Part shown: piece after piece, positions 1 through 64,000 of the stretch
How the letters are laid out: each line of letters opens with the position of its first letter
How positions within the stretch are numbered: position 1 is the stretch's first letter
Origin: an uncultured Fibrobacterota bacterium
GTDB taxonomy: Bacteria; Fibrobacterota; Chitinivibrionia; Chitinivibrionales; FEN-1185
Direction of reading: 5' to 3'
Assembly: GCA_963753345.1 (NCBI GenBank)
Contig: CAVWBU010000026.1
Span: forward strand, 96,001 to 160,000
Length of the DNA: 64,000 nucleotides
The notes under the pieces: model-generated
What the model saw: the letters and a program-made list of their open reading frames with translations, nothing else
The model's database searches: none
Told to the model about the DNA's origin: nothing
Program-made: the position numbers and the translations under genes

Positions 1-897
1 GATCGCGCGCGTGATGCCGCGCTTGAACCCCACGAGGTGCGTGCCGCCGTCAACGGTGTTGATGTTGTTTGCAAACGAGAAGATATTTTCAAGGTACGAA
101 TCGTTGTACTCCATCACGATTTCTATGTCCACACCGTCGCGCTCCTGCCGAAAATAGATCGGCTCCTCGTGCATCGCAATTTTGTTCTCGTCAAGGTACT
201 TGATGAATGAAATGAGACCGCCCGGGTAGCAGAACTCGTGTTTTTTGTCCTCGACGCGCTCGTCGACAATGGTGATGCGGATGCCCTTGTTGAGAAAGGC
301 GAGCTCCCGCAACCGTTTGGACAGGACATCGAAGCTGTAGTCGGTGGTCTCGAATATGGCGGGGTCGGCCTTGAAAGTGATCTTGGTGCCGGTGGTCCTG
401 TCGGTTTCTCCGATGACCCTCACGTCCTCTTCGGGCTCGCCGTGGTTGAATTTCATGTAGTGAATCTTGCCGTTGCGGTATACCTCGGCCTCCATCGTCA
501 CCGACAGTGCATTGACACAGGAGACCCCCACGCCGTGCAGGCCGCCGGAGATCTTGTAGGAGCTGTTGTCGAACTTGCCGCCGGCGTGCAGGGTGGTGAG
601 CACGAGCTGCAGCGCCGACATCTTCTCCTCCTCGTGGTAGTCCACGGGAATGCCGCGGCCGTCGTCGAGCACGGAAACGGAATTATCCTTGTGAACAACC
701 ACGTCGATGTTGGTGCAGTACCCGGCGAGCGCCTCGTCGATGGAGTTGTCGACGACCTCGTACACCAGATGGTGAAGCCCGGTGGGCCCGGTGCTTCCGA
801 TGTACATGGCGGGCCGTTTTCGCACTGCGTCAAGACCTTTGAGCGCCTTGATGCTTTTTGCGCTGTACTGGTTTCCGTCAACCGTGGTCTCGCTCAT
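1..897 (-). CDS. gyrB: DNA gyrase subunit B, N-terminal part (runs off the window start)
   Basis: Manual translation from ATG 897: MSETTVDGNQYSAKSIKALKGLDAVRKRPAMYIG...EVVDNSIDE...GGLHGVGVS (GHKL ATPase). Follows recF-dciA. Not in the ORF track because it is truncated. Confidence 0.95.
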   Translation of the reverse strand, partial: MSETTVDGNQYSAKSIKALKGLDAVRKRPAMYIGSTGPTGLHHLVYEVVDNSIDEALAGYCTNIDVVVHKDNSVSVLDDGRGIPVDYHEEEKMSALQLVLTTLHAGGKFDNSSYKISGGLHGVGVSCVNALSVTMEAEVYRNGKIHYMKFNHGEPEEDVRVIGETDRTTGTKITFKADPAIFETTDYSFDVLSKRLRELAFLNKGIRITIVDERVEDKKHEFCYPGGLISFIKYLDENKIAMHEEPIYFRQERDGVDIEIVMEYNDSYLENIFSFANNINTVDGGTHLVGFKRGITRAI

Positions 898-919
898 AAA
901 CAGATGCCTCCCGGCGCTC

Positions 920-1213
920 TCAGAAGAATACGATGTCGGTGATGGTGGTGCACGGCGTCTGCGTTCGTATCGAATCGAGAATATGGTGCTTGACGTAGCT
1001 GAGTTCCTGCCGCCACGGCGAGGAGGCGACCCGCACGAACAGGATGCCGTTCTCCACCCGGTCGCACTCGGTGACCGAGGCGAGCTTGGCGCCCACGATG
1101 CGCGGCCATTCGTTGACCACGCTCCATTCGCGCACGGGCGCGAGATAGCCGCGCTCCGCGAGGACCGAATCCACGATGGCTCCGACGGATTCAGGGGTGC
1201 GTGGGCGGCTCAT
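920..1213 (-). CDS. dciA: DUF721/DciA family replicative helicase-loading protein
   Basis: C-terminal 97 aa of ORF 920..1717 (MSRPRTPESVGAIVD...WPRIVG...LFVRVASSPWRQEL). Start overlaps the recF stop (ATGA). Typical recF-dciA-gyrB order. Confidence 0.85.
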   Translation of the reverse strand: MSRPRTPESVGAIVDSVLAERGYLAPVREWSVVNEWPRIVGAKLASVTECDRVENGILFVRVASSPWRQELSYVKHHILDSIRTQTPCTTITDIVFF

Positions 1214-2307
1214 AGTGCGCTCACCGCTCCTTCCCGCACCACGAAACGGGGCAGCGCGAAAACGCCGTTGTCGCGGTCCGACGGGGACGTCACCAGAAGC
1301 TGGCCCCGGTGTTCGAGAAGCGGAACAACACGGGAGGACCGGGCGGAATCGAGGTAGCTCACCGCGTCGTCGAAGAGGAATATCATCGAGTCTTTTCCGT
1401 AGCGTTCGCTCATGAGCACCGACGCCATGCGGAGCGACAAGGCCACCGTCGTGGACTGCCCGAGCGAGGCAAACGACCGGGCGTCGCAGTTGTTGACAAG
1501 AAGAATGATATCGTCGCGGTGCGGTCCCGCCGAGGAGAACCCGGCGAGAACGTCCCTGCTTCGCCCGCTTCTCAGGCTGTTGCAAAAGGCGTTCTCCCAG
1601 TCTTCCGGGGAACCGGCCTCGCAGCGCACCGAAGGCTTGTACTCCATCGAGGCGGTCTCCCCATTGCCGCTGATGTCGGCGTACAACGAAGCGAAGACGG
1701 GGGCCATGGCTGCGCACAGCGCGCTGCGTTTGTGGAACACGGACGCGCCATGGCGGGCCATCGCGTCTTCGTATACGTCAAGTTGAGCGTCGCCGATCTT
1801 CCTGGCAAGCAGACTGTTCCGCTGTGCAAGGCTCTTCTTGTACGAAATAAGCGAGGCAAGATACGGGGGATCGATCTGGCTGATGAAGATGTCGAGGAAA
1901 TTCCTGCGGTCCCGGGGTGCCCCCTGGACAAGCGCCAAATCTTCGGGGCCGAACGACACTGCCATGCCGTGTCCGAGCCATTGCGAGAACGACGCAATCG
2001 GCCTTCCGTCCGCCTTCATCGACACTTTCTGCTCGCGGTTGAACCCGATAGAGACCGGCACGTTTTTCCCGCTCTCGCTGTTCGAAAATACGCCTTCGGC
2101 ATAGCAGTAATCGGACGAAAATCCGATAAGTTCGTTTCTTGTCGCGCCCCGCTGAGAGCGTGCGGTGCACAGGAGAAAAATCGCTTCGAGAAGGTTTGTT
2201 TTTCCGCTGCCGTTGGACCCGGTCAAAAGCATCCCTCTCTCCGGAATGTCCAGCGATAAGTCTTTGTAGTTTCGAAAGTTATCAAGACTGATCCGCGACA
2301 GAAACAT
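1210..2307 (-). CDS. recF: DNA replication/repair protein RecF
   Basis: NFRNY, Walker A GSNGSGKTNLLEAI, GPHRDD, SLGQ and FLFDD motifs. Confidence 0.95.
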   Translation of the reverse strand: MFLSRISLDNFRNYKDLSLDIPERGMLLTGSNGSGKTNLLEAIFLLCTARSQRGATRNELIGFSSDYCYAEGVFSNSESGKNVPVSIGFNREQKVSMKADGRPIASFSQWLGHGMAVSFGPEDLALVQGAPRDRRNFLDIFISQIDPPYLASLISYKKSLAQRNSLLARKIGDAQLDVYEDAMARHGASVFHKRSALCAAMAPVFASLYADISGNGETASMEYKPSVRCEAGSPEDWENAFCNSLRSGRSRDVLAGFSSAGPHRDDIILLVNNCDARSFASLGQSTTVALSLRMASVLMSERYGKDSMIFLFDDAVSYLDSARSSRVVPLLEHRGQLLVTSPSDRDNGVFALPRFVVREGAVSAL

Positions 2308-2567
2308 ACCCGTTAAATATATATTATAGATAATTCATATATATATACTTTCTCCGAGTTTCTGAAGCAGTTATCAGTCGCTTTTTGTAAATCAACAAGC
2401 TGGAATCGGAAGCGGCGCGACATGGCTCGGTTTAAGGGTTCCGGGCGGCCCCGTGGATGCCGAGATTGCACAAAATCCGGCACGTGGGATTTTTTTTGCT
2501 TGACTCCGTGAAGGCCTATGATTTTTATTTAAAGGGTAGCAGGAATCGCTTTCCGGCTGTTGATGCA

Positions 2568-2603
2568 AATTCCCGCTCCCCTCGAGGGGACGGGGATTTT
2601 TTT
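2568..2603 (+). terminator. Intrinsic terminator-like hairpin upstream of greA
   Basis: tcccgctcccc-tcga-ggggacgggga followed by a T7 run, about 190 nt before the greA ATG. Confidence 0.6.
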
Positions 2604-2792
2604 ATTTTGTGCAGCACGAACAGAAATTGGCGGGAAGCCTGCGGCGTCTTCTCGAAGAGATACCACGGCCTATGGCCGTCCCCTGTCGGGGACTTTACCC
2701 CTCTGCGGGTCCCTCTTCAGGGATGCCCGAAGGGGCATACTTCCAAGGGTCGTGGTTCTTTACTGTCCTCCCGCTTCATTTCGGAGGTATCT

Positions 2793-3278
2793 ATGGATGA
2801 CGGACTCATTTACCTGAGCAAGGAAACTTTTGACAAGCTGCAGGAGCAGCTCACGACGCTCAAGACCACGCGCCGCAAGGAAATTTCGGTGCAGCTCCAC
2901 GACGCGCGGGCGAACGGCGACCTCGGCGAGAACGCCGAGTACGAGGTCGCCAAGGAGGAGCAGACGTTCAACGAGATCCGCATCCGCGAGCTCGAAGACA
3001 AGCTGGCGCGCTCACGCATCATCAGGGAAGAGGACCTGCCGCAGGGGAAGGCGGTGCTCGGCACCACGGTGCGGCTCCGCGACCTTGACACATCGGAGGA
3101 AATAGAGTACATGCTGGTATCGGAGGTGGAGGCGGATTTTGCGCAGGACAAGATATCGGTGTCGTCGCCCGTGGCTAAGGGACTTCTGGGGCACAAGGAG
3201 GGGGATGCCGTTGAGATCAAAGTGCCGAAGGGAATACTGAAGTACAAGATACTGAAGATTGAGCGGACAGCGAAGTAG
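2793..3278 (+). CDS. greA: Transcription elongation factor GreA
   Basis: ARANGDLGENAEY and ISVSSPVAKGLLG motifs. Start moved to ATG 2793, after the GGAGG RBS. Confidence 0.95.
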   Translation: MDDGLIYLSKETFDKLQEQLTTLKTTRRKEISVQLHDARANGDLGENAEYEVAKEEQTFNEIRIRELEDKLARSRIIREEDLPQGKAVLGTTVRLRDLDTSEEIEYMLVSEVEADFAQDKISVSSPVAKGLLGHKEGDAVEIKVPKGILKYKILKIERTAK

Positions 3279-3296
3279 AAAAAGAAATAATCAAGC

Positions 3297-3381
3297 AAGA
3301 TATGGAAAGGGCTCTGCCCTTTAGATCCCGCTTGGAAAATGCTTATTATAGCCCCCTCCAACCTCCCCCGAGGGGAGGCTT
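3297..3381 (+). repeat. Intergenic repeat family A, copy 1
   Basis: aagatatggaaagggctctgccctttagatcccgc..ggaaaatgcttattata..cctccaacctcccccgaggggaggc. Near-identical at 44648, related at 27755. Confidence 0.85.
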
Positions 3382-3409
3382 GACAACAGCGAAGTCGACA
3401 AGTTGATGT

Positions 3410-4544
3410 TCACATCAGTCTTCTTGATGCCTCATCCCCGATCATCATTCCTTTCTCCGTCAACGCCCAATGTGTTCCCTTATGCGTGATGAGTCTATCG
3501 TTCAATAATGCATCCAGAGCTTGTTGCCTGATTCCGGAATAAAACGATTCTCCGGTCGTATCAAAAACCAATTTCTCATCCAATCCATCCGTGGTTCGTA
3601 GTTGCAGGAAAATCATCTCGGATATCAATGTTGTTTTATCTATTGTTTCTTCGAAGTCAACCGCTCTTTTCCCGTCATTGATCAACGATACATATCGTTT
3701 GACGTCGCCAACATTCGCCCACCGCTTCGGATGAACATACGAATGAGCTGCGGGTCCCAATCCGATGTACGGCGAATGGTTCCAGTACGCTTCGTTGTGC
3801 CTGCATCGAAATCCCGCCTTTGCGAAATTCGAGACCTCATACCTTTCAAATCCGTGTTCCCGGGAGGTGCTGAAAAGTGTTTTAGCCATTTCGACAACTT
3901 CGTCCTCGTCCGGCAGCGGCAGATGCTTTGCCTTCCCGAACGGCGTGTCCTTGCAGATTGTCAATTCGTATGCGGAAAGGTGACGGATGATGTGGGCAGA
4001 AAGCAAAGCATCAAGAGAGTGTCTGAATGATTCGATGGTCTGATGAGGCAGGCCGTACATCAGGTCCGCGCCGATTGATTTGAAAGCCGGCAAGGGCCGG
4101 AGATTCGAGCGCCTTCCACGCCTGTTCTGCAGAGTGGGGTCTGCCGAGGTATCGCAGTTCATCATTGTTGAGGGACTGTATCCCGAATGTCAATCTCGTG
4201 ACGCCCATTGCTCGCCAGAAATCCGCCTTCTCTTCAGTGAATGAATCCGGGTTGCACTCGATTGTCCATTCAACGTCATCGGCAAGGTTCAAATGATTCA
4301 TCAATGATGATTGCAATGCCAGCCATTGTGAGATTGACAAGATCGACGGCGTGCCGCCGCCGAAAAAGATGGTCTTGATGACAGGGTCTTTGAGCCCGAG
4401 TTCATTCTTGACAAGAAACCATTCCTTTGCAAGCGAGGAAATAAAACTGTCGGCAGTTGATTCTTCATAGGGAATAGAATAGAAATCACAATATTCGCAC
4501 TTCTTGACACAGAATGGAACGTGAATGTAGAGTGAGAGGTCCAT
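3410..4544 (-). pseudogene. hemW: Radical SAM heme chaperone HemW (HemN-like), split by a +1 frameshift near 4083-4085; possibly a sequencing error
   Basis: N-half has YIHVPFCVKKCEYCDF and FFGGGTPS. C-half has DLMYGLP, YEVSNF, HNEAYW and GLGPAAHS. Removing one T from ggcTTTcaaa joins them (ALAGFKSIGADLMYG). Confidence 0.8.
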
Positions 4545-4694
4545 TATTTTTGGCAACGATTCCAGGAAATCAGCTTTGAGAAAATATAGATGAAGGAATA
4601 GAGGGGGTGCGGTCGTGTGAAAAACAGAGATAGCGCTATGGGTTTACATAGGCGGAAAAGTACTGATTATATGAGAATGAAGGGGGTGGTTTCT

Positions 4695-4825
4695 TGCGCC
4701 AGGGGCAACGGAGGGTGTGCTAGAGCACATTGCCGGCCGACCCGGCCGTTAGGCAAAGGGCGGTCCGGCAACGAGGCGAATAGCCGAGCCCGGAGGAGAA
4801 CCGGTGCCTAAAGCAGGCGCCCAAC
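4695..4825 (-). repeat. Intergenic repeat family C, short copy downstream of nrdJ
   Basis: Reverse complement ttgggcg...cctccgggctcggc..ttcgcctcgttgccggaccgccc...tcggccggca...caccctccg matches the copy at 53437. Confidence 0.7.
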
Positions 4826-4866
4826 TTCGAGATTAATTTACCAGAAAAGAGCAGAAAAATTACAAA

Positions 4867-7248
4867 TCATCCACACTTCGAATACCCGCACGTCTTGCAC
4901 ACCGCGCATCCTTCCTCGTGGACAAGGATGGTGCCGCATTGCGGGCATTGCGGACAGAAGCCCAGGTCGAGGCCCGTGTACTTGATCTTTGCGGTCTCAC
5001 CGCCGGCGCTGTCGCTCTTGCCTTCGAAATCCGCAATACCCTGCTCAAGCACATGGCCGATCGCGTCCGCGCACGAAAGGATCATCTCGCCTTCCATCCA
5101 GGTGGGGATGGGGCAGCGGATGCCGCGCAATTGCTCCGCAATGGATTTCGGGTCCACGCCGGCGCGAAGGGCCAGGGAGATGAGACGCGAGACCGCCTCG
5201 GAGTTGGACGCAGGGCAGCCGCCGGATTTCCCCATCTGGGTGAAGATCTCGCACAGGCCCACGCCGTCTGCGTTGACATTTACATACAGGTTGCCGCATC
5301 CGGTCTTGGTCTTGTAGGTGCGTCCGTGCGTTACCGCGGGCCGCGGGCGCGGGTGGATGGATCCCGGGGCCGCAACCGAGGCGTCGATCTGGACTGCGCC
5401 CTTCTTTGCCGATGTTCCGGAGGTTATCACCTGGTTCTTGCGCGTGCCGTCGCGGTACACGGTGACGCCCTTGCACCCGAGTTCGTATGCGTAAAGAAAA
5501 ACCTCCTCGACGTCCTTGGCGGTGGCATCGTGCTTGAAGTTGACGGTTTTCGACACGGCGTTGTCGGTGTACTTCTGGAACGCGGCCTGGATGCTGATGT
5601 GCCAGCGCGGCTCGATGTCGTGCGCGGTGACGAAAATGTCGCGGATGCGTTTGGGGATGCCGTAGATCTTGCCCAGAGAGCCGGAGAAAGCCACCATCTT
5701 CATGAGTTCGTCGGAGTAGAATCCTTCGTCCTGGGCGACGCGCTTGAACTCGGGATGAACTTCGAGCAAATGCTGGCCGTCGAGCACGTTCTTTTCGTAG
5801 ACAATGGCGAACAGCGGCTCGATGCCGCTCGATGCGCCGGCGATCATGCTGATGGTGCCGGTGGGTGCTATGGTGGTTACCGTCGCGTTGCGCACCTTGA
5901 GCCCGCCCTCACGGTCGTATATGGAGCCCTTGAAATTGGGAAACACACCGCGTTCCTGCGCCAGAAACGCGCTCACACGGCGCCCTTCCTCGTTGATGAA
6001 CTTCATTACCTGTTCGGCCATGTTGGCCGCGGCGGGAGAATTGTACGGAATGCCGAGCTCGATGAGCAGGTCGGCGAATCCCATTACACCGAGGCCGATC
6101 TTGCGGTTGCCTTTTGTCATTTTATCGATCTGCGGCAGCGGATACGAATTCACCTCGATGACGTTGTCGAGGAACCGCACCGCGGTGCGGATCGTGTTGC
6201 CGAGCTTGAGAAAGTTTATTTCTTTTTTTCCGTTGGTTTCGGTGATCATGTGCGCAAGGTTGATGGAGCCGAGGTTGCACGATTCGTACGGGAGCAGCGG
6301 CTGTTCGCCGCAGGGATTGGTGCTTTCTATTTCGCCCAGCTGCGGCGTGGGATTGTCGGCGTTGATCTTGTCGAGGAACACGATGCCCGGCTCGCCGTTT
6401 TTCCAGGAAAGTTCCACGATGCGCTTGAACACCTGCGATGCCTTGAGCTTTCCCACCGGCTCGCCGCTGCGCGGGTTCTTAAGGTCGTATTCGCCGTCGC
6501 GCTTGAGCGCCTCCATGAATTCCTTGGTGATGCCGACGGAGATGTTGAAATTCGCAAGCACGCCGTCCTGTTCCTTTATCTCGATGAAGTCCATGATCTC
6601 CGGATGGGTGCAGTTGAGGATCCCCATGTTGGCCCCGCGCCGCGTGCCGCCCTGCTTCACGGTCTCGGTTGCGATGTCGAACACGCGCATGAACGACAGC
6701 GGCCCGCTCGACACGCCCTTGGTGGATTTCACCATGTCGTTCTTGGGGCGGATGTGGGAAAACGAGAATCCGGTGCCGCCGCCGCTCTTGTGGATGAGCG
6801 CGGTGTTCTTGACGGATTCGAATATCTCGTCCATGGAATCGCCCACGGGCAGCACGAAGCACGCGGAAAGCTGCTGCAGCTCCCGGCCAGCGTTCATGAG
6901 CGTGGGGGAGTTGGGAAGAAAATCGAGGTCGGTCATGGTGTTGTAGAATTTTTCAGTCCAGATGTCGGTGCTTGCGTCGGCGCTGAACTTTTTCTCCGCC
7001 GAGGCGATGTTCTCCGCGATGCGGAAGAACATTTCCTCCGGCGTCTCGGTCACCGTGCCGTTATCGTCCTTGCGCAGATACCGCTTTTCGAGCACCACCC
7101 GCGAATTGTCGGACAGCTTCACTTTTTTCTTGAGCAGGCGGTCTTTAAGGGATTCACCTTTCTCTTCGGCCTCTGCGGCCGCGTTCGGACGAACCACGGC
7201 CGACTTCACTGTCTTGTTCGCGGTACCAAGGGACATTTCTGATGACAT
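4867..7248 (-). CDS. nrdJ: Adenosylcobalamin-dependent (class II) ribonucleotide reductase with C-terminal TSCPD/Zn-ribbon domain
   Basis: FLPNSPTLMNAG, SACFV, GGTRRGANM, TNPCGEQPL, TIAPTGTIS, GVTVYRDG and C-terminal CPQCG..EEGC..C..CGYSKC. Confidence 0.95.
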   Translation of the reverse strand: MSSEMSLGTANKTVKSAVVRPNAAAEAEEKGESLKDRLLKKKVKLSDNSRVVLEKRYLRKDDNGTVTETPEEMFFRIAENIASAEKKFSADASTDIWTEKFYNTMTDLDFLPNSPTLMNAGRELQQLSACFVLPVGDSMDEIFESVKNTALIHKSGGGTGFSFSHIRPKNDMVKSTKGVSSGPLSFMRVFDIATETVKQGGTRRGANMGILNCTHPEIMDFIEIKEQDGVLANFNISVGITKEFMEALKRDGEYDLKNPRSGEPVGKLKASQVFKRIVELSWKNGEPGIVFLDKINADNPTPQLGEIESTNPCGEQPLLPYESCNLGSINLAHMITETNGKKEINFLKLGNTIRTAVRFLDNVIEVNSYPLPQIDKMTKGNRKIGLGVMGFADLLIELGIPYNSPAAANMAEQVMKFINEEGRRVSAFLAQERGVFPNFKGSIYDREGGLKVRNATVTTIAPTGTISMIAGASSGIEPLFAIVYEKNVLDGQHLLEVHPEFKRVAQDEGFYSDELMKMVAFSGSLGKIYGIPKRIRDIFVTAHDIEPRWHISIQAAFQKYTDNAVSKTVNFKHDATAKDVEEVFLYAYELGCKGVTVYRDGTRKNQVITSGTSAKKGAVQIDASVAAPGSIHPRPRPAVTHGRTYKTKTGCGNLYVNVNADGVGLCEIFTQMGKSGGCPASNSEAVSRLISLALRAGVDPKSIAEQLRGIRCPIPTWMEGEMILSCADAIGHVLEQGIADFEGKSDSAGGETAKIKYTGLDLGFCPQCPQCGTILVHEEGCAVCKTCGYSKCG

Positions 7249-7380
7249 TTAGTCCTGCTCCTTCACATTGGGAATTTTTCTTCCGCCTGCATCTGTTCAA
7301 TGGAATACGATTAGTAAGAGGGCGTGTTTCTAAAAATATGAACGGAAAGGCTTCGGGTCAAGCCAAAAAAGATTAATACA

Positions 7381-7428
7381 CCACAATATATGGTATAGAC
7401 TTTGCTGTCACCCACAAAGATATTGTGG
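7381..7428. promoter_or_regulatory. Tandem NrdR boxes upstream of nrdJ
   Basis: ccacaatatatggtat (7381-7396) and cacaaagatattgtgg (7413-7428) resemble the acaCwAtATaTwGtgt NrdR consensus and lie 32 bp apart. Confidence 0.8.
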
Positions 7429-7545
7429 TATGGGCAGACGGGCCTCATGGCCGGGAAAAAAAGCAGGCCGACAATCAGCTGCCATAACCGCCCAATGTTG
7501 TATTTTATCACCCTGCCTGATTTTTACCAAAGAGGAGAAACGCCC

Positions 7546-8644
7546 ATGTCCGAAAAACTCGAGAAGAGCACCCTTGTGGATCTTTCCGGCCGCGTCGACA
7601 ACCTCCGGAGGTATCTTTGACGTCGACGAAAAACGGAAATCTCTGGCCGAATGCGAGCTTGACACATCAAAAGAAGGTTTCTGGACCGACAACGAAAAGG
7701 CCCAGGCAACCCTCAAGAAGATAAAGACCCTCAAAGACGTCATCACGCTGTGGGACAAGACCAAGAAGGACAGCGACGACATCCTCGAACTGTTTTCGCT
7801 TTCCAAAGACGACAACGATCCGTCGGTGACCGCGGAGCTGCTGGAGCACGCCAAGGCGCTTGAAAAGGAAGTCTCGCATTTAGAGTTCGTACGGAAGCTC
7901 TCCGGCGAAGACGACGACAAGCCCGCCATCCTCACGGTGCACAGCGGCGCCGGCGGCACCGAGAGCTGCGACTGGTGCGACATGCTGTTCCGCATGTACT
8001 GCAGGTGGATGGAGAAAAAGGGCTATTCGTACACGGTCCTCGACAGCCAGCCCGGGGAAGGCGCGGGCCTCAAGAGCGTCACCGCACAGGTGAACGGCGA
8101 CTATGCGTTCGGCCATCTCAAGGCCGAAAGCGGGGTGCACCGGCTCGTGCGCATATCGCCGTTCGACGCGAACGCCCGCAGGCACACGTCGTTCGCCTCG
8201 GTGTATTCGTATCCGATCATCGAAAATGCCGACGACTTCGAGCTTGACGAAAAGGACATCCGTATCGACACCTACCGGTCCAGCGGCGCCGGCGGCCAGC
8301 ACGTGAACAAGACCGACTCCGCCGTGCGCATGACGCACCTCCCCACCAACATCGTGGTCGCATGCCAGAACGAGCGCTCGCAACTTAAAAACAGGGACGT
8401 TGCAATGAAGGTCCTCAAGTCGCGCGTGAGGCAGTTCTACAAGGAACAGGACGAGAAAAAACGCACCGACAAGCTTGCGGTGAAGAAAAAGATCGAGTGG
8501 GGCAGCCAGATACGCTCGTACGTTCTGCACCCTTACAACCTGGTAAAGGACCACCGCACCGACGTGGAGACCTCGAACGCGCAGGGTGTGCTGGACGGGG
8601 ATATCGATATGTTTATCGAGGCCTATTTGTTAAATTTTCAATAA
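7546..8644 (+). CDS. prfB: Peptide chain release factor 2 with programmed +1 frameshift at CTT-TGA-C (7615-7621)
   Basis: MSEKLEK...LRRYL* continues in the +1 frame. Internal SD-like GGAGG just before CTTTGAC. SPF and GGQ motifs present. Confidence 0.96.
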
Positions 8645-8665
8645 TGATAATAATACCTTTCCAAG

Positions 8666-8850
8666 TGGGGGAGGTATACCCCGTCGGGTACTTCCAAGGG
8701 TCGTCCCCCTCGCTGCGTCCCGGCGCGCTTGTCAAGAACTTTTCCACAATCAACAAACCGCGCGCCGGTACTCCGCTTCCCCCTCCTGGGTGGCCCCCTT
8801 GGAAATGCAGTTACAAGCGCGGGACGTTGTTGCGGGGGCACCCATAAGCG
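8666..8850 (+). repeat. Intergenic repeat family B, copy 1 (carries the 14-nt module)
   Basis: ggggg...tccccctcgct...ctccgct.cccc.tcctgggtgg...gcgggggcaccc core shared with 43308, 46748 and 50245 (reverse complement). Confidence 0.8.
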
Positions 8851-8925
8851 GCGGTTGTTTGGAGAAATCAAACGCTAAAGTGACATTGTCAATATTTCAG
8901 ATAAAAACAATGCGGGAGAAAAATC

Positions 8926-9684
8926 ATGTCAATATCCCGGGACAAAATCGTCAATTATTTGAATACCTTCCTTCAGATCGACAAAATCAAAGACTCCTCC
9001 TGCAACGGTCTGCAAGTTGAGGGCGTCAAGAATGTCGGGCGCGTCGGCCTGGCGGTCGACGCGTGCATGGCGGCGTACAAAAAGGCCGCTGCGAAAAGGT
9101 GCCAGATGCTCGTCGTGCACCACGGCATCATCTGGAACGGCCTCACCAGCATCAGGAGCGCGGTGCGCGAGCAGGTTCGTTTCCTCTTGGACCACGGGAT
9201 CAACCTCTACGCTGCGCACCTGCCGCTCGACATGCATCCCGATGTCGGCAACAATGCCATGCTCGCGCGCGCACTCGGGCTCTCTTCCGTAAAGCCGTTC
9301 GGCGAATACAAGGGCAACCTTATCGGATGTCAAGGAGTACTGCCCTCGCCGATGACCGTCGGGGACGTTGGCCGGGCGTGCAGGAAGGTCGTCGGCGGAA
9401 CATTCACCATGCTGCCCTTCGGGAAAAGGAAATGCCGGGCCGTCGCCATCGTCTCGGGCGGCGGGAGCGATGCCATCCCCGAGGCAATTGACAAAGGGAT
9501 AGACTGCTTCGTCACCGGTGAGCCCGCACATTCGAACCATCACGCGGCTTTGGAATCTCGGCTCAACGTGCTGTACCTCGGACACTATCACTCCGAGACA
9601 CTCGGGGTGAAGGCTCTCGGCGCAACCCTGAAGGGAAAGTTCGGGGTGGAGACGGTGTTTATCGGGGAGCCGACGCTGGTGTGA
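8926..9684 (+). CDS. Nif3-like dinuclear metal-centre protein (GTP cyclohydrolase 1 type 2 homolog)
   Basis: NGLQVEG, VVHHG, YAAHLPLD.H, FVTGE and GHYHSE motifs. Confidence 0.9.
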   Translation: MSISRDKIVNYLNTFLQIDKIKDSSCNGLQVEGVKNVGRVGLAVDACMAAYKKAAAKRCQMLVVHHGIIWNGLTSIRSAVREQVRFLLDHGINLYAAHLPLDMHPDVGNNAMLARALGLSSVKPFGEYKGNLIGCQGVLPSPMTVGDVGRACRKVVGGTFTMLPFGKRKCRAVAIVSGGGSDAIPEAIDKGIDCFVTGEPAHSNHHAALESRLNVLYLGHYHSETLGVKALGATLKGKFGVETVFIGEPTLV

Positions 9685-9799
9685 AAAAGCTCATCTGCAA
9701 AGGAACCATCCGATTCTGCGGTTTGTTGTTTGGCAATGATTTCATTGCCGTATCAGGCGTGGTAGTGCTTTTTTTCCTCCTCTAATCCATTTCTGGATA

Positions 9800-10204
9800 T
9801 TATTCCGGCATCAACATGGTTACATTGAGATGCACAAAGAAAGAATCTGCAATAGTATTATCATAATTTGAATAATTCATTTTGATTTCCGTATTTCCAG
9901 CACTTACCAACCAAAGGAATATATTATCTGTTCCACCACTTCCTGGCGTAACCGGCTGATTCTCCTGGTAATTTCTCTTGATTTCTTTTACCATTGATGT
10001 GTCTATCTTTACAATTTGCCAAGAATAACCTGTAGTTTGATTACTCGATAATGAAATAACAAGCGTATCAAATGTATTCAAATTTATAGTTGAATTATCC
10101 GATTCTGCTCCAATTCGAACGGATTTATAAAAACTAACATTGTTGTTGCAACAAATAAGCATAGAAATTGTTATAAGAAACATGAAGACACATTTAGCTT
10201 GCAT
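9800..10204 (-). CDS. Chagasin/I42-family cysteine protease inhibitor-like lipoprotein
   Basis: SNQTTGYSW and PGSGG motifs (NPTTGY-like). Signal peptide ending in Cys. AGGAGG RBS. AT-rich. Confidence 0.7.
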   Translation of the reverse strand: MQAKCVFMFLITISMLICCNNNVSFYKSVRIGAESDNSTINLNTFDTLVISLSSNQTTGYSWQIVKIDTSMVKEIKRNYQENQPVTPGSGGTDNIFLWLVSAGNTEIKMNYSNYDNTIADSFFVHLNVTMLMPE

Positions 10205-10388
10205 GATTTGTCCTCCTTTTTCGCGCACTAACGTGAACAAGGTCAAGGCAAAATAGTAGCCCTCCCGTACACCTCGCTCCCGCTTCCGCCTGATGCCGGC
10301 CGGGCAATTTTAAGTTCCGTAAAGTAAAGCATTGACGATTGGGCGGTTGTGCCGTTCGCACCGTCCCGGCTAGAATCATCAATCACCC

Positions 10389-10859
10389 TCACATGCATCC
10401 GGCCTTTTCGTACTCGCTCACAATCGTGTAGCCCGAGGCGGCGCTGCGCTTGGCCAAAGCGCGCCTGTCAAGCGCCACCACGAGGTACTTGGTGTTTGCG
10501 TATTCGCAGGTGTACTTTGGATATTGGGTAACCGTGATGCCGGTGATTATTGCGGAGTCGTAGTCGGGGTGGGAAATTCTTGCCTGGTATATTGCCGGGC
10601 CGCCGGAAAAGCCGTAGGTGGAATCTGCGTCCAGCCAGAATGGATAGGGCTGAGCGCAGGTGTCGCAGGCGACAAGGGTGTCCCCCTTGTTATCCGTGAC
10701 TTTTATCGTTGCATGGACTATTGCCTGACCGCTTGATGCGTCCTGCAATCTGATTTTGAGCGCGGCGGACGTACATTCGGGGCAGATATAGCCTTTGGGC
10801 AAGAGGTCGCAGCCAAAGAGCATAAACAACATTAAGGGAAACAGCGAAATGATCTTCAT
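10389..10859 (-). CDS. Hypothetical Cys-rich lipoprotein with carboxypeptidase-regulatory-like beta-sandwich
   Basis: Lipobox LFGC and a DASSGQAIVHATI motif. Last gene of the ECF-caspase run. Confidence 0.65.
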   Translation of the reverse strand: MKIISLFPLMLFMLFGCDLLPKGYICPECTSAALKIRLQDASSGQAIVHATIKVTDNKGDTLVACDTCAQPYPFWLDADSTYGFSGGPAIYQARISHPDYDSAIITGITVTQYPKYTCEYANTKYLVVALDRRALAKRSAASGYTIVSEYEKAGCM

Positions 10860-10892
10860 GGGGCGCCTCCCTGGAAATATTGCTTTCCGGCA

Positions 10893-11636
10893 TCACTCTT
10901 TGAACTGCTTCAGACAATAAGATTCCCGCAGCTTCCCGCTCGAATAGTTGAGGTAGCCCACGCACCCAATGGCGGGATTGTAGTAGTAATAGCTCTCGTA
11001 GTTTGCTCCTGTCTCTTTGTAAAGGTAGCACTCCACAAAGCTGCCCGCGGTCATGGTCTGCGGGTCGGCGACAAAGAAGGCCGCGTGCGTGGACAGGATT
11101 TCCATGGTAACGGCAAACACCGGGTCGCCCGCGCTGTCCGGGTTGAACTGCCACGTTCTGCCGCTGTCGGCCGGGTAGGCGAGCCAGAGTTTTTCGGACG
11201 AAAACAGGTGCGGTTCGTTGTCGCGGTACCATCCGACCACGTATAATCCACGCTTGTCAAGCGAATAGTTCCCCCGGTGCGCCACGAGCGCGCCGCTGTC
11301 GCGGTTGTCCCATTCGTACTTGTAAACGTATGCCGCGAAGGTGTCGCCATAATTCTGCCAGGTGAGGGTCACCAGCTGCGTATCGTCGACCAGCCCGTAG
11401 CCGCTGGGAAGCGCAAGCGCCAGTTCGATTCTGCTTGGAGTAATCTTGTTGCCCAGCGAGTCGTATGCCGTCAATGAATACGTCCACGAGTTTCCGATTG
11501 CAAGCGGCAGGATGCTCGGCGTCGCGGGGAACGGAGGGTTCTGGGGCGTCCCGCTGGAGGTCGGGGCACGCAGGGCCGTGCAGCCCGCCAGAACCAGCAG
11601 GCTCGCCAGCAGAACAGTTACGCAAAGGGACCGCAT
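10893..11636 (-). CDS. Hypothetical lipoprotein
   Basis: MRSLCVTVLLASLLVLAGC lipobox, PLAIGNSWTY motif and AGSFVEC...YYNPAIG. Starts 2 nt after the caspase stop. Confidence 0.75.
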   Translation of the reverse strand: MRSLCVTVLLASLLVLAGCTALRAPTSSGTPQNPPFPATPSILPLAIGNSWTYSLTAYDSLGNKITPSRIELALALPSGYGLVDDTQLVTLTWQNYGDTFAAYVYKYEWDNRDSGALVAHRGNYSLDKRGLYVVGWYRDNEPHLFSSEKLWLAYPADSGRTWQFNPDSAGDPVFAVTMEILSTHAAFFVADPQTMTAGSFVECYLYKETGANYESYYYYNPAIGCVGYLNYSSGKLRESYCLKQFKE

Positions 11637-11638
11637 CG

Positions 11639-13405
11639 CTAGTCCTCCTGCCGGGTAAACGACAGATGAAAATTGACAAATACGCTTCCGTCGAATCCGC
11701 CGAAGCTGCACGAAAGGGGCGGCGCCGCCGGCGTTGCCGGCAGGGGCAGCGATCCGGAATAGCCGTTGTCGAACTGGACGGGACGGTACTGCCAGCGATA
11801 CCGTATTTTTGCCCCGATGTCAAGGAACCTGAATACCGGCCAGGTGTAGCCGAGCGCCGCGTAGGGGACCGCCGCCGTCGCGGAGCGGGTCTCGGCGCCC
11901 GAGGTTTCCGCGTTGTACAGTGAATCGTAGAACACCGATGAAACATTGAGCTCCGGTTCGTATACGGCGACGCCGATGTGGACGGATGAGTTTCTCATGA
12001 ACCTGTTCTGAAACCGGTAGCCTGCTCCCAGGTCGATGATCTTCACGGTGAGCGTCTGTTGCACATGCAACCTGCAGCCGTAGGTTGCATTGTCCGGCTG
12101 GTTGAACCGTGTGCCGTCGTAATCGGCGGCGGAGGCCTGCGTGAATCCGCCGAACCCGAGGTGCGCTTCAAACCGCTGCCGCACGATCACCTCGCCCGAG
12201 ATTAGAGGCATCGCCTGGTACTTTTTGTACGAAAAGGTCGGGCTCATGGAATACGCGGTGAATCCCGCGAACCGCTGGGACAAACCGGAAGACAGGCCCG
12301 AAAGATCGTACACGCCCCATCCGCCCGAAATGCTTATGCCGGCCTGCGCGCTCCGCGCGCCGCGGCGGGGCTGTTCTCCCTTGGCAATCGACGGCGAAGA
12401 CTTGACGGCGTGAAAATCGTTCCGGTGCAGGGTGACCACGGATTTTTCCGCAACCGTGGCCTGGGCCTGAAAGCGCAGGCCGCCCTGCGCGCTGATCACA
12501 TTGTACGTTCCCTGTCCGAGCGCTATCATGACCGCGGCGGAGGGCTTTTTTGTCAAGTCGGCGACCACCGCGCCCTTGTCGCTGAGAATGGTGATGTCCC
12601 CCTCGACGTCGCCCGCAAGCATGATGCCCCGGGTGCGGATATTGAGGTCCGCGAGCACGATGTCGCCCTCGCCCTGGATGCGGAACTGGTACGAGGGATG
12701 CTGGACGCCGCCCGCGCTTCCCGCCGTGCTCGAAATGGTGCGGTTGTACGCGTACTGGTACGCTTCGCTCAGGGTGATGCGGCCGTCGCCGGCCATGTCG
12801 GCGCTGCCGCGCAGCGCGTTAACAAAGTGGAACGTGAACACCGAATTGCCCAAAAGGTCCGATTCCTGCGCGTTTTCGTTGATGGAGCTCGAGCACAAGA
12901 TCACCTGGCCCTTGGTCTTGCCGTCGTCGCGGAACAAAAAAGGCTCGTCGAGCGTGCCGCCTTTGATGCGCGTGAAGCTGCCGCTCTGGCACGCGTCAAA
13001 CACCCCGATGCGGACGTCCGCGGGAAACGACGTGAGCATTTCCTTAAGCTTTGCAAGCGGGAAATCGCCGGCGCCCATCTTGAGCGATGACGCGTCGGCA
13101 TGGCCCGAGTAATAGAACAGGAACAGGTTGTTCCCCGACCCCGAAAGGCCGCCCCCCAGATCGGCCAGGGCCTTTTCCAGGTCGGCAGGCGACTGGTCGT
13201 ACAGCACCGCAACGTGCTGCGGCGAAAAGCCGCAGAAATCGGTGAGGATGTTCTGCAGGGCGCTGCAGTCGTTCCGGACATATTTGAGCGCGGCGTATGA
13301 GGGACCCGCAGCAGTACTGTTGCCTACGAGCAGGGCGTACCGCTCCGCGACCACGCCGTGAACCGCGGCCAGAAGAACAAGGAGTATAAGCAGCCGTTTC
13401 GGCAT
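11639..13405 (-). CDS. Exported caspase-family (peptidase C14) protein with C-terminal beta-barrel-like domain
   Basis: Signal peptide, RYALLVGN, catalytic YSGHA and DACQSG, E...SVFT, GSAD..DGRITLSEAY. C-terminus has amphipathic beta strands. Confidence 0.85.
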   Translation of the reverse strand: MPKRLLILLVLLAAVHGVVAERYALLVGNSTAAGPSYAALKYVRNDCSALQNILTDFCGFSPQHVAVLYDQSPADLEKALADLGGGLSGSGNNLFLFYYSGHADASSLKMGAGDFPLAKLKEMLTSFPADVRIGVFDACQSGSFTRIKGGTLDEPFLFRDDGKTKGQVILCSSSINENAQESDLLGNSVFTFHFVNALRGSADMAGDGRITLSEAYQYAYNRTISSTAGSAGGVQHPSYQFRIQGEGDIVLADLNIRTRGIMLAGDVEGDITILSDKGAVVADLTKKPSAAVMIALGQGTYNVISAQGGLRFQAQATVAEKSVVTLHRNDFHAVKSSPSIAKGEQPRRGARSAQAGISISGGWGVYDLSGLSSGLSQRFAGFTAYSMSPTFSYKKYQAMPLISGEVIVRQRFEAHLGFGGFTQASAADYDGTRFNQPDNATYGCRLHVQQTLTVKIIDLGAGYRFQNRFMRNSSVHIGVAVYEPELNVSSVFYDSLYNAETSGAETRSATAAVPYAALGYTWPVFRFLDIGAKIRYRWQYRPVQFDNGYSGSLPLPATPAAPPLSCSFGGFDGSVFVNFHLSFTRQED

Positions 13406-14157
13406 CAGGGGGTTCCTTGCTTTATGGTAAGCAGGTGCGGCACAGTCACGAATCCGCCCCCGAGGCGCAGCGTGTCGGGCAGGCTGCTCTTGTCAAGGGA
13501 CGAGCCGATGCGCCGCCGCACGTCGGAAAGCGAAAACCGCCGGTCCGAGAACACGCCCGCGAACAGCTCGGGCCCGGTGTAGTTGTCAAGCGCGATTGAA
13601 TTCGGAAGCGGGATGTCGCGGCCCTTGTCCAGTACCATTGAGGAATCGCCGGACGGCGGGAAATAGGTGGTGACGCCGCCGGCAGTGTCGATGCCCACGA
13701 GCGCGAAATGGTTGTCCGCGCCGCAGGAATAGACAAACTGGATCTTCTCTCCGGTAAAGTATTCCCGTCCGGCGCGTTTTTCGATGTCGCCGTGCCGGTC
13801 TTTGACAAGAATCGTGAGTGAGGTGTCGCCCTTGATGCGGGTCCCGGGTTCCTCCCTTGTGGCCAGGTAGAGAGAGCCCGCGCCCACGAGCAGGACGAGC
13901 GACGCAGCGAGCGCGCACACGGAACGTCGTTGGAAAAACAGGATGCGCTGCGCCGGTTTCCGGTCGTGCAGGGACGCGGCTGCTTCGAACGGGTGCGTGG
14001 CGAGAAAAGCCGCCTTTTCCGCTTCGATCGAGGCAAGATACGACCGGCACTTCCCGCATGACCCGATATGGCGCGTGATCGCCCTTTTCTTTGCGTCGCC
14101 TGTGTCCCCCGTGAAATACGAGAGAAGGTCTATTTTGTTAAACTGATGCTTTTCCAT
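13405..14157 (-). CDS. Membrane anti-sigma factor with ZAS motif and DUF4384-like extracytoplasmic domain
   Basis: HIGSCGKC (HxxxCxxC), one TM helix, then GEKIQFVY...LPNSIALDNYTGPE. Coupled to the ECF sigma and the caspase. Confidence 0.75.
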   Translation of the reverse strand: MEKHQFNKIDLLSYFTGDTGDAKKRAITRHIGSCGKCRSYLASIEAEKAAFLATHPFEAAASLHDRKPAQRILFFQRRSVCALAASLVLLVGAGSLYLATREEPGTRIKGDTSLTILVKDRHGDIEKRAGREYFTGEKIQFVYSCGADNHFALVGIDTAGGVTTYFPPSGDSSMVLDKGRDIPLPNSIALDNYTGPELFAGVFSDRRFSLSDVRRRIGSSLDKSSLPDTLRLGGGFVTVPHLLTIKQGTP

Positions 14158-14158
14158 G

Positions 14159-14656
14159 CTAAATGCCAAGCCTCTTTTTGACGGCCGGGAGGCCGTCCCT
14201 GAATCTCTTGAGGTTTCTGCGGATGGTCGCGGGCGACTGACCCGTTATCTTCCGGATCTCCTCCTGGCCGAATTCCTCGACATACGTGTAGTACACCGCA
14301 TCTCTCACCCTCTCGTTCTGGTCCGCGAAAATCAGCCGGATCAGGTCCTTTTCGTCAAGCCGTTTGCCCTCGTCAAGCCGCGCCGCCGTCTCGTCCGGAT
14401 CGATCCCGTCTGCAAACTTCCTGCTGTCCCTGAGCAAGTTGAAACAGTGCCGTTTCGCGGCGATAAAAATCCACGGGACGGTCCGTTCCTTGTTGCGGAT
14501 GGAGCCGTAGCACTCCAGCAGTTTCAGAAACACGGCCTGCAGGGCGTCCTTGGCGTCGTCATCGGAGCCCAGGATGCGACGGCAGGTGCGATAGATCAGA
14601 AACCCGTATTTTTCGTACAATTCCTTTGCCGCAACCGGGCCTTGGTCCAGAGCCAT
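14159..14656 (-). CDS. ECF-type RNA polymerase sigma factor
   Basis: LYEKYG..IYRTCRRILG..DAKDALQAVFLKL...WIF (region 2) and QEEIRKITGQSPATIRRNL (region 4). Confidence 0.88.
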   Translation of the reverse strand: MALDQGPVAAKELYEKYGFLIYRTCRRILGSDDDAKDALQAVFLKLLECYGSIRNKERTVPWIFIAAKRHCFNLLRDSRKFADGIDPDETAARLDEGKRLDEKDLIRLIFADQNERVRDAVYYTYVEEFGQEEIRKITGQSPATIRRNLKRFRDGLPAVKKRLGI

Positions 14657-14789
14657 ACGTTTACGCCATCCACGTTGATAAGACACGCCAGGAAGGATCA
14701 ATCGCTCACGCGATGTGCCGACAGAACCGGCACCAACAAAACGGGCGGGTGAATACCCGCCCGTGCAACAGACGACTGCAAGGGGAGTG

Positions 14790-15671
14790 TTACTTCTTTT
14801 TGAAGCTTCCCTTGAGAAAATCAAACGTGATGTACCTGTCTTTTTTGCCGCTTGTTATCGTCGAATCGTACGGGTGCTTCTCGGTTTTCACCCATTCCTT
14901 CTTCTTCCCGCTTTCCTTGAGGTTCATGTAGATCTGCTTGTCGCATTTTTCCCGCTTTACAAATATCAAAATGGTGTCGCCCACAAGGTCGTAGGTTCCC
15001 CACGACTCGAATTTCCAGTCTTCCTTGAGGCTCGGGTTGGTAAGGCCGGTCCGCTCCTCGACAATGTTCACCTTGCCATCCGTGCCGAAGGAAAAAGACT
15101 TCTTCTCCACCGCATTGGCGCCGTCCTGTTTGATGGCCTGCGACCCCGACCACGTTCCGACAAGCTTGGGGCGCAGTTCCTTGGCGAGCTGATTGCTCTT
15201 TTCGAGGCTCATGAAAATGGTGTCGGCCTCCATGGCCTTGGCCTTTGCCTCGGGCCACTTGTTCATCTTGATAAATGAGTCAACCACGGAAAGCAGGCTG
15301 TCGGCTTCCCTGAGGATCGTGCCGGAGAAATTGAGCTTTTTGTCCCCCAGGGACTTCCGCAGCGACTCCACGGCCGGTTTGACCTGCGCGGTCGTGGCAC
15401 CGTAGCCCGCTTCGGCCTTGGCGAGGATGGCCATGGCCGAGTCGTAACTTGCTTTTGCGCCGATGCCGTTGCCGAGTTTTTTATCAGTGCGGGCCTGGAC
15501 AACAAGCACCTGCGCCTCGGAGAGAAGCGAGTCCGGGACCCCGCCCTGACGCAGCGTTTCCATGCGCTGTTCGGCGTCTTTCAGTTTCTTCTCGCTCACG
15601 CAGCCGGCGACCATGAACAGCGCGACGCCGCCGACCAGTGCAACAGAAAGGGTCTTGCCCAAGATTTTCAT
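14790..15671 (-). CDS. Hypothetical Lys-rich lipoprotein (helical N-domain, lipocalin-like LVGTW C-domain)
   Basis: Lipobox VAGC, GGAGG RBS and host-like codon usage. Confidence 0.7.
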   Translation of the reverse strand: MKILGKTLSVALVGGVALFMVAGCVSEKKLKDAEQRMETLRQGGVPDSLLSEAQVLVVQARTDKKLGNGIGAKASYDSAMAILAKAEAGYGATTAQVKPAVESLRKSLGDKKLNFSGTILREADSLLSVVDSFIKMNKWPEAKAKAMEADTIFMSLEKSNQLAKELRPKLVGTWSGSQAIKQDGANAVEKKSFSFGTDGKVNIVEERTGLTNPSLKEDWKFESWGTYDLVGDTILIFVKREKCDKQIYMNLKESGKKKEWVKTEKHPYDSTITSGKKDRYITFDFLKGSFKKK

Positions 15672-15719
15672 ACGGAGCCCTCCGGTAAAGGTTTTTCCTT
15701 TGTGATGCATACCATAGGT

Positions 15720-15749
15720 AAACTAATGCTCTTCTTGCGGGGATGTCAA
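15720..15749 (-). promoter_or_regulatory. Putative sigma70-type promoter
   Basis: TTGACA-N18-TAGTTT on the minus strand, about 50 nt upstream of ATG 15671. Confidence 0.45.
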
Positions 15750-16016
15750 GGGAATAGAAGCGGGGGGTGATTGGAGGAGTTATATTTCGACCAACGAATG
15801 CGCTTGAGCGGGCCTTGCGGCATGGAACCGAGGACAATGCGCCTGGAAGAGGACGGACAGATTTCGCCGGTTACCGGCGCGCACTGCTCGGTTTTCACCC
15901 AGAAAACACTTTGTTCACAAACACATTGAAAAATGGAAATTTCCATATATATTATCCTTATATACGCCGCGTGTATCAGCCAAAAGGCTTAGGCGTGTCG
16001 CCGAAATGGGGGATTT

Positions 16017-17231
16017 ATGCATAAATTGTTGCTGATTCTCATTGCTTCGATGGCGGTGTCATCTCAGGCTGCGAATCCGTACTTTATAAGTGATAGCGGT
16101 ATTTGTGCTGGAGCGTTGACCGCTAAGACATACAATGAGAAGATATCTCTTAGATATGACACTGTTTCAAGAGAAAGCACAATGGTGTGCAGTAATGTTT
16201 GCAAATGGCAGTATGTTTATAAAATAGATTCAATCTACAGTATATCTTACTTGACCGAGTACACCGCAGTTGAAAAAGTGTACTTTTCATTCTTTGACTC
16301 ACTCAACAGAGAATTCAAATTTACCATAAATGTTCCGCAAGCTACGGTTGATAGTATCTGGGGTGATACAATGTCCCTGCCCGGCTACAACAAGGTATTG
16401 TATGCGAAGATAGATGTTCCATCCGGCAACGCTGACGGGTTGTACGTAAGTTCTTATACTTTAATCGGGACCTTGAAGCAGAATTCGAATGTCAGCTTTT
16501 CTGCTGAAATCAGACCATGGACGTCAAATTGCGATTGTCCTCAACCTTGTGGTTGCAGAGATAGTACTTTGCCTCCGCAAGGCGAATGGCACTGGCTTTA
16601 CACTACCTGGACCGAAATTCAAAGTGGCGGCCATTCTTACTCCTCTGGATATTTAGATCCATCTTCTGTCGGACATAATTATTACTATGTGCTTAAAAAA
16701 GATTCGGTATATGGTTATCAGGATGCCGTTGAGCAGTTTGCTGACACTATCGGCAATGTGAACTTGTGCTACGAGTCTTTTTCTACACCCCACGCATTCT
16801 GTTCTTCGGATACAAGTGCGAAAGGCGGTTATTACTATTCTTTCATTGGTGATAAAATATTGTGCTTAGAGTATTCGGTCTGCGGCCAAGAATGCATGAG
16901 CATGACTAACTACGCATCTTATTTTCTGGCCAATAGTGCTTCTGTCGATCCCAAGGATACGCCACTGCCCAGTATGTTTAGCAAGTTTAGTGTCAAACAG
17001 TTGTCGAACAGGAATGTCCAGGTGGTATTAAACCTTTCAAAAGCTTCGGTTGTAAGCCTGATGCTATATTCCGTCTCCGGAAAACTCGTTTCAAATCTCT
17101 TCAAGCAACATCAATCGTCAGGGAACTATACGTATGTTCTCAAAATGCCGGTACTGCATGCAGGTTGCTACTTGCTTGTCCTGAAGAAGGGCGATCAAGT
17201 TGAAAGTGCTAAATTCAATTATATTCGCTAA
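16017..17231 (+). CDS. Secreted Cys-rich protein with C-terminal secretion-tail-like domain
   Basis: Signal peptide. C-terminus LYSVSGKLV...HAGCYLLVL resembles a T9SS CTD. AT-rich. Confidence 0.7.
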   Translation: MHKLLLILIASMAVSSQAANPYFISDSGICAGALTAKTYNEKISLRYDTVSRESTMVCSNVCKWQYVYKIDSIYSISYLTEYTAVEKVYFSFFDSLNREFKFTINVPQATVDSIWGDTMSLPGYNKVLYAKIDVPSGNADGLYVSSYTLIGTLKQNSNVSFSAEIRPWTSNCDCPQPCGCRDSTLPPQGEWHWLYTTWTEIQSGGHSYSSGYLDPSSVGHNYYYVLKKDSVYGYQDAVEQFADTIGNVNLCYESFSTPHAFCSSDTSAKGGYYYSFIGDKILCLEYSVCGQECMSMTNYASYFLANSASVDPKDTPLPSMFSKFSVKQLSNRNVQVVLNLSKASVVSLMLYSVSGKLVSNLFKQHQSSGNYTYVLKMPVLHAGCYLLVLKKGDQVESAKFNYIR

Positions 17232-17282
17232 AACCCGAATTTGGAATTCTTACCTTTGGACAAGGACTTGTAAATACCTCTC

Positions 17283-18182
17283 ATGTCAATACCACACAAG
17301 TCTCTCGAATGTGACCAAACATTCACGTCCAGAATCGTTTTCATATTCACCTGCGTAAGCCTTTTATTGCTTTTTTCAACTTGCTCCCCCAAAATTCCGC
17401 CCTATCCCTATCATCTTGTCAACCATTCCTGGGTATACTGCATAAAGCAGCACAACGATTCCCTCTATTTCTCCACCTCGGAGGAAGGCATTTTCCGTTT
17501 TCACCCTGACAATCCAAACGCAATCACCAGGGTGGGCAGATGCAGGACCTTGCCGTTCCGCTCAATCGTCTTCCCGCCCGACGGCAGGCTCCTCGCGTCG
17601 TCGTATTACAGCGGCGTGTTTGCGGCGGGCAGGGACACGCTGTTTCCCGTAAAGAACGCTTCGTACCCGGCTTGGTCCATGAAGCTTGACAAACGCGGCG
17701 CATTCTGGCTCGCCGGGACGCGCGGCGTGATGCGGCAGGCGGGCGACACCGTCGTCATGTTCAAGGACGTGACCGACGCGCACGACGTGGCGTTGTTCGG
17801 CAACGCGGTGGCGGTGGCGCACCGGCGCGGCATCACGCTGTACGACAGGGAAAGCGGCGCGCTTTCGGCGGAGTACTGCAAGGGGACGATATGCTGGACG
17901 CTTGCGGTGTTCGATTCGGTGCTGGTGGCCGGAGGGAGCAATGTCTGCGCCGTCATCGGCGCGGGCAAATGCCGCCTCATCCGCGTGCCGCCGCAGGGCA
18001 ACATGCCCTGGTCAATCGAGAAGGATTCCCTGGGCGCGATCTTCATGGGCACGCAGAAGGGGCTCTTTCGCGCGGGGCCGAACGACAGCGTGGCGCGCTG
18101 CGTGGGCCTGGAAGGCAGGTGCGTCAAGTCGGTGCTGTTCGACAGGGCGGGAAGGTTGTGGGTAGGAACGTTTTATCGTTGA
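17283..18182 (+). CDS. Beta-propeller (two-component regulator propeller-like) protein
   Basis: Repeated D..G..W.GT motifs (DKRGAFWLAG, DSLGAIFMGT, DRAGRLWVGT). Hydrophobic N-terminus. Confidence 0.65.
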   Translation: MSIPHKSLECDQTFTSRIVFIFTCVSLLLLFSTCSPKIPPYPYHLVNHSWVYCIKQHNDSLYFSTSEEGIFRFHPDNPNAITRVGRCRTLPFRSIVFPPDGRLLASSYYSGVFAAGRDTLFPVKNASYPAWSMKLDKRGAFWLAGTRGVMRQAGDTVVMFKDVTDAHDVALFGNAVAVAHRRGITLYDRESGALSAEYCKGTICWTLAVFDSVLVAGGSNVCAVIGAGKCRLIRVPPQGNMPWSIEKDSLGAIFMGTQKGLFRAGPNDSVARCVGLEGRCVKSVLFDRAGRLWVGTFYR

Positions 18183-18709
18183 CGGGCGCGACGGCCGCGA
18201 AACGACCGGTACCGCGAAAGCGCGGCGCGCGTCGACAAGAAACCGACGGCCGCCAGGTCGATAGCGCCGGGCTTCACAACCCGGATACCGGCGATTTCGT
18301 CGTTTGACGCAGCGGCAGAGAAGTCGGGCGTGGTGCAGGTGAAGACCGTGTCGGTGGTGAAGTAGGTGACGCCCCGATAGCGGTAGGTGTTCGGAAACGA
18401 GCCGAAATAGGCGATGTCTGCTATGTCAAGATTGATCTCTTCCTTCACCTCGCGCGCGAGCGCGTCTTCGAGCGATTCCCCGTAATTGCAGAACCCGCCG
18501 GGAAGATCGAGCATCCCCTTCTTGGGCGCGTTCTTTCGCACGGTGAGCACGATGCCCTTGTTCACGGCGATAATGGCCGCCGTGCACGACGCGCAGTTGT
18601 GGAAATACACGTACCCGCAGCGTGCGCACCGCATGGCGTTTTCATCAAACGCCTCAACGGATTGTTTCCCGCAGCGCGGGCAATAGGAAAAGCCGGTATG
18701 GGAAAGCAT
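18173..18709 (-). CDS. NUDIX hydrolase with N-terminal zinc ribbon
   Basis: YCPRCG...CARCG and Nudix box GGFCNYGESLEDALAREVKEE. Confidence 0.88.
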   Translation of the reverse strand: MLSHTGFSYCPRCGKQSVEAFDENAMRCARCGYVYFHNCASCTAAIIAVNKGIVLTVRKNAPKKGMLDLPGGFCNYGESLEDALAREVKEEINLDIADIAYFGSFPNTYRYRGVTYFTTDTVFTCTTPDFSAAASNDEIAGIRVVKPGAIDLAAVGFLSTRAALSRYRSFRGRRARQR

Positions 18710-18716
18710 GGAGGGA

Positions 18717-19313
18717 CTACCTGAGCGGGATGCGGGCGCCACGGGTGTCGAAGAACTCCGTCATCCTGCCCGATGGGTTGCTTTTTGTAAAGACGATCCC
18801 GTTTTTCGAAAGGTTGCGCGTCACAAGGGAGGAGGCGCAGACCTGGGGTCGGCTGCCCGGTAAAGGCGATGCCACGCCTGATCCCGCGATCATGGAATAT
18901 GCGGGCAGATCAGAAAGCGGCCTGAGATTTGAACTCGGTTGGGTGGGGCCGGTCCATCCGCCGAACCCGTTGACAAGCGAGTACACGACAGGATACCCGA
19001 GGCTGTCGAGAAACGAAGCGGCGGCCGGGCTTCTGTGGCCGCTGGCGCAATACAGCACCACCGCAGCCGTCTTCGGCAGGAGTGCATACTGGGCGCGCAG
19101 CACGCCGCTGTTCCAGGGCATGTTGTAGGGCCGGCATGCCGCGGTCCCGATAACGGCGGCCAGTTCCGATGTTTCTCGTACGTCAACAAGGATGAAGCTG
19201 CGGGGAGGTCCGCCGGCGATCCATGCGGCAAGCGTGTCCGCATTGAGGGAATCCACGGATGCGCTTGACGAGACGCACAGACCGGCGACAAACAGAAATA
19301 AGAGCCGATGCAT
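18717..19313 (-). CDS. Exported rhodanese-like domain protein
   Basis: Signal peptide, LVDVRE, YCASGHRS and GGW-like GFGGW. Confidence 0.8.
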   Translation of the reverse strand: MHRLLFLFVAGLCVSSSASVDSLNADTLAAWIAGGPPRSFILVDVRETSELAAVIGTAACRPYNMPWNSGVLRAQYALLPKTAAVVLYCASGHRSPAAASFLDSLGYPVVYSLVNGFGGWTGPTQPSSNLRPLSDLPAYSMIAGSGVASPLPGSRPQVCASSLVTRNLSKNGIVFTKSNPSGRMTEFFDTRGARIPLR

Positions 19314-19416
19314 GTTTGTCTCCCGGTATTCGCACAGGGACGGTTTCCTGCGGGTTCCGTCACATAATATATTTGGATGTGCCAAAATACATCAGAGCCC
19401 CCGGAGCAGATAAAGA

Positions 19417-20265
19417 ATGTCCACGTTGACGTGTGAAATAGTGATTCCCAGTTACAATCGCGGAGCCACGCTAGTCGCCACGGTTGCCAGGATCCGGCAG
19501 TTGTATCCCGTGGCCGATATCTGTCTCGGACTTCAGGGCGAATCGGCCGAGCAGGAGCTGCCGTCTCAGATTGCGTCCGACCCGCACCTGCGCGTCGAGA
19601 GAATGGCCAGTCCGAGTTCAACCGTCACCATGACGACGTGCATCCGGAGGTCGAAGGCGGACATCATTCTCATTCTCGACGACGACGCAACCCCCTGTCA
19701 CGGGTGGCTCGAGGCGCACCTGGCCGCGTTCGAAAGCGACGCCGGCCTTGCCTACACCGGCGGCAGGGAAGTCCGATTGTCAAAAGGGATACCGGCGTTT
19801 TCCGTCGGGGTGAGGATCATCGTGGAAGCGGTGTTCGGACTGTTTATGCCGGCGAACAGGAAGATCAACGGCCGCATCGTCGGATGGTTCAACTGGCTCG
19901 GCCTGTTTTTCGGGAATTTCGACCAGCCGGGCGTTGCGGTCGTCAACAATCCGCGCGGTTGCAACATGGCGGTCCGCAAAGGGTCGTTTCTCGCGGCGGG
20001 CGGATTCTGTCCCGACATCATCGGCAACGGCTATCTGTTCGAAGTGGAATTCGGGCTCAGGCTTGCGCGGCAGGGGAAGCTCGGCAGATATCTGGGCAAC
20101 GCCATCGTGATCCACCAGGAATCACCCACGGGCGGCAGCCGGGCAGCAACCCGCATGAAATGGTTCTGCGCCTTTGTGCACAACCACAAGCAGGTGATGA
20201 AGATCGTCGGCCCGCAGGGATGGATCGGATCGCTGCCGAGGCTTGTCAAGCGGCTTCTGTTCTGA
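19417..20265 (+). CDS. Glycosyltransferase family 2
   Basis: IVIPSYNR, LDDD and GCNMAVR...GGF. Confidence 0.85.
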   Translation: MSTLTCEIVIPSYNRGATLVATVARIRQLYPVADICLGLQGESAEQELPSQIASDPHLRVERMASPSSTVTMTTCIRRSKADIILILDDDATPCHGWLEAHLAAFESDAGLAYTGGREVRLSKGIPAFSVGVRIIVEAVFGLFMPANRKINGRIVGWFNWLGLFFGNFDQPGVAVVNNPRGCNMAVRKGSFLAAGGFCPDIIGNGYLFEVEFGLRLARQGKLGRYLGNAIVIHQESPTGGSRAATRMKWFCAFVHNHKQVMKIVGPQGWIGSLPRLVKRLLF

Positions 20266-20286
20266 CAAGGGGCGGCCGCGCATCGG

Positions 20287-20601
20287 TCAGGCGCCTGCGG
20301 AGTCCTTTTCGTCGAGCGTGTCAACAACCGAGAAGAATTGCGTCAGCTTGGTGCTCCTCAGCATTTCCCTCAGAAAAGCGTCCGGGCGGTAGAGAAGGAG
20401 GGTCTTTCCCGTTGTGTTGGCCTTGCGTTGATAGTTGATAAGGAACTTAAGGCCGTAGGAATCGCAGAGCTTGACATTTTCAAGATCGAACACGATGGCC
20501 TGCGCGTCGGGGTTCTCAAACAGCTTGTCGACGATGACGCCGAGGGCGTCGGCATTGCCCAGGAATATCTTCTCGCCGAACCTGTAGACAAGCCTTGCCA
20601 T
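20287..20601 (-). CDS. STAS domain protein (anti-sigma factor antagonist)
   Basis: IVFDLENVKLCDSYGL phosphoacceptor motif. Confidence 0.85.
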   Translation of the reverse strand: MARLVYRFGEKIFLGNADALGVIVDKLFENPDAQAIVFDLENVKLCDSYGLKFLINYQRKANTTGKTLLLYRPDAFLREMLRSTKLTQFFSVVDTLDEKDSAGA

Positions 20602-20657
20602 ACTCTTCTCCGGAGCGCGTCACCCGGCTGGCGTTCGCCGTCCGGGGTGCACGAGCG

Positions 20658-23600
20658 TCAGTATACGTCGAGATATGCCTCGCCGGTGATCCCCGAAGCG
20701 CGACCGTTCATCCTGATCACATTATCCATGGTGTTCACGACGGTCACCGCAAGTTCGTTCCGCTTCGACGAGCACGCCTCGGTGATGTCCATCTCGATGG
20801 GCTGCCACACAAACGACCCGAGTATCACGCCGTTGAGCGACACCGAAACGGGGCCCGACACCTGGGAAAACTTGAGCACGAGCCTGTTGTAGTCGCTCGG
20901 GATTTCGAAGACCTGACGATACGTCCCGCTCCCGCTCAGATAGGGATAGCCGTACTTTGTCCACGAGTCGTGGCCCGCCATGGTTTCCTGTGTGTCAATC
21001 ACCCAGCCGCTCGATCCCTTGGCGATGTTGAACGCGCCCGCGATAAGGGGCGGATACGTGATGGCCGCCGGGTCGAACACAAACCCGAGCGTCCGGATGG
21101 AAATCCGGTTGAGGCCCTTCCGCAGGTACTCCTTGATGGTGAAACAGGGCGCGCTTGCGCAATAGAAATCGAGGCAGGGCTTGCAGGCATGCTGCGCGGA
21201 AACGGACGCAGACGGCGCGTACCCCGGCAGCGGCGGCACGGAGGGGGCGGGAGCAGGGAACAGCGACAGGATGCCCGCGGCGTCCTGGAAGCACGTCTCG
21301 TTGATGCGCGTGCCGTTGATATTCACTTCGAGCGCCTTCTCGCTAATTGACAGATCGGAAGTCGCGCCGGTCATGCCGCAGAGGGACATGATGCACACCG
21401 GCGGCAGTTCCTTCACTTCGAAATAGGCCTCGTAGAAATGCGAGTACCCGCCCGATTCCCTCGACAGCCCGATGCGCGTGCTCCATGAGGCCAGCGGCAT
21501 CGGATTGAGCGAAGCGGCCGCAAACTGCCACTGGTCCTTGAGAACGATCCGGTAGTTGCGCTGAACCGTGCCGATCGCGTTGATGGCCGGCCGCTTGCCT
21601 TTTGCGACCGGCGACACGTTCATTTTCTGGGCCGAAGCCGCGATGAAGTAGGTCTGCCGCGGCGAGAAATTGAGATTGATCCTGCACAGGTCGTCTTTTC
21701 TCTGTATGTCCAGGATTTCGTGGGTTTCGCCCGAAGCGCAGTCGATCCAGTAGAAGTGTCTCTCCTCGGGCACTTCGACGGCGGCGAAATAATCCTGCGC
21801 GTCCGATTTGTTCTGCAGCACGTACACGGTCTGGGCCGCCGCGCTTCCGCAGCCCGCCACTATGTCGGGGCATTTTTTGCCCTGAACGGTGACCGAAACG
21901 GCGGAGGTGACATGCGCAAGCATGCTTTCGAGGTCCTTGGCCGGCGATACGAACACCCTGCCCGATCTTGAACGCAGGATCCTGTTGACGCGCGCGGTGA
22001 ACGACGGCGTCATGCCGTCGTCAACGGTTCCCTGCGGCGCCTCCTCGATGAAAACGATGGTCGATTTTTTGGAGGCCATCCGTTCCAGATAGACAAAGAG
22101 GTTCTTTGAAACGAGCCTCGAATAGGGAATGATAACCGCCTGGTAATTGCCCTTCCGCACCTTGCTCGGCGAATTGAACTCGCCGTTTGAAAACAGCGAG
22201 CACGACAGGAGCTGGTCTTCACTCACGATGTCGAAGTCGAGGTTGAGGCGCGCAAGCTCGTCCATGGTCTTGTGAAGCGCGAGCATTCCTTTGCGCACCG
22301 GATCGTCGTTACTGGGAAGGTAGTCCGCCACAAGGGACTCGGTCGGCATGAGGATGGCCACCTGCCGGGAAAGCTGGAGAGGCGCAATCAGTTTCTTCAC
22401 GCGCGCCGCGTACTCGGTGAGGGCCTGTGCATGGTGGGCGCCCGGCGTGTACCGCGACAGGTTATAGGGCGTCGAGATGCAGCTGCGGTGGTCCACCGAG
22501 AAAAAGCATCCGTCAAGTAGTATCCGGGAAGGCCCGGCGAGAGCGGCTTGGTCAATTTCGCTTCTCAGGTTCTGGAACGTAGCGGCGTTTCCCTGGCGCG
22601 ACCTTCCGATGACGGTGATGGTCTCCCGTTTGAACTCCCTTGCGTTGGCGTCCGCCATCGCCCGGACGGTTCCGGCGTTCTCCTCGCTTCCTTCCTGGTT
22701 TTGAATGCCCACGGCGGTGAAATTCTGATCGGGTATCACGAGACAGTCGCGGAGCATGTTCGCGGATTTCTGCACCGGCCGTTCGGGACACAGCACCCAG
22801 TGGGAAAGGCGGTACTTCTTGCACCATCTGTCAAGGACAAGCGTGAAGCGTTCGTGAAGCGACTGCACCATGAACGAATAGACATGGGGCCGGTTTCGGG
22901 CCTCACGCGCTTCACAGGTGAAGAACAGGCTTGGAAGAAGCGGGACAAGATTTTTCTTGTACTTTGACCGGTATTTCACGACGAGATCGTCGTCCCACGG
23001 GATCGCATTGTCTGCCGGCAGGCACGCCGGAACTTCGCTGATGAATCCTTCGAAGGTCGTCGGCATATATCGGGAGAATTTGCGTTTGAATGATTCCCAC
23101 ACCTTGTCGGTGTACAGGCGCGCGGTCTGCTCCCGGAAGACGTTGGGAGCGTAGTGTCCGAGGGGATCCATCGCGTATTTTTTTCTGAAGATCATCACCT
23201 GCCACTGGCCCGCGGGCGCTCTCCATGAAAGCATATTCGTGTCGGAGGGAATGGCAAATGTTTTTGTTCTGGAGGATATGAGCCTTTCGTTTTCGACTTT
23301 GGCGATCTGGACGATTGCCGTTGAGGGATCGGCAATTTTTTTCTCGTACAGAGTTTTACTGGGGATGATCTCGATATGCTCGAGCACAAGGCATTGAGAA
23401 CGGATGTGCCTGTTGACCTGGGCAAGACGGTCGAGGGCGTCATGTGAGGGCACCGAGAAATCTTCGGCGAAGCGTATCCCTATCTTGGCTTTTTGCGCAA
23501 TCTGAAGCGCGCCGTTGAAGAGATCGAAGAATTCCTCGGAAAGGAAGGATGGAGTCATATCTCTTCCGGCCTTGATGGCCACGCCGCCGAAACCTTTTTC

Positions 23601-23771
23601 AATAAGGAAATTGAGCTGTTTGGCGACCTCTTCCCGGGTTATGCAGAGGTTCCAGATCCACATTGCCCAAGGTTTAAGTTCCCGGGGAAAGCTTACTGCC
23701 TGAGGGGCAGGCTTTTGAGCCGGATGATGGGGATGTGCTGTCTTTGGGTGATGTCTTGCCGTCTTACTCAA
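20658..23771 (-). CDS. Large glycoside hydrolase-like protein (GH106/alpha-L-rhamnosidase-like)
   Basis: PWAMWIWN...GFGGV, VAIL.P, DFDIVSE and SW...GYPYLSGSGTY, NELAVTVVNT. TTG start, no obvious signal peptide. Confidence 0.65.
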   Translation of the reverse strand: MSKTARHHPKTAHPHHPAQKPAPQAVSFPRELKPWAMWIWNLCITREEVAKQLNFLIEKGFGGVAIKAGRDMTPSFLSEEFFDLFNGALQIAQKAKIGIRFAEDFSVPSHDALDRLAQVNRHIRSQCLVLEHIEIIPSKTLYEKKIADPSTAIVQIAKVENERLISSRTKTFAIPSDTNMLSWRAPAGQWQVMIFRKKYAMDPLGHYAPNVFREQTARLYTDKVWESFKRKFSRYMPTTFEGFISEVPACLPADNAIPWDDDLVVKYRSKYKKNLVPLLPSLFFTCEAREARNRPHVYSFMVQSLHERFTLVLDRWCKKYRLSHWVLCPERPVQKSANMLRDCLVIPDQNFTAVGIQNQEGSEENAGTVRAMADANAREFKRETITVIGRSRQGNAATFQNLRSEIDQAALAGPSRILLDGCFFSVDHRSCISTPYNLSRYTPGAHHAQALTEYAARVKKLIAPLQLSRQVAILMPTESLVADYLPSNDDPVRKGMLALHKTMDELARLNLDFDIVSEDQLLSCSLFSNGEFNSPSKVRKGNYQAVIIPYSRLVSKNLFVYLERMASKKSTIVFIEEAPQGTVDDGMTPSFTARVNRILRSRSGRVFVSPAKDLESMLAHVTSAVSVTVQGKKCPDIVAGCGSAAAQTVYVLQNKSDAQDYFAAVEVPEERHFYWIDCASGETHEILDIQRKDDLCRINLNFSPRQTYFIAASAQKMNVSPVAKGKRPAINAIGTVQRNYRIVLKDQWQFAAASLNPMPLASWSTRIGLSRESGGYSHFYEAYFEVKELPPVCIMSLCGMTGATSDLSISEKALEVNINGTRINETCFQDAAGILSLFPAPAPSVPPLPGYAPSASVSAQHACKPCLDFYCASAPCFTIKEYLRKGLNRISIRTLGFVFDPAAITYPPLIAGAFNIAKGSSGWVIDTQETMAGHDSWTKYGYPYLSGSGTYRQVFEIPSDYNRLVLKFSQVSGPVSVSLNGVILGSFVWQPIEMDITEACSSKRNELAVTVVNTMDNVIRMNGRASGITGEAYLDVY

Positions 23772-23825
23772 AGGATTCCTCTTCTGAAGGAGGTGATTTC
23801 CGTCATGGAATATGAATGGCTTTTC

Positions 23826-23854
23826 AATATATATATAAGCATTTCATCCGTCAA
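23826..23854 (-). promoter_or_regulatory. Putative sigma70-type promoter
   Basis: TTGACG-N17-TATATT on the minus strand, upstream of the GH106-like gene. Confidence 0.5.
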
Positions 23855-24102
23855 GCAAATACTCGCTATTTAAATGACGCTTAAGTGTTGCAACTTACTG
23901 ATTTAATGGCAGATGAAGAGGAAAAACAAATCATGAATTAATTAAGCTTTCGGTGTCTATTCTGGAAGAAGGTGTTAGCAAGTTTGAGAAAATTGAAGAA
24001 TCTGTGATCGCGGTGTTTCATTACGAAACGCAGGCTTGCCGATGACACTCTTTGGCAGGCTTCGGGGATGAAAATCTTTGATGCAGATGATTTGAAGATC
24101 TT

Positions 24103-25563
24103 TCAGTCCTCTGCATTCTCACAGCTGCGGGCATCAGACAAATCGCAGGAATCTGTTTGTTCTAAATTGCGGAAAAGGAGGGATTTCTTAAGGGCTTCGT
24201 TCTTATCGAAATCCGGATCCGGTTCAAGCTCGGCTCTTTCATCATCCTCGGGTAAATCATTATTGAAATCCGGCAATGGCGAATCTGGTGATGCCTCCAG
24301 GTCCGGATCAAAAGCTTCGGGCCCGCACATCCATCCGCTCGCGCCGTATCCCGAATCGGTGGCATAGTTGTCCGCTGCAAGGGACGCGAAATTCACGCGG
24401 GCTTCGACGACTCCCTCGCATCCTTTGCCCGCGGCCCTGGCATTGTCCGCGATCAGGTGTCCGGCAATGCTGGCGTGCGGCCTGTTGCACCTGCATGGAT
24501 CCCCGTCGCCGAAGAAGAGATTGGACTTGACAATTGCAGAAGTCGCCGGTTCGATGCCGATCCCTGCGCAGACCCCGGGGTTGTTCCTGGACCAGCCGGC
24601 GCAGGTATTGTTTTCCACCATGATATTCTGCGTCGCTGCGCCTTCGCCGCCTTTTTTTTCCATGATCAGGATCGATTCGGCGCAGCATCGTATGATGCAG
24701 TTGTTCGAAACCGTGTGGCCCCTGCCCGCAACCCGGATTCCCAGGCCGCAGTCCACGATCCGGTTGTCGCCTATGATGCTGCCTTCGCCGGCCGCAACGG
24801 ATATTGCGTGCCCGGGGCAGTTGGTGACCACATTGCCTTTCACCAGCGTGTCGCCGCATTTCACCATGATTCCTTCGGTAGCGCAGTTGTCAATCACATT
24901 GTACTCGATGCGGTGACCATGCTGGTTCGCCGCATCGTCCTGCGTGCCCGCGAGGATGCCGTAATCGTAATTGGCGAACCGGTTCCTGCGCGCAATAATG
25001 TTGGTTATCAGCCTGCCTTCATGCAGGTCGCCTTCGGAAATCATGAGGCCCACGCTCATGGCGCCGGGGTCTTTTCCCCGCCCGCTGGAAATTGCGGAAC
25101 GTGCGAAATCGCAGGACTCGACGATGTTGCATGCCCCGCCCGAGCCGCCGAAAAACAGCGTGCAGGAGGCCGCGCGCTGTCGGCCGCAGTTTTCGAACCT
25201 GACGTGTTCGAACCTGTTCCGCTCGCACGTTCCCATCACGGAGATCGCACCCTGCGGTGCGTCCCTGAAGGTGAGGCCCGAGACAATCAGATCGCTCACG
25301 TCGTATAAATACCAGCAGCCGCCGAGGATGACCGCCTTGGTTTCCTCTGCGGACGCGATGCGGATAGGCAGATCGATGGAACCGGAGCACTGGATGGTTG
25401 CGTCGCCCGGATAGGTTCCTTCCGTAAGGACAATGGTGAACCCGGGCCGCGCTCTCGACAGGGCGTCGTGTATCCGGCCGAACGGCTCTTCAAAGCTTCC
25501 GTTGCCTGCTGTTTTGCCGCGCGGGGCAACCCACAGGATGTTGGGATCGTTCGGGGAGTACAT
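24103..25563 (-). CDS. Right-handed parallel beta-helix repeat protein
   Basis: WVAP.G...GS.EEPF..I..AL..A.PG.TI.L..GTY start, Asn-ladder repeats and an acidic C-tail. Confidence 0.8.
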   Translation of the reverse strand: MYSPNDPNILWVAPRGKTAGNGSFEEPFGRIHDALSRARPGFTIVLTEGTYPGDATIQCSGSIDLPIRIASAEETKAVILGGCWYLYDVSDLIVSGLTFRDAPQGAISVMGTCERNRFEHVRFENCGRQRAASCTLFFGGSGGACNIVESCDFARSAISSGRGKDPGAMSVGLMISEGDLHEGRLITNIIARRNRFANYDYGILAGTQDDAANQHGHRIEYNVIDNCATEGIMVKCGDTLVKGNVVTNCPGHAISVAAGEGSIIGDNRIVDCGLGIRVAGRGHTVSNNCIIRCCAESILIMEKKGGEGAATQNIMVENNTCAGWSRNNPGVCAGIGIEPATSAIVKSNLFFGDGDPCRCNRPHASIAGHLIADNARAAGKGCEGVVEARVNFASLAADNYATDSGYGASGWMCGPEAFDPDLEASPDSPLPDFNNDLPEDDERAELEPDPDFDKNEALKKSLLFRNLEQTDSCDLSDARSCENAED

Positions 25564-25598
25564 AGTCGGCAGGGCGGTACAGAGTGAAAGGGGCTGTA

Positions 25599-25982
25599 CT
25601 ATTTCCCGCGCTCCTTATCGCTCTCTTTCTTGTCTTCCTTGTCTTTTCCCATGAACTGCGAGACTTTCTTGATGAGTTCGGGCGCCAGCGCGAGGATCTT
25701 TGCGAGTCCCGGATCCGATTTGGAAACCGGATGCACCTCCACCTTGTCGTTGACGATGGTGATGAACGCAACGGGCGTGATGTTGATCCCGCCGCCCGTG
25801 CCCGCGCCGGATCCCGCCTTGTTCTCGCCGCCGGCGCCGCCCGCGGCGAAGCCGACCGAAATCCTCGATACGGGAATGAGGGTGACCTCTCCGGCGCGGA
25901 TCGGCTCGCCGATCACGGTTTCCGTTTTGGCAATGTACTGGATCTGGTCCATTGCGGTTTTTATGACGTCGGTGAGGTTCAT
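25599..25982 (-). CDS. GerW/YtfJ family protein
   Basis: TVIGEPI...TLIPVSRISVGFAAGG...GGGINITPVAF. Confidence 0.85.
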   Translation of the reverse strand: MNLTDVIKTAMDQIQYIAKTETVIGEPIRAGEVTLIPVSRISVGFAAGGAGGENKAGSGAGTGGGINITPVAFITIVNDKVEVHPVSKSDPGLAKILALAPELIKKVSQFMGKDKEDKKESDKERGK

Positions 25983-26019
25983 GAGTGCGCTCCTTGAGGC
26001 TTTTATCTATTTTAAAACT

Positions 26020-26883
26020 ATGTGTTGCGCAGCGCCCGCAAAACAAAAACAAACGGCCGCGATACAGGGTGTGTTCCTCGGTTGCTTTCTTGCAATTTCC
26101 GCCTGCGGCCAGACCGATTCCGGGGTGCGCATCAGCGAACTCTTCCCCCGCGCCCAGGCCGATTGCCCGGAGTGGCTCGAACTGGCCAACACCTCAAACG
26201 CGCCTGTCAACCTGCGGAACTGGAAATACGGGCATCCGGACGACACCTGCCTCATTTCAGCGGTAGATTTTGTGATTCCGGCCGGCGGATTTGCCGTACT
26301 CACCAAAGACAAGACGCTCTTTTCCTCGAAATATCCGGCGGTGGCTCTGGTCGTTCAGCCGGTGCGATGGAAAACCATGGACAATTATCACGATACGCTT
26401 CTTGTATGGGACAGTTCGGGCGTTCTTCGTGAAAATGCGGGCTGGGACTATCGCTGGTTTGATTCGTGGACAAATCAGTCCCTCTCACGTGTTTCGTTTT
26501 CGATAAGCGGCCTCGCGAAGCAGGCATGGGTCGTTGCGGCCACGCCATCGCCCGGCCAGCCGAATGCCGAAGCGCTGTGGAGGGCCGGCGGCGCCTCGCT
26601 TGACATAGGGCCCATCCCCTTCACGCCGAACAACGACGGCAGAGACGACTATCTGTCAATACGCGTGTCGTTGCCTGCTTCGGCCACGGCGGTGGTGAGC
26701 ATATATGGGTTTGACGGAAGGAAATACCTCGACCTGCCCCAGCCGCCGTCACCCCAGTACCTCTGGAACGGCACCCTCGCCTCCGGCGGCCCCGCGCCTG
26801 TGGGCCCTTTCTTTGTTGTTGCCGAAATAACGTGCAACGGGACAAATCAGGTGCTTCGGAAGAAAGGCGTGCTGTGGAGATGA
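26020..26883 (+). CDS. Lamin-tail domain protein with CHU/FlgD-like C-terminal domain
   Basis: VRISEL...EWLELAN...VNLRNW, TPSPGQPN and PFTPNNDGRDD...IYGFDGR...WNG. Start position uncertain. Confidence 0.75.
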   Translation: MCCAAPAKQKQTAAIQGVFLGCFLAISACGQTDSGVRISELFPRAQADCPEWLELANTSNAPVNLRNWKYGHPDDTCLISAVDFVIPAGGFAVLTKDKTLFSSKYPAVALVVQPVRWKTMDNYHDTLLVWDSSGVLRENAGWDYRWFDSWTNQSLSRVSFSISGLAKQAWVVAATPSPGQPNAEALWRAGGASLDIGPIPFTPNNDGRDDYLSIRVSLPASATAVVSIYGFDGRKYLDLPQPPSPQYLWNGTLASGGPAPVGPFFVVAEITCNGTNQVLRKKGVLWR

Positions 26884-27731
26884 TGTTTCGTTCCGCCTGC
26901 GCCGCCGCAGCAGTCCTTGGCATCTTTCTGCCAGCCTTCCCGGCAACCCGCGAGCCGTTTCCCCTCGGATACTCCATGGCAAACGCAGGTACTATTCTGC
27001 AGCAGAAGGGGATTTCGGGACGCGAGGGCTTTACTCCTGCGTGCTTCTACGCCGATTCGTTCCGCTACGGCGTTTCTCTGGCCGGGGTGGATTACTTCGA
27101 CCCCATGGATAATTTGGAATCCTCGCGCATCTATCAGGTCGCCGTAGGCGGCTTCTATTCCCTCCGCGGGTGCACGGCCAAGCTTTCCGTTGAGCATTTC
27201 GACGCGCTTGGCGTGTATTTCGAGCAGGAGGGCGCGCTGTCGCTGGGCACAACGCTTGTCCCCTTTGTCAATCCTTCCGTGGAATTGTGTGGCTACCGCG
27301 CGGGCCTGTACCGTGGAGACGACCCCGCCCAGACCCACGCCGACCTGGGGATTTCGGCCATGGCGCCCTTCCGCCTTGCCGCGGTGTCGTTCGGGTGCTC
27401 CCACATTCCGGTCAAGAAAGCGGGCATCGACGGCTTTTACTCGCCGCTGACCCTGCATGCGGGCGTGCACTCGACCGCCAATGCGTTCGGCAGCCAGGGC
27501 ATTGTGTGCGAGGCCGACAACGACGGCGGGTGGAAATTCCGTCTGTCAATAGGCGAGGAGTACTGGCTGTTCCGCGCATTCGCGATCTCGGCGGCGTTCA
27601 CCACCAATCCGGTGATCGTGAGCTTCGGCGTCACGGTCGCGTGGAAGGCCGCTGTGGTGAGCGCGGGGTTTGTGGACCATCCAGTGCTGGGATGGAGTAA
27701 GGGGCTGGCGGTGGATTGGGCGGGGAAATAA
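26880..27731 (+). CDS. Putative outer-membrane beta-barrel protein
   Basis: Signal peptide, amphipathic strands and C-terminal HPVLGWS..L motif. Overlaps the upstream stop (ATGA). Confidence 0.55.
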   Translation: MMFRSACAAAAVLGIFLPAFPATREPFPLGYSMANAGTILQQKGISGREGFTPACFYADSFRYGVSLAGVDYFDPMDNLESSRIYQVAVGGFYSLRGCTAKLSVEHFDALGVYFEQEGALSLGTTLVPFVNPSVELCGYRAGLYRGDDPAQTHADLGISAMAPFRLAAVSFGCSHIPVKKAGIDGFYSPLTLHAGVHSTANAFGSQGIVCEADNDGGWKFRLSIGEEYWLFRAFAISAAFTTNPVIVSFGVTVAWKAAVVSAGFVDHPVLGWSKGLAVDWAGK

Positions 27732-27754
27732 AAATCAAATTCAAATTAAAAATC

Positions 27755-27840
27755 TGGAAGGGCCTCGCCGGCCCTTATACCCGGCAAGGAAAATGCTTAT
27801 TGTAGCCCGCCCTCCAAACCTCCCCCGCCGGGGAGGCTTT
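27755..27840 (+). repeat. Intergenic repeat family A, copy 2
   Basis: tggaagggcc..ggccctt...ggaaaatgcttattgtag...cctccaaacctcccccgccggggaggc. Confidence 0.8.
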
Positions 27841-28040
27841 TGAAAGTAACTATGTCGTGTTTGGAAAATCGAATGAAAATCAAACCAATTCAAATGATGA
27901 ACCTGATTGTATTACCTTCACTATGTTCCGGAGAAAAACATATACGACTACTACCACATTTGGACCGCGACTTTGACTGCATACACATGACAGGAGCGGA
28001 GGCCTTGCCAATCCATTTCTCGGTTGCTATAGGGAAAAGA

Positions 28041-28066
28041 TGGACTCCCGCTTTCGCGGGAGTGAC
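28041..28066 (-). repeat. REP-like palindrome (GTCAyTCCCGCGAAAGCGGGArTCCA type)
   Basis: Reverse complement gtcactcccgcgaaagcgggagtcca forms a GNRA-capped hairpin. Confidence 0.7.
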
Positions 28067-28108
28067 ATGAAAAGAAAGCTTCATGAATAAAGAGAGGTTC
28101 CTTGAAAG

Positions 28109-28136
28109 AAAAGGCCCGGAGATTCCGGGCCTTTTT
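28109..28136. terminator. Bidirectional intrinsic terminator
   Basis: aaaaggcccgga-gat-tccgggccttttt between convergent genes. Confidence 0.75.
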
Positions 28137-28160
28137 CATTACTGCGTTTCAACAGTACCT

Positions 28161-29820
28161 TCACTTCACCACGACAAGCCGCCGCGCGATTGTCTGCTCG
28201 CCGTCTCGGGCGACAACCAGGAAGATCCTCACCGAAAGCCGTTCTTCTTGGGGCGGCTTCCAGGTCATTTCATTTTGCAAAGAGATTGAACCTGCGCAAC
28301 GTCCCTCCAGGTCATACAGCGACACGACAACCGGCCTGCTGCATTCAAATCGTATCGTCCCGCCTGCTGCAAACACGGAGAACCGCGGCAAACTTGCTTT
28401 TCGGGAAGGCCCGTACGAACCCGGCAGCGAAACGGACGAAGACGCCACCACGCAGGAACCGAGCGTGAGCCAGCCGGCCGTGTCCTGGGCCCAGGAACTG
28501 TTGGAAAAGCAGAGCGTCTTGCCGTTGGTCAAGGGATTGACCGCGCGCATAAGAACGGTATAGTTCCCGGCCGCCAGGCCGTGCGGATACTGCGCTAACG
28601 AAAAGGCGACGTCGGTGTTTCTGTCAATCACCGAGGTAAGCTTCCAGGCCGTGGGCCAGATGGCGGTAAGATGCCTGCCGCTGTCGAGCATGGCGATCTG
28701 CACCGGCCAGTCGTAGTAGAACGGTGCGACCCCGCGGTTTTGGATTTTAATCGAAACCAGCAGGGAATCCGACCGGACCGTGTCCGGAAGGTTTACCGAC
28801 GAAACAAACAGGTCGTACCCCATCCGCATGCTGCCTGCAAGAGCGCGGGTGTGCTCGGTACCGCTGTTGCCCGGTTCGAAAAGCGCGTGAGCGATCATCC
28901 AGCTTGCATGCGTTGTGTCCACCGCGGCGTTGAAGCACTGCGGGCTTCCGTCGCCGCCGGTCACGCATTGGTCGGCGCTTTGCCATGTTGTCAATTGAAT
29001 CTCCGGCCGGAGCTCGCCGCCGATCGCCTCGTTCCGCCACTTGTCCTGGCAGCCCGCAGCCACGATTGAGGGCCAGAAGAACCAGGATGTGGCGCCGTAG
29101 GTTTCGTAATTGAAAGAGTCGTCGTGGTAGCCGATCGACCGGGCGGCGGGGTTGGTTCCCTTGGGGAGACGCATCAGGATCTTTGTGTTTGTAAAGGACG
29201 AGTCAAAAGCGCCCAGGACCTCGTCCTGCGTTGCCGTCGTCGGCATCCAGGTGTCGCAATTGCAGCTTGGACGGTACGTGTGCCATTCGCCCCAGAATCC
29301 GATCAGGCCCACCGTGATGAACCCGATGCGCGGGTCGCCGTCGTAGCGCTTCCCAAGGGCCACGATCAAATTATGCATGGCGCGCCGCAGGTCCGCATTA
29401 TCGTAGTCGGGCGAGAAACTCGTGGTATTGCCATAGTCGGTGTAGCTGTTTTTCGGCACGCCGGACAGAAATGCCGGCACGCCGTAAGGCTCCGTCGGAT
29501 AGTCGGCGTAAATCCGGAAGACCAGGTGATGGCCGCGTCCCGCGACCTCATTCAGAAGGTTGTCCAGAGGAGCCCAGGTGAAGGTGGTCATAATCTGTTT
29601 GTAAATCCTTCCAGGCCAGGTATTGCCATTCCATGCTGTACGGAAACGTTGTGAAACTGCCGTGATAGGGCATGAAACCCTTGAGCGGGTTGTCAACGGG
29701 TCCTGCTTTGTAGGTCTGGGAAATCCAGGCCGCGGAGGATTGTATCGGACTCGTGATCAAGAGGAACAGGCACAGCAGGAAAATTGCCGCGAGGCTTTGT
29801 GTGATTTCCCGATTATGCAT
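28161..29820 (-). pseudogene. Secreted DUF4832/DUF4874-type glycoside-hydrolase-like protein, split by a +1 frameshift near 29586; possibly a sequencing error
   Basis: N-part has a signal peptide and DNPLKGF. C-part has RYDGDPRI...GFWGEWH, GGE, MGY and NRGVAPFYYDW. Deleting one C in gaCCacc joins them (DYDTFTW). Confidence 0.75.
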
Positions 29821-30716
29821 AACAGCCTCCGGTAATAATCGTGGCACGGTTCCCGGTCGAAACTTTTTTCGCAAATCCGGAGTCATTCACAATACAAGCG
29901 TCTCGAACTTTTTTCGCCGGCGCGTACCAGAAGTAGCTGCACCCCGCGCTTTCCGACGTGACGGTCACGAGAATTCGTCCCTTGAAGCGCGCAAGGTATC
30001 GCTTGATCTCTTTCTTCCCGTTATACAGCTTCTTGATATCCGGCGAAACCAGGCGCAGCGACGCCTTGAACGGGGACAGCCTGATCGCCGTTGTGACGTT
30101 GTTGTAGACGTCGAACAGCGGCAAATCCCTGTCGGGTGCGAATGATGCCCGGCTTTCCTTGTCGTATATCGTGTCGTTTCCGCTGATAATGACATGGCGA
30201 ATAAGCACTCTGTTTTCCGCCTGCATGATGGTCGTGACGCATTTATCCTTTTTCCCGTCGCCGGTGTAATCGATCCGGTCGACTATCGTGGTGTCAAACG
30301 CCGCATCCGACCTGGAAAATGCCTTCACGGAATCGTAATGCTGCCGGTCCGTTGCCGTCATCTTCTGCAGATAAGTTTCGTACGCCTGGATGGAACTGAC
30401 GACTTCGCGTTCCGTCTTCGAGAGGGACGCCTCGTTGAACGCGGGGGAGGGATGGTACCATTCGCATTTGACGGAAGTGCTCCTGCAAATCTTTCGACTC
30501 GAAGATTCTCCCGTGCCGCGCATAGATTTCGTTGCGAAGAAGCCTGAGTTCGCCAAGGGCCGAGTCGGAGAAGAAGGCGGCTTCAATCCGTTTTTCGAAT
30601 GTTGCTTTATTAAGCGCAGGCGGCCCGGGAGGCACAGGTTCCTCGCGGGAGCAGGAAAAACCTATGATTACAAGCGGAAGCACTAACAGGTATATCGGAT
30701 GATTTTTCAATTTCAT
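29813..30716 (-). pseudogene. YARHG-domain lipoprotein, split by a +1 frameshift near 30473; possibly a sequencing error
   Basis: LRLLRNEIYARHGRIF..DLQEHF continues in the other frame as VKCEWYHP...LSKTE. Deleting one C in ttCCgtc joins them. Confidence 0.75.
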
Positions 30717-30840
30717 TTTTATTCTGTCCGATCTTCATAATAATACAACGAGCCTGATGAGGAATCAAATTTCTGGAGCTTGGATGATGGGACGTTCATG
30801 GAAATGCATCAGGCATTTAGCTTCTGTTCGTATTCGTATG

Positions 30841-30878
30841 ACCTCACCCCCGACCCCTCTCCGCCAGGAGAGGGGAGA
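30841..30878 (+). repeat. Short palindromic repeat (CCTCACCCC..CCCCTCTCC..GGAGAGGGG type)
   Basis: tcacccccgacccctctcc-gcca-ggagaggggaga hairpin. Confidence 0.55.
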
Positions 30879-30924
30879 AATCCCGCATATTGTCAAGTGG
30901 TAGAGGGCTCGCGGCAGGGAACAG

Positions 30925-31208
30925 TAATCCGCGCGTTAGGCCGGAACGGCGGGCGCGCTGGAGCGCGATGCTGCCCGGACTTTTAATTGTAGATTTTAGA
31001 TTGATGATTGTAGATTGAAAAAATATTCTGGTTGGTCTTCGCATTTCGCATTTCAAATCTACATTCTACAATCTACATTCTAAAATTAAATGGCCCGAGG
31101 CGAAAGCCGACGACCCTTGGAAGCACCCGAAGGGGTGGACCGGAGCGAGGGCCGACCCTGTTTTAGGGGCGAAAAATTTTTCGCCCCTAAAACAGGGGAA
31201 CGCCCAAG
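30925..31208 (-). repeat. Intergenic repeat family C copy with nested inserts
   Basis: The reverse complement starts ttgggcgttcccc and ends cctaacgcgcgg. It contains a 42-bp palindrome, the 14-nt module and an AT-rich heptamer hairpin. Confidence 0.8.
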
Positions 31209-31247
31209 TTATCTTCTTGAATTATTTGATGAAAAAAAATGAAGGAA

Positions 31248-32096
31248 TTAGACGCGGTACACCTTCAGCCGCTGGCTCCTTGACGAATGCTTGAGCCTCC
31301 GCAGCGCTTTTTCCTTTATCTGCCGCGCGCGTTCGCGGGTGAGGTTGAACCGCTGGCCTATCTCCTCGAGCGTGTGGGCGGTCTCCTCGCCGATGCCGAA
31401 GTAGAGCTTGATGACCTCTTTTTCGCGGCAGGTGAGCGTATCGAGGGTCTGATTGATTTCCTCGTGGAGCGAAATCTCCATGACGCCGTCGTCGGGCAGT
31501 TCCTGGTCCTCGTCCTGGAGCAGGTCGAGGAGTTTGGAGTCTTCGCCCTGCTGCAGCGGGGCGTCGAGCGACATATGGGAATTGCCTATCTTGATGGTTT
31601 CCTGGACTTCTTCTTCGTCAAGCTTTAGCTCGCGCGCGATTTCCTCGATGTTCGGGATGCGGCGGTATTTCTGTTCGAGCTTGCTCTGCGCCTTGCCGAT
31701 TTTGTGGATGGTGCCCACGCGGTTGAGCGGCAGCTTGATGATGCGCGACTGCTCGGCCAGCGCCTGGAGGATGGCCTGGCGGATCCACCACACCGCGTAG
31801 GAAATGAACTTGAAGTTCTTTTTCTCGTCGAAGCGCCGGGCGGCGCGGATGAGGCCGAGGTTTCCCTCGTTGATAAGATCGGAAAGCGGCAGCCCCTGGT
31901 TCTGGTAGTTGCGCGCGACCGACACCACGAACCTGAGGTTGGCCTTCACCAGTTTTTCTAGGGCCTTCCGGTCGCCCTTGCGGATGCGCACCGCGGTCTG
32001 CGCTTCCTCCTCCACCGGAAGGGTCTTGTTCTTGCCGATCTCCTTGAGATACAGCGCGAGCGAGTTTTCTTCCGTGAGGAACTGGTTCTTATCCAT
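31248..32096 (-). CDS. Sigma-70 family RNA polymerase sigma factor (short RpoD/SigA type lacking region 1.1)
   Basis: LYLKEIG, ANLRFVVSVA, DLINEGNLGL, FISYAVWWIRQAI and TLEEIGQRFNLTRERARQI. Confidence 0.92.
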   Translation of the reverse strand: MDKNQFLTEENSLALYLKEIGKNKTLPVEEEAQTAVRIRKGDRKALEKLVKANLRFVVSVARNYQNQGLPLSDLINEGNLGLIRAARRFDEKKNFKFISYAVWWIRQAILQALAEQSRIIKLPLNRVGTIHKIGKAQSKLEQKYRRIPNIEEIARELKLDEEEVQETIKIGNSHMSLDAPLQQGEDSKLLDLLQDEDQELPDDGVMEISLHEEINQTLDTLTCREKEVIKLYFGIGEETAHTLEEIGQRFNLTRERARQIKEKALRRLKHSSRSQRLKVYRV

Positions 32097-32331
32097 ACGC
32101 GGCACGGCTATGCTTTCGTGGGGATTTTGTAAAGCATGTGGCGAAGGACTCTACCGGTTGTGGTCGGGCGCAGTTCGGTTCAGGGCTTTGTGAGATGATT
32201 GCCGTGTTAGCCAAAATACTACATAATTGTTACGGGGTGGACAAAAAATATGGGACGGAATATAGGGGTTTACCGTGCAGCATTGTTGGGGTCGGACTGA
32301 GGAATCGCGCCATGAACCGACCGGGCCGGCC

Positions 32332-33339
32332 CTACTTCTTCCAGAGGAAAATGAGGTAAAGGATCAGGGCGCAATAGAACGCGCCGCCTAGACAGAGAAT
32401 AAAAGGATTGATGGACTTCCTGACCTTGACCCATGCGAGCACCGCAACCGCCGATGCCAAAGCGCAGGCGGCCGAAACGAGCGTGGCGCCTTTGAGGTCC
32501 CATTCGGTAAAGAGCATGCCGAACACCACCGGGAAACAGCTTTGAAACACCATGGCGCCCGTTATGTTGCCGAGCGCAAGCGTGTCTTTGCCCTTGCCAA
32601 CCCAGAGGACGGAGTTGATTTTTTCCGGGAGTTCGGTGGCGATGGGCGTGATGATGAGTGACAGGATGAGCGGCGATATGCCCAGCGCCAGCGACAGCGC
32701 CTGGACATAGACAACGAAATAATGCGCGCCCGCGATCAGCAGCGCCAGGCTCAGGCAAAGTTGGACAAGGATTACCGGAACCGTTGCCGGCAGGCGAGCA
32801 AACCTGGCGAGATACAATTCGCCGGCGTTTTCAACTTCCTTTCCTTCGCTTCTCATGGCCTGCCGAAGGTACAGCGGATACGACACGAGCAGACCGATTG
32901 CGACAACCGCCTTGAGGACGGTGAGGCCATGGTAAAAGGTTGCGCTCACCGCGATGCCGTAGAACAGGATAAAGAATACCAGATCCCGTGTAAGGTTGCT
33001 TAGGTCGGCGCTCATGCGCATAGTACGTCTGCCCATCAGCGAATAGACAATAATGGCGGTGCCCGTGACGAAAAACGCGAGCGTCGCGAGCATGAAGGGA
33101 GCGCCTGCAATCGCGCCGATGCCCACGGCGCGGCCGGCATTCCCGCCGGTGAACAGGATCGCGATGATGGGAATGATGGTCTCGGGCAGCGCAGTGCCCA
33201 CGGCGGCCAGAACGCTGCCCACAAAGCCCTGGTGCAAATGAAGCGCCTTGCCAAGCAGTTCGATTGCATTGACAAATACGATGCAGGAGAGCAGAATGAC
33301 AAGCAGGCTTGCGATAAGGAATGCCGAGTCGAGGATCAT
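32332..33339 (-). CDS. Sodium/calcium (CaCA) antiporter family protein
   Basis: Two alpha repeats, GTALPE and ATELPE, plus GNITG. Multiple TM helices. Confidence 0.88.
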   Translation of the reverse strand: MILDSAFLIASLLVILLSCIVFVNAIELLGKALHLHQGFVGSVLAAVGTALPETIIPIIAILFTGGNAGRAVGIGAIAGAPFMLATLAFFVTGTAIIVYSLMGRRTMRMSADLSNLTRDLVFFILFYGIAVSATFYHGLTVLKAVVAIGLLVSYPLYLRQAMRSEGKEVENAGELYLARFARLPATVPVILVQLCLSLALLIAGAHYFVVYVQALSLALGISPLILSLIITPIATELPEKINSVLWVGKGKDTLALGNITGAMVFQSCFPVVFGMLFTEWDLKGATLVSAACALASAVAVLAWVKVRKSINPFILCLGGAFYCALILYLIFLWKK

Positions 33340-33612
33340 TGGGTTGTCCGGAAATGGGATGAGTTGTAGAGGCAGAACCTCTGTGTAATCACAAAACTTG
33401 ATTTTGATGTCATTCCCACGGAAACATGCCATCGACACGCGAGAAAACGCACTTGCCGCTATTCCTGCCCGGCTATCATAAAATAATTATATAACCGCGC
33501 AGTCCTGTCGTTTCTCGCGTTTTCACAGAGTGTGAAAACATCAGGATCAAATCAATAATGAATGACCATCTGCAGGGGCGACAGGCACCGTATCTTCACT
33601 CCAAGGTTCTTC

Positions 33613-33642
33613 TTGACTTGCCCAAGCCCGTCTTCTTATTTT
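33613..33642 (+). promoter_or_regulatory. Putative promoter of the sugar MFS gene
   Basis: TTGACT-N18-TATTTT, followed by an AGGAG RBS before ATG 33702. Confidence 0.45.
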
Positions 33643-33701
33643 GTTGAGTCGCAGAATCCGGTTCTCACGCACCAGTCACACCTAACAAAGAGGAGAGGCT
33701 C

Positions 33702-35027
33702 ATGGCAAGCATCAGTCCAGCAGCCACCGCGACCAGCGCGCCTTTGGAACAGGGTAAAAATTACACCCCGGCTCTTGTTACGCTGACGTCGCTGTTTTTC
33801 ATTTGGGGATTCATGACGTGCCTCAACGACATTCTGATCCCTCACTTGAAGGCAATTTTCACCCTGAATTATGCAGAGGCAGCGCTCGTTCAGTTTGTGT
33901 TTTTTGCGGCCTATTTCATTGTTTCATTGCCTTCGGGCGTCATCGTGAGGAAAATCGGTTACAAAGTCGGTATCGTGGTAGGACTGCTTGTTTCCGGACT
34001 CGGCTGCGCCCTGTTCTATCCTGCGGCCAGCAGCCAGTCATATCCCGTGTTTCTTGGCGCGTTTTTTGTTCTTGCTTCAGGGATCACGCTGCTTCAGGTT
34101 GCTGCCAATCCCTACGTCGCGATCCTTGGAAAACCGGAAACATCCTCATCGCGACTGGTGCTTACCCAGGCATTCAATTCACTCGGCACCACGGTCGCGC
34201 CATGGTTCGGCTCCGTGCTTATTCTTTCGGTCGCCATCAAATCGGCAGACGAAATCGCCAAAATGGCAGACCCGGCATTGAAAGCCGCCGCGCTCCAGAC
34301 AAACGCCCACGCGGTGCAGATGCCCTACCTCATGCTGGCAGGCGTGTTCGCGCTTATGGCCATTTTCTTCGTGATTATGAAGCTGCCGAAAATCGTGGAA
34401 GAACCCCGCGAACCCGGCGCGAAACACGAAGGCACCGTCGAACTTTTTATGAAAACGCTCAAGTACCCTCATCTCGCGCTCGGCGTGCTCGGCATTTTCT
34501 TCTACGTCGGCGGCGAAGTCGCCATCGGCAGCTTCCTGGTGAACTACATGAAAGATCTGGTCGGGTTTACCGCGGAGCAGGCGGGAAAGTTCCTGATGTT
34601 CTACTGGGGCGGCGCCATGGTGGGCCGGTTTATCGGCGCAGCCGTTCTCCGGTTTATCAAGCCAAGCAGGGTCCTCGCCTTCAACGCCACCATCGTCTGC
34701 CTTCTGCTTGTTGTTACCATGGTGACCAAGAGCCATGTTGCGATGTGGTCGGTGCTTGCGATCGGCCTTTTCAACTCCATCATGTTCCCGACGATCTTCA
34801 CGCTCGCCATCGCGAAACTGGGACGCCATACCAGCTCGGGTTCCGGTCTGCTCTGCGCGGCGATTGTCGGCGGCGCGCTTGTTCCGCCGCTTATGGGGAG
34901 AGTCGCCGACATGATAGGCTTGCATTTTTCCTTTTTCATCCCGCTTATCTGTTATCTGTACATTTTCTATTACGGCTTCAAAGGGTCCACACCCAAGCTG
35001 CCCCAGGGCGTGACTGAAAAAGACTGA
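33702..35027 (+). CDS. FucP/GluP family MFS sugar:H+ symporter
   Basis: [36 protein letters not shown] and NSIMFPTIF. Confidence 0.92.
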
Positions 35028-35054
35028 CGATTTCTTCGCATTCTGCAATATTTC

Positions 35055-35091
35055 AACTCTCCGGCGCTGGATGGCGCCGGAGAGTTTTTTT
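35055..35091 (+). terminator. Intrinsic terminator
   Basis: aactctccggcgc-tggatg-gcgccggagagtt plus a T run. Confidence 0.8.
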
Positions 35092-35139
35092 GTTGTTTTG
35101 CGGGGATTTTTACAGTCAGTCAAATGTATTTTTTGTACA

Positions 35140-36252
35140 ATGAACATCCTCGTCCTCAACTGGCGCGACATGAAGCACCCGCAGGCGGGCGGCGCCGAGG
35201 TGCATTTCCAGGAGATCTTCAAGCGGTTTGTCCGGAAGGGGCACCGCGTTGTCCTCCTCACCACCCGCTTCCCGGGCTGCGCAGCGCAGGACGAACAGGA
35301 CGGCATCACGGTTTATCGCTGGGGGCACACCTACCTTTTCAATTGGGAAACGCCGTTTCTTGTTAGAAAAGTCTTCCGCCGGCACTCAATCGATTGCATC
35401 ATCGACGACATGAACAAGCTTCCGTTCTTTTCGCCGCAAAGGTTTCCCACAAAGCCGTGCGGCGTGATCTTCCATCACCTGTTCGGCGCAACAGTGTTCG
35501 AGCTCGCGGCGTATCCGCTGGCGCGGTACGTGCAGTTCATGGAGCGCCTGAGCGTGCGGGCGTACCGGAACACTCCCTGCTGCGCCGTGTCGCAGAGCAC
35601 GGCAACGGAGCTTGTCGAGCGAGGATTTTCTCGGGAGAAAATCCGGATCATCGAAAACAGCGTGGACACCGACGCGTACACCCCGGACGCAGGGGTGCCC
35701 AAGGAGCCCGACCTCCTGGTGTACGCCGGCAGGCTCAAGAAGTACAAGAACGTGGCAATCGTGCTTGACGCAATGAAACGCCTCGCGGAAACGGGCAGGC
35801 GCGTGAGACTTGCGATTGCGGGATCCGGGGACGACGAAAAAAACCTGGCCGCACATGCGGACCGGCTCGGCATTGCGCAGCAGGTGCAATTTCTCGGCTA
35901 TGTGGGCGAAGCCGCCAAGATCGACCTGTACCGCAGGGCTGCAGTGTTTGTAAACCCGTCGCTCAAGGAGGGGTGGGGCATCACAAACATCGAGGCGGGC
36001 GCCTGCGGCACCGCAGTGGTGGCCAACGACGTGCCCGGCCTCCGTGACTCGGTGCGACACAACGAGACGGGGCTTCTTTACAAAGAAAACGACTGCGGCG
36101 ACCTCGTGCGCTGCCTTGCCGCGGTACTTGCCGATCCGGCGCTCCGCGCGAGGTTCGAAACTGCGGGACGGGCGCACGCGCTCCGGTTTTCGTGGGACGA
36201 GAGCGCGCGCAGGATGGAGGCATGGGTGACGGAGGCGGTATGCGCAAGGTAG
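35140..36252 (+). CDS. Glycosyltransferase family 4
   Basis: NWRD..HP.AGGAE, GRL..YKN and EGWGITNIEA (E-x7-E). Confidence 0.9.
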   Translation: MNILVLNWRDMKHPQAGGAEVHFQEIFKRFVRKGHRVVLLTTRFPGCAAQDEQDGITVYRWGHTYLFNWETPFLVRKVFRRHSIDCIIDDMNKLPFFSPQRFPTKPCGVIFHHLFGATVFELAAYPLARYVQFMERLSVRAYRNTPCCAVSQSTATELVERGFSREKIRIIENSVDTDAYTPDAGVPKEPDLLVYAGRLKKYKNVAIVLDAMKRLAETGRRVRLAIAGSGDDEKNLAAHADRLGIAQQVQFLGYVGEAAKIDLYRRAAVFVNPSLKEGWGITNIEAGACGTAVVANDVPGLRDSVRHNETGLLYKENDCGDLVRCLAAVLADPALRARFETAGRAHALRFSWDESARRMEAWVTEAVCAR

Positions 36253-37205
36253 GGTGGGCAATTGTCAAGGTCCTTGTGACCGTTGCCGTGCTCGTCTTTA
36301 TCGTGTGGAAGCTCGGTTTCGGGCAAATCCTCTCGACGGTTTCCCAGGCCGATCCCTGGTGGCTTTGTGCCGCGCTTGTCGTGTTCTTCGTGAGCGGGTG
36401 GCTGGGCGTGGTGCAGTGGGAGATCATTCTTAAAAACAGGGGGGTCACGCTTCCGTTTTCCCGGGTCTTCTCCCTGTATTTCATCGGCATGTTCTTCAAT
36501 AATTTCGCACTGGGGATCATTGCGGGCGACGCGGTGAAAGTCGCCTATATCAAGATCGGCGAGGGGCAGGGCAAGGCCGGGTTCGCCGCCACGTTCCTCG
36601 ACCGTTTTGCCGGGCTCTGGGTGATGCTCGGCTACGCGGTGTTCGGCAGCGTGCTGCTCATCAAGCAGAAGGCGCTCGAAAGCCGGAGCATGACGCTGGC
36701 GATTGTCGCGCTGTTCGTCGCGTTTGCCTGCTTCGGCGGCGCGCTCGCGTTCCTCATGTCGAAAAAGCTCCAGACGCTTGCCTTTGCGCTTATCGACAGG
36801 CTTCCCTTCCGGCGGAAAGACGCGCTCAGGCGGATACTTGACGAAACGATAATCGAGTCCCACGACGTCCACATCCTCCTGCCCGTGGGCGTGCTGTCGA
36901 CCGTGGTCCAGTTCATGAGGATCGGCGTGCACATCCTGTGCGCGGGCGCGCTCGGCATGCTTTCCGCAGCGAACATCCACTATTTTTTCATCTTCGTGCC
37001 CATCCTCGCCATGATGATGGTGGCGCCGCTCCCGTTCGGCGTGCGGGAAAGCGTGGGCGGCGCGCTGTTCGCCTTTGCCGGGTTCAAGCTGGAGGCCGCC
37101 ATTGTGATGGGGTTCCTCGCCACGCTGGTGGGGAGCGCAGCGAGCCTCGTGGGCGGTATCCTGTTCGTGATGAACAAACTTCATTTGTCAAGGAAACCGG
37201 TATGA
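36240..37205 (+). CDS. Lysylphosphatidylglycerol synthase TM-domain (flippase-like) protein
   Basis: GMFFNNF...GDAVK, LDRFAG and PFGVRE. Multi-TM. Confidence 0.8.
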   Translation: MRKVGWAIVKVLVTVAVLVFIVWKLGFGQILSTVSQADPWWLCAALVVFFVSGWLGVVQWEIILKNRGVTLPFSRVFSLYFIGMFFNNFALGIIAGDAVKVAYIKIGEGQGKAGFAATFLDRFAGLWVMLGYAVFGSVLLIKQKALESRSMTLAIVALFVAFACFGGALAFLMSKKLQTLAFALIDRLPFRRKDALRRILDETIIESHDVHILLPVGVLSTVVQFMRIGVHILCAGALGMLSAANIHYFFIFVPILAMMMVAPLPFGVRESVGGALFAFAGFKLEAAIVMGFLATLVGSAASLVGGILFVMNKLHLSRKPV

Positions 37206-38122
37206 AACTGTCCGTTGTCGTTCCGCTGCTCAACGAAAACGAAAGCCTTGCGCCCCTCATGGAGGGGATCGACGCGTCGCTCTCACGCGCGGGTGTCGCG
37301 TACGAAGCGGTGTTCGTCGACGACGGCAGCACCGACGGGTCCTTTAGGACGCTTGCTGCCCTGGCGAACCGCTATCCCGGCAGGGTGCGCGCCCTGCGCT
37401 TCGGCCGCAACTACGGCAAGGCGGCCGCGCTGTCGGTGGGCATCGAGGCCGCGGCCGGCGACGTCATCGTCACCATGGACGCCGACCTGCAGGACGATCC
37501 CGAGGTGATCCCGGACATGGTGAAACTCCTCGACAGCGGCTGGGATGTGGTAAGCGGCTGGAAGAAGAAGCGCTACGATCCCATCACCAAGACCCTGCCG
37601 TCAAAACTGTGGAACCTTGCCACGTCGCTCGTCGCAGGCGTAAAGCTGCACGATTTCAACTGCGGGTTCAAGGCGTACCGCGCCGAAGCGGCGAAAAGCC
37701 TCGAAATATACGGTGAGCGCCACCGCTACCTGCCGGTGCTCGCCGCGTGGAACGGCTACCGCATCACCGAAATGGTGGTGCCGCACCATCCGCGCAAGTT
37801 CGGAAAATCGAAATACGGGTTCGGCAGGGGTCTCAAGGGCATCTTTGATCTTCTCACGCTCCTGTTCCTCCGCAAATACATCAGGAACCCCTTGCACTTC
37901 TTCGGCCTGGTGGGGGTGCTGCTCGCGCTGCTCGGGTCATTGGTGCTGGCCTACTTCGGCGTGGAATGGATCGTAACGCGGCAGATGCATATCCGGCCCC
38001 TTGTTCTTTTGTCAATGGGGGCGATCATCATGGGCATCCAGTTCGTATCCATAGGCCTCATTGGCGAGATGATCACTCATTCCGCGCCAAAGAGCGTGTA
38101 CCAGATAAAGGAGCGGCTGTAG
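37202..38122 (+). CDS. Polyprenol-phosphate glycosyltransferase, GT2 (ArnC/GtrB-like)
   Basis: VVVPLLNE, VDDGSTD, RNYGK, MDADLQDDP, DFNCGFKAYR and two C-terminal TM helices. Confidence 0.9.
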   Translation: MKLSVVVPLLNENESLAPLMEGIDASLSRAGVAYEAVFVDDGSTDGSFRTLAALANRYPGRVRALRFGRNYGKAAALSVGIEAAAGDVIVTMDADLQDDPEVIPDMVKLLDSGWDVVSGWKKKRYDPITKTLPSKLWNLATSLVAGVKLHDFNCGFKAYRAEAAKSLEIYGERHRYLPVLAAWNGYRITEMVVPHHPRKFGKSKYGFGRGLKGIFDLLTLLFLRKYIRNPLHFFGLVGVLLALLGSLVLAYFGVEWIVTRQMHIRPLVLLSMGAIIMGIQFVSIGLIGEMITHSAPKSVYQIKERL

Positions 38123-38199
38123 GCGGAGATTTACTTCTGCAAATAATAAATAAAGAAATCAAAATGCTTTTGGGAGCTTCGCGGGGTGCGGCGTACTCA

Positions 38200-39286
38200 A
38201 TGAAAATCCTCTGCATCTGCCCCATCGGCATCGGCAATTACCTGATGTGCTACCCGGCGTTCGCCGCGCTCAGGCGGCAAAGGCCGGAGGCGGCGCTCCA
38301 CCTGCTCGCGCTGCGCCACGGGATTGCCGCTATCGCCGAAGGTGATCCGATGTGGGAACGCGTCCATGTTTTCGACCCGGACAGATTGCGGTCGGGCGCT
38401 CTGGAATCCGCGGCCGTGCTGTTCAGTCTGAGAGGCCTGCGGTTCGACGCGAGCCTCTGCTTTTTTCCCTCCAATACCTGGCAGTATTTCGCGTTCCCCC
38501 TGCTGTGCGGCATACGGCGGCGGTACGGCTTTCGGTACAACCTTAAGCGTTTGTCAAGCCTTTCTTTTCTCGGAACGGATCTTCTTCCGGTCGATCCATC
38601 GCTTCACGATGTCAACCAGAATCTCGGGCTGGTTGGCTTTTTCCTCGGTGAAAACATCGAAAATGCCGAAATAACCTTTCCCCGCCAATTCGGCGGAGGA
38701 CGACGCGAAATGGGCCAAGGATTTCCGCCGCTTGTGCGCGGGGGATTCGAAACTCATTGCCGTCCACCCCGGCTCGAGCGTGGAGCACGGCATGGACGTG
38801 AAGCGCTGGCCGCCGGATCGGTTTGCGGCGCTTGCCGACCTGGCGTGCCGGCGGCTCGGCGCCCGCGCCCTTATCGTGGGCTCGGCTGATGAGGCGGATG
38901 TCAAGCAGGCCGTCGCCGCGGCCATGAAGGAGGGCGCGACCGTGGTGGAGCCGGTGTCCATCCAAAAGACCGCGGCGCTGCTTGCGGAATGCGCATGCTG
39001 CATCGCCAATGATTCGGGCATCATGCACATGGCCGCCTGCATGGGCGTTCCCACGGCGGGCGTCTTCGGCCCAACCGATGAAAAGAGAAACGGGCCGTTC
39101 GGCGAAAAGAACCTCGTGATCCGCAAACCGATGCTAGGATTTCCCGTCTATACCGCCGACAATGTGGGCGACCGCTCCGTGCCGCCCGGGATTGACCCAA
39201 GGGCTTCTCTGAGGGCATTGACGGCAGAAGAAGCGTGGGATCATCTCGCCTCGTGGCTCACAACAGCGTTCGGCCCGCCGGCGTGA
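38200..39286 (+). pseudogene. Glycosyltransferase family 9 (heptosyltransferase-like), split by a +1 frameshift at CCCC 38680-38683; possibly a sequencing error
   Basis: N-part has GIGNYLM..P. C-part has AVHPGS..KRWP and NDSGIMHMA..GVPT..VFGPT. One fewer C joins them (ITFPANSAEDD). Confidence 0.8.
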
Positions 39287-39381
39287 ACTCGCTATGGAGG
39301 ACTTTTGTCTTGCTCGCGCGCCGCAATGAATTGTAAAATCTAGGAAACATCGTCGATTCCATCTCTCAAGGAGGGCTCTTC

Positions 39382-41706
39382 ATGACGGCCAGAAGCGTAT
39401 TGCCAGCGGTTTTCTTCCTTCTTTCCATTGTCAATTTGTCTCCCGCCGGCTTCAGCGTGCGGCCGGATTCCGGCGTGATCCTCGTTTGGCAGCACGACAA
39501 GGCGAACTGGGCCGCGGTGAAAGACACCGCCTCCGTTTCGGCCGGCGATTCGCTGTACCTCGACGACAAATACCACGCAAGACTGTTCCTTGGAAACGGC
39601 TGCGCAGTGTTTCTTCGCGGCGAATTGCGCGCGAACCTTGCGGGAAGCGACACTGCTCTCATACTTCACCTCGACGCGGGCCAGCTGTTTTTGAGGCGCG
39701 ACCCCGGCGCGGTGCTTGCAAATGTCAAGGTGGTCCTGCACGGCTGCAAGTTCGTCCCGGTGGGGACGGCCGCATCCTTCAAGTTCACGCGGCAGGGTGA
39801 GCCGTCGGTGGCCGTGCTGTCGGGCAAGGTCCGTGTTGAGCCCGCCAAGGGCGGCACAGCCGAGGTGTTGCCGGGAGAGTTCTGCACCTACGATCCGGTC
39901 CTCGGCGTGTTCAAGCAGGGAAAACTCTCCGCCGAAGCGATTGCCGCGCTGGAAAACTGGTCGGGCGCGAAACTCGAAACCGCGTCCGCAGCTTTGTCGT
40001 CCGAAATGCCGAAGCAGGCGGCAAAGGATACAACCAGCAAGGCCGTACAGCCTGCCGCCGTGCCCCAAGCGGCGCAGCCTGCCCCGGCCCCGCAGCCTGC
40101 GCCCGCAGCGGCCCAGCCTGCGGCCGCCGCGACTCCTGAAAAGCAAGTGGCTACAACGCCTGCGGCCCCGGTGAAGAAGGAAGAAAAACCGGCACAGCCG
40201 GCCGCCGCTCCTGCGGAAGCTCCCGCTCAGAAAGAGGAAAAACCGGCCCCGGCTGCACAGCAGGAGAAGAAGGAGCAGCCCAAGGCCGGCCAGAACGGAG
40301 CGCCCGGGATTACGTGGGAAATTTCGGCCGGGTCCGTCACCGTGGGAACCGAACAATGGACGCGGCTTGCGATCTCCCCGGACATTTCGATCTGGAAATT
40401 CGGCATCGGACTCGACATTGAGCTGTTCCTCAACGCAAACGGAGATTTTTCAAACAAGGCCTGGGATTTCGACCACGACAACTGGGCCGAATCCGTGATG
40501 CGGAAGATCAAGTACCTGCGGTTCGGCTACGAGAACGATCCTGTGTTTGTCAAGATAGGCGGGCTGTCGAACGTGACCCTCGGCTACGGGTTCGTGATGG
40601 ACCGTTTCACCAACATGCTGCACTATCCTGACCAGAAGCTGCTCGGCATGCAGTTTTATCTCAACAACATTTCACCCGTGGGCATCACGCTGCAGACCAT
40701 GATCGCCGATTTTCTGGAGCTCAAGTACGACGGCGGCATTGCCGCCGCGCGGCTTGCCATTTGTCCCATCAAGACTGCGAATGTTCCTATTCTGTCAAAT
40801 TTGTCAATCGGCGCCACCTACGCAATCGACCGAAACGAGTACGCGCCCGCGCGCCAGTGGACGTCGGCGGGCGGGCCTCCCGGCGTGGCATACTGGAGGA
40901 GCAAGTACTCGCCCGCGGTGGTCGATAGCCTTATTGCGGGCGGGGACGCGGATACCAGCAAGTCGGACACCACCTACCGCGATTCCATTTCGCGCTATGC
41001 GATCGCCGGCGTCGACATCGGCCTGCCCATCATCAAGACGGATTTCCTCGGCCTCGACGTGTACGGCCAGGCCGCGGTGGTTGCCGACACTGCGGCGTTC
41101 AAGAGCAACCGCACCGGATGGGGTCTGGGCGCGCCGGGCGTGGCGCTTCGTGCGGGGCCGGTCAGCGCGGGCGCCGAGTACCGTCACATCGTGGGAAGGT
41201 TCGTTCCGGGATATTTCGGGCCGTATTATTTTGACGAGCGGCTGCAGCGGTATCCGACGGTCGAGACGAAATCGCAGAACATCGACAGCACCACCCTCGA
41301 CGGTGTGTTCGGCCGGCTCGGATTCAACATTGTCAATGTCGTCTTCATCGACGGCACTTACCAGTATCTTGCGGGAAAGAACGGCGCCAAGGACCAGCGG
41401 CTTGAGCTTTCAGGCGGGCTGGGAGACGCGCTTCTCAAGCGGATACCGAAGATAACCAAGGCTGAGATATACCTTGACAAGAAGGATATCGGTTCCACGG
41501 TGATGAGCGTCGACAGTATGGGCAAGGAGCACTTCGACGCGTTCTTCGACCTCACGCCGTCGTTCTATTATGGATACCGCATCGGCGTGGCCATCACGCA
41601 GGGCGCGTCGCTCATCTGGGACGCGCGCTTCGGATACCAGTGGGACGTTACGGGGAAGCTGGTTCCGGACAACAGCATGAGCATTATGACGGCGATTACG
41701 TTTTGA
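39382..41706 (+). CDS. Exported protein: FecR-like N-domain, Pro/Ala/Gln linker and putative beta-barrel C-domain
   Basis: L..GQLF...PVGT..F...VAVLSGKVRV is FecR-like. Long PAAQ linker. Ends in F (AITF). Confidence 0.65.
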   Translation: MTARSVLPAVFFLLSIVNLSPAGFSVRPDSGVILVWQHDKANWAAVKDTASVSAGDSLYLDDKYHARLFLGNGCAVFLRGELRANLAGSDTALILHLDAGQLFLRRDPGAVLANVKVVLHGCKFVPVGTAASFKFTRQGEPSVAVLSGKVRVEPAKGGTAEVLPGEFCTYDPVLGVFKQGKLSAEAIAALENWSGAKLETASAALSSEMPKQAAKDTTSKAVQPAAVPQAAQPAPAPQPAPAAAQPAAAATPEKQVATTPAAPVKKEEKPAQPAAAPAEAPAQKEEKPAPAAQQEKKEQPKAGQNGAPGITWEISAGSVTVGTEQWTRLAISPDISIWKFGIGLDIELFLNANGDFSNKAWDFDHDNWAESVMRKIKYLRFGYENDPVFVKIGGLSNVTLGYGFVMDRFTNMLHYPDQKLLGMQFYLNNISPVGITLQTMIADFLELKYDGGIAAARLAICPIKTANVPILSNLSIGATYAIDRNEYAPARQWTSAGGPPGVAYWRSKYSPAVVDSLIAGGDADTSKSDTTYRDSISRYAIAGVDIGLPIIKTDFLGLDVYGQAAVVADTAAFKSNRTGWGLGAPGVALRAGPVSAGAEYRHIVGRFVPGYFGPYYFDERLQRYPTVETKSQNIDSTTLDGVFGRLGFNIVNVVFIDGTYQYLAGKNGAKDQRLELSGGLGDALLKRIPKITKAEIYLDKKDIGSTVMSVDSMGKEHFDAFFDLTPSFYYGYRIGVAITQGASLIWDARFGYQWDVTGKLVPDNSMSIMTAITF

Positions 41707-41779
41707 CAAGTAATTCCCAAGGTTCCGGAATGGCCGCATGCCGCGCCACTGCCGCGGGCGCCTGAGTTATTTTTTAAGC

Positions 41780-43285
41780 ATGAGCGACCGGCGCGCCATT
41801 CTTTCCGAATCCCCCATGATGAAACGGGTGGGGAATGGAAGGAGGGCGCTCTTCGGGTCGCGCTTCCGCATTCCCCGAAAGGGCCGCATCCGCGTCGCCC
41901 TTGTCCTTATCGCCCTTGTCGCGGTTGTAAAGATTTTCAGCGCGAGGGAGCCACTTGATCGCGCTTCGGCGCCGGGCCCGGCCCCGACGGCTCCGGAAGA
42001 ACATGCCGTGCTGCCGTTGCCCGCGGCGGCACACGCCGCGCCGGCGCCGCTCGCTGCTGCACAAACCGCGCTCCCGTCGCAGCCGCATCATCCGCTGTTC
42101 GGCTTTTTCAAACCGGAAATTCCGCACCATGCTTTTTCGGCCTCGGTTCTTGCCGACCTGTTGAGGAAATATCCGCCCCGGCTCAACACGTCGTCCGACA
42201 CCGTTGCCTCAGGCGGCCGGTCATACGTTTTCCATTACAGCTTCGACAGCACGGTGGCGCGTTGCGGCCAGACGCTCCTCAGGCAATATCATCCTAAATA
42301 CGGCGCGGTTGTGGCGCTGGAGGCGGCCACCGGCAGGGTGCTGGCGCTCATCTCGTACACCAGAGAGGCGGAGCCGGCGCTGGGTGACAACCTGTACGGG
42401 CGGAGTCTGTTTCCCGCCGCATCGGTGTTCAAGACCGTCACGGCCTCGGCTGCCATCGAGAAAGGCCACATGAACCCTGACAGCAGGGTTCCGCTCGCGG
42501 GCCGCAGGTACACCCTTTACCGATTCCAACTCAAGGAGGAGCTCGCGGCCTACGAGCCGGTGTCGCTGCAGGACGCGTACGCCTACTCCATCAACCCGGT
42601 GTTCGGCAGGATAGGGTTGTATGTTCTGGGTCCGGAGATAATCCGCGAATACATGGGCAAGTTCGGGTTCAACTGCGAAATCCCCTTCGAACTTGACAAT
42701 GAGAAACCGGTTGCGGCCATCGCCGACAAAGACTCCGCGGTCCTTGTGGCGGAAATCGCCTCCGGCTTCAACGGGAAGACCAAGATGTCCCCGCTGTTCG
42801 GCGCCATGCTCGCCGCCGGCGTTTCGGAAAAGGGGCGCATGCCCGCCCCGTTCTTTGTGGACAGCGTGACTTGCGGCGACTCCTGCGTGGTGTTCCGCGC
42901 CGCACCGCGCGTGTGGCGCTCGCCCGTGCGCGAAAGCACGGCCGCCCTGCTCAAGGGAATGATGACGCGCGTGGCCCAGTACGGCACCGCGAGGAACTCA
43001 TTCCGGTATATCAAGCACTCATCCCAGTTCGACGACATCGAGTACGGCGGGAAGACGGGGTCGGTCGACGACGAGAAACTCGGCAAGGTGGATTGGTTCA
43101 TCGGCTTCGCCTCGAATCCTTCGGACGCGCGGCAGCGCATCGCCGTGGGCGTGGTGACGGTGCACGACCAGTTCTGGACCGTTCATTCGAGCTTTATCGG
43201 GGCCGAAATATTCAGGAAATACATACGCCGGACACAGAGCATGGAAAAGGCGGTGGTTAAGAATACGACGAGGCCGGTGGGATGA
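41780..43285 (+). CDS. Penicillin-binding transpeptidase domain protein
   Basis: SxxK (SVFK), SxN (SIN) and KTG motifs. One N-terminal TM helix. Confidence 0.88.
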   Translation: MSDRRAILSESPMMKRVGNGRRALFGSRFRIPRKGRIRVALVLIALVAVVKIFSAREPLDRASAPGPAPTAPEEHAVLPLPAAAHAAPAPLAAAQTALPSQPHHPLFGFFKPEIPHHAFSASVLADLLRKYPPRLNTSSDTVASGGRSYVFHYSFDSTVARCGQTLLRQYHPKYGAVVALEAATGRVLALISYTREAEPALGDNLYGRSLFPAASVFKTVTASAAIEKGHMNPDSRVPLAGRRYTLYRFQLKEELAAYEPVSLQDAYAYSINPVFGRIGLYVLGPEIIREYMGKFGFNCEIPFELDNEKPVAAIADKDSAVLVAEIASGFNGKTKMSPLFGAMLAAGVSEKGRMPAPFFVDSVTCGDSCVVFRAAPRVWRSPVRESTAALLKGMMTRVAQYGTARNSFRYIKHSSQFDDIEYGGKTGSVDDEKLGKVDWFIGFASNPSDARQRIAVGVVTVHDQFWTVHSSFIGAEIFRKYIRRTQSMEKAVVKNTTRPVG

Positions 43286-43307
43286 TTTGCAAATAATAAA
43301 TTATCTA

Positions 43308-43450
43308 GGCGGGGGAAGGCTCCCCCTCGCTCCGTCCTCCTCGGCCTCTGGCCTGCGGTGTCCTCCGCTACCCCCTCCTGGGTGCACCCCAAGAGGGAGC
43401 AGTTGCAAGAATCAAGCACCCGTGTGGGGGCACCCGCGGAGAGCAGCTGG
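43308..43450 (+). repeat. Intergenic repeat family B, copy 2
   Basis: gggggaaggctccccctcgctccg..ctccgctaccccctcctgggtg...gggggcacccgcggagagcag. Confidence 0.8.
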
Positions 43451-43504
43451 TACGGCGCTCGGTTTTTTGATTTTCAATTGCCGCGAAGCGGCATACCGCA
43501 ATGG

Positions 43505-43652
43505 TTGCGTTGCGAAGGGGCGTCGCTTCGCGAGCGTCAAGCGAGCGACTTCGGCGCGCCCCATCGCAGGAGGGGGTGTGCCCCAAGACCCCGCAGGCCG
43601 TAGGCCGAGGAGGCTTGGGGCCAGGGGGAAACGCGAAGCGGTGCCCCCACCA
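43505..43652 (-). repeat. Divergent family B copy, inverted relative to copy 2
   Basis: Reverse complement ggggg..ttccccct..cctcctcggcct.cggcctgcgg.gtc..accccctcctg. Its 19-nt end acgcgaagcggtgccccca recurs at about 44755. Confidence 0.7.
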
Positions 43653-43673
43653 GAGCTTTTTGATATACAATTT

Positions 43674-44582
43674 ATGGAAAATTTGAAATCAAATTCCCGC
43701 TCAGCATTCATTGCCCTTGCGGGAAGACCCAATTCCGGCAAGTCCACGCTCATGAACACCGTGCTGGGCGAGGAGCTTTCCATTGTGTCAACCATGCCCC
43801 AGACCACGCGCAAGAACCTGCGCGGCATCTACAATGCGCCCGGGCTCCAACTTGTGTTTATTGACACGCCGGGAATTCACCGGGGAAAGCACGCCTTTAA
43901 CGAGCGCATGCTCGAAGAGGCCGCGGCCGCGCTCAAGGACAATGCCGACATCGTGTGCTACATCGTGGACCTGGCACGGGAATTCGGCGAAGAGGAAGAC
44001 ATTGTGGCCCGCATCGTTTCCGGCGCAAAGGCGCCGTGCGTAATACTGTTTAACAAAAAGGACATCTGCGACGCGCCGGACGCCATGGTAAAAACGTTTT
44101 TCGAGCGCCATCCGGCGCTGGCGTCGGCACCGCATGCAGCCGTGAACGCCAAAGAACCCGCTACAAAAGAAATCTTTCTGCGTTTAATCGACCCCTTTAT
44201 TCCGGCCGGGCCCGCGCATTTCCCCCCGGATGACTTGACGGACGCGAACACAAGATTCTTTGCGGCCGAATATGTGCGCAAGCAGATCATCTACAACACC
44301 ACTGACGAAGTACCGCACGCCGCCCACGTGGAGATCACGGGATACCGCGAATCGCCGGCCCAGCATAATGTAGACGCGGTGATCTATGTGGAAACCGACG
44401 GACAGAAAGCCATCATCATAGGGAAGGCCGGCAGGCTCATAAAAAAAATTCAGGAACGGGCGAGCCAGGACCTGCAGAAGCTGACCGGCGTGCCGGCGTC
44501 GATACGGTGTCATGTGAGAGTGCGGAAGGGGTGGAGGGATGATGAAAGATTTTTAAAGCAGGCGGGGTATGGGAAACAATAG
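43674..44582 (+). CDS. era: GTPase Era
   Basis: GRPNSGKSTL, PQTTR, DTPG, NKKD, EVPH and KH-domain QKAIIIGKAG...W. Confidence 0.93.
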   Translation: MENLKSNSRSAFIALAGRPNSGKSTLMNTVLGEELSIVSTMPQTTRKNLRGIYNAPGLQLVFIDTPGIHRGKHAFNERMLEEAAAALKDNADIVCYIVDLAREFGEEEDIVARIVSGAKAPCVILFNKKDICDAPDAMVKTFFERHPALASAPHAAVNAKEPATKEIFLRLIDPFIPAGPAHFPPDDLTDANTRFFAAEYVRKQIIYNTTDEVPHAAHVEITGYRESPAQHNVDAVIYVETDGQKAIIIGKAGRLIKKIQERASQDLQKLTGVPASIRCHVRVRKGWRDDERFLKQAGYGKQ

Positions 44583-44647
44583 GAGCTTGAAGTAATTCTG
44601 TGGAAAAGAAAAGTGTGTGATGGTCCTGGAAGAATAAATCCAAAATA

Positions 44648-44733
44648 AAGATATGGAAAGGGCTCCGCCCTTTAGATCCCGCTAGGAAAATGCTTATTAT
44701 AATGCCCCTCCAACCTCCCCCCGGGGAGGCTTT
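44648..44733 (+). repeat. Intergenic repeat family A, copy 3
   Basis: Nearly identical to 3297-3381. Confidence 0.85.
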
Positions 44734-44908
44734 CAACGGAAAGAGCACATAGCGACGCGAAGCGGTGCCCCCACTAAATTAATTATTAATATCCCGAGCT
44801 ATTTGTACATTCTTTACAGTAGCGCTTGAACCATCAACAAGTGTATTTTTTCATATTCTGAATTCTGATCCTCACCGTCACCGACTTCCGTCCCCCGGAG
44901 TGAGCCCT

Positions 44909-46729
44909 ATGTCCCGTTTCTTTCTTCGCATGTCCCTGTTGATTGTCCTTGCTTTGTGCTTCGTGTCGAAAGCGTCACCCCTTGACGATCCTCAGGTGGT
45001 TTACAAGAAGGCAACCGACTGCTACAAACAGGCGAAGTACGATTCCTGCTCGGCTGTGATCCGCTCGTTTCTCAAGGTCCATGGCAACGACAGCGCGGCG
45101 GAATACCTTGTGCCCCTTCTTATCGAGTCGAGCGTGCGGGAAAACGATTATGCGCTGGCGGGTCGCCTGTTCCAGATCTATCTCAAACGGTATCCCTCGT
45201 CCGTGTTCATGCCCCGGCTGTGGTATCTCGACGGACTGTTTCTTGCAAAAAGCGAAAGTTACACCGCCGCGCTCGCCGCGTTCTCCAACGCGCTGTCGGG
45301 CGGGGTGGCCGGCGGCCTCGACACGCTCACGCTCGCCAACGTCCAGAAGATGTGCGAGAAGGTGTTCACCGCCGACGAGCTCGACGCGCTCATTCCGCGC
45401 TCCGATCTGCATCCCCGCATCGCGGAGGTGCTGGCCTATTTTCAGATTGTAAAGCTGTTCGGCGCCGGCCAGCTGGTGCGCGCAAAGGAAAAGGCCGAGC
45501 GCTATCTCCGGGTCTACGACCGTGCGCCGCACGCCGCGGCGGTGAAGGAGTACATGAACAAGGCCAACGAGCTGGAGCGCGGCCAGGTTCAGATCGGGGT
45601 TCTGGCGCCGCTCTCGGGCTACGATGCCGACATCGGCAAGCAGATCGTGACCGGCGCGCAGGTGGCGTTCGACCAGTACGCGGCGTCGACCGGCGCCAGG
45701 CTCAACCTTGTCACATGCGACACGCGCGGGAACATGATAGAGACCGCGAAGAAGACCAAGGAACTCCTTACGGAGCACCATGTTCCCGTCATCCTGGGGC
45801 CTGTGCTGTCGCAGGAGGCGATCGTTGCGGCGTCGATCCTGATGGACAAGGACGCGGTGATGGTGTCCCCCACGGCGACCGACGACGGCATTGCCGGGAT
45901 GGGGCCGAACATTTTCCAGATGAACGTCACGCTCGCCACCCTGGGCGCCAAGATCGCCCGCTATGCAATGGACAATCTTAACATCCGCGACTTCGCGATC
46001 ATCGGCCCGTCGTCCGACTACGCCAGGGACCTGGCCCGCGGCTTCCGCAGGGAGGTGGAGAAGAGCGGCAGGGAGATTGTGTCCGAGGAGAGCTACGAAG
46101 AAGGGACCAAGGATTTCAAGGTGCAGTTTGACAACCTGAAGACCAAACTCATCATGCGTAAGCAGCAGCGCACAGCCGTGGAAAAAAGCCTGGCCGGCGA
46201 CGCGCAGCCGTCCCCGAAGACCGACCCCAAACTTGCCGCCGCCGCGGACTCCGGCTATGAGATCGGCGGTATCTTCCTTCCGGCAGAGGCCGAGGACGTG
46301 GTGATGCTCGCGCCGCAGGTGCCCTATCACCATATCAGGACGCAGTTGCTCGGTTCCACCGGCTGGCACAACCCGAAGACCATCGCCGACGGAAGGGAAT
46401 ACGTGAACAACGCGCTCTTCTCCTCGAACCTTTCGGTCGGCCTCGCCGAAACCAAGGACTGGCAGGATTTCAAGGCACTTTACAAAAGCAAGTTCGGCGC
46501 CGATCCTGACCGCGTCGCCGCCCTCGGCTACGACGCCGCCTCACTCATCACTCAGGCGCTGCGGCAGGCGGGCGTGTCGGCGTCGGCATCCCAGATTTCG
46601 CAGGTCCTCGCATCAATCAAGAACTACAAGGGAGCGTCCGGCCTTATATCATTCGATCCCGCGCAGAGGATCAATACCGAGGCGTCGATTATTAAAATTA
46701 AAGACAAACAATTTATTAGAGTCCAATAA
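44909..46729 (+). CDS. LpoA-like penicillin-binding protein activator / type 1 periplasmic binding protein with N-terminal TPR
   Basis: Signal peptide, TPR-like helices, IGVLAPLSG, ILGP, LGYDAA and GASGLISFD. Confidence 0.75.
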   Translation: MSRFFLRMSLLIVLALCFVSKASPLDDPQVVYKKATDCYKQAKYDSCSAVIRSFLKVHGNDSAAEYLVPLLIESSVRENDYALAGRLFQIYLKRYPSSVFMPRLWYLDGLFLAKSESYTAALAAFSNALSGGVAGGLDTLTLANVQKMCEKVFTADELDALIPRSDLHPRIAEVLAYFQIVKLFGAGQLVRAKEKAERYLRVYDRAPHAAAVKEYMNKANELERGQVQIGVLAPLSGYDADIGKQIVTGAQVAFDQYAASTGARLNLVTCDTRGNMIETAKKTKELLTEHHVPVILGPVLSQEAIVAASILMDKDAVMVSPTATDDGIAGMGPNIFQMNVTLATLGAKIARYAMDNLNIRDFAIIGPSSDYARDLARGFRREVEKSGREIVSEESYEEGTKDFKVQFDNLKTKLIMRKQQRTAVEKSLAGDAQPSPKTDPKLAAAADSGYEIGGIFLPAEAEDVVMLAPQVPYHHIRTQLLGSTGWHNPKTIADGREYVNNALFSSNLSVGLAETKDWQDFKALYKSKFGADPDRVAALGYDAASLITQALRQAGVSASASQISQVLASIKNYKGASGLISFDPAQRINTEASIIKIKDKQFIRVQ

Positions 46730-46747
46730 TAGAAGATAATTAACATG

Positions 46748-46903
46748 TGGGGGAGGTTTCCCCCTCGCTCCGGCCGCCTTCGGCGTCCTCCGCTACCCCC
46801 TCCTGGGTGGCTCCCTTGACAAAGTGGCTGCAAGACCAAACATTGCTGCGGGGGCACCCACGAAGAGCAGTTGAGAGGTTGATAAGTTGAGGAGTTGAGA
46901 AGA
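46748..46903 (+). repeat. Family B copy with (GTTGAgra)4 octamer tail
   Basis: Family B core followed by gttgagag gttgataa gttgagga gttgagaa. Confidence 0.8.
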
Positions 46904-46929
46904 ATAATCGCCCTGACTCATAGATTGTG

Positions 46930-47136
46930 CAAAGCGATTGGCGCGAGAAAGGGAAATTGACTAAATAGAATTCCGATGCCGCGCGTTAGGGGCGACTGAA
47001 GGCCGCGCTGGAGCGCGGTGCTGCCTGACCACGGCCCGCAGGGCCTTTGTGGCAGGCAGCCCGAGGCCGAAGGCCGAGACCGGAAGGAGAACCGGCCCGA
47101 GCCTGAGTCTTGACGAAGGCGAGGGGAACGCCCAAG
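46930..47136 (-). repeat. Intergenic repeat family C copy
   Basis: The reverse complement closely matches 49268-49475 and 49998-50190. Confidence 0.85.
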
Positions 47137-47159
47137 TAAACTACTAAAATTAGTATTCA

Positions 47160-48017
47160 ATGCATTTATTCTACTTTATCAAAGAAGCATTCCGCGGGTT
47201 CTACCAGGCAAAGCTCATGACCTTTGTCTCGGTGGCGACCATCGGGCTCACCCTGTTTTTTCTGGGGTGCATGGCCGTGGGATACATCAACGTGCGGCAG
47301 GGACTCAGGTCGGCGGCCGGCCGCGTGGCGGCCGTGGTGTATGTGAAGGACGGCGCGGCCGCCGACACCGCAAAGCTCGCCGCGCTCGTGGCGCGGGTGC
47401 GCGCCTGCCCGCAGGTCGCGTCGGCGCGCGTTGTGGACAAACAGGAAGCATGGCAGCGGTTCAAGACGCAGAACGACAGCGCCATGCTCCAGGCGGTCGA
47501 CGAAAACCCGTTTCCCGTGTCCATCGAGCTCGTTCTGGCCGAGACATCGCGTTCCGCGGCGTCGCTCGAGACGCTGTCGCGCGAACTGACGGCCATCGAC
47601 GGGGTCGAGGACTTCCGGATGTCGACCTCGGAGCTGCAGCAGCTCGAGCGCTACACAACGCTGTTTCTGATCGGGACGATCATTTTCTTTATCGTGCTCG
47701 TGGTCGCTCCCAACGTGATGATTGCCAACACCATCAAGCTCACCATCTACGCGAGGCGCGAGCTTATCCGCAATATGCACTTCGTGGGCGCGACGCCCGC
47801 GTACATCAAGGCGCCGTTTATTCTCGAAGGCATGCTGCAGGGCGTGTTCGGCGGGTGCTTCGGCGCGGCTGCGCTCCTTCTTGTCAAGCTGGCGCTCGCG
47901 CATTTCCTCCTTTCATGGGGGCCATGGTACCTGATTGTCTCACTCTTTGTCGCGACGGGGGCGCTGTTCGGGTGCATAGGAAGCATGAGCGCGGTTCGCA
48001 GATTCCTCGTGTCCTGA
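47160..48017 (+). CDS. ftsX: Cell division permease FtsX
   Basis: ENPFP, NTIKLTIYARRELI..MHFVGAT..YIKAPF.LEG and four TM helices. Confidence 0.9.
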   Translation: MHLFYFIKEAFRGFYQAKLMTFVSVATIGLTLFFLGCMAVGYINVRQGLRSAAGRVAAVVYVKDGAAADTAKLAALVARVRACPQVASARVVDKQEAWQRFKTQNDSAMLQAVDENPFPVSIELVLAETSRSAASLETLSRELTAIDGVEDFRMSTSELQQLERYTTLFLIGTIIFFIVLVVAPNVMIANTIKLTIYARRELIRNMHFVGATPAYIKAPFILEGMLQGVFGGCFGAAALLLVKLALAHFLLSWGPWYLIVSLFVATGALFGCIGSMSAVRRFLVS

Positions 48018-49225
48018 TAGCGGTCCTCGCTGTCGGGTGCTGTATCCCGCTGTTTGCAAAAAACAACAGGAAACCCGCGGCCGCGCTCGCGCCCGCGCCT
48101 GTCGTAAGCGCGGACTATGAAAAAAAAATCGAAGAGAAAAACGCGGTCCTCGACTCGATAAAAAACGAGCTTGAAAAGGGCAGGCGGAAACTGCGCGAGC
48201 TTGCCGGCCAGGAGGGCACGGTGGTCGCGCAGCTCGAACAGGTGGAAGAAAACATCGCCACGTCGGAGGCCTACCTTCTCCGGATCGCGGTGAAAATCGA
48301 TTCGACGTCGCGTTCCGTTACCGCCCTCGGCGCGAGCCTGGATTCGGCAGACCGGGAGCTTGCGTGGCGCCAGGGTCTCATGAAGAAGCGCCTGCGCGCC
48401 ATGTACAAGTCGGGCCCCGTGGCAATGACCGGGCTCCTCCTCGCGTCGCGCTCCATTGCCGACATGCTCAACCGCGCCCGGTACTACCGCGAGCTCAACC
48501 GCTACGACCGCAGGCTCATGGCCGGCATCGACGCCGTGAGGAAGAGGATCGCGCTTGACAAGTCGGCGCTCGAGCGCGAGGAGAAGCGGCTCACCGCGCT
48601 CAAGTGCGACAAGGAGACCGAGCACGGCGCGCTCGTGGCCGAGCAGGCGTCGCACGAAAAGCTCCTTGCCCAGGTGCGGTCGCAGAAAGACGCGTATGTC
48701 AAGATGATCAGGGAGCTCGAGGCGGCCCAGCGGGAGGTGGAGAACATCGTGGCGACGCTGGAGAAGAGCAGGCGCACCAAACCGCGCTCCGCGTGGGAAA
48801 AGAGCCTGAACGCCACGTTTGAAAAGGAGAAAGGCTCTCTGCCGTGGCCCGTTGCCGGGAGCGTGGTCGCCGAATTCGGCAGGGTGGTGCACTCGGTGTA
48901 CAAGACCGTCACCAACAACACGGGCATCGACATCAGCGCGGAGAAGGGCGAAACGGTGTACTGCGTCGCGTCGGGCAAGGTGGTCTACGTGGGCTGGATG
49001 CGCGGGCTGGGCAAGCTTGTCATTGTGGACCACGGAGGCTACTATACAACGTACGCCAGGCTCGAAGAGACGCGGGTGTCCAAGGACGATAAGGTCGCCG
49101 CCGGAACCGTGCTCGGCATCGTGGGCGAGCCCAACCCGTTCGATCCGCCGAAATTGCATTTTGAGATAAGAAAATCGACAGAAGCGATGGATCCGGCGGA
49201 GTGGCTGGGGAAAAAGAAGAAGTGA
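47972..49225 (+). CDS. envC: Murein hydrolase activator EnvC-like (coiled coil + degenerate M23 domain)
   Basis: Long coiled coil, KGSLPWPV.G, NTGIDI, IVDHG.YYT.Y and LHFEIR. Follows ftsX. The GTG start at 47972 is inferred. Confidence 0.82.
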   Translation: MHRKHERGSQIPRVLIAVLAVGCCIPLFAKNNRKPAAALAPAPVVSADYEKKIEEKNAVLDSIKNELEKGRRKLRELAGQEGTVVAQLEQVEENIATSEAYLLRIAVKIDSTSRSVTALGASLDSADRELAWRQGLMKKRLRAMYKSGPVAMTGLLLASRSIADMLNRARYYRELNRYDRRLMAGIDAVRKRIALDKSALEREEKRLTALKCDKETEHGALVAEQASHEKLLAQVRSQKDAYVKMIRELEAAQREVENIVATLEKSRRTKPRSAWEKSLNATFEKEKGSLPWPVAGSVVAEFGRVVHSVYKTVTNNTGIDISAEKGETVYCVASGKVVYVGWMRGLGKLVIVDHGGYYTTYARLEETRVSKDDKVAAGTVLGIVGEPNPFDPPKLHFEIRKSTEAMDPAEWLGKKKK

Positions 49226-49267
49226 AAATGGGGCGGAAGATAATAGCAAACAAAGAAAGAGAAGAGT

Positions 49268-49475
49268 TGGGCGTTCCCCTCGCCCTCGCTAACGCTCGGT
49301 CTCGGGTCGGCCGTCCTTCCGGTCTCGGCCTTCGGCCTCGGGCTGCCTGCCACGAGGGCCCAGCGGGCCGTGGTCAGGCAGCACCGCGCTCCGGCGCAGC
49401 CTCCAGTCCTGCCTAACGCGTGGCAACTGGAATCTATTCTGTCAATTAGCTTTTCTTGCGCCAATCGGCATCCGC
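49268..49475 (+). repeat. Intergenic repeat family C copy
   Basis: ttgggcgttcccctcgc...ggtctcggccttcggcctcgggctgcctgccac...gcagcaccgcgctcc...cctaacgcg. Confidence 0.85.
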
Positions 49476-49621
49476 AACAAAATCGATATCCGCATGACCT
49501 CTTTGAATTCTGAACGTTTCAACTATTCAACGTTTCAACGCTTTTTCTTCTCAACTTCTCAACATAAGATAAGCAACGGATGTGGCGGCTATCCCACTTT
49601 GTCTAAACATCTCGAAGAGGA

Positions 49622-49867
49622 TCAGAGCTGGGTGCAGAACAACGGGCAGAGTTTCGGCTTTGAGCTGTTGCAGTACTTCTTGTTAATTGAGTTAATGATT
49701 CCCGCGATGGCGTCCTCGGATTCGGTCCGGACCCGTATGGATTTTTTCTGCAGCGTGACCACGGAAACATTCCCCAATGACCCGATCCACTTCAGATCGT
49801 CGTCGGCGAAATTGCTGTTCTCCACGATCTTGAAGGTTCTTGTCTGTGAAGTATGGTTGTAGTACAT
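49622..49867 (-). CDS. Small hypothetical protein (81 aa)
   Basis: ATG after a GGGGA RBS-like sequence, host-like codon usage and a C-terminal C-x7-C-x3-C. Confidence 0.5.
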   Translation of the reverse strand: MYYNHTSQTRTFKIVENSNFADDDLKWIGSLGNVSVVTLQKKSIRVRTESEDAIAGIINSINKKYCNSSKPKLCPLFCTQL

Positions 49868-49997
49868 CGCGTCCCCCGGGACTGTTAAAGGACTTGATTC
49901 GCGATAGGCAGGCTCGTAAGCTAACATACATCGTCGCTGGGGACAAGGCGGGGTATATCGAAAGTTTGATTAAGGCGTCTGAGTTCAAGATGAATAC

Positions 49998-50190
49998 TTG
50001 GGCGTTTCCCTCGCTTCGCTCGGGTCGGCCGTCCTTACGGTCTCGGCCTGCGGCCTCGGGCTGCCTGCCACGAGGGCCCTGCGGGCCGTGTTCAGGCAGC
50101 ACCGCGCTCCATCGCGGCCTTCAGTCCTGCCTAACGCGCGGCAGACGAAATAAATTCTGTCAATTTATTTGTTGCGCCAACTGCATCCGC
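49998..50190 (+). repeat. Intergenic repeat family C copy
   Basis: Direct repeat of 49268-49475. Confidence 0.85.
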
Positions 50191-50244
50191 TTGAAAACTA
50201 CTGTCAACTGCCAACTGTCAACCGTCAACTTGCTTACCTCTTTT

Positions 50245-50435
50245 CTTCTCAACTCCTCAACTTCTCAACCTCTCAACTACTCTTCGTGGGTGCCGCCACA
50301 ACGATGTGTGGTCTAGCATCCATCTTGTCAAGGCGGCCACCCAGGAGGGGGTAGCGCAGGACCGGCGCGCAATTGACAATGAGTGACAAAACAAACGCGC
50401 GCCGGTCCGGAGCGAGGGGGATACATCCCCCGCCA
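50245..50435 (-). repeat. Family B copy with octamer tail
   Basis: Reverse complement gggggatgtatccccctcgctccg..cgctaccccctcctgggtgg..ggcacccacgaagagtagttgagaggttgagaagttgaggagttgagaag. Confidence 0.8.
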
Positions 50436-50463
50436 GATTATTCTTTGCTCTTAGAGTAATTTC

Positions 50464-53286
50464 CTATCTCGCAACAACCAGCCTCTTCACTGGTTGGTAC
50501 GCCCCGTCTATCCCAAATCGCACAAAGTAAACCCCTGCCGAGATTCCTGACGACGCTCTCGAATTGGAAAGCATCACCGGATGCCATCCTTCGGTCTGCA
50601 ACGACGCGGGTACCCACCTCACCACTTTGCCGTTTGCCGCCACAATCTGCAGCGACACCAGCGCCGGCCGCGAGATAAAGTACCGCAGAACACCACCGAC
50701 GAGCGCGGTCTTGAACGACGAAACCGCCAAAGGCGCGGTCGGACGCAGCAGCGTGCCGGTTGAATACACGGGGTCGCTGACCGGATATACGGTGAATGTG
50801 GTCGATGCAGCAGGGTGCGGGAGTCCTGCGCAGTTCCCCGACACCGTAACCACGCCGGGCGTGAACACGGAACGCACCGCGATCTTGCACATGCCGCCTT
50901 CAAACGTGAGCTCGGGGTCCATGGGCGCGTGATAGGTCTTGGGCATGTTCGGATTGACGCGCTGGTCCGAGCCGCCGCGGTAGTTTCCCGGGCCCGAAAC
51001 GCTGAACGTGATGTTGTGGCTGTCAAGCGGGCACCAGTTACCGGCGCTGTCGACCACCGTGGCCAGAATGAACGCCGCGTCGGTGCCGTTGGCTCGTATC
51101 TCGTAGGTGCCGTTGTCCGGCCGCACCAGCGGCGGTTCCACGGTGAGGACCACGTGGTCCGGAGCGCCCGCGGTTATCTTTTGATCGGAGCACACCACTT
51201 TTCCGGTATTGTCAAGACCCTCGGCCCGCAGCGTGCCGGCCTGCCATGCAAGGTCCCAATGGCATTGGAAAGGCATCTGCGTGGCGTTCTGGGTGTGGTC
51301 GTTGTCCGGGCTCACTCCCGCGGCCGGGTTGGGCTTCTGCACGCCCTGGCTCACGCCGTTGATAAGGAGCCTCACGCTGTCGCAGTTGGAGAAGACATTC
51401 ACCCTCACGTTCCCGGACCGGTTCCAGTGGTGCGCAATGGCGATTTCCGGGTGCAGCGAATAGGGGGTCCAGCAGACACGCCACGCGTGATACAGAAATT
51501 TCGGGATGCGGTTGAAATCCAGCATGGAGCAGCCGAACGACCGTTCCTTGGTGTTCGGCATGTCCAGAAAATACCCGTCTTCGCCGGGCGTCTCGGACAT
51601 GTACCATTGCGCAATCCCGAAGCAGTTGTTCGCCTGGCTCTGCACCCATTCCTGCAGGTAATCGGCGATAAAGGCCATCTCGTAATCGTAGCCCCATCTT
51701 GACAAACGGCCATAGTTGCTCCAGTCTTCGGAGCCCCAGGCCGGGTTGTTGGGGAAGTTGTGCTTCACGCCGATTTCGCAGCCCGTGGCCGTGCAGCCGA
51801 GAATGTAACCGTTGGCCGGGCTCGGCGTGCGGTCTGCCTGGACCCGCGTGTGTATGGAGTCCCATTGGTTCGCGAAACCCTGGCATTGCTGGGCAAGTCC
51901 GGTGTTGATGGGCCCATTGCTCACTTCCCAGGCACACACCGACGGGTGGTTCCGGTCGCGGATGATCATTTCGCGGTGAATCTCGGCTTTGAGCGCCGCG
52001 TTGCAGCCGCCGCACGCGCCCTCGTGCTCGCCGCTCGGCTGCACGAGCGCGATGCCGTAGGCGTCGCATGCCGCTACGAACTCCGGGCTGCACGGAGAAT
52101 GGCCCGGCCTCCATAAATTGCCGCCGCATCCGGCAAGGATCTTCGCATCGCGCCACTGCTGCTCTTCGGGGACCGCGGTTCCCAGCGCCGGGTAATCGTA
52201 GCGGGCCGAGGCGCCCCAGAGGAAATGCTTGTGTGCGTTGTAGTAGGGGAAGCTTGGGTCCCACGTGAGCACGCGGATTCCCAGCGGGCTTGTAAACACG
52301 TCGACGGTTGTTCCGCCCACCTTTACAATATGGTAAACCTTGTACATGTAGGGACCGCCGTACACGCTGTTGTTCGGGTACCACAGGTGCGGGCTGGCGA
52401 TGTCGCCGGTCTGGGCGAACGCCGACGCCGTGCCCGCCGCTATGGTCTGCGTTCCGGCAAGCGTGAGCACCACGTTGTTGTTCGCGTCCACCACTTTGGT
52501 GGTGAGCGACACGTCCGCGGCCGCGGCACCGTCGTTGCGCACGTTGGTCTGAATGAACACTGTGGCCGACGCATCGGTGGCGGTCACCGCGGCGCAGTAG
52601 GTTCCCCATTGACTGAGCGTCGAATACAGGTTGAGCGGCACGTGGACCTTGTCGGTGATGTGCATCCACACGGGCCGAAAGAGCCCGCCGTCCGCCTGGC
52701 CGAACCTGAAGATTTCGGAAAAACCGGGATCGGTGTAAAACGTGGCGTTCTTGCTCACCCGCACGGCGAGAACGTTGTCCGCGCCGCCGAACTGAACATG
52801 CGGAGTGACGTCGACCACGAACCCCATGAACCCGGTCACGTGCGTGGCGTTCGGGCTGGTGGAGCTGTTGCCCGGAAGAAACGTGCCGTTGATGTACACC
52901 TGGCATCCCACGTGCGCGCCCTCGATCTCGACGAAGATCTTCCGGTCGGCGTACTGGTTATCCAATGTAAAGTGCTTCCGGTACCAGTTGGTGCCGCCGT
53001 ACGCGTCGCCGTCATTGCCGCCGCTTGCCTCGTTGAGGTAGGTGTCGGTGTCGTTCCAGGTGTAGGGAATGCCCACGGTTTTCCACGAGGAATCGTTGTA
53101 GCTCGTGGCGTGGGGGCCGGTGGCGCCGTTCATGACGGGATCGGACTTAAGAAACCGCCACGGCGTCTCTCCCAGGTTTATCGTGACCCTGTTGCTGGGC
53201 TCGCCCGTGTAAACCTCCGGGTAGCAAACCGTTGCCAGCGCGGCAACGAGAACAATGAGACATGCTGCCGTCCTTTTAAGCACCAT
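50464..53286 (-). CDS. Secreted glycoside hydrolase family 2 (beta-galactosidase-like) with DUF4982-like and CTD-like domains
   Basis: WYRKHF, GGLFRPVW, WRPGH, RDRNHPSV..WE.SN, AHHWN..VFSNCDSVRL.ING and C-tail GVYFVR. Confidence 0.88.
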   Translation of the reverse strand: MVLKRTAACLIVLVAALATVCYPEVYTGEPSNRVTINLGETPWRFLKSDPVMNGATGPHATSYNDSSWKTVGIPYTWNDTDTYLNEASGGNDGDAYGGTNWYRKHFTLDNQYADRKIFVEIEGAHVGCQVYINGTFLPGNSSTSPNATHVTGFMGFVVDVTPHVQFGGADNVLAVRVSKNATFYTDPGFSEIFRFGQADGGLFRPVWMHITDKVHVPLNLYSTLSQWGTYCAAVTATDASATVFIQTNVRNDGAAAADVSLTTKVVDANNNVVLTLAGTQTIAAGTASAFAQTGDIASPHLWYPNNSVYGGPYMYKVYHIVKVGGTTVDVFTSPLGIRVLTWDPSFPYYNAHKHFLWGASARYDYPALGTAVPEEQQWRDAKILAGCGGNLWRPGHSPCSPEFVAACDAYGIALVQPSGEHEGACGGCNAALKAEIHREMIIRDRNHPSVCAWEVSNGPINTGLAQQCQGFANQWDSIHTRVQADRTPSPANGYILGCTATGCEIGVKHNFPNNPAWGSEDWSNYGRLSRWGYDYEMAFIADYLQEWVQSQANNCFGIAQWYMSETPGEDGYFLDMPNTKERSFGCSMLDFNRIPKFLYHAWRVCWTPYSLHPEIAIAHHWNRSGNVRVNVFSNCDSVRLLINGVSQGVQKPNPAAGVSPDNDHTQNATQMPFQCHWDLAWQAGTLRAEGLDNTGKVVCSDQKITAGAPDHVVLTVEPPLVRPDNGTYEIRANGTDAAFILATVVDSAGNWCPLDSHNITFSVSGPGNYRGGSDQRVNPNMPKTYHAPMDPELTFEGGMCKIAVRSVFTPGVVTVSGNCAGLPHPAASTTFTVYPVSDPVYSTGTLLRPTAPLAVSSFKTALVGGVLRYFISRPALVSLQIVAANGKVVRWVPASLQTEGWHPVMLSNSRASSGISAGVYFVRFGIDGAYQPVKRLVVAR

Positions 53287-53436
53287 AGCTCCCCCTTTTC
53301 TCAACCATGATTTGCGGCAATTTGAAGAGAACAACCATAATATATATAAGGAAAGGTGGAATTGCAGGCCAAAGGTAAATCGGGGTCACGGGAGTGAACA
53401 GATGGCAGTATTAATTTGGAAAAAATTGAAAAAAAG

Positions 53437-53700
53437 TTGGGCGTTCCCCCATGTGCGACGCACATGGGGTCGGTCTCCCTCCGGGCTCGGCCGTTCGGCC
53501 TCGTTGCCGGACCGCCCCGATGGCCTTCGGCCGGGGCACCCCTTCGGGTGCTTCCAAGGGTCGTCGGCCGGCACAAGGCAAGCGACATAATTATAAGGCG
53601 CGAAGCGCTATTACCATGCCTTGGGGAACGAAGTGACAATTCGCCCTGGCTCACCCTCCGGTCCACCTAACGCGCGGCAACGGAAATATCATCTGTCAAG
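53437..53700 (+). repeat. Family C copy with long variable arm and the 14-nt module
   Basis: ttgggcgttcccc...cctaacgcgcggca...ctgtcaa ends conserved. Confidence 0.78.
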
Positions 53701-53925
53701 TTGCATAATTCCGTTTCTTGCTGAATTGCATAAAAGTGGAGCACGTGTGGAAGATTTCCGACAAAAAGAAAAGGCGTCTCGTTGTTCGAGGAGAATACGG
53801 GGAAAGGGAAGAATGTGCGGCACTACGGTCTGTAAAGGGACCCTGCTCTTTCCGCTTTGGTGCAATGTTAGAAAATGATTATTTTCCTTACGCGACATAC
53901 TTTTCATGAGGCAATGGTAAGACAG

Positions 53926-55800
53926 ATGATCCGGATTGTTTTTTCACGCACGATAATCGCCGATTGTATTCTTTTCCCCGCCTTTTTCTTATGCGTGCGG
54001 TTCTGGGTCAATCCATCGTTGCTCTATTACTATCCTGGCTTTTTCCTGAACGTCACCGTTGAGACGTACGCTCCGTGGTTCATCACGGGCGCGCCCGCGT
54101 ACCCCGGAAAATTGACGGATCTGATCGTGTCCTTTCTGACGCCTTTTCTCGCCGGTCCGTGGGCGGGCACGGTTGTCATTACCGTAATCGCTTTTGTCAT
54201 GTGCTGGCTTCTCGGCAGGTTTCTCGTCAACATCGGCGCGCACAATGTTCTGGAATTGAAATTTGTTCCCGGCGCGCTCATGCTTATTCAGCTCGGATTG
54301 GTAGTTAACCCGCTGCCGGCCGTTGTTTCGATCATACTCGGAATCGCTTTCGTCCTGCTCTACCAGGTTGCCGGAAGGCTCGCGGCATGGCGGCGTTGGG
54401 TTCTCTTCGTATTTCTCTCTGCCGCGGTTTACGGCCTTGCCATACAATCCTTTGTCGCATTCGTTGTCCTTTGCATTGTTCTTGAAATTGCGGAAAGGCG
54501 AGACTGGCGGTCCGCGTGCGTCCAGGCAGCCATGGCCGTCCTTGTTCCGCTCGTTGTCGGCGGAATATTCTTTCCGCTCTATTCCCCTTTAGACGCTTAT
54601 AACCATCTTGTTCCGAATCTCCCCAAAACCTGGTCTGTTACGGCATGGCTGCCTTTGGTCTTCTGGATTGTTTCTCCATTGATTGCGATCGTCGCCGCCT
54701 TCCACGGCCTTATCGGCCGCGTTGCGGCTGTCCTCAAACGGAAGATTCCCCGGAGCGCTTCAATTGTCCGGCACAGCGCATTGCGGGGGATACTCGCGAG
54801 CGCACTGATTGCGCTTTTCACAAGCGGCGCGGTATGGATGTGCCGCGGCGCCGCTATGCGGTCCCATCCCGGCGTGGTGATACATTATGCCATGCTCACC
54901 CGTAACTGGGACGTCCTGCTTGGCGAAGCGGAAAAAACGCCTCAACGCTTCTTGACGCCGTACCACATCAACGCCGTGGATCGCGCCCTCTATTACAAAG
55001 GCAGACTGCTCGAAGACCTGTTCAAGGTGCCTCAATACCCGAAATCCCTGCTGTTGTTCCCTTTTGCAAGATCAACGGGTCCGACGGAGGGCTTTCAGAA
55101 TTTTATCTGGGGCGGCTGGACATGGTTCGACCTCGGCCTGATCAATGTCGCGGAGCACTGCGCGCTTGAAGCCATCACGGAATGCTATTATCCCCAGGGA
55201 CTCCAGCTTTTGTCAAAGATATATTTTGTCAAGAATATGCCCCAGGCCGGCCGAATGTGCCTCACGGCGCTCGGAAAGGACGGCGGTTACCGGCAGTGGG
55301 CGAAAGCATACGCCGATTCTGTTTGCGCCGGTTCAACCGTGTCGCTCACCCCCGAACTGCGGAATATCCGTGCCATGGCAATCACCACGGAATTCGTTGT
55401 GGCCGATGCGTCCTTGCTTGCGGCCCTCGTGCGGGAAAACCCCGGCAACAGGATGGCTTTTGAATATCTGATTGCGTGGAACCTCATAACGCGGAACGTG
55501 GACAGCCTGGCGAGATATGCCGAACTGTTCCGTGCTTTGAAGTATCCCAAGATTCCTCTTCTTGTGGAGGAGGCGCTGCTTCTCAGAGGAGCCTTCGGGG
55601 GAAACCGGCCGGCGCTTTTCGGCTATACGCCGAGCGAAGAGGCTGAGGCTGCTTTTTCCAGGTTCTTCACCATTTTATTTACAAATCATAACGGAAAGCC
55701 GGATGAAGCGTTCGATGACCTTGCCGAATCGTGCGGGTATTCCTACTTCTTTTATTATACCTACGGCTTTTCAAAAGCGATGACAAATGAAAAAAAATAA
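53926..55800 (+). CDS. DUF6057-like polytopic membrane protein
   Basis: About 10 TM helices, then GRLLEDLF..PQ, LGLINVAEH, NP.NRMAFEYL and YFFYY. Start uncertain (53875-53926). Confidence 0.65.
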   Translation: MIRIVFSRTIIADCILFPAFFLCVRFWVNPSLLYYYPGFFLNVTVETYAPWFITGAPAYPGKLTDLIVSFLTPFLAGPWAGTVVITVIAFVMCWLLGRFLVNIGAHNVLELKFVPGALMLIQLGLVVNPLPAVVSIILGIAFVLLYQVAGRLAAWRRWVLFVFLSAAVYGLAIQSFVAFVVLCIVLEIAERRDWRSACVQAAMAVLVPLVVGGIFFPLYSPLDAYNHLVPNLPKTWSVTAWLPLVFWIVSPLIAIVAAFHGLIGRVAAVLKRKIPRSASIVRHSALRGILASALIALFTSGAVWMCRGAAMRSHPGVVIHYAMLTRNWDVLLGEAEKTPQRFLTPYHINAVDRALYYKGRLLEDLFKVPQYPKSLLLFPFARSTGPTEGFQNFIWGGWTWFDLGLINVAEHCALEAITECYYPQGLQLLSKIYFVKNMPQAGRMCLTALGKDGGYRQWAKAYADSVCAGSTVSLTPELRNIRAMAITTEFVVADASLLAALVRENPGNRMAFEYLIAWNLITRNVDSLARYAELFRALKYPKIPLLVEEALLLRGAFGGNRPALFGYTPSEEAEAAFSRFFTILFTNHNGKPDEAFDDLAESCGYSYFFYYTYGFSKAMTNEKK

Positions 55801-57340
55801 AGCCGCAACGGCGTTCCGGACGGTGGTGCGATACGGATTGCTGTCCCTCGGTGCCCTGGCGCCGCTCTGCACACAGTGCGCCCGCGTCGGGCCGGCGGCC
55901 GATATCCGTGTTGTAAACAGGCTCCCGGATATTTTCCCCTGTTCCCATGGAACGGTCATTCCGCCCAATATCGCCCCGCTTAATTTTGTCATTCAGGAGC
56001 AGGGCGAGCGTTTTCTTGTCGCCTTTTCCGGCCAGGGCGGGAAATGCCTGGCGATTTCGAGCCGGACCCCTTCGATTGCCGTTCCATCCGGGAAATGGAA
56101 GGAAATGCTTTTTCGGGAACGAGGCCGGCGCATCGGCGTTGATGTCTTCTGCCGTGTCAACAAGGTCTGGCAAAAGTACCGGACCGTGTGGGACACCGTC
56201 GCCCTCGACAGCATCGACCGCTTCGTCGCGTATCGGAAGATCCCCGTGTGCGAGTACTGGAAAGCCATGGGGATGTACCAGCGCGACGTGCAGGATTTTT
56301 CCGAGAAGATCGTTTTCCAGAACAAGAGCAACGATGCCTGCTTCAACTGCCACAGCTTTTTGAACAATTCGCCGGCCGGCATGGTCGTGGAGGTTCGCTC
56401 CCCGCTCTTCGGGACGCCGATGATGCTCGGAAGGTTGATAAACAACAAATACGAACTTCGCGCGGTGAACACCAAAACGCCGTATTCATCGGGGAAAGTC
56501 GGATTCACCTGCTGGCACCCTGCCGGGACCATGATCGCTTTCAGCATGAACCGGTTCGAGATGCTGTATTACTCGGCAGGCGCCGAACCCCGGGCCGTCT
56601 TCGACAGGTCGGGGGACGTGGCATTGTACGATATCGCGAAGAATGAAATAAGCAGCAGTCCGGACCTGTCGAGGACGGATCGCATCGAAACCATGCCCGA
56701 ATGGTCCCGCGACGGCCGCTTTCTCTATTTCTGCAGCGCTCCCCAGCTTCCCGAGAATCACTACCGCGACGTGCGGTGCGACCTGATGCGCATCGCGTTT
56801 GATGTGCGGACCAAATCGTGGGGAAGGCTCGATACCGTGGTGACGGCGCAGCAGGCGGGCGGAAGCGTGCTGCAGCCGAGGATGTCCCCGGATGGGCGTT
56901 TTATTCTGGTGAATATCGCGGACTACGGGGATTTTCCCGTTGACAAAGTCGGAACCCGTCTGGGGCTCATCGATGTCAAAACGTCTGCCCTGCGCATATG
57001 CGCGTCTGGCGTGCGCTGGACGGATTCGTGGCACGGCTGGTCGAGCAGCGGCAGATGGATCGTGTTCAACAGCAAAAGACTCAACGGCAGGTTTTCGGCC
57101 GTCTGTTTCAGTTATGTGGACAGCGCCGGCGCGGTGCACAGCCCTTTCGTGCTTCCGCAGAAGGAACCTTCGTTCTACGGGTCTTCGGTTTTTGCCTACA
57201 ATGTGCCGGAATGCCTGACGGCCGCGATCCCGGTTACCATAGGTCAATCAAGGACGGCGCTGGAGGAGTACAGGAAAAATTCCGCGGCGGACGCGGTGAC
57301 CGCCGCCAGCGCGAAACAGGGCACGCGCGACGAATTCTGA
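55787..57340 (+). CDS. TolB/PD40 beta-propeller protein with a single CxxCH motif
   Basis: IPPNIAPLNF, CFNCH, P.WS.DGR, PRMSPDGR and WSSSGRWIVF. Confidence 0.75.
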   Translation: MKKNKAATAFRTVVRYGLLSLGALAPLCTQCARVGPAADIRVVNRLPDIFPCSHGTVIPPNIAPLNFVIQEQGERFLVAFSGQGGKCLAISSRTPSIAVPSGKWKEMLFRERGRRIGVDVFCRVNKVWQKYRTVWDTVALDSIDRFVAYRKIPVCEYWKAMGMYQRDVQDFSEKIVFQNKSNDACFNCHSFLNNSPAGMVVEVRSPLFGTPMMLGRLINNKYELRAVNTKTPYSSGKVGFTCWHPAGTMIAFSMNRFEMLYYSAGAEPRAVFDRSGDVALYDIAKNEISSSPDLSRTDRIETMPEWSRDGRFLYFCSAPQLPENHYRDVRCDLMRIAFDVRTKSWGRLDTVVTAQQAGGSVLQPRMSPDGRFILVNIADYGDFPVDKVGTRLGLIDVKTSALRICASGVRWTDSWHGWSSSGRWIVFNSKRLNGRFSAVCFSYVDSAGAVHSPFVLPQKEPSFYGSSVFAYNVPECLTAAIPVTIGQSRTALEEYRKNSAADAVTAASAKQGTRDEF

Positions 57341-57405
57341 GGCCAGAGTAAATTCCGCGGATATCAATGTTGCTCAATCGGAGGTCGCGAACGATAGTTC
57401 GGGTT

Positions 57406-57852
57406 TTAAGGAGTCGTGTCCAATGGCTGCTCAATTGCAGGAGTGCACCCCACGGCATCCGAGATTTCTGAATGAAGTTGTTTGCACACAACCGAATGTA
57501 TTATCAAATAGAATAGATTAACCGTGTCAACTCGGCCTGATAAGGCTGTAATGGTATCGCCGGCTATGATGGTGTCAACAGTCGCACCTGTATCTTTGTG
57601 AAAAAATGCTCTCATGGTATAACGGCCGGGGGGAACATCGATTGCATAGCCGGCTTGTGAATCTGTTTTCACCATGCTCGTCGGCGGATTTGTAAAAACA
57701 CTTGCTCCTATTATCGGTTGAATTAATGAATCATTCAAGTCCGCAAAAAAAACCTTCCCTTGAATAGTGGCTTTCGGCGTTGGCGCTGTCGAAGTGGTGC
57801 CGCAACCGAACAAGAACAACAGACCGATCACGAGCCAGTTAGAAGTTCTCAT
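57406..57852 (-). CDS. Lipoprotein with carboxypeptidase-regulatory-like domain (paralog 2)
   Basis: Lipobox LFGC and TDS..GY.IDVPPGRYT. Confidence 0.7.
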   Translation of the reverse strand: MRTSNWLVIGLLFLFGCGTTSTAPTPKATIQGKVFFADLNDSLIQPIIGASVFTNPPTSMVKTDSQAGYAIDVPPGRYTMRAFFHKDTGATVDTIIAGDTITALSGRVDTVNLFYLIIHSVVCKQLHSEISDAVGCTPAIEQPLDTTP

Positions 57853-57883
57853 TCTGCCTCCTTATTGGATCCAGCAACCAATG

Positions 57884-58213
57884 TTATGGTATTGCAAAGA
57901 CTAGATTAACAGTATCAACCCTGCCTGCTATTGCTGTAACGGTATCACTAGTTCTACTCAGACCATCATTATCAAACGCTCTAAGTGTATATCGACCAGG
58001 AGGAACATCGATTACATATCTACCTAGTGAATCTGTTTTTACCGTGTCAGTTGACGGATTTGTAAAAACCCATGCATTTATGCTCAAATGAGCGATAATC
58101 CCGGTGTAGGACACTTGCCCTTGAATAACGGCTTTGGTTGTTGGGGCTGTCGAATTGGTGCCGCAGCCGAACAAGAACAATAAACCGATTAGAAGCCAGT
58201 TATAAGTTCTCAT
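57884..58213 (-). CDS. Lipoprotein with carboxypeptidase-regulatory-like domain (paralog 1)
   Basis: Clear paralog of the adjacent gene. GGAGG RBS. Confidence 0.7.
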   Translation of the reverse strand: MRTYNWLLIGLLFLFGCGTNSTAPTTKAVIQGQVSYTGIIAHLSINAWVFTNPSTDTVKTDSLGRYVIDVPPGRYTLRAFDNDGLSRTSDTVTAIAGRVDTVNLVFAIP

Positions 58214-58349
58214 TCTGCCTCCTTTTGATATTTCCTTTTACGACGATGAAGCGCTTACGCGCTTCAAACGCCCATGGCACTTCTATAGTCGGCGGAAGGA
58301 CACGGAAGGTTCAATGTCTCATCTCTATTTGGTTCCCGTGTTTTTGTTG

Positions 58350-58379
58350 TTGACGAAGTGAAAGAAATATGCCTATTTT
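58350..58379 (+). promoter_or_regulatory. Putative promoter of the PIN-GNAT/ASCH locus
   Basis: TTGACG-N18-TATTTT, 20 nt before ATG 58400. Confidence 0.45.
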
Positions 58380-58399
58380 AGATTGTATTGAACCACCTC

Positions 58400-58552
58400 A
58401 TGAACACCCTATCGTTAAAACCCACCCATAAAGTAATAACAGCTTACTACACGCATCTTCGAGAATTGGCCGACCTCAAGGCAATCACCGAAGGATCGCT
58501 TGCGCCGGTGTTCGCAGAACTGCTCCGACCTTTGGGAAAGGAATACCAATAG
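58400..58552 (+). pseudogene. 50-aa ORF resembling the N-terminus of type ISP / N-6 methylase restriction-modification proteins (truncated remnant)
   Basis: Manual translation MNTLSLKPTHKVITAYYTHLRELADLKAITEGSLAPVFAELLRPLGKEYQ*. The LKPTHK..YY...E...F..LL pattern is recalled from such enzymes and was not verified by search. Confidence 0.5.
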
Positions 58553-58553
58553 A

Positions 58554-60044
58554 ATGCGAGTCATTCTCGACACCAACATTTTTATTTCCCGCGAAGACAA
58601 CAAGGTGGTTCCACTGTTGGTGCGGAAGCTTCTTTCAATGCTTAATCAGTACAGGATACAAATCCTGGTTCATCCAAGTGGCATGCAAGATATTGAAAGT
58701 GACAAAGACACCGAACGAAGGAGAATAATACAATCAAAGATCGCTGCCTATGCCTTTTTAGAAACACCGCCTGATCCCACTCTTGACATTGAATTCCAGA
58801 GTAAGTGCGGGTCGCCAAGAACGGCAAATGATGAAATTGATAACGATCTGATTTATGCGGTCTATAAAGACGCTGTTGATTTTCTTGTTACAGAAGACAA
58901 GGGAATTCAGAAGAAGAGTCGTAGCACAGGAATTTCAGACCGCATTCTTAGTGTTGAGGAGGCGGTCGATCTCCTTCAAAGACAGTTCAAGGAGAAGGAA
59001 ATTGCCATACCCGGTCCCCTGTTTCAAACGCCCGCATTCGAACTGGATATCAATGATCCTATTTTTGATTCTCTGAAAGCCGACTACCTGGAGTTCGAAC
59101 AATGGTGGGCCAAGGTATGCAGGCAAGGCCGGAAGGCAATTGTCTATAAGCGTGACGACCAGAGCTTAGGGGCCATATATCTTCATAAAATAGAAGAGGA
59201 AGCCATAGCCTCAACTCCACCGCTTGCAAAAACCAAACGCGTGAAGATCTGCACCCTGAGGGTCGTTGACACCGGGTACAAACTTGGAGAATTCTTTCTA
59301 AGAAAGTCCTTTGAATTCGCACTAGAAAACGGCATATCCGAGGTATACCTGACTCATGTCGTTATCCCCAACGATCCGCTTGTCGGCTTGATTGAAGAGT
59401 TCGGGTTTGAGAATATCGCGTCAAAGGGAAAAGAACGCATATTCTTGAAAAGGCTTATCCCTATCCAGAAAGACTTGCCAAAGGCTGTTTTTTCAAAGGT
59501 ATACTTTCCATGCTTGCGAGATGGTGGCGGGGTAAGGAAATACTTGATCCCTATCGTTCCATCTTATCATCGTCGGCTGTTTCCTGAATTTCCTGAGGTA
59601 ACGCCTTCTCTGTTTGATGGTAGCGAATTAATTTCTGAGGGGAACACCATAAAGAAAGCCTATTTGTGCAACTCAAGAATCAAGAAAATCAAGGCTGGCG
59701 ATGTGGTGCTTTTTTACTTGTCAAGGGAAGATCAAAAGATAACTGCGATGGGGACCGTAGAGACCGTTTTTCGAAATTCAAGAGATCCCGATGAAATTAT
59801 TCGGCAGGTTGGTAAGCGAACGGTATATTCACTTGAAGAAGTAAAAAAAATATCAAGTAAAGATGTTTCAATAGTCATACTGTTTCTCTTTCATTTTTTC
59901 CTTCCAAAACCAGTAGCGTTAACTACATTAAAAAGTAATGGTATTCTTCTCAGGGCCCCCCAATCAATCGTCGAACTTTCACAGGAACAATATTTGTGGA
60001 TAAAGAAGGCAGGAGGGTTGGATGAACGTCTTACTTTCAATTAA
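58554..60044 (+). CDS. PIN + GNAT + PUA/EVE-like multidomain protein
   Basis: PIN: VILDTNIFI...ND.ID..L...LVTEDKGI. GNAT: KICTLRV...G.KLGEFFL...VYLT. C-terminal KKAYLC...IKAGDVVLFYLS. Confidence 0.8.
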   Translation: MRVILDTNIFISREDNKVVPLLVRKLLSMLNQYRIQILVHPSGMQDIESDKDTERRRIIQSKIAAYAFLETPPDPTLDIEFQSKCGSPRTANDEIDNDLIYAVYKDAVDFLVTEDKGIQKKSRSTGISDRILSVEEAVDLLQRQFKEKEIAIPGPLFQTPAFELDINDPIFDSLKADYLEFEQWWAKVCRQGRKAIVYKRDDQSLGAIYLHKIEEEAIASTPPLAKTKRVKICTLRVVDTGYKLGEFFLRKSFEFALENGISEVYLTHVVIPNDPLVGLIEEFGFENIASKGKERIFLKRLIPIQKDLPKAVFSKVYFPCLRDGGGVRKYLIPIVPSYHRRLFPEFPEVTPSLFDGSELISEGNTIKKAYLCNSRIKKIKAGDVVLFYLSREDQKITAMGTVETVFRNSRDPDEIIRQVGKRTVYSLEEVKKISSKDVSIVILFLFHFFLPKPVALTTLKSNGILLRAPQSIVELSQEQYLWIKKAGGLDERLTFN

Positions 60045-60468
60045 ACCAAGATATGTCGAAAAGATAATCAGTGGCGAAAAGAAATATGAATTCCGCAGGA
60101 CTATTTTTAAGGACGTCCAATCAAACAGTATTTTTGTTTATTCATCTTCGCCTGTTAGAAGAATAGTCGGGGAAATGGTTATCGATTCTGTGCTGTCAGC
60201 CCACCCAAGGAAATTATGGGAACAATGCAGGGAATTTGCCGGTATCGCCAAAAAAGGATTTTTTCGATATTTCGAGGGGAAGGAAGAGGCCCACGCCATA
60301 AAGATCCGAAATATGCTTTTGTTTCATTTCCCGATTGAACCGAAAAGAATAAAGAACGACTTTGTTGCCCCCCAATCCTTTTATTACATACGAGATGAGT
60401 TGATGACTTTCTTAGATAAACCAAGATCAATGGTGAAAGATAGGAAACCAACTCTCCAATGCGGATAG
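60022..60468 (+). CDS. ASCH domain protein
   Basis: LLSIKPRYVEKIISGEKKYEFRR (GxKxxExR), YSSSPV..IVGE and APQSFYY. Confidence 0.88.
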   Translation: MNVLLSIKPRYVEKIISGEKKYEFRRTIFKDVQSNSIFVYSSSPVRRIVGEMVIDSVLSAHPRKLWEQCREFAGIAKKGFFRYFEGKEEAHAIKIRNMLLFHFPIEPKRIKNDFVAPQSFYYIRDELMTFLDKPRSMVKDRKPTLQCG

Positions 60469-60532
60469 AAGCTGCTTACATTTGCAACCCATTGCGGAAA
60501 CACCATTCAATAAATCCGATAGGAAGATCCTA

Positions 60533-61744
60533 TTGGCTGAAAAATCAATAAATTGGAAATATCTCGTGGCCCAGGATCGGGTCAAGGAGATGCTCGGTTC
60601 CGCATTCTTATCCGGCAACCTCGCTCATGCCTATCTGTTCTGCGGCGATGAGGGCGTCGGCAAATTCGCGGCTGCGCTCGACATGGCCATGGCGCTCTTG
60701 TGTACGGGCGAAGGCGCGGTCCCGTGCCATACGTGTTCGTCATGCCAGAGAACTTTGGCCTATAATCATCCTGACCTGCACATCGTTCTTCCCATTCCTC
60801 TTGGAAAAGGAGTAATGAGCGACGACGACCTGTCGGAAAAAGGGTGGGGCTTGATTTCATCAAAAATACGGGCAAAAATTTCAGAGCCGTATTTACCCGT
60901 TACTTTTGAAAAGGAAGAATCAGATGAAGACGAAGATAAAAAGAAGGACGGCTTCAAAGTACCCATAATTCCCAGGGACTTGATCAGAGAGTTCGACCAT
61001 GCGATGCTGCGGGGAGCCGTCGAGAGTAAAAGCAACGTCGGCATCATGTATGACATCGACGTCATGAGACCCGATTCTCAGAATACTTTATTGAAGACCC
61101 TGGAGGAGCCGCCCGCAAATACGTATCTCTTTCTCACGACCTGCAAGCCGGAAGCCCTTTTGCCGACGGTTTTTTCCCGTTGTCAAATTGTTCGTTTCGG
61201 CCATGTGCCGGCAAAGCAAATTCAACAGGAACTAACCAAGGTCCTGGGAACGACCGCACATAAAGCGAAAATCGCCGATGCCGTGTATTATTCAATGGGG
61301 TCTTTGGGTCGGGCGCTCACCCAAGTTAACATTGAGGAATCCGGTCGCGGGCCAAAGCGTCTGAAGGAAACGGAGCAAGAGGTGAAGGATTTTTGGACGG
61401 TGTGCTGTTCGGGTGATTGGCAACAAATTGGGCGCACCGTGGATTCGCTGGTCAAGGAAAGGAATCCTGCGGTGCACGAACAGTTTTTCAGTTACATGCT
61501 TTATCTTCTTAGAAACAGCTTCTTGCACAAGACCGGTTGCTCTGAGAATTATATTGATGAAAGCAATATTCTTGCCGACCCGAGCGGCATTTTCTCCGAC
61601 CCGTCGCGAACATCGGTCATTACCAAAGCCTGCGACGAAGCGCTTTCAAGCGTAAGAAAGTACGGGAACGTCGGGATTATTTTCGTCAATCTCATCATGA
61701 CGGTCATGGAGACCCTTATTACTCCGGCAACAAAAGATGTGTAA
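60533..61744 (+). CDS. holB: DNA polymerase III subunit delta'
   Basis: HAYLF.G..GVGK, C.C..C..C, HPDL, NTLLKTLEEPP and LPTV.SRCQ. Precedes PSP1. TTG start inferred. Confidence 0.88.
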   Translation: MAEKSINWKYLVAQDRVKEMLGSAFLSGNLAHAYLFCGDEGVGKFAAALDMAMALLCTGEGAVPCHTCSSCQRTLAYNHPDLHIVLPIPLGKGVMSDDDLSEKGWGLISSKIRAKISEPYLPVTFEKEESDEDEDKKKDGFKVPIIPRDLIREFDHAMLRGAVESKSNVGIMYDIDVMRPDSQNTLLKTLEEPPANTYLFLTTCKPEALLPTVFSRCQIVRFGHVPAKQIQQELTKVLGTTAHKAKIADAVYYSMGSLGRALTQVNIEESGRGPKRLKETEQEVKDFWTVCCSGDWQQIGRTVDSLVKERNPAVHEQFFSYMLYLLRNSFLHKTGCSENYIDESNILADPSGIFSDPSRTSVITKACDEALSSVRKYGNVGIIFVNLIMTVMETLITPATKDV

Positions 61745-61810
61745 ATTGTCGAGCTTTTTATACTGTAACACCGCCCTTTATCTTGTGCATATTTAATTGC
61801 CGGAGTAATA

Positions 61811-62677
61811 ATGTCGAAAAACAGCAAGCTGGTTGAGGTCGTGTTCAAGGGCGAACGCCGGGCCATTTACCGGAACCGCAGCGAACTGGACATCTACGAG
61901 GGCGACGCGGTGGTGGTGGAGGCCGAGCGCGGCGAGGACCTCGGGCGGATTTCGCTCGTCGGCGCGCTTGTCAAGCTCAAGCGCGGCCAGGGCGACGCCA
62001 AGGGCATCATCCGCAAGGCCCTGGAAAAGGACTGGAACCAGCACAACGCCAACCTGGCCAAGGAAAACGACGCCTACAAAGTCTGCCGGGAGAAGATACG
62101 GCACTACAACCTCGACATGAAGCTCGTGGACGTGGAGATGCAGTTCGACGGCAGCAAGATAACGTTTTTCTTTACGGCCGCGCAGCGCGTTGACTTCAGG
62201 GAACTCGTGAAGGACCTTGCCTCGGTCTACCGCACGCGCATCGAGCTTAGGCAGATCGGCGTGCGCGACGAGGCGAAGCGGGTGAGCGGCTTCGGCATCT
62301 GCGGGCGCAAGCAGTGCTGCAGCGCGTTTCTCACCGAATTCGAGCAGATCACCACGCAGATGGCAAAGGACCAGGAGATCTCGCTCAACCCCGCCAAGAT
62401 CTCCGGCAACTGCGGCAGGCTTTTGTGCTGCCTGCGGTACGAGGAGGAGCTGTACCGCACGGCATTCAAGGATTTCCCGCCCATTGAGGGCAAGCTCAAA
62501 ATCATTGGGAAGGACGGCAAGGAACGGGACGGCTTGCTCACCTTCATCAACGTCTTCAAGAATCTTGGCCAGGTGCGGTTTGCCGACGGGACCAGCGAGT
62601 GGCTCACGCCGGAGGAGCTGTCGAAAGGACGAATGGAAATTAAAGAACCTGTCAATGGTGCACAAAATGACAAATAA
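61811..62677 (+). CDS. ricT: PSP1/RicT (YaaT) family protein
   Basis: RVDFRELVKDL...RIELRQIGVRDEA, CGR..CC and ISGNCGRLLCCL.YE. Confidence 0.88.
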   Translation: MSKNSKLVEVVFKGERRAIYRNRSELDIYEGDAVVVEAERGEDLGRISLVGALVKLKRGQGDAKGIIRKALEKDWNQHNANLAKENDAYKVCREKIRHYNLDMKLVDVEMQFDGSKITFFFTAAQRVDFRELVKDLASVYRTRIELRQIGVRDEAKRVSGFGICGRKQCCSAFLTEFEQITTQMAKDQEISLNPAKISGNCGRLLCCLRYEEELYRTAFKDFPPIEGKLKIIGKDGKERDGLLTFINVFKNLGQVRFADGTSEWLTPEELSKGRMEIKEPVNGAQNDK

Positions 62678-64000
62678 GAAGGCCGGCGCGGCCCGGACCA
62701 TTCTGGTCACGAGCGCCCTGCCCTATGCCAACGGCGACATTCACCTGGGCCATCTTCTCGAAGCGGTGCAGACCGACGTGTTCGTGCGGTACCAGAAGCT
62801 GCGCGGGAACCGCGCGGTGTACGTGTGCGCCGACGACACGCACGGCACGGCCATCCAGATCAACGCCATGAAGCGCGGCATCACGCCGCCGCAGCTCGTG
62901 GCTGAAATGGGGGAGCGCCACGCTAAGGACTACGCCGGTTTCAACATCGGATTCGACATCTTCTACACCACCGATTCGCCGGAAAACCGTTTCTTCGCCG
63001 AGCTCATTTACAAAAGCCTGCGTGACAAGGGGCTTATCGAGGAAAAAGAGATCTCCCAGTACTACTGCGAGCACGACGGCCGCTTCCTGCCCGACCGGTT
63101 CATCAAGGGGACCTGCCCGAGCTGCGGCGCGCTCGACCAGTACGGCGACGTGTGCGAATCGTGCGGCTCCACCTACGATCCCACGGACCTCAAATCGCCG
63201 GTGTGCATCACCTGCGGGAAAACGCCGGTCCTGAAATCGTCCAGGCATGTATTCGTGCAGCTCGAAAAACGTCATGAATTTCTCGGCGCGTACGTCGGTT
63301 CCGGCGCCCTCGCGGATGAGGTCCGCAATTTCGCACAAAGCTGGCTGTCGGTCCCGCTCCGTGAATGGTGCATTTCCCGCGACGCGCCGTATTTCGGATT
63401 CGAAATTCCCGGCATGCCGACCAAGTTCTTTTATGTCTGGCTCGACGCGCCCATCGGCTACATTGCGTCAACGAAGAAGTGGTGCGATGGCCATGGCGCC
63501 AACGCCGACGACTACTGGTCGAAAACAAGCGGCGCCGAACTCGTGCACTTCATCGGCAAGGACATCGTGTATTTCCACACGCTGTTCTGGCCGGTGATGC
63601 TTGACAGCGCGGACTTCAAGCTTCCGTCGAAGATATTCGTCCACGGATTTCTTACGATTGCCGGCGAGAAGATGTCGAAGAGCAGGGGAACCTTCATTCT
63701 TGCGCGCGACTTTCTTGACAAAGTGAAACACCCGCAGGCCGCCGAACTCTTGCGGTTCTACTTTGCGGCGAAATCGTCCGGCTCCGTCAACGACATCGAT
63801 CTCAACGCCGAGGAATTGCTGAACCGGGTGAATACGGTGCTTGCCAACAACGTCGGCAATTTCCACCACCGCACCGTGGTGTTCTGCGAGCGGTACTTCA
63901 ATGCGGAAGTGCCGGGCGCAGTCTGGGAAGAATCGTTCGCGGAGCAGGTGGTCAAACACGGCGCGATCATTGCCGATGCGTATGACAAAACGGACTACAA
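62667..64000 (+). CDS. metG: Methionine-tRNA ligase, N-terminal part (runs off the window end)
   Basis: Manual translation: ILVTSALPYANGDIHLGH, ADDTHGT, Zn knuckles, YVWLDAPIGY, FIGKDI and KMSKS. Confidence 0.95.
   Translation, partial: MTNKKAGAARTILVTSALPYANGDIHLGHLLEAVQTDVFVRYQKLRGNRAVYVCADDTHGTAIQINAMKRGITPPQLVAEMGERHAKDYAGFNIGFDIFYTTDSPENRFFAELIYKSLRDKGLIEEKEISQYYCEHDGRFLPDRFIKGTCPSCGALDQYGDVCESCGSTYDPTDLKSPVCITCGKTPVLKSSRHVFVQLEKRHEFLGAYVGSGALADEVRNFAQSWLSVPLREWCISRDAPYFGFEIPGMPTKFFYVWLDAPIGYIASTKKWCDGHGANADDYWSKTSGAELVHFIGKDIVYFHTLFWPVMLDSADFKLPSKIFVHGFLTIAGEKMSKSRGTFILARDFLDKVKHPQAAELLRFYFAAKSSGSVNDIDLNAEELLNRVNTVLANNVGNFHHRTVVFCERYFNAEVPGAVWEESFAEQVVKHGAIIADAYDKTDY

What the first reader, a model, noticed from the sequence alone, without database searches (positions are those of the whole stretch)
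10389..14656. ECF sigma / ZAS anti-sigma / exported caspase-barrel operon sharing a TRIKG motif: candidate caspase-triggered envelope signalling system
Seen: five closely spaced co-oriented genes. They encode an ECF sigma, a TM anti-sigma (HxxxCxxC plus extracytoplasmic domain), a signal-peptide caspase with an intact His/Cys dyad fused to a barrel-like C-domain, and two lipoproteins. The exact pentapeptide TRIKG occurs in the caspase loop just after the catalytic Cys (DACQSGSF-TRIKG, 12959-12973). It also occurs in the anti-sigma just after its TM helix (EPG-TRIKG, 13828-13842). Known: ortho/metacaspases cut after Arg/Lys and can self-process in this loop, and ECF release normally needs a site-1 cut of the anti-sigma. 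Inference: the caspase self-activates and clips its anti-sigma at the same site, acting as a dedicated site-1 protease. I recall similar gene trios in myxobacteria but know of no described mechanism.
Basis: partly seen in the sequence, partly recalled or inferred. Interest (0 to 1): 0.85.

Follow-up and report, generated by a model that had tools for sequence, protein, structure and literature searches.

The report
Caspase-gated sigma factor switch operon
A gene cassette found in several bacterial phyla pairs a stress-type sigma factor and its membrane inhibitor with a caspase-like protease tethered to the outer membrane, and a shared cut-site-like motif suggests, without proof, that the protease frees the sigma factor by cutting the inhibitor.

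Summary
Five co-oriented, nearly abutting genes on the minus strand encode an ECF sigma, a ZAS/TM/DUF4384-like anti-sigma, a signal-peptide C14 caspase with an Ig-like domain and a predicted 8-stranded barrel, and two probable lipoproteins. TRIKG sits exactly at 12959-12973 and 13828-13842.

An identical pentapeptide is not significant alone (15% of shuffles) and is rare among homologous pairs (3 of 103). The consensus x-R-x-K-G is conserved in both partners across several phyla. In the anti-sigma, K is found in 112 and G in 112 of 114 sequences. In the caspase, K/R and G are found in 114 of 114.

New here:
- A third invariant [K/R]-G (108 of 108) lies in the hypervariable linker between the caspase-Ig module and the barrel. 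Two of the three sites lie inside segments the models score below pLDDT 50; the anti-sigma motif starts in one.
- A conserved ECF promoter (TGAGCGAT-N14-GTGTCTTA) occurs only at this operon and at an unlinked LVIVD lipoprotein gene.

Best reading (about 0.5): the caspase is the site-1 protease of its anti-sigma. No cleavage was shown.

The sigma/metacaspase operon was noted in print in 2012. DdvA and Craspase-Csx30 are mechanistic precedents. This scan noted the same module earlier on other DNA. Verdict: a new variant of a known kind.

The parts
14679..14708 (-). Candidate ECF-type promoter: TGAGCGAT (14708-14701), a 14-nt spacer, then GTGTCTTA (14686-14679), ahead of the sigma gene
   Evidence: The sequence was read. 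The same two boxes recur upstream of sigma in most of the 29 relatives' loci printed (L021-L049, read by eye; no clear match in L026, L031 and L035). In the 4.5-Mb genome there is one exact copy here and one copy with a single mismatch elsewhere. It is not experimentally mapped.
14741..14764 (-). Terminator-like hairpin that ends the upstream lipoprotein gene and separates it from the operon
   Evidence: 10 pairs, 8 of them G-C, followed by a T-rich tail.
14159..14656 (-). ECF sigma factor (165 aa)
   Evidence: Sigma70_r2 41.4 bits, Sigma70_r4_2 21 bits (below its cut-off of 25.7), TIGR02937 64.1 bits (cut-off 42.9).
13405..14169 (-). Anti-sigma factor (254 aa from TTG; 250 aa from the ATG at 14157): N-terminal zinc-type anti-sigma domain, one TM helix, and a periplasmic DUF4384-like beta-sandwich
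   Evidence: Of 35 family members, 28 match DUF4384 and 19 match zf-HC2.
14047..14070 (-). H34-x3-C38-x2-C41 (ZAS-type motif)
   Evidence: Read from the translation. The helical bundle at residues 12-68 is in the model.
13858..13932 (-). Transmembrane helix of the anti-sigma (residues 80-104)
   Evidence: (helix 80-104) and the hydropathy scan.
13828..13842 (-). Anti-sigma T110-R-I-K113-G114: candidate site-1 cleavage site (K113|G114), 9 residues after the TM helix and 3 residues before the first beta-strand
   Evidence: Coordinates. Conservation. pLDDT is below 50 at residues 106-111.
13420..13821 (-). Periplasmic DUF4384-like beta-sandwich of the anti-sigma (residues 117-250)
   Evidence: Foldseek finds only generic Ig-like folds, none at E <= 0.001.
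11639..13405 (-). Exported C14 caspase (588 aa): signal peptide, caspase domain, Ig-like domain, C-terminal beta-barrel
12725..13342 (-). Caspase (p20-like) domain, residues 22-227. His102 is at 13100-13102 and Cys139 at 12989-12991. D46 and D137 are invariant.
12959..12973 (-). Caspase T145-R-I-K148-G149 (site 1), 6-10 residues after the catalytic Cys: candidate activation-loop cleavage site or pseudosubstrate
   Evidence: K/R in 114 of 114 and G in 114 of 114. The loop 146-162 has pLDDT below 50.
12404..12700 (-). Ig-like beta-sandwich (residues 236-334), as in the MALT1 caspase-Ig3 arrangement
   Evidence: No Pfam match.
12377..12382 (-). K342-G343 (site 2): an invariant basic-Gly pair in the hypervariable, low-confidence linker between the Ig-like domain and the barrel; candidate self-release site
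   Evidence: K-G in 61 of 61. [K/R]-G in 108 of 108 across phyla, with flanking columns at 3-3.8 bits of entropy. pLDDT is below 50 at residues 338-346.
11657..12349 (-). C-terminal all-beta domain (residues 353-583), predicted OmpA-like outer-membrane barrel
   Evidence: long antiparallel strands, pLDDT above 90. Foldseek matches OmpA-long 9fzd_A at E 1.7e-6. One homolog is named 'opacity protein-like surface antigen' by its source. No Pfam match.
10893..11636 (-). Lipoprotein 1 (247 aa, lipobox LAGC): a conserved fourth gene in the query clade
   Evidence: Present in 15 of 20 loci and in 8 of 8 extended loci. The lipobox Cys is conserved. No Pfam match. The Atlas gives a weak DUF3108-like lead only.
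10389..10859 (-). Lipoprotein 2 (156 aa, LFGC): a variable accessory gene
   Evidence: Not found downstream of lipoprotein 1 in 8 of 8 extended relatives' loci, G003-G005 among them. In G005 a 26%-identical homolog sits between sigma and anti-sigma. CarboxypepD_reg-like at E 0.007, below its cut-off.

Best explanation
This is a self-contained envelope signalling module in which an exported Arg/Lys-specific C14 caspase acts as the dedicated site-1 protease of its neighbouring anti-sigma factor.

Proposed steps (all cleavage steps are inferred, none shown):
1. At rest the ECF sigma is held at the inner membrane by the zinc-type N-domain of the anti-sigma.
2. The caspase-Ig module hangs in the periplasm from an OmpA-like barrel in the outer membrane, as a zymogen.
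3. An unknown envelope signal activates the caspase, which cuts after a basic residue followed by Gly in the consensus T-[R/V]-x-[K/R]|G.
4. It cuts at three places. The first is its own loop after the catalytic Cys (K148|G149, probably in trans). The second is the linker to the barrel (K342|G343), which frees it from the outer membrane so it can reach the inner membrane. The third is the anti-sigma linker (K113|G114), which removes the DUF4384-like domain and leaves a stub of about 9 residues.
5. An RseP-type M50 protease then cuts within the membrane, and the sigma is released.
6. The sigma transcribes from TGAGCGAT-N14-GTGTCTTA promoters. These drive its own operon (positive feedback that also makes more caspase) and an LVIVD-repeat lipoprotein gene.

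Shown: gene order, domains, motif conservation, predicted disorder of the sites, the promoter motif and its two genomic copies, and the presence of an M50 protease.
For: Synteny.
- The sigma/anti-sigma/caspase trio is present in 20 of 20 loci and in 27 of 29 loci; the other 2 are cut by contig ends.
- It is present in 17 of 19 loci of distant 500-870 aa caspase paralogs; the other 2 are cut.
- In 73 loci from other phyla with at least 1.9 kb of upstream DNA, the anti-sigma is found in 72 and the sigma in 70.
- By eye, 48 of the 50 anti-sigma places in 61 relatives abut a caspase match; the other 2 lie at contig ends.

Motif.
- Anti-sigma: P3 R in 97, P1 K in 112 (+1 R) and P1' G in 112 of 114 sequences. 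Caspase: P4 T in 91, P3 R in 94, P1 K in 112 (+2 R) and G in 114 of 114.
- R.KG occurs within 70 aa after the TM helix in 92 of 111 anti-sigmas, against 2.4 expected. The TM-to-motif distance varies from 6 to 38 residues, so the motif is tied to the domain boundary rather than to the membrane.
- In an independent sample (the top 150 of 14,674 library representatives), 146 were scored. Of these, 105 have RxKG, 39 have another [KR]G and 2 have none. TRIKG is the commonest pentapeptide.

Third site. [K/R]-G is found in 108 of 108 sequences inside columns of 3-3.8 bits entropy. Some clades read TR[ILVS][KR]G there too.

Accessibility. Sites 1 and 2 fall inside the only two internal segments of the caspase model with pLDDT below 50. 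The anti-sigma motif starts inside a third such segment (106-111) and ends 3 residues before the first strand.

Not due to homology. The two families are unrelated by profile comparison (hhalign probability 0.4%).

Catalytic competence. His102 and Cys139 are conserved in 113 and 114 of 114 sequences. D46 and D137 are invariant and align with the ND and DxC positions of a metacaspase. Their S1-pocket role is recalled from metacaspase structures.

Downstream machinery. An M50 protease gene lies at G000:C18:103795-105039.

Precedents read. The DdvA CHAT self-cleavage model is in PMC11506125. Csx29 cleaving Csx30, which is bound to an ECF sigma, with some Csx30 C-terminal domains being DUF4384, is in 10.1101/2022.08.17.504292.
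Against: - No biochemical or expression data exist for this or any homolog that my searches found.
- The caspase is itself in the sigma's operon, so it could be only an output.
- In the phmmer alignment, a K-G of a fungal metacaspase that has no anti-sigma lines up with K148-G149. Site 1 may therefore be an ancestral structural feature rather than a cut site.
- Nine residues between Cys139 and K148 make cis cleavage sterically unlikely (inference).
- Exact identity of the two pentapeptides is rare (3 of 103 pairs).
- P2 covariation is confined to one clade: both partners aromatic in 12 pairs, caspase only in 6, anti-sigma only in 2.
- One locus changes K to R in both partners (L044), but another does so in the caspase only (L063).
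- One caspase (L093) has the motif but no sigma or anti-sigma within 4 kb.
- The loci are related to each other and were collected through caspase or anti-sigma similarity. One search pattern was the catalytic-site peptide next to site 1.
- The barrel has no Pfam match. Its membrane location and the periplasmic orientation of the caspase are inferred.
Confidence: 0.5

Rival explanations
1. The caspase is only an output. The ECF sigma responds to some other signal through another site-1 protease or by zinc/redox release. It then switches on the operon, and the caspase and lipoproteins act as effectors, for example in envelope remodelling or processing of other exported proteins. The anti-sigma R-x-K-G would be the target of a different protease or a binding element.
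For: The caspase, lipoprotein 1 and the LVIVD lipoprotein all sit behind the sigma's own promoter motif. Only two strong promoter copies exist in the genome, so the regulon is essentially these proteins. The anti-sigma carries a ZAS motif, which in some systems responds to redox (recalled).
Against: This does not explain why an Arg/Lys-type protease and its neighbour share T-R-x-K-G in predicted flexible segments across phyla. It does not explain the third [K/R]-G in the caspase's own linker. It also does not explain why the DUF4384-type anti-sigma was found without an adjacent caspase only at contig ends.
Confidence: 0.25
2. There is coupling without cleavage. The anti-sigma linker motif binds the caspase active site as a pseudosubstrate or bait, or the caspase loop and the anti-sigma linker compete for one binding site. 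Occupancy or release changes the anti-sigma's conformation or its stability towards RseP, as in a partner switch.
For: The same motif occurs in the caspase's own active-site loop and in the partner. That loop is strongly conserved yet modelled as disordered. DUF4384 is reported to be often fused to protease domains (10.1101/2022.08.17.504292, passage read).
Against: The catalytic dyad is retained in essentially every homolog: His in 113 and Cys in 114 of 114. This argues for real proteolysis. The third site in the barrel linker is hard to explain by binding alone.
Confidence: 0.12
3. The shared motif has no common cause. K-G after the catalytic Cys is a structural feature of metacaspase-like domains, and R-x-K-G before the DUF4384-like domain is a structural cap of that fold. 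The identical TRIKG in this window is coincidence.
For: A shared 5-mer arises in 15% of shuffles. Identity is found in only 3 of 103 pairs. In one search's alignment a K-G of a fungal metacaspase lines up with K148-G149.
Against: The Pfam DUF4384 match starts at residue 137, well after the motif. A multi-repeat relative (P0206) has DUF4384-like repeats that, by eye, are not preceded by K-G. The motif is the only conserved element in linkers of very different length. All three sites share T-x-x-[KR]-G and low model confidence.
Confidence: 0.08

Closest known systems
DdvS/DdvA of Myxococcus xanthus (PMC11506125; passages read)
   Same: It has an ECF sigma and a single-pass anti-sigma with an N-terminal zinc-type domain. 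A caspase-superfamily protease module in the periplasm is proposed to cut the linker between the TM helix and the periplasmic domain, as a site-1-like step before RseP. That step is untested there as well.
   Different: In DdvA the protease is a TPR-CHAT domain fused to the anti-sigma and is proposed to act within a dimer. Here the protease is a separate C14 (metacaspase-like) protein with an Ig-like domain and a barrel anchor, and the anti-sigma's periplasmic domain is a small DUF4384-like sandwich. DdvS drives a CBASS/CRISPR island; here the predicted regulon is the operon itself plus one lipoprotein gene.
Type III-E Craspase: Csx29 (TPR-CHAT) cleaves Csx30, which binds the ECF sigma RpoE/CASP-sigma (10.1101/2022.08.17.504292; passages read)
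   Same: A caspase-like protease cuts an anti-sigma-like protein bound to an ECF sigma. Some Csx30 C-terminal domains belong to DUF4384.
   Different: It is cytoplasmic, RNA-guided and CRISPR-linked. It uses CHAT, not C14. There is no transmembrane relay and no barrel.
SAVED-CHAT / PCaspase / PCc-sigma cascade of Haliangium ochraceum (10.1101/2023.06.23.546230; passages read)
   Same: A bacterial Peptidase_C14 protein is activated by cleavage and then cleaves a sigma-factor-type protein encoded beside it.
   Different: It is cytoplasmic, triggered by cyclic oligoadenylate, and the sigma itself is the substrate. No ZAS/TM/DUF4384 anti-sigma is described in the passages I read.
Sigma-70/metacaspase operons noted by Asplund-Samuelsson et al. 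2012 (PMC3501461; passages read)
   Same: This is very probably the same operon type. The paper reports four M. xanthus metacaspase operons that share a sigma factor gene, and says the structure is also seen in Anaeromyxobacter, Haliangium, Sorangium, Ralstonia and Fibrobacter.
   Different: The passages I read record only the co-occurrence. They contain no anti-sigma, no motif, no mechanism, no barrel and no promoter. Supplementary Table S2 (operons) could not be opened.
Regulated intramembrane proteolysis of RseA by DegS and RseP in E. coli sigmaE (recalled, not read here)
   Same: The logic is the same: a periplasmic site-1 cut of a single-pass anti-sigma leaves a short stub, and an M50 protease then cuts. 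An M50 gene is present in this genome.
   Different: The site-1 enzyme there is a PDZ serine protease that senses OMP C-termini. Here the candidate is a cysteine protease of the caspase fold encoded in the operon and tethered to the outer membrane.
MALT1 paracaspase (best Foldseek matches)
   Same: It shares the caspase domain followed by an Ig-like domain. It is Arg-specific, and several substrates have Gly at P1' (recalled).
   Different: It is eukaryotic and cytosolic. Sequence identity is 10-12%. The resemblance is of fold only.

Membership tests
ECF (group IV) sigma-70 factors | A small protein with sigma2 and sigma4 regions only | tested here: met
   165 aa. Sigma70_r2 scores 41.4 bits (cut-off 24) and TIGR02937 scores 64.1 (cut-off 42.9). 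Sigma70_r4_2 scores 21 bits, below its cut-off of 25.7. No curated ECF subgroup model reached its cut-off.
ECF (group IV) sigma-70 factors | Co-transcribed cognate anti-sigma and an autoregulated promoter | tested here: inconclusive
   The anti-sigma gene overlaps or abuts the sigma stop. The TGAGCGAT-N14-GTGTCTTA motif is conserved upstream of sigma in relatives. Transcription was not measured, and no RNA run was listed.
Zinc-binding (ZAS) class I anti-sigma factors | An H-x3-C-x2-C motif in an N-terminal helical anti-sigma domain, followed by a TM helix | tested here: met
   H34/C38/C41 read in the translation. Helices at 12-68 and a TM helix at 80-104 are in the model. zf-HC2 matches 19 of 35 family members, though not the window protein itself at E <= 0.01. 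Zinc binding is not testable here.
DUF4384 (PF14326) | A score above Pfam's gathering threshold | tested here: inconclusive
   The window protein scores 23.2-24.6 bits against a cut-off of 27. 28 of 35 aligned relatives match at E <= 0.01, the best at 7.9e-10.
Peptidase C14 (caspase/metacaspase/orthocaspase) | The caspase-hemoglobinase fold with a His-Cys dyad | tested here: met
   PF00656 scores 43.8 bits (cut-off 21.4). H102 and C139 are invariant. Foldseek matches MALT1, metacaspases, caspases and gingipain.
Peptidase C14 (caspase/metacaspase/orthocaspase) | Arg/Lys specificity through acidic S1-pocket residues | tested here: inconclusive
   D46 and D137 are invariant and align with the ND and DSC positions of C. 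glabrata metacaspase. The assignment of these positions to the S1 pocket is recalled. Activity is not testable here.
NF047832 caspase, EACC1-associated type | A score above NCBIfam's cut-off | tested here: not met
   78.4 bits against a cut-off of 140.
OmpA-like 8-stranded outer-membrane barrel | A closed antiparallel barrel recognisable by sequence family or by structure | tested here: inconclusive
   No Pfam match at E <= 5. The AF2 model has long strands at pLDDT above 90. Foldseek matches OmpA-long at E 1.7e-6 and TM-score 0.59 on the target. The protein ends five residues after the last aromatic residue (read from the sequence). Membrane insertion is not testable here.
DdvA-type anti-sigma (fused periplasmic TPR-CHAT) | The protease domain is part of the anti-sigma polypeptide, and it is a CHAT domain with TPR repeats | tested here: not met
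   The anti-sigma is 254 aa with only a DUF4384-like domain. The protease is a separate C14 protein. One apparent fusion (L143) is a frameshift. This system works like DdvA's proposed model but is not a member.
Regulated intramembrane proteolysis pathway | A site-2 (M50) protease is available, and a site-1 cut leaves a short periplasmic stub | tested here: inconclusive
   An M50 match of 212 bits lies at G000:C18. The stub predicted from K113 is about 9 residues after the TM helix. No cut is shown.

The most novel reading that the evidence does not exclude
This is a trans-envelope proteolytic relay built on one cut-site code, T-x-x-[K/R]|G. An outer-membrane-barrel-tethered caspase zymogen senses a disturbance of the outer membrane or cell surface through its barrel and its long predicted surface hairpins, possibly with the partner lipoproteins. 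It activates itself at site 1 and cuts itself loose from the barrel at site 2. It then crosses the periplasm to remove the sensor domain of its anti-sigma at the third site. This would give bacterial C14 caspases their first defined physiological substrate and a new class of dedicated site-1 protease. On this reading, tethering to the opposite membrane is the safety catch.
Probability: 0.3. Interest if true: 0.85.

Novelty: new variant of a known kind. Interest (0 to 1): 0.7.

Why it matters
Bacterial C14 caspase homologs are widespread, but I know of no defined physiological substrate for them (recalled; my searches found none). ECF sigma pathways are the third major mode of bacterial signalling, and for most groups the site-1 event is unknown (recalled).

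This module is large. The anti-sigma profile finds 14,674 library representatives at E <= 0.001, and the trio occurs in Fibrobacterota, Myxococcota, Spirochaetota, Acidobacteriota (Vicinamibacterales), Bdellovibrionales and Latescibacterota records.

It offers a precise, cheap test with three predicted scissile bonds, one catalytic Cys and one promoter motif. It would also test, in a two-protein form, the site-1 role that was proposed but could not be tested for the fused DdvA CHAT domain.

Tried and rejected
- Complex prediction (caspase 20-345 with anti-sigma 100-254): no verdict (0.20 and 0.13; mark 0.32). Not used either way.
- RNA runs for 10300-14900: none was listed.
- The genome search with PF00656 on the window's own genome: 0 matches, although hmmscan finds the domain. 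I treated this as a miss of the tool's first look and used tblastn instead, which found no paralog of the caspase or the anti-sigma in the genome.
- The search for related loci with the anti-sigma alignment A2: an error, because the alignment has no stretch conserved enough. The caspase alignment was used instead. I therefore have no sample of DUF4384-type anti-sigmas chosen independently of context with their neighbours visible.
- hhalign of the caspase profile against the anti-sigma profile: probability 0.4%, so no homology. This rules out the idea that the caspase's Ig-like domain is a DUF4384 copy.
- Pfam on the barrel, the Ig-like domain and lipoprotein 1: nothing.
- Atlas search for lipoprotein 1: a DUF3108-like cluster at 0.93, a weak lead only.
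- Foldseek of the anti-sigma model: 0 matches at E <= 0.001. The hits are generic Ig-like folds (RhoGDI, an alpha2-macroglobulin domain).
- P2 covariation between partners: real in raw counts but confined to one clade, so not counted as co-evolution.
- Search for a conserved [KR]G in lipoprotein 1 (18 sequences) and in the LVIVD protein (15 sequences) as further substrates: none.
- Apparent anti-sigma-caspase fusion in L143: a frameshift, not a fusion.
- Chagasin-type inhibitor gene as a caspase inhibitor: it is absent from the operon in G003-G005, and by recall I42 targets papain-like enzymes. Not part of the core.
Unresolved.
- Literature searches for a described mechanism: 'anti-sigma'+'ECF'+'Peptidase_C14' found 0 papers. 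'orthocaspase'+'sigma factor' found 1, which is DdvA-related. 'metacaspase'+'anti-sigma' found 3, none on this module. 'DUF4384' found 7.

Full report
1. WHAT IS THERE

On the minus strand of the window lie five co-oriented genes:
- an ECF sigma, 14159-14656;
- an anti-sigma, 13405-14169 (TTG start; an in-frame ATG at 14157);
- a caspase, 11639-13405;
- lipoprotein 1, 10893-11636;
- lipoprotein 2, 10389-10859.

The first four overlap or lie within 2 nt of each other, and a 33-nt gap precedes the fifth.

Family searches give the following.
- The sigma is a bona fide ECF-type sigma: Sigma70_r2 41.4 bits and TIGR02937 64.1 bits, both over their cut-offs.
- The caspase matches Peptidase_C14 at 43.8 bits (cut-off 21.4).
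- The anti-sigma has a sub-threshold DUF4384 match at 23.2-24.6 bits against a cut-off of 27.
- 28 of 35 aligned relatives of the anti-sigma match DUF4384 and 19 of 35 match zf-HC2.

Source names of homologs place the organism in Chitinivibrionales/Chitinispirillaceae, phylum Fibrobacterota. The genome holds no paralog of the caspase or the anti-sigma.

2. IS THE SHARED PENTAPEPTIDE MORE THAN CHANCE?

Taken alone, it is not. A shared 5-mer between these two proteins appears in 15.4% of 5000 shuffles, and between some pair of the five proteins in 48.4%. Among 103 homologous pairs, the two partners carry the identical pentapeptide in only 3. The exact identity in this window is therefore incidental.

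3. THE MODULE IS CONSERVED

In 61 relatives' genomes, the caspase query matched in 44 and the anti-sigma query in 40. By eye, 48 of the 50 anti-sigma places abut a caspase place, and the other 2 lie at contig ends.

The trio in the same order is present in:
- 20 of 20 loci;
- 27 of 29 loci, the other 2 being cut by contig ends;
- 17 of 19 loci around distant 500-870 aa caspase paralogs, the other 2 being cut.

Its best 80 loci come from Fibrobacterota, Myxococcota, Spirochaetota, Vicinamibacterales, Bdellovibrionales and Latescibacterota records. Of the 73 loci with at least 1.9 kb of upstream DNA, 72 have the anti-sigma and 70 have the sigma directly upstream on the same strand. One locus (L093) has neither.

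The anti-sigma profile finds 14,674 representatives at E <= 0.001 in a 1.84-billion-protein library. Of these, 6,398 are at E <= 1e-10 and 1,737 at E <= 1e-30.

4. THE MOTIF IS CONSERVED IN BOTH PARTNERS

Counts come from 114 anti-sigmas and 114 caspases from unique loci.
- Anti-sigma: P3 R in 97, P1 K in 112 (+1 R), P1' G in 112.
- Caspase: P4 T in 91, P3 R in 94, P1 K in 112 (+2 R), P1' G in 114, and the next residue G in 101.

R.KG occurs within 70 residues after the TM helix in 92 of 111 anti-sigmas, where shuffling predicts 2.4. The 19 exceptions mostly keep x-x-K-G. The distance from the TM helix to the motif ranges from 6 to 38 residues. The motif therefore tracks the start of the periplasmic domain, inside a linker that is otherwise variable in length and sequence.

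In the top 150 library representatives, which were not chosen by gene context, 146 of suitable length were scored. Of these, 105 have RxKG, 39 have another [KR]G and 2 have none. TRIKG is the commonest pentapeptide, seen 12 times. The two protein families are not homologous (hhalign probability 0.4%).

K342-G343 lies in the linker between the Ig-like domain and the barrel. It is invariant in 61 of 61 close homologs. Across all clades and phyla the position reads [K/R]-G in 108 of 108 sequences that reach it (54 K, 54 R). The flanking columns have 3-3.8 bits of entropy, and P4 is T in 50 of 108. In several clades this site also reads TR[ILVS][KR]G, and in L045 it is TRIKG itself.

The three sites thus share T-[R/V]-x-[K/R]-G.

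6. STRUCTURE MODELS

The caspase model has pLDDT 85. It shows a caspase fold at 22-227, a beta-sandwich at 236-334 and a long-stranded all-beta domain at 353-583. Its only internal segments with pLDDT below 50 are 146-162 and 338-346, and these contain sites 1 and 2. Foldseek ranks MALT1 caspase-Ig3 first, then metacaspases, gingipain, caspases and OmpA-long.

The anti-sigma model has pLDDT 85.9. It shows a helical N-domain, a TM helix at 80-104, a segment with pLDDT below 50 at 106-111, and a first strand starting at residue 117. K113|G114 therefore sits in a flexible stretch three residues before the sandwich. The sandwich has no significant match to a solved structure.

D46 and D137 are invariant and align with the ND and DSC positions of a metacaspase. 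By recall these positions form the acidic S1 pocket that gives metacaspases their Arg/Lys specificity. Also by recall, T-R-x-K|G resembles known C14 preferences: basic P3 and P1 for AtMC9, and Gly at P1' in MALT1 substrates.

7. OUTPUT OF THE SIGMA

A hairpin terminator (14764-14741) closes the upstream gene. Between it and the sigma start lies TGAGCGAT-N14-GTGTCTTA (14708-14679). The same two boxes recur upstream of sigma in most of the 29 relatives' loci printed. This was read by eye, and L026, L031 and L035 show no clear match.

In the 4.5-Mb genome there is one exact copy at this operon and one copy with a single mismatch at C49:188879. Three further sites have two mismatches, where I estimate about five by chance. 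The second copy lies 68 nt upstream of a 356-aa LVIVD-repeat lipoprotein gene.

Several observations tie that gene to the module.
- Its homologs in G004, G005 and G003 carry the same motif upstream.
- In G008 the gene follows lipoprotein 1 inside the operon.
- In two other records it sits directly upstream of sigma.

The predicted regulon is therefore small: the operon itself plus this lipoprotein.

Lipoprotein 1 is a conserved fourth gene in the query clade: 15 of 20 loci and 8 of 8 extended loci. Lipoprotein 2 and the chagasin-family gene at 9800-10246 were not found downstream of lipoprotein 1 in any of the 8 extended loci. In the three same-genus genomes G003-G005 the Nif3-like gene follows directly. 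Neither is part of the core.

8. MECHANISM

The best-supported reading is that the caspase is the site-1 protease of its anti-sigma. After the cut, an M50 protease would act; one is present. The released sigma would then feed back on the operon.

The geometry argues for a role of site 2. The anti-sigma site is only about 9 residues from the inner membrane, while the caspase is predicted to hang from the outer membrane. A cut at K342|G343 would free it. This step, and all cleavage steps, are inferences.

Evidence against this reading:
- the caspase is also an output of the sigma;
- a K-G of a fungal metacaspase lines up with site 1's alignment;
- cis cleavage 9 residues from the catalytic Cys is unlikely;
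- covariation is weak and confined to one clade;
- one caspase stands without a sigma or anti-sigma (L093).

The complex prediction gave no verdict and no RNA data were available. I place about 0.5 on the site-1 reading, 0.25 on 'output only', 0.12 on a non-cleaving pseudosubstrate coupling and 0.08 on unrelated structural motifs.

9. COMPARISON WITH WHAT IS KNOWN

The co-occurrence of sigma-70-family genes with metacaspase genes was recorded in 2012. It was seen in four M. xanthus operons and in Anaeromyxobacter, Haliangium, Sorangium, Ralstonia and Fibrobacter. No mechanism is given in the passages I read (PMC3501461), and its supplementary operon table could not be opened.

- The nearest mechanistic relative is DdvA, a ZAS anti-sigma with a fused periplasmic TPR-CHAT domain. 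It is proposed, but not shown, to cut its own juxtamembrane linker before RseP acts (PMC11506125, passages).
- In the cytoplasm, Csx29 cuts Csx30, which is bound to an ECF sigma, and some Csx30 C-terminal domains are DUF4384 (10.1101/2022.08.17.504292, passages).
- Also in the cytoplasm, a C14 'PCaspase' cuts a neighbouring sigma-type protein (10.1101/2023.06.23.546230, passages).

The present module works like these but is a member of none. Its protease is a separate C14 protein with an Ig-like domain and a barrel, and it carries a three-site motif and its own small regulon.

My searches found no paper describing this mechanism. Earlier notes of this scan describe the same trio on other DNA, with the same tentative reading. 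I re-derived the synteny and the two-partner motif independently here. A word search of the earlier notes for the third site returned nothing.

10. VERDICT

The module is a new variant of a known kind. Interest is 0.7.

Noticed in passing
window 9800-10246 (-): A chagasin-family peptidase inhibitor I42 gene (E 6.9e-14) lies 143 nt downstream of lipoprotein 2 on the same strand. It is absent at this position in same-genus genomes G003-G005, where the Nif3-like gene follows lipoprotein 1 directly. A protease inhibitor next to a protease operon is suggestive, but by recall I42 targets papain-like enzymes.
   Followed up: partly
G000:C49:188879-190017 (outside the window; locus L149/L150): An LVIVD-repeat lipoprotein gene carries the only other strong copy of the operon's promoter motif in the genome. 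It is physically linked to the module in other genomes, downstream in G008 and upstream in L072 and L074. Its role is unknown.
   Followed up: yes
L003/L024 (G005:C7), between sigma and anti-sigma: A 26%-identical homolog of lipoprotein 2 is inserted between the sigma and anti-sigma genes in one same-genus genome. Lipoprotein 2 therefore moves around within the module.
   Followed up: no
window 14790-15710 (-): A 306-aa lipoprotein-like gene with no Pfam match is a conserved upstream neighbour in same-genus genomes. It has a 38%-identical paralog on contig C35 and is separated from the operon by a strong hairpin terminator.
   Followed up: partly
L154 (G003:C37), minus-strand position 3437: A second promoter-like motif (TGAGCGGT ... 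GTCGTCTT) lies downstream of the LVIVD gene in G003. It may mark another regulon member in that genome.
   Followed up: no
L143 (record CAVYWJ010000003.1), 3062-6343: The anti-sigma and the caspase appear to lie in one open frame. The anti-sigma is in fact frameshifted at about residue 208, and the frame stays open by chance in GC-rich DNA. This is an assembly error or a pseudogene, not a fusion.
   Followed up: yes
window 7430-8644 (+): This is a peptide chain release factor gene (PCRF and RF-1 domains). The first ~70 residues of the listed ORF lie ahead of the first Pfam match and read as low-complexity sequence. That would be consistent with a programmed +1 frameshift as in RF2 genes, or with a later true start.
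   Followed up: no
window 16017-17231 (+) and 17283-18182 (+): A lower-GC stretch (0.48) holds a 404-aa exported protein with no Pfam match and a 299-aa protein with Reg_prop/WD40-like propeller repeats.
   Followed up: no
window 58001-62000: This is the lowest-GC patch of the window (0.435-0.48, against roughly 0.52-0.63 elsewhere apart from 16001-18000). It may be foreign DNA.
   Followed up: no
P0206 (library representative, 758 aa): A relative has two N-terminal anti-sigma-like segments and four or five tandem DUF4384-like repeats. By eye, none is preceded by K-G. The fold therefore does not need the motif.
   Followed up: partly
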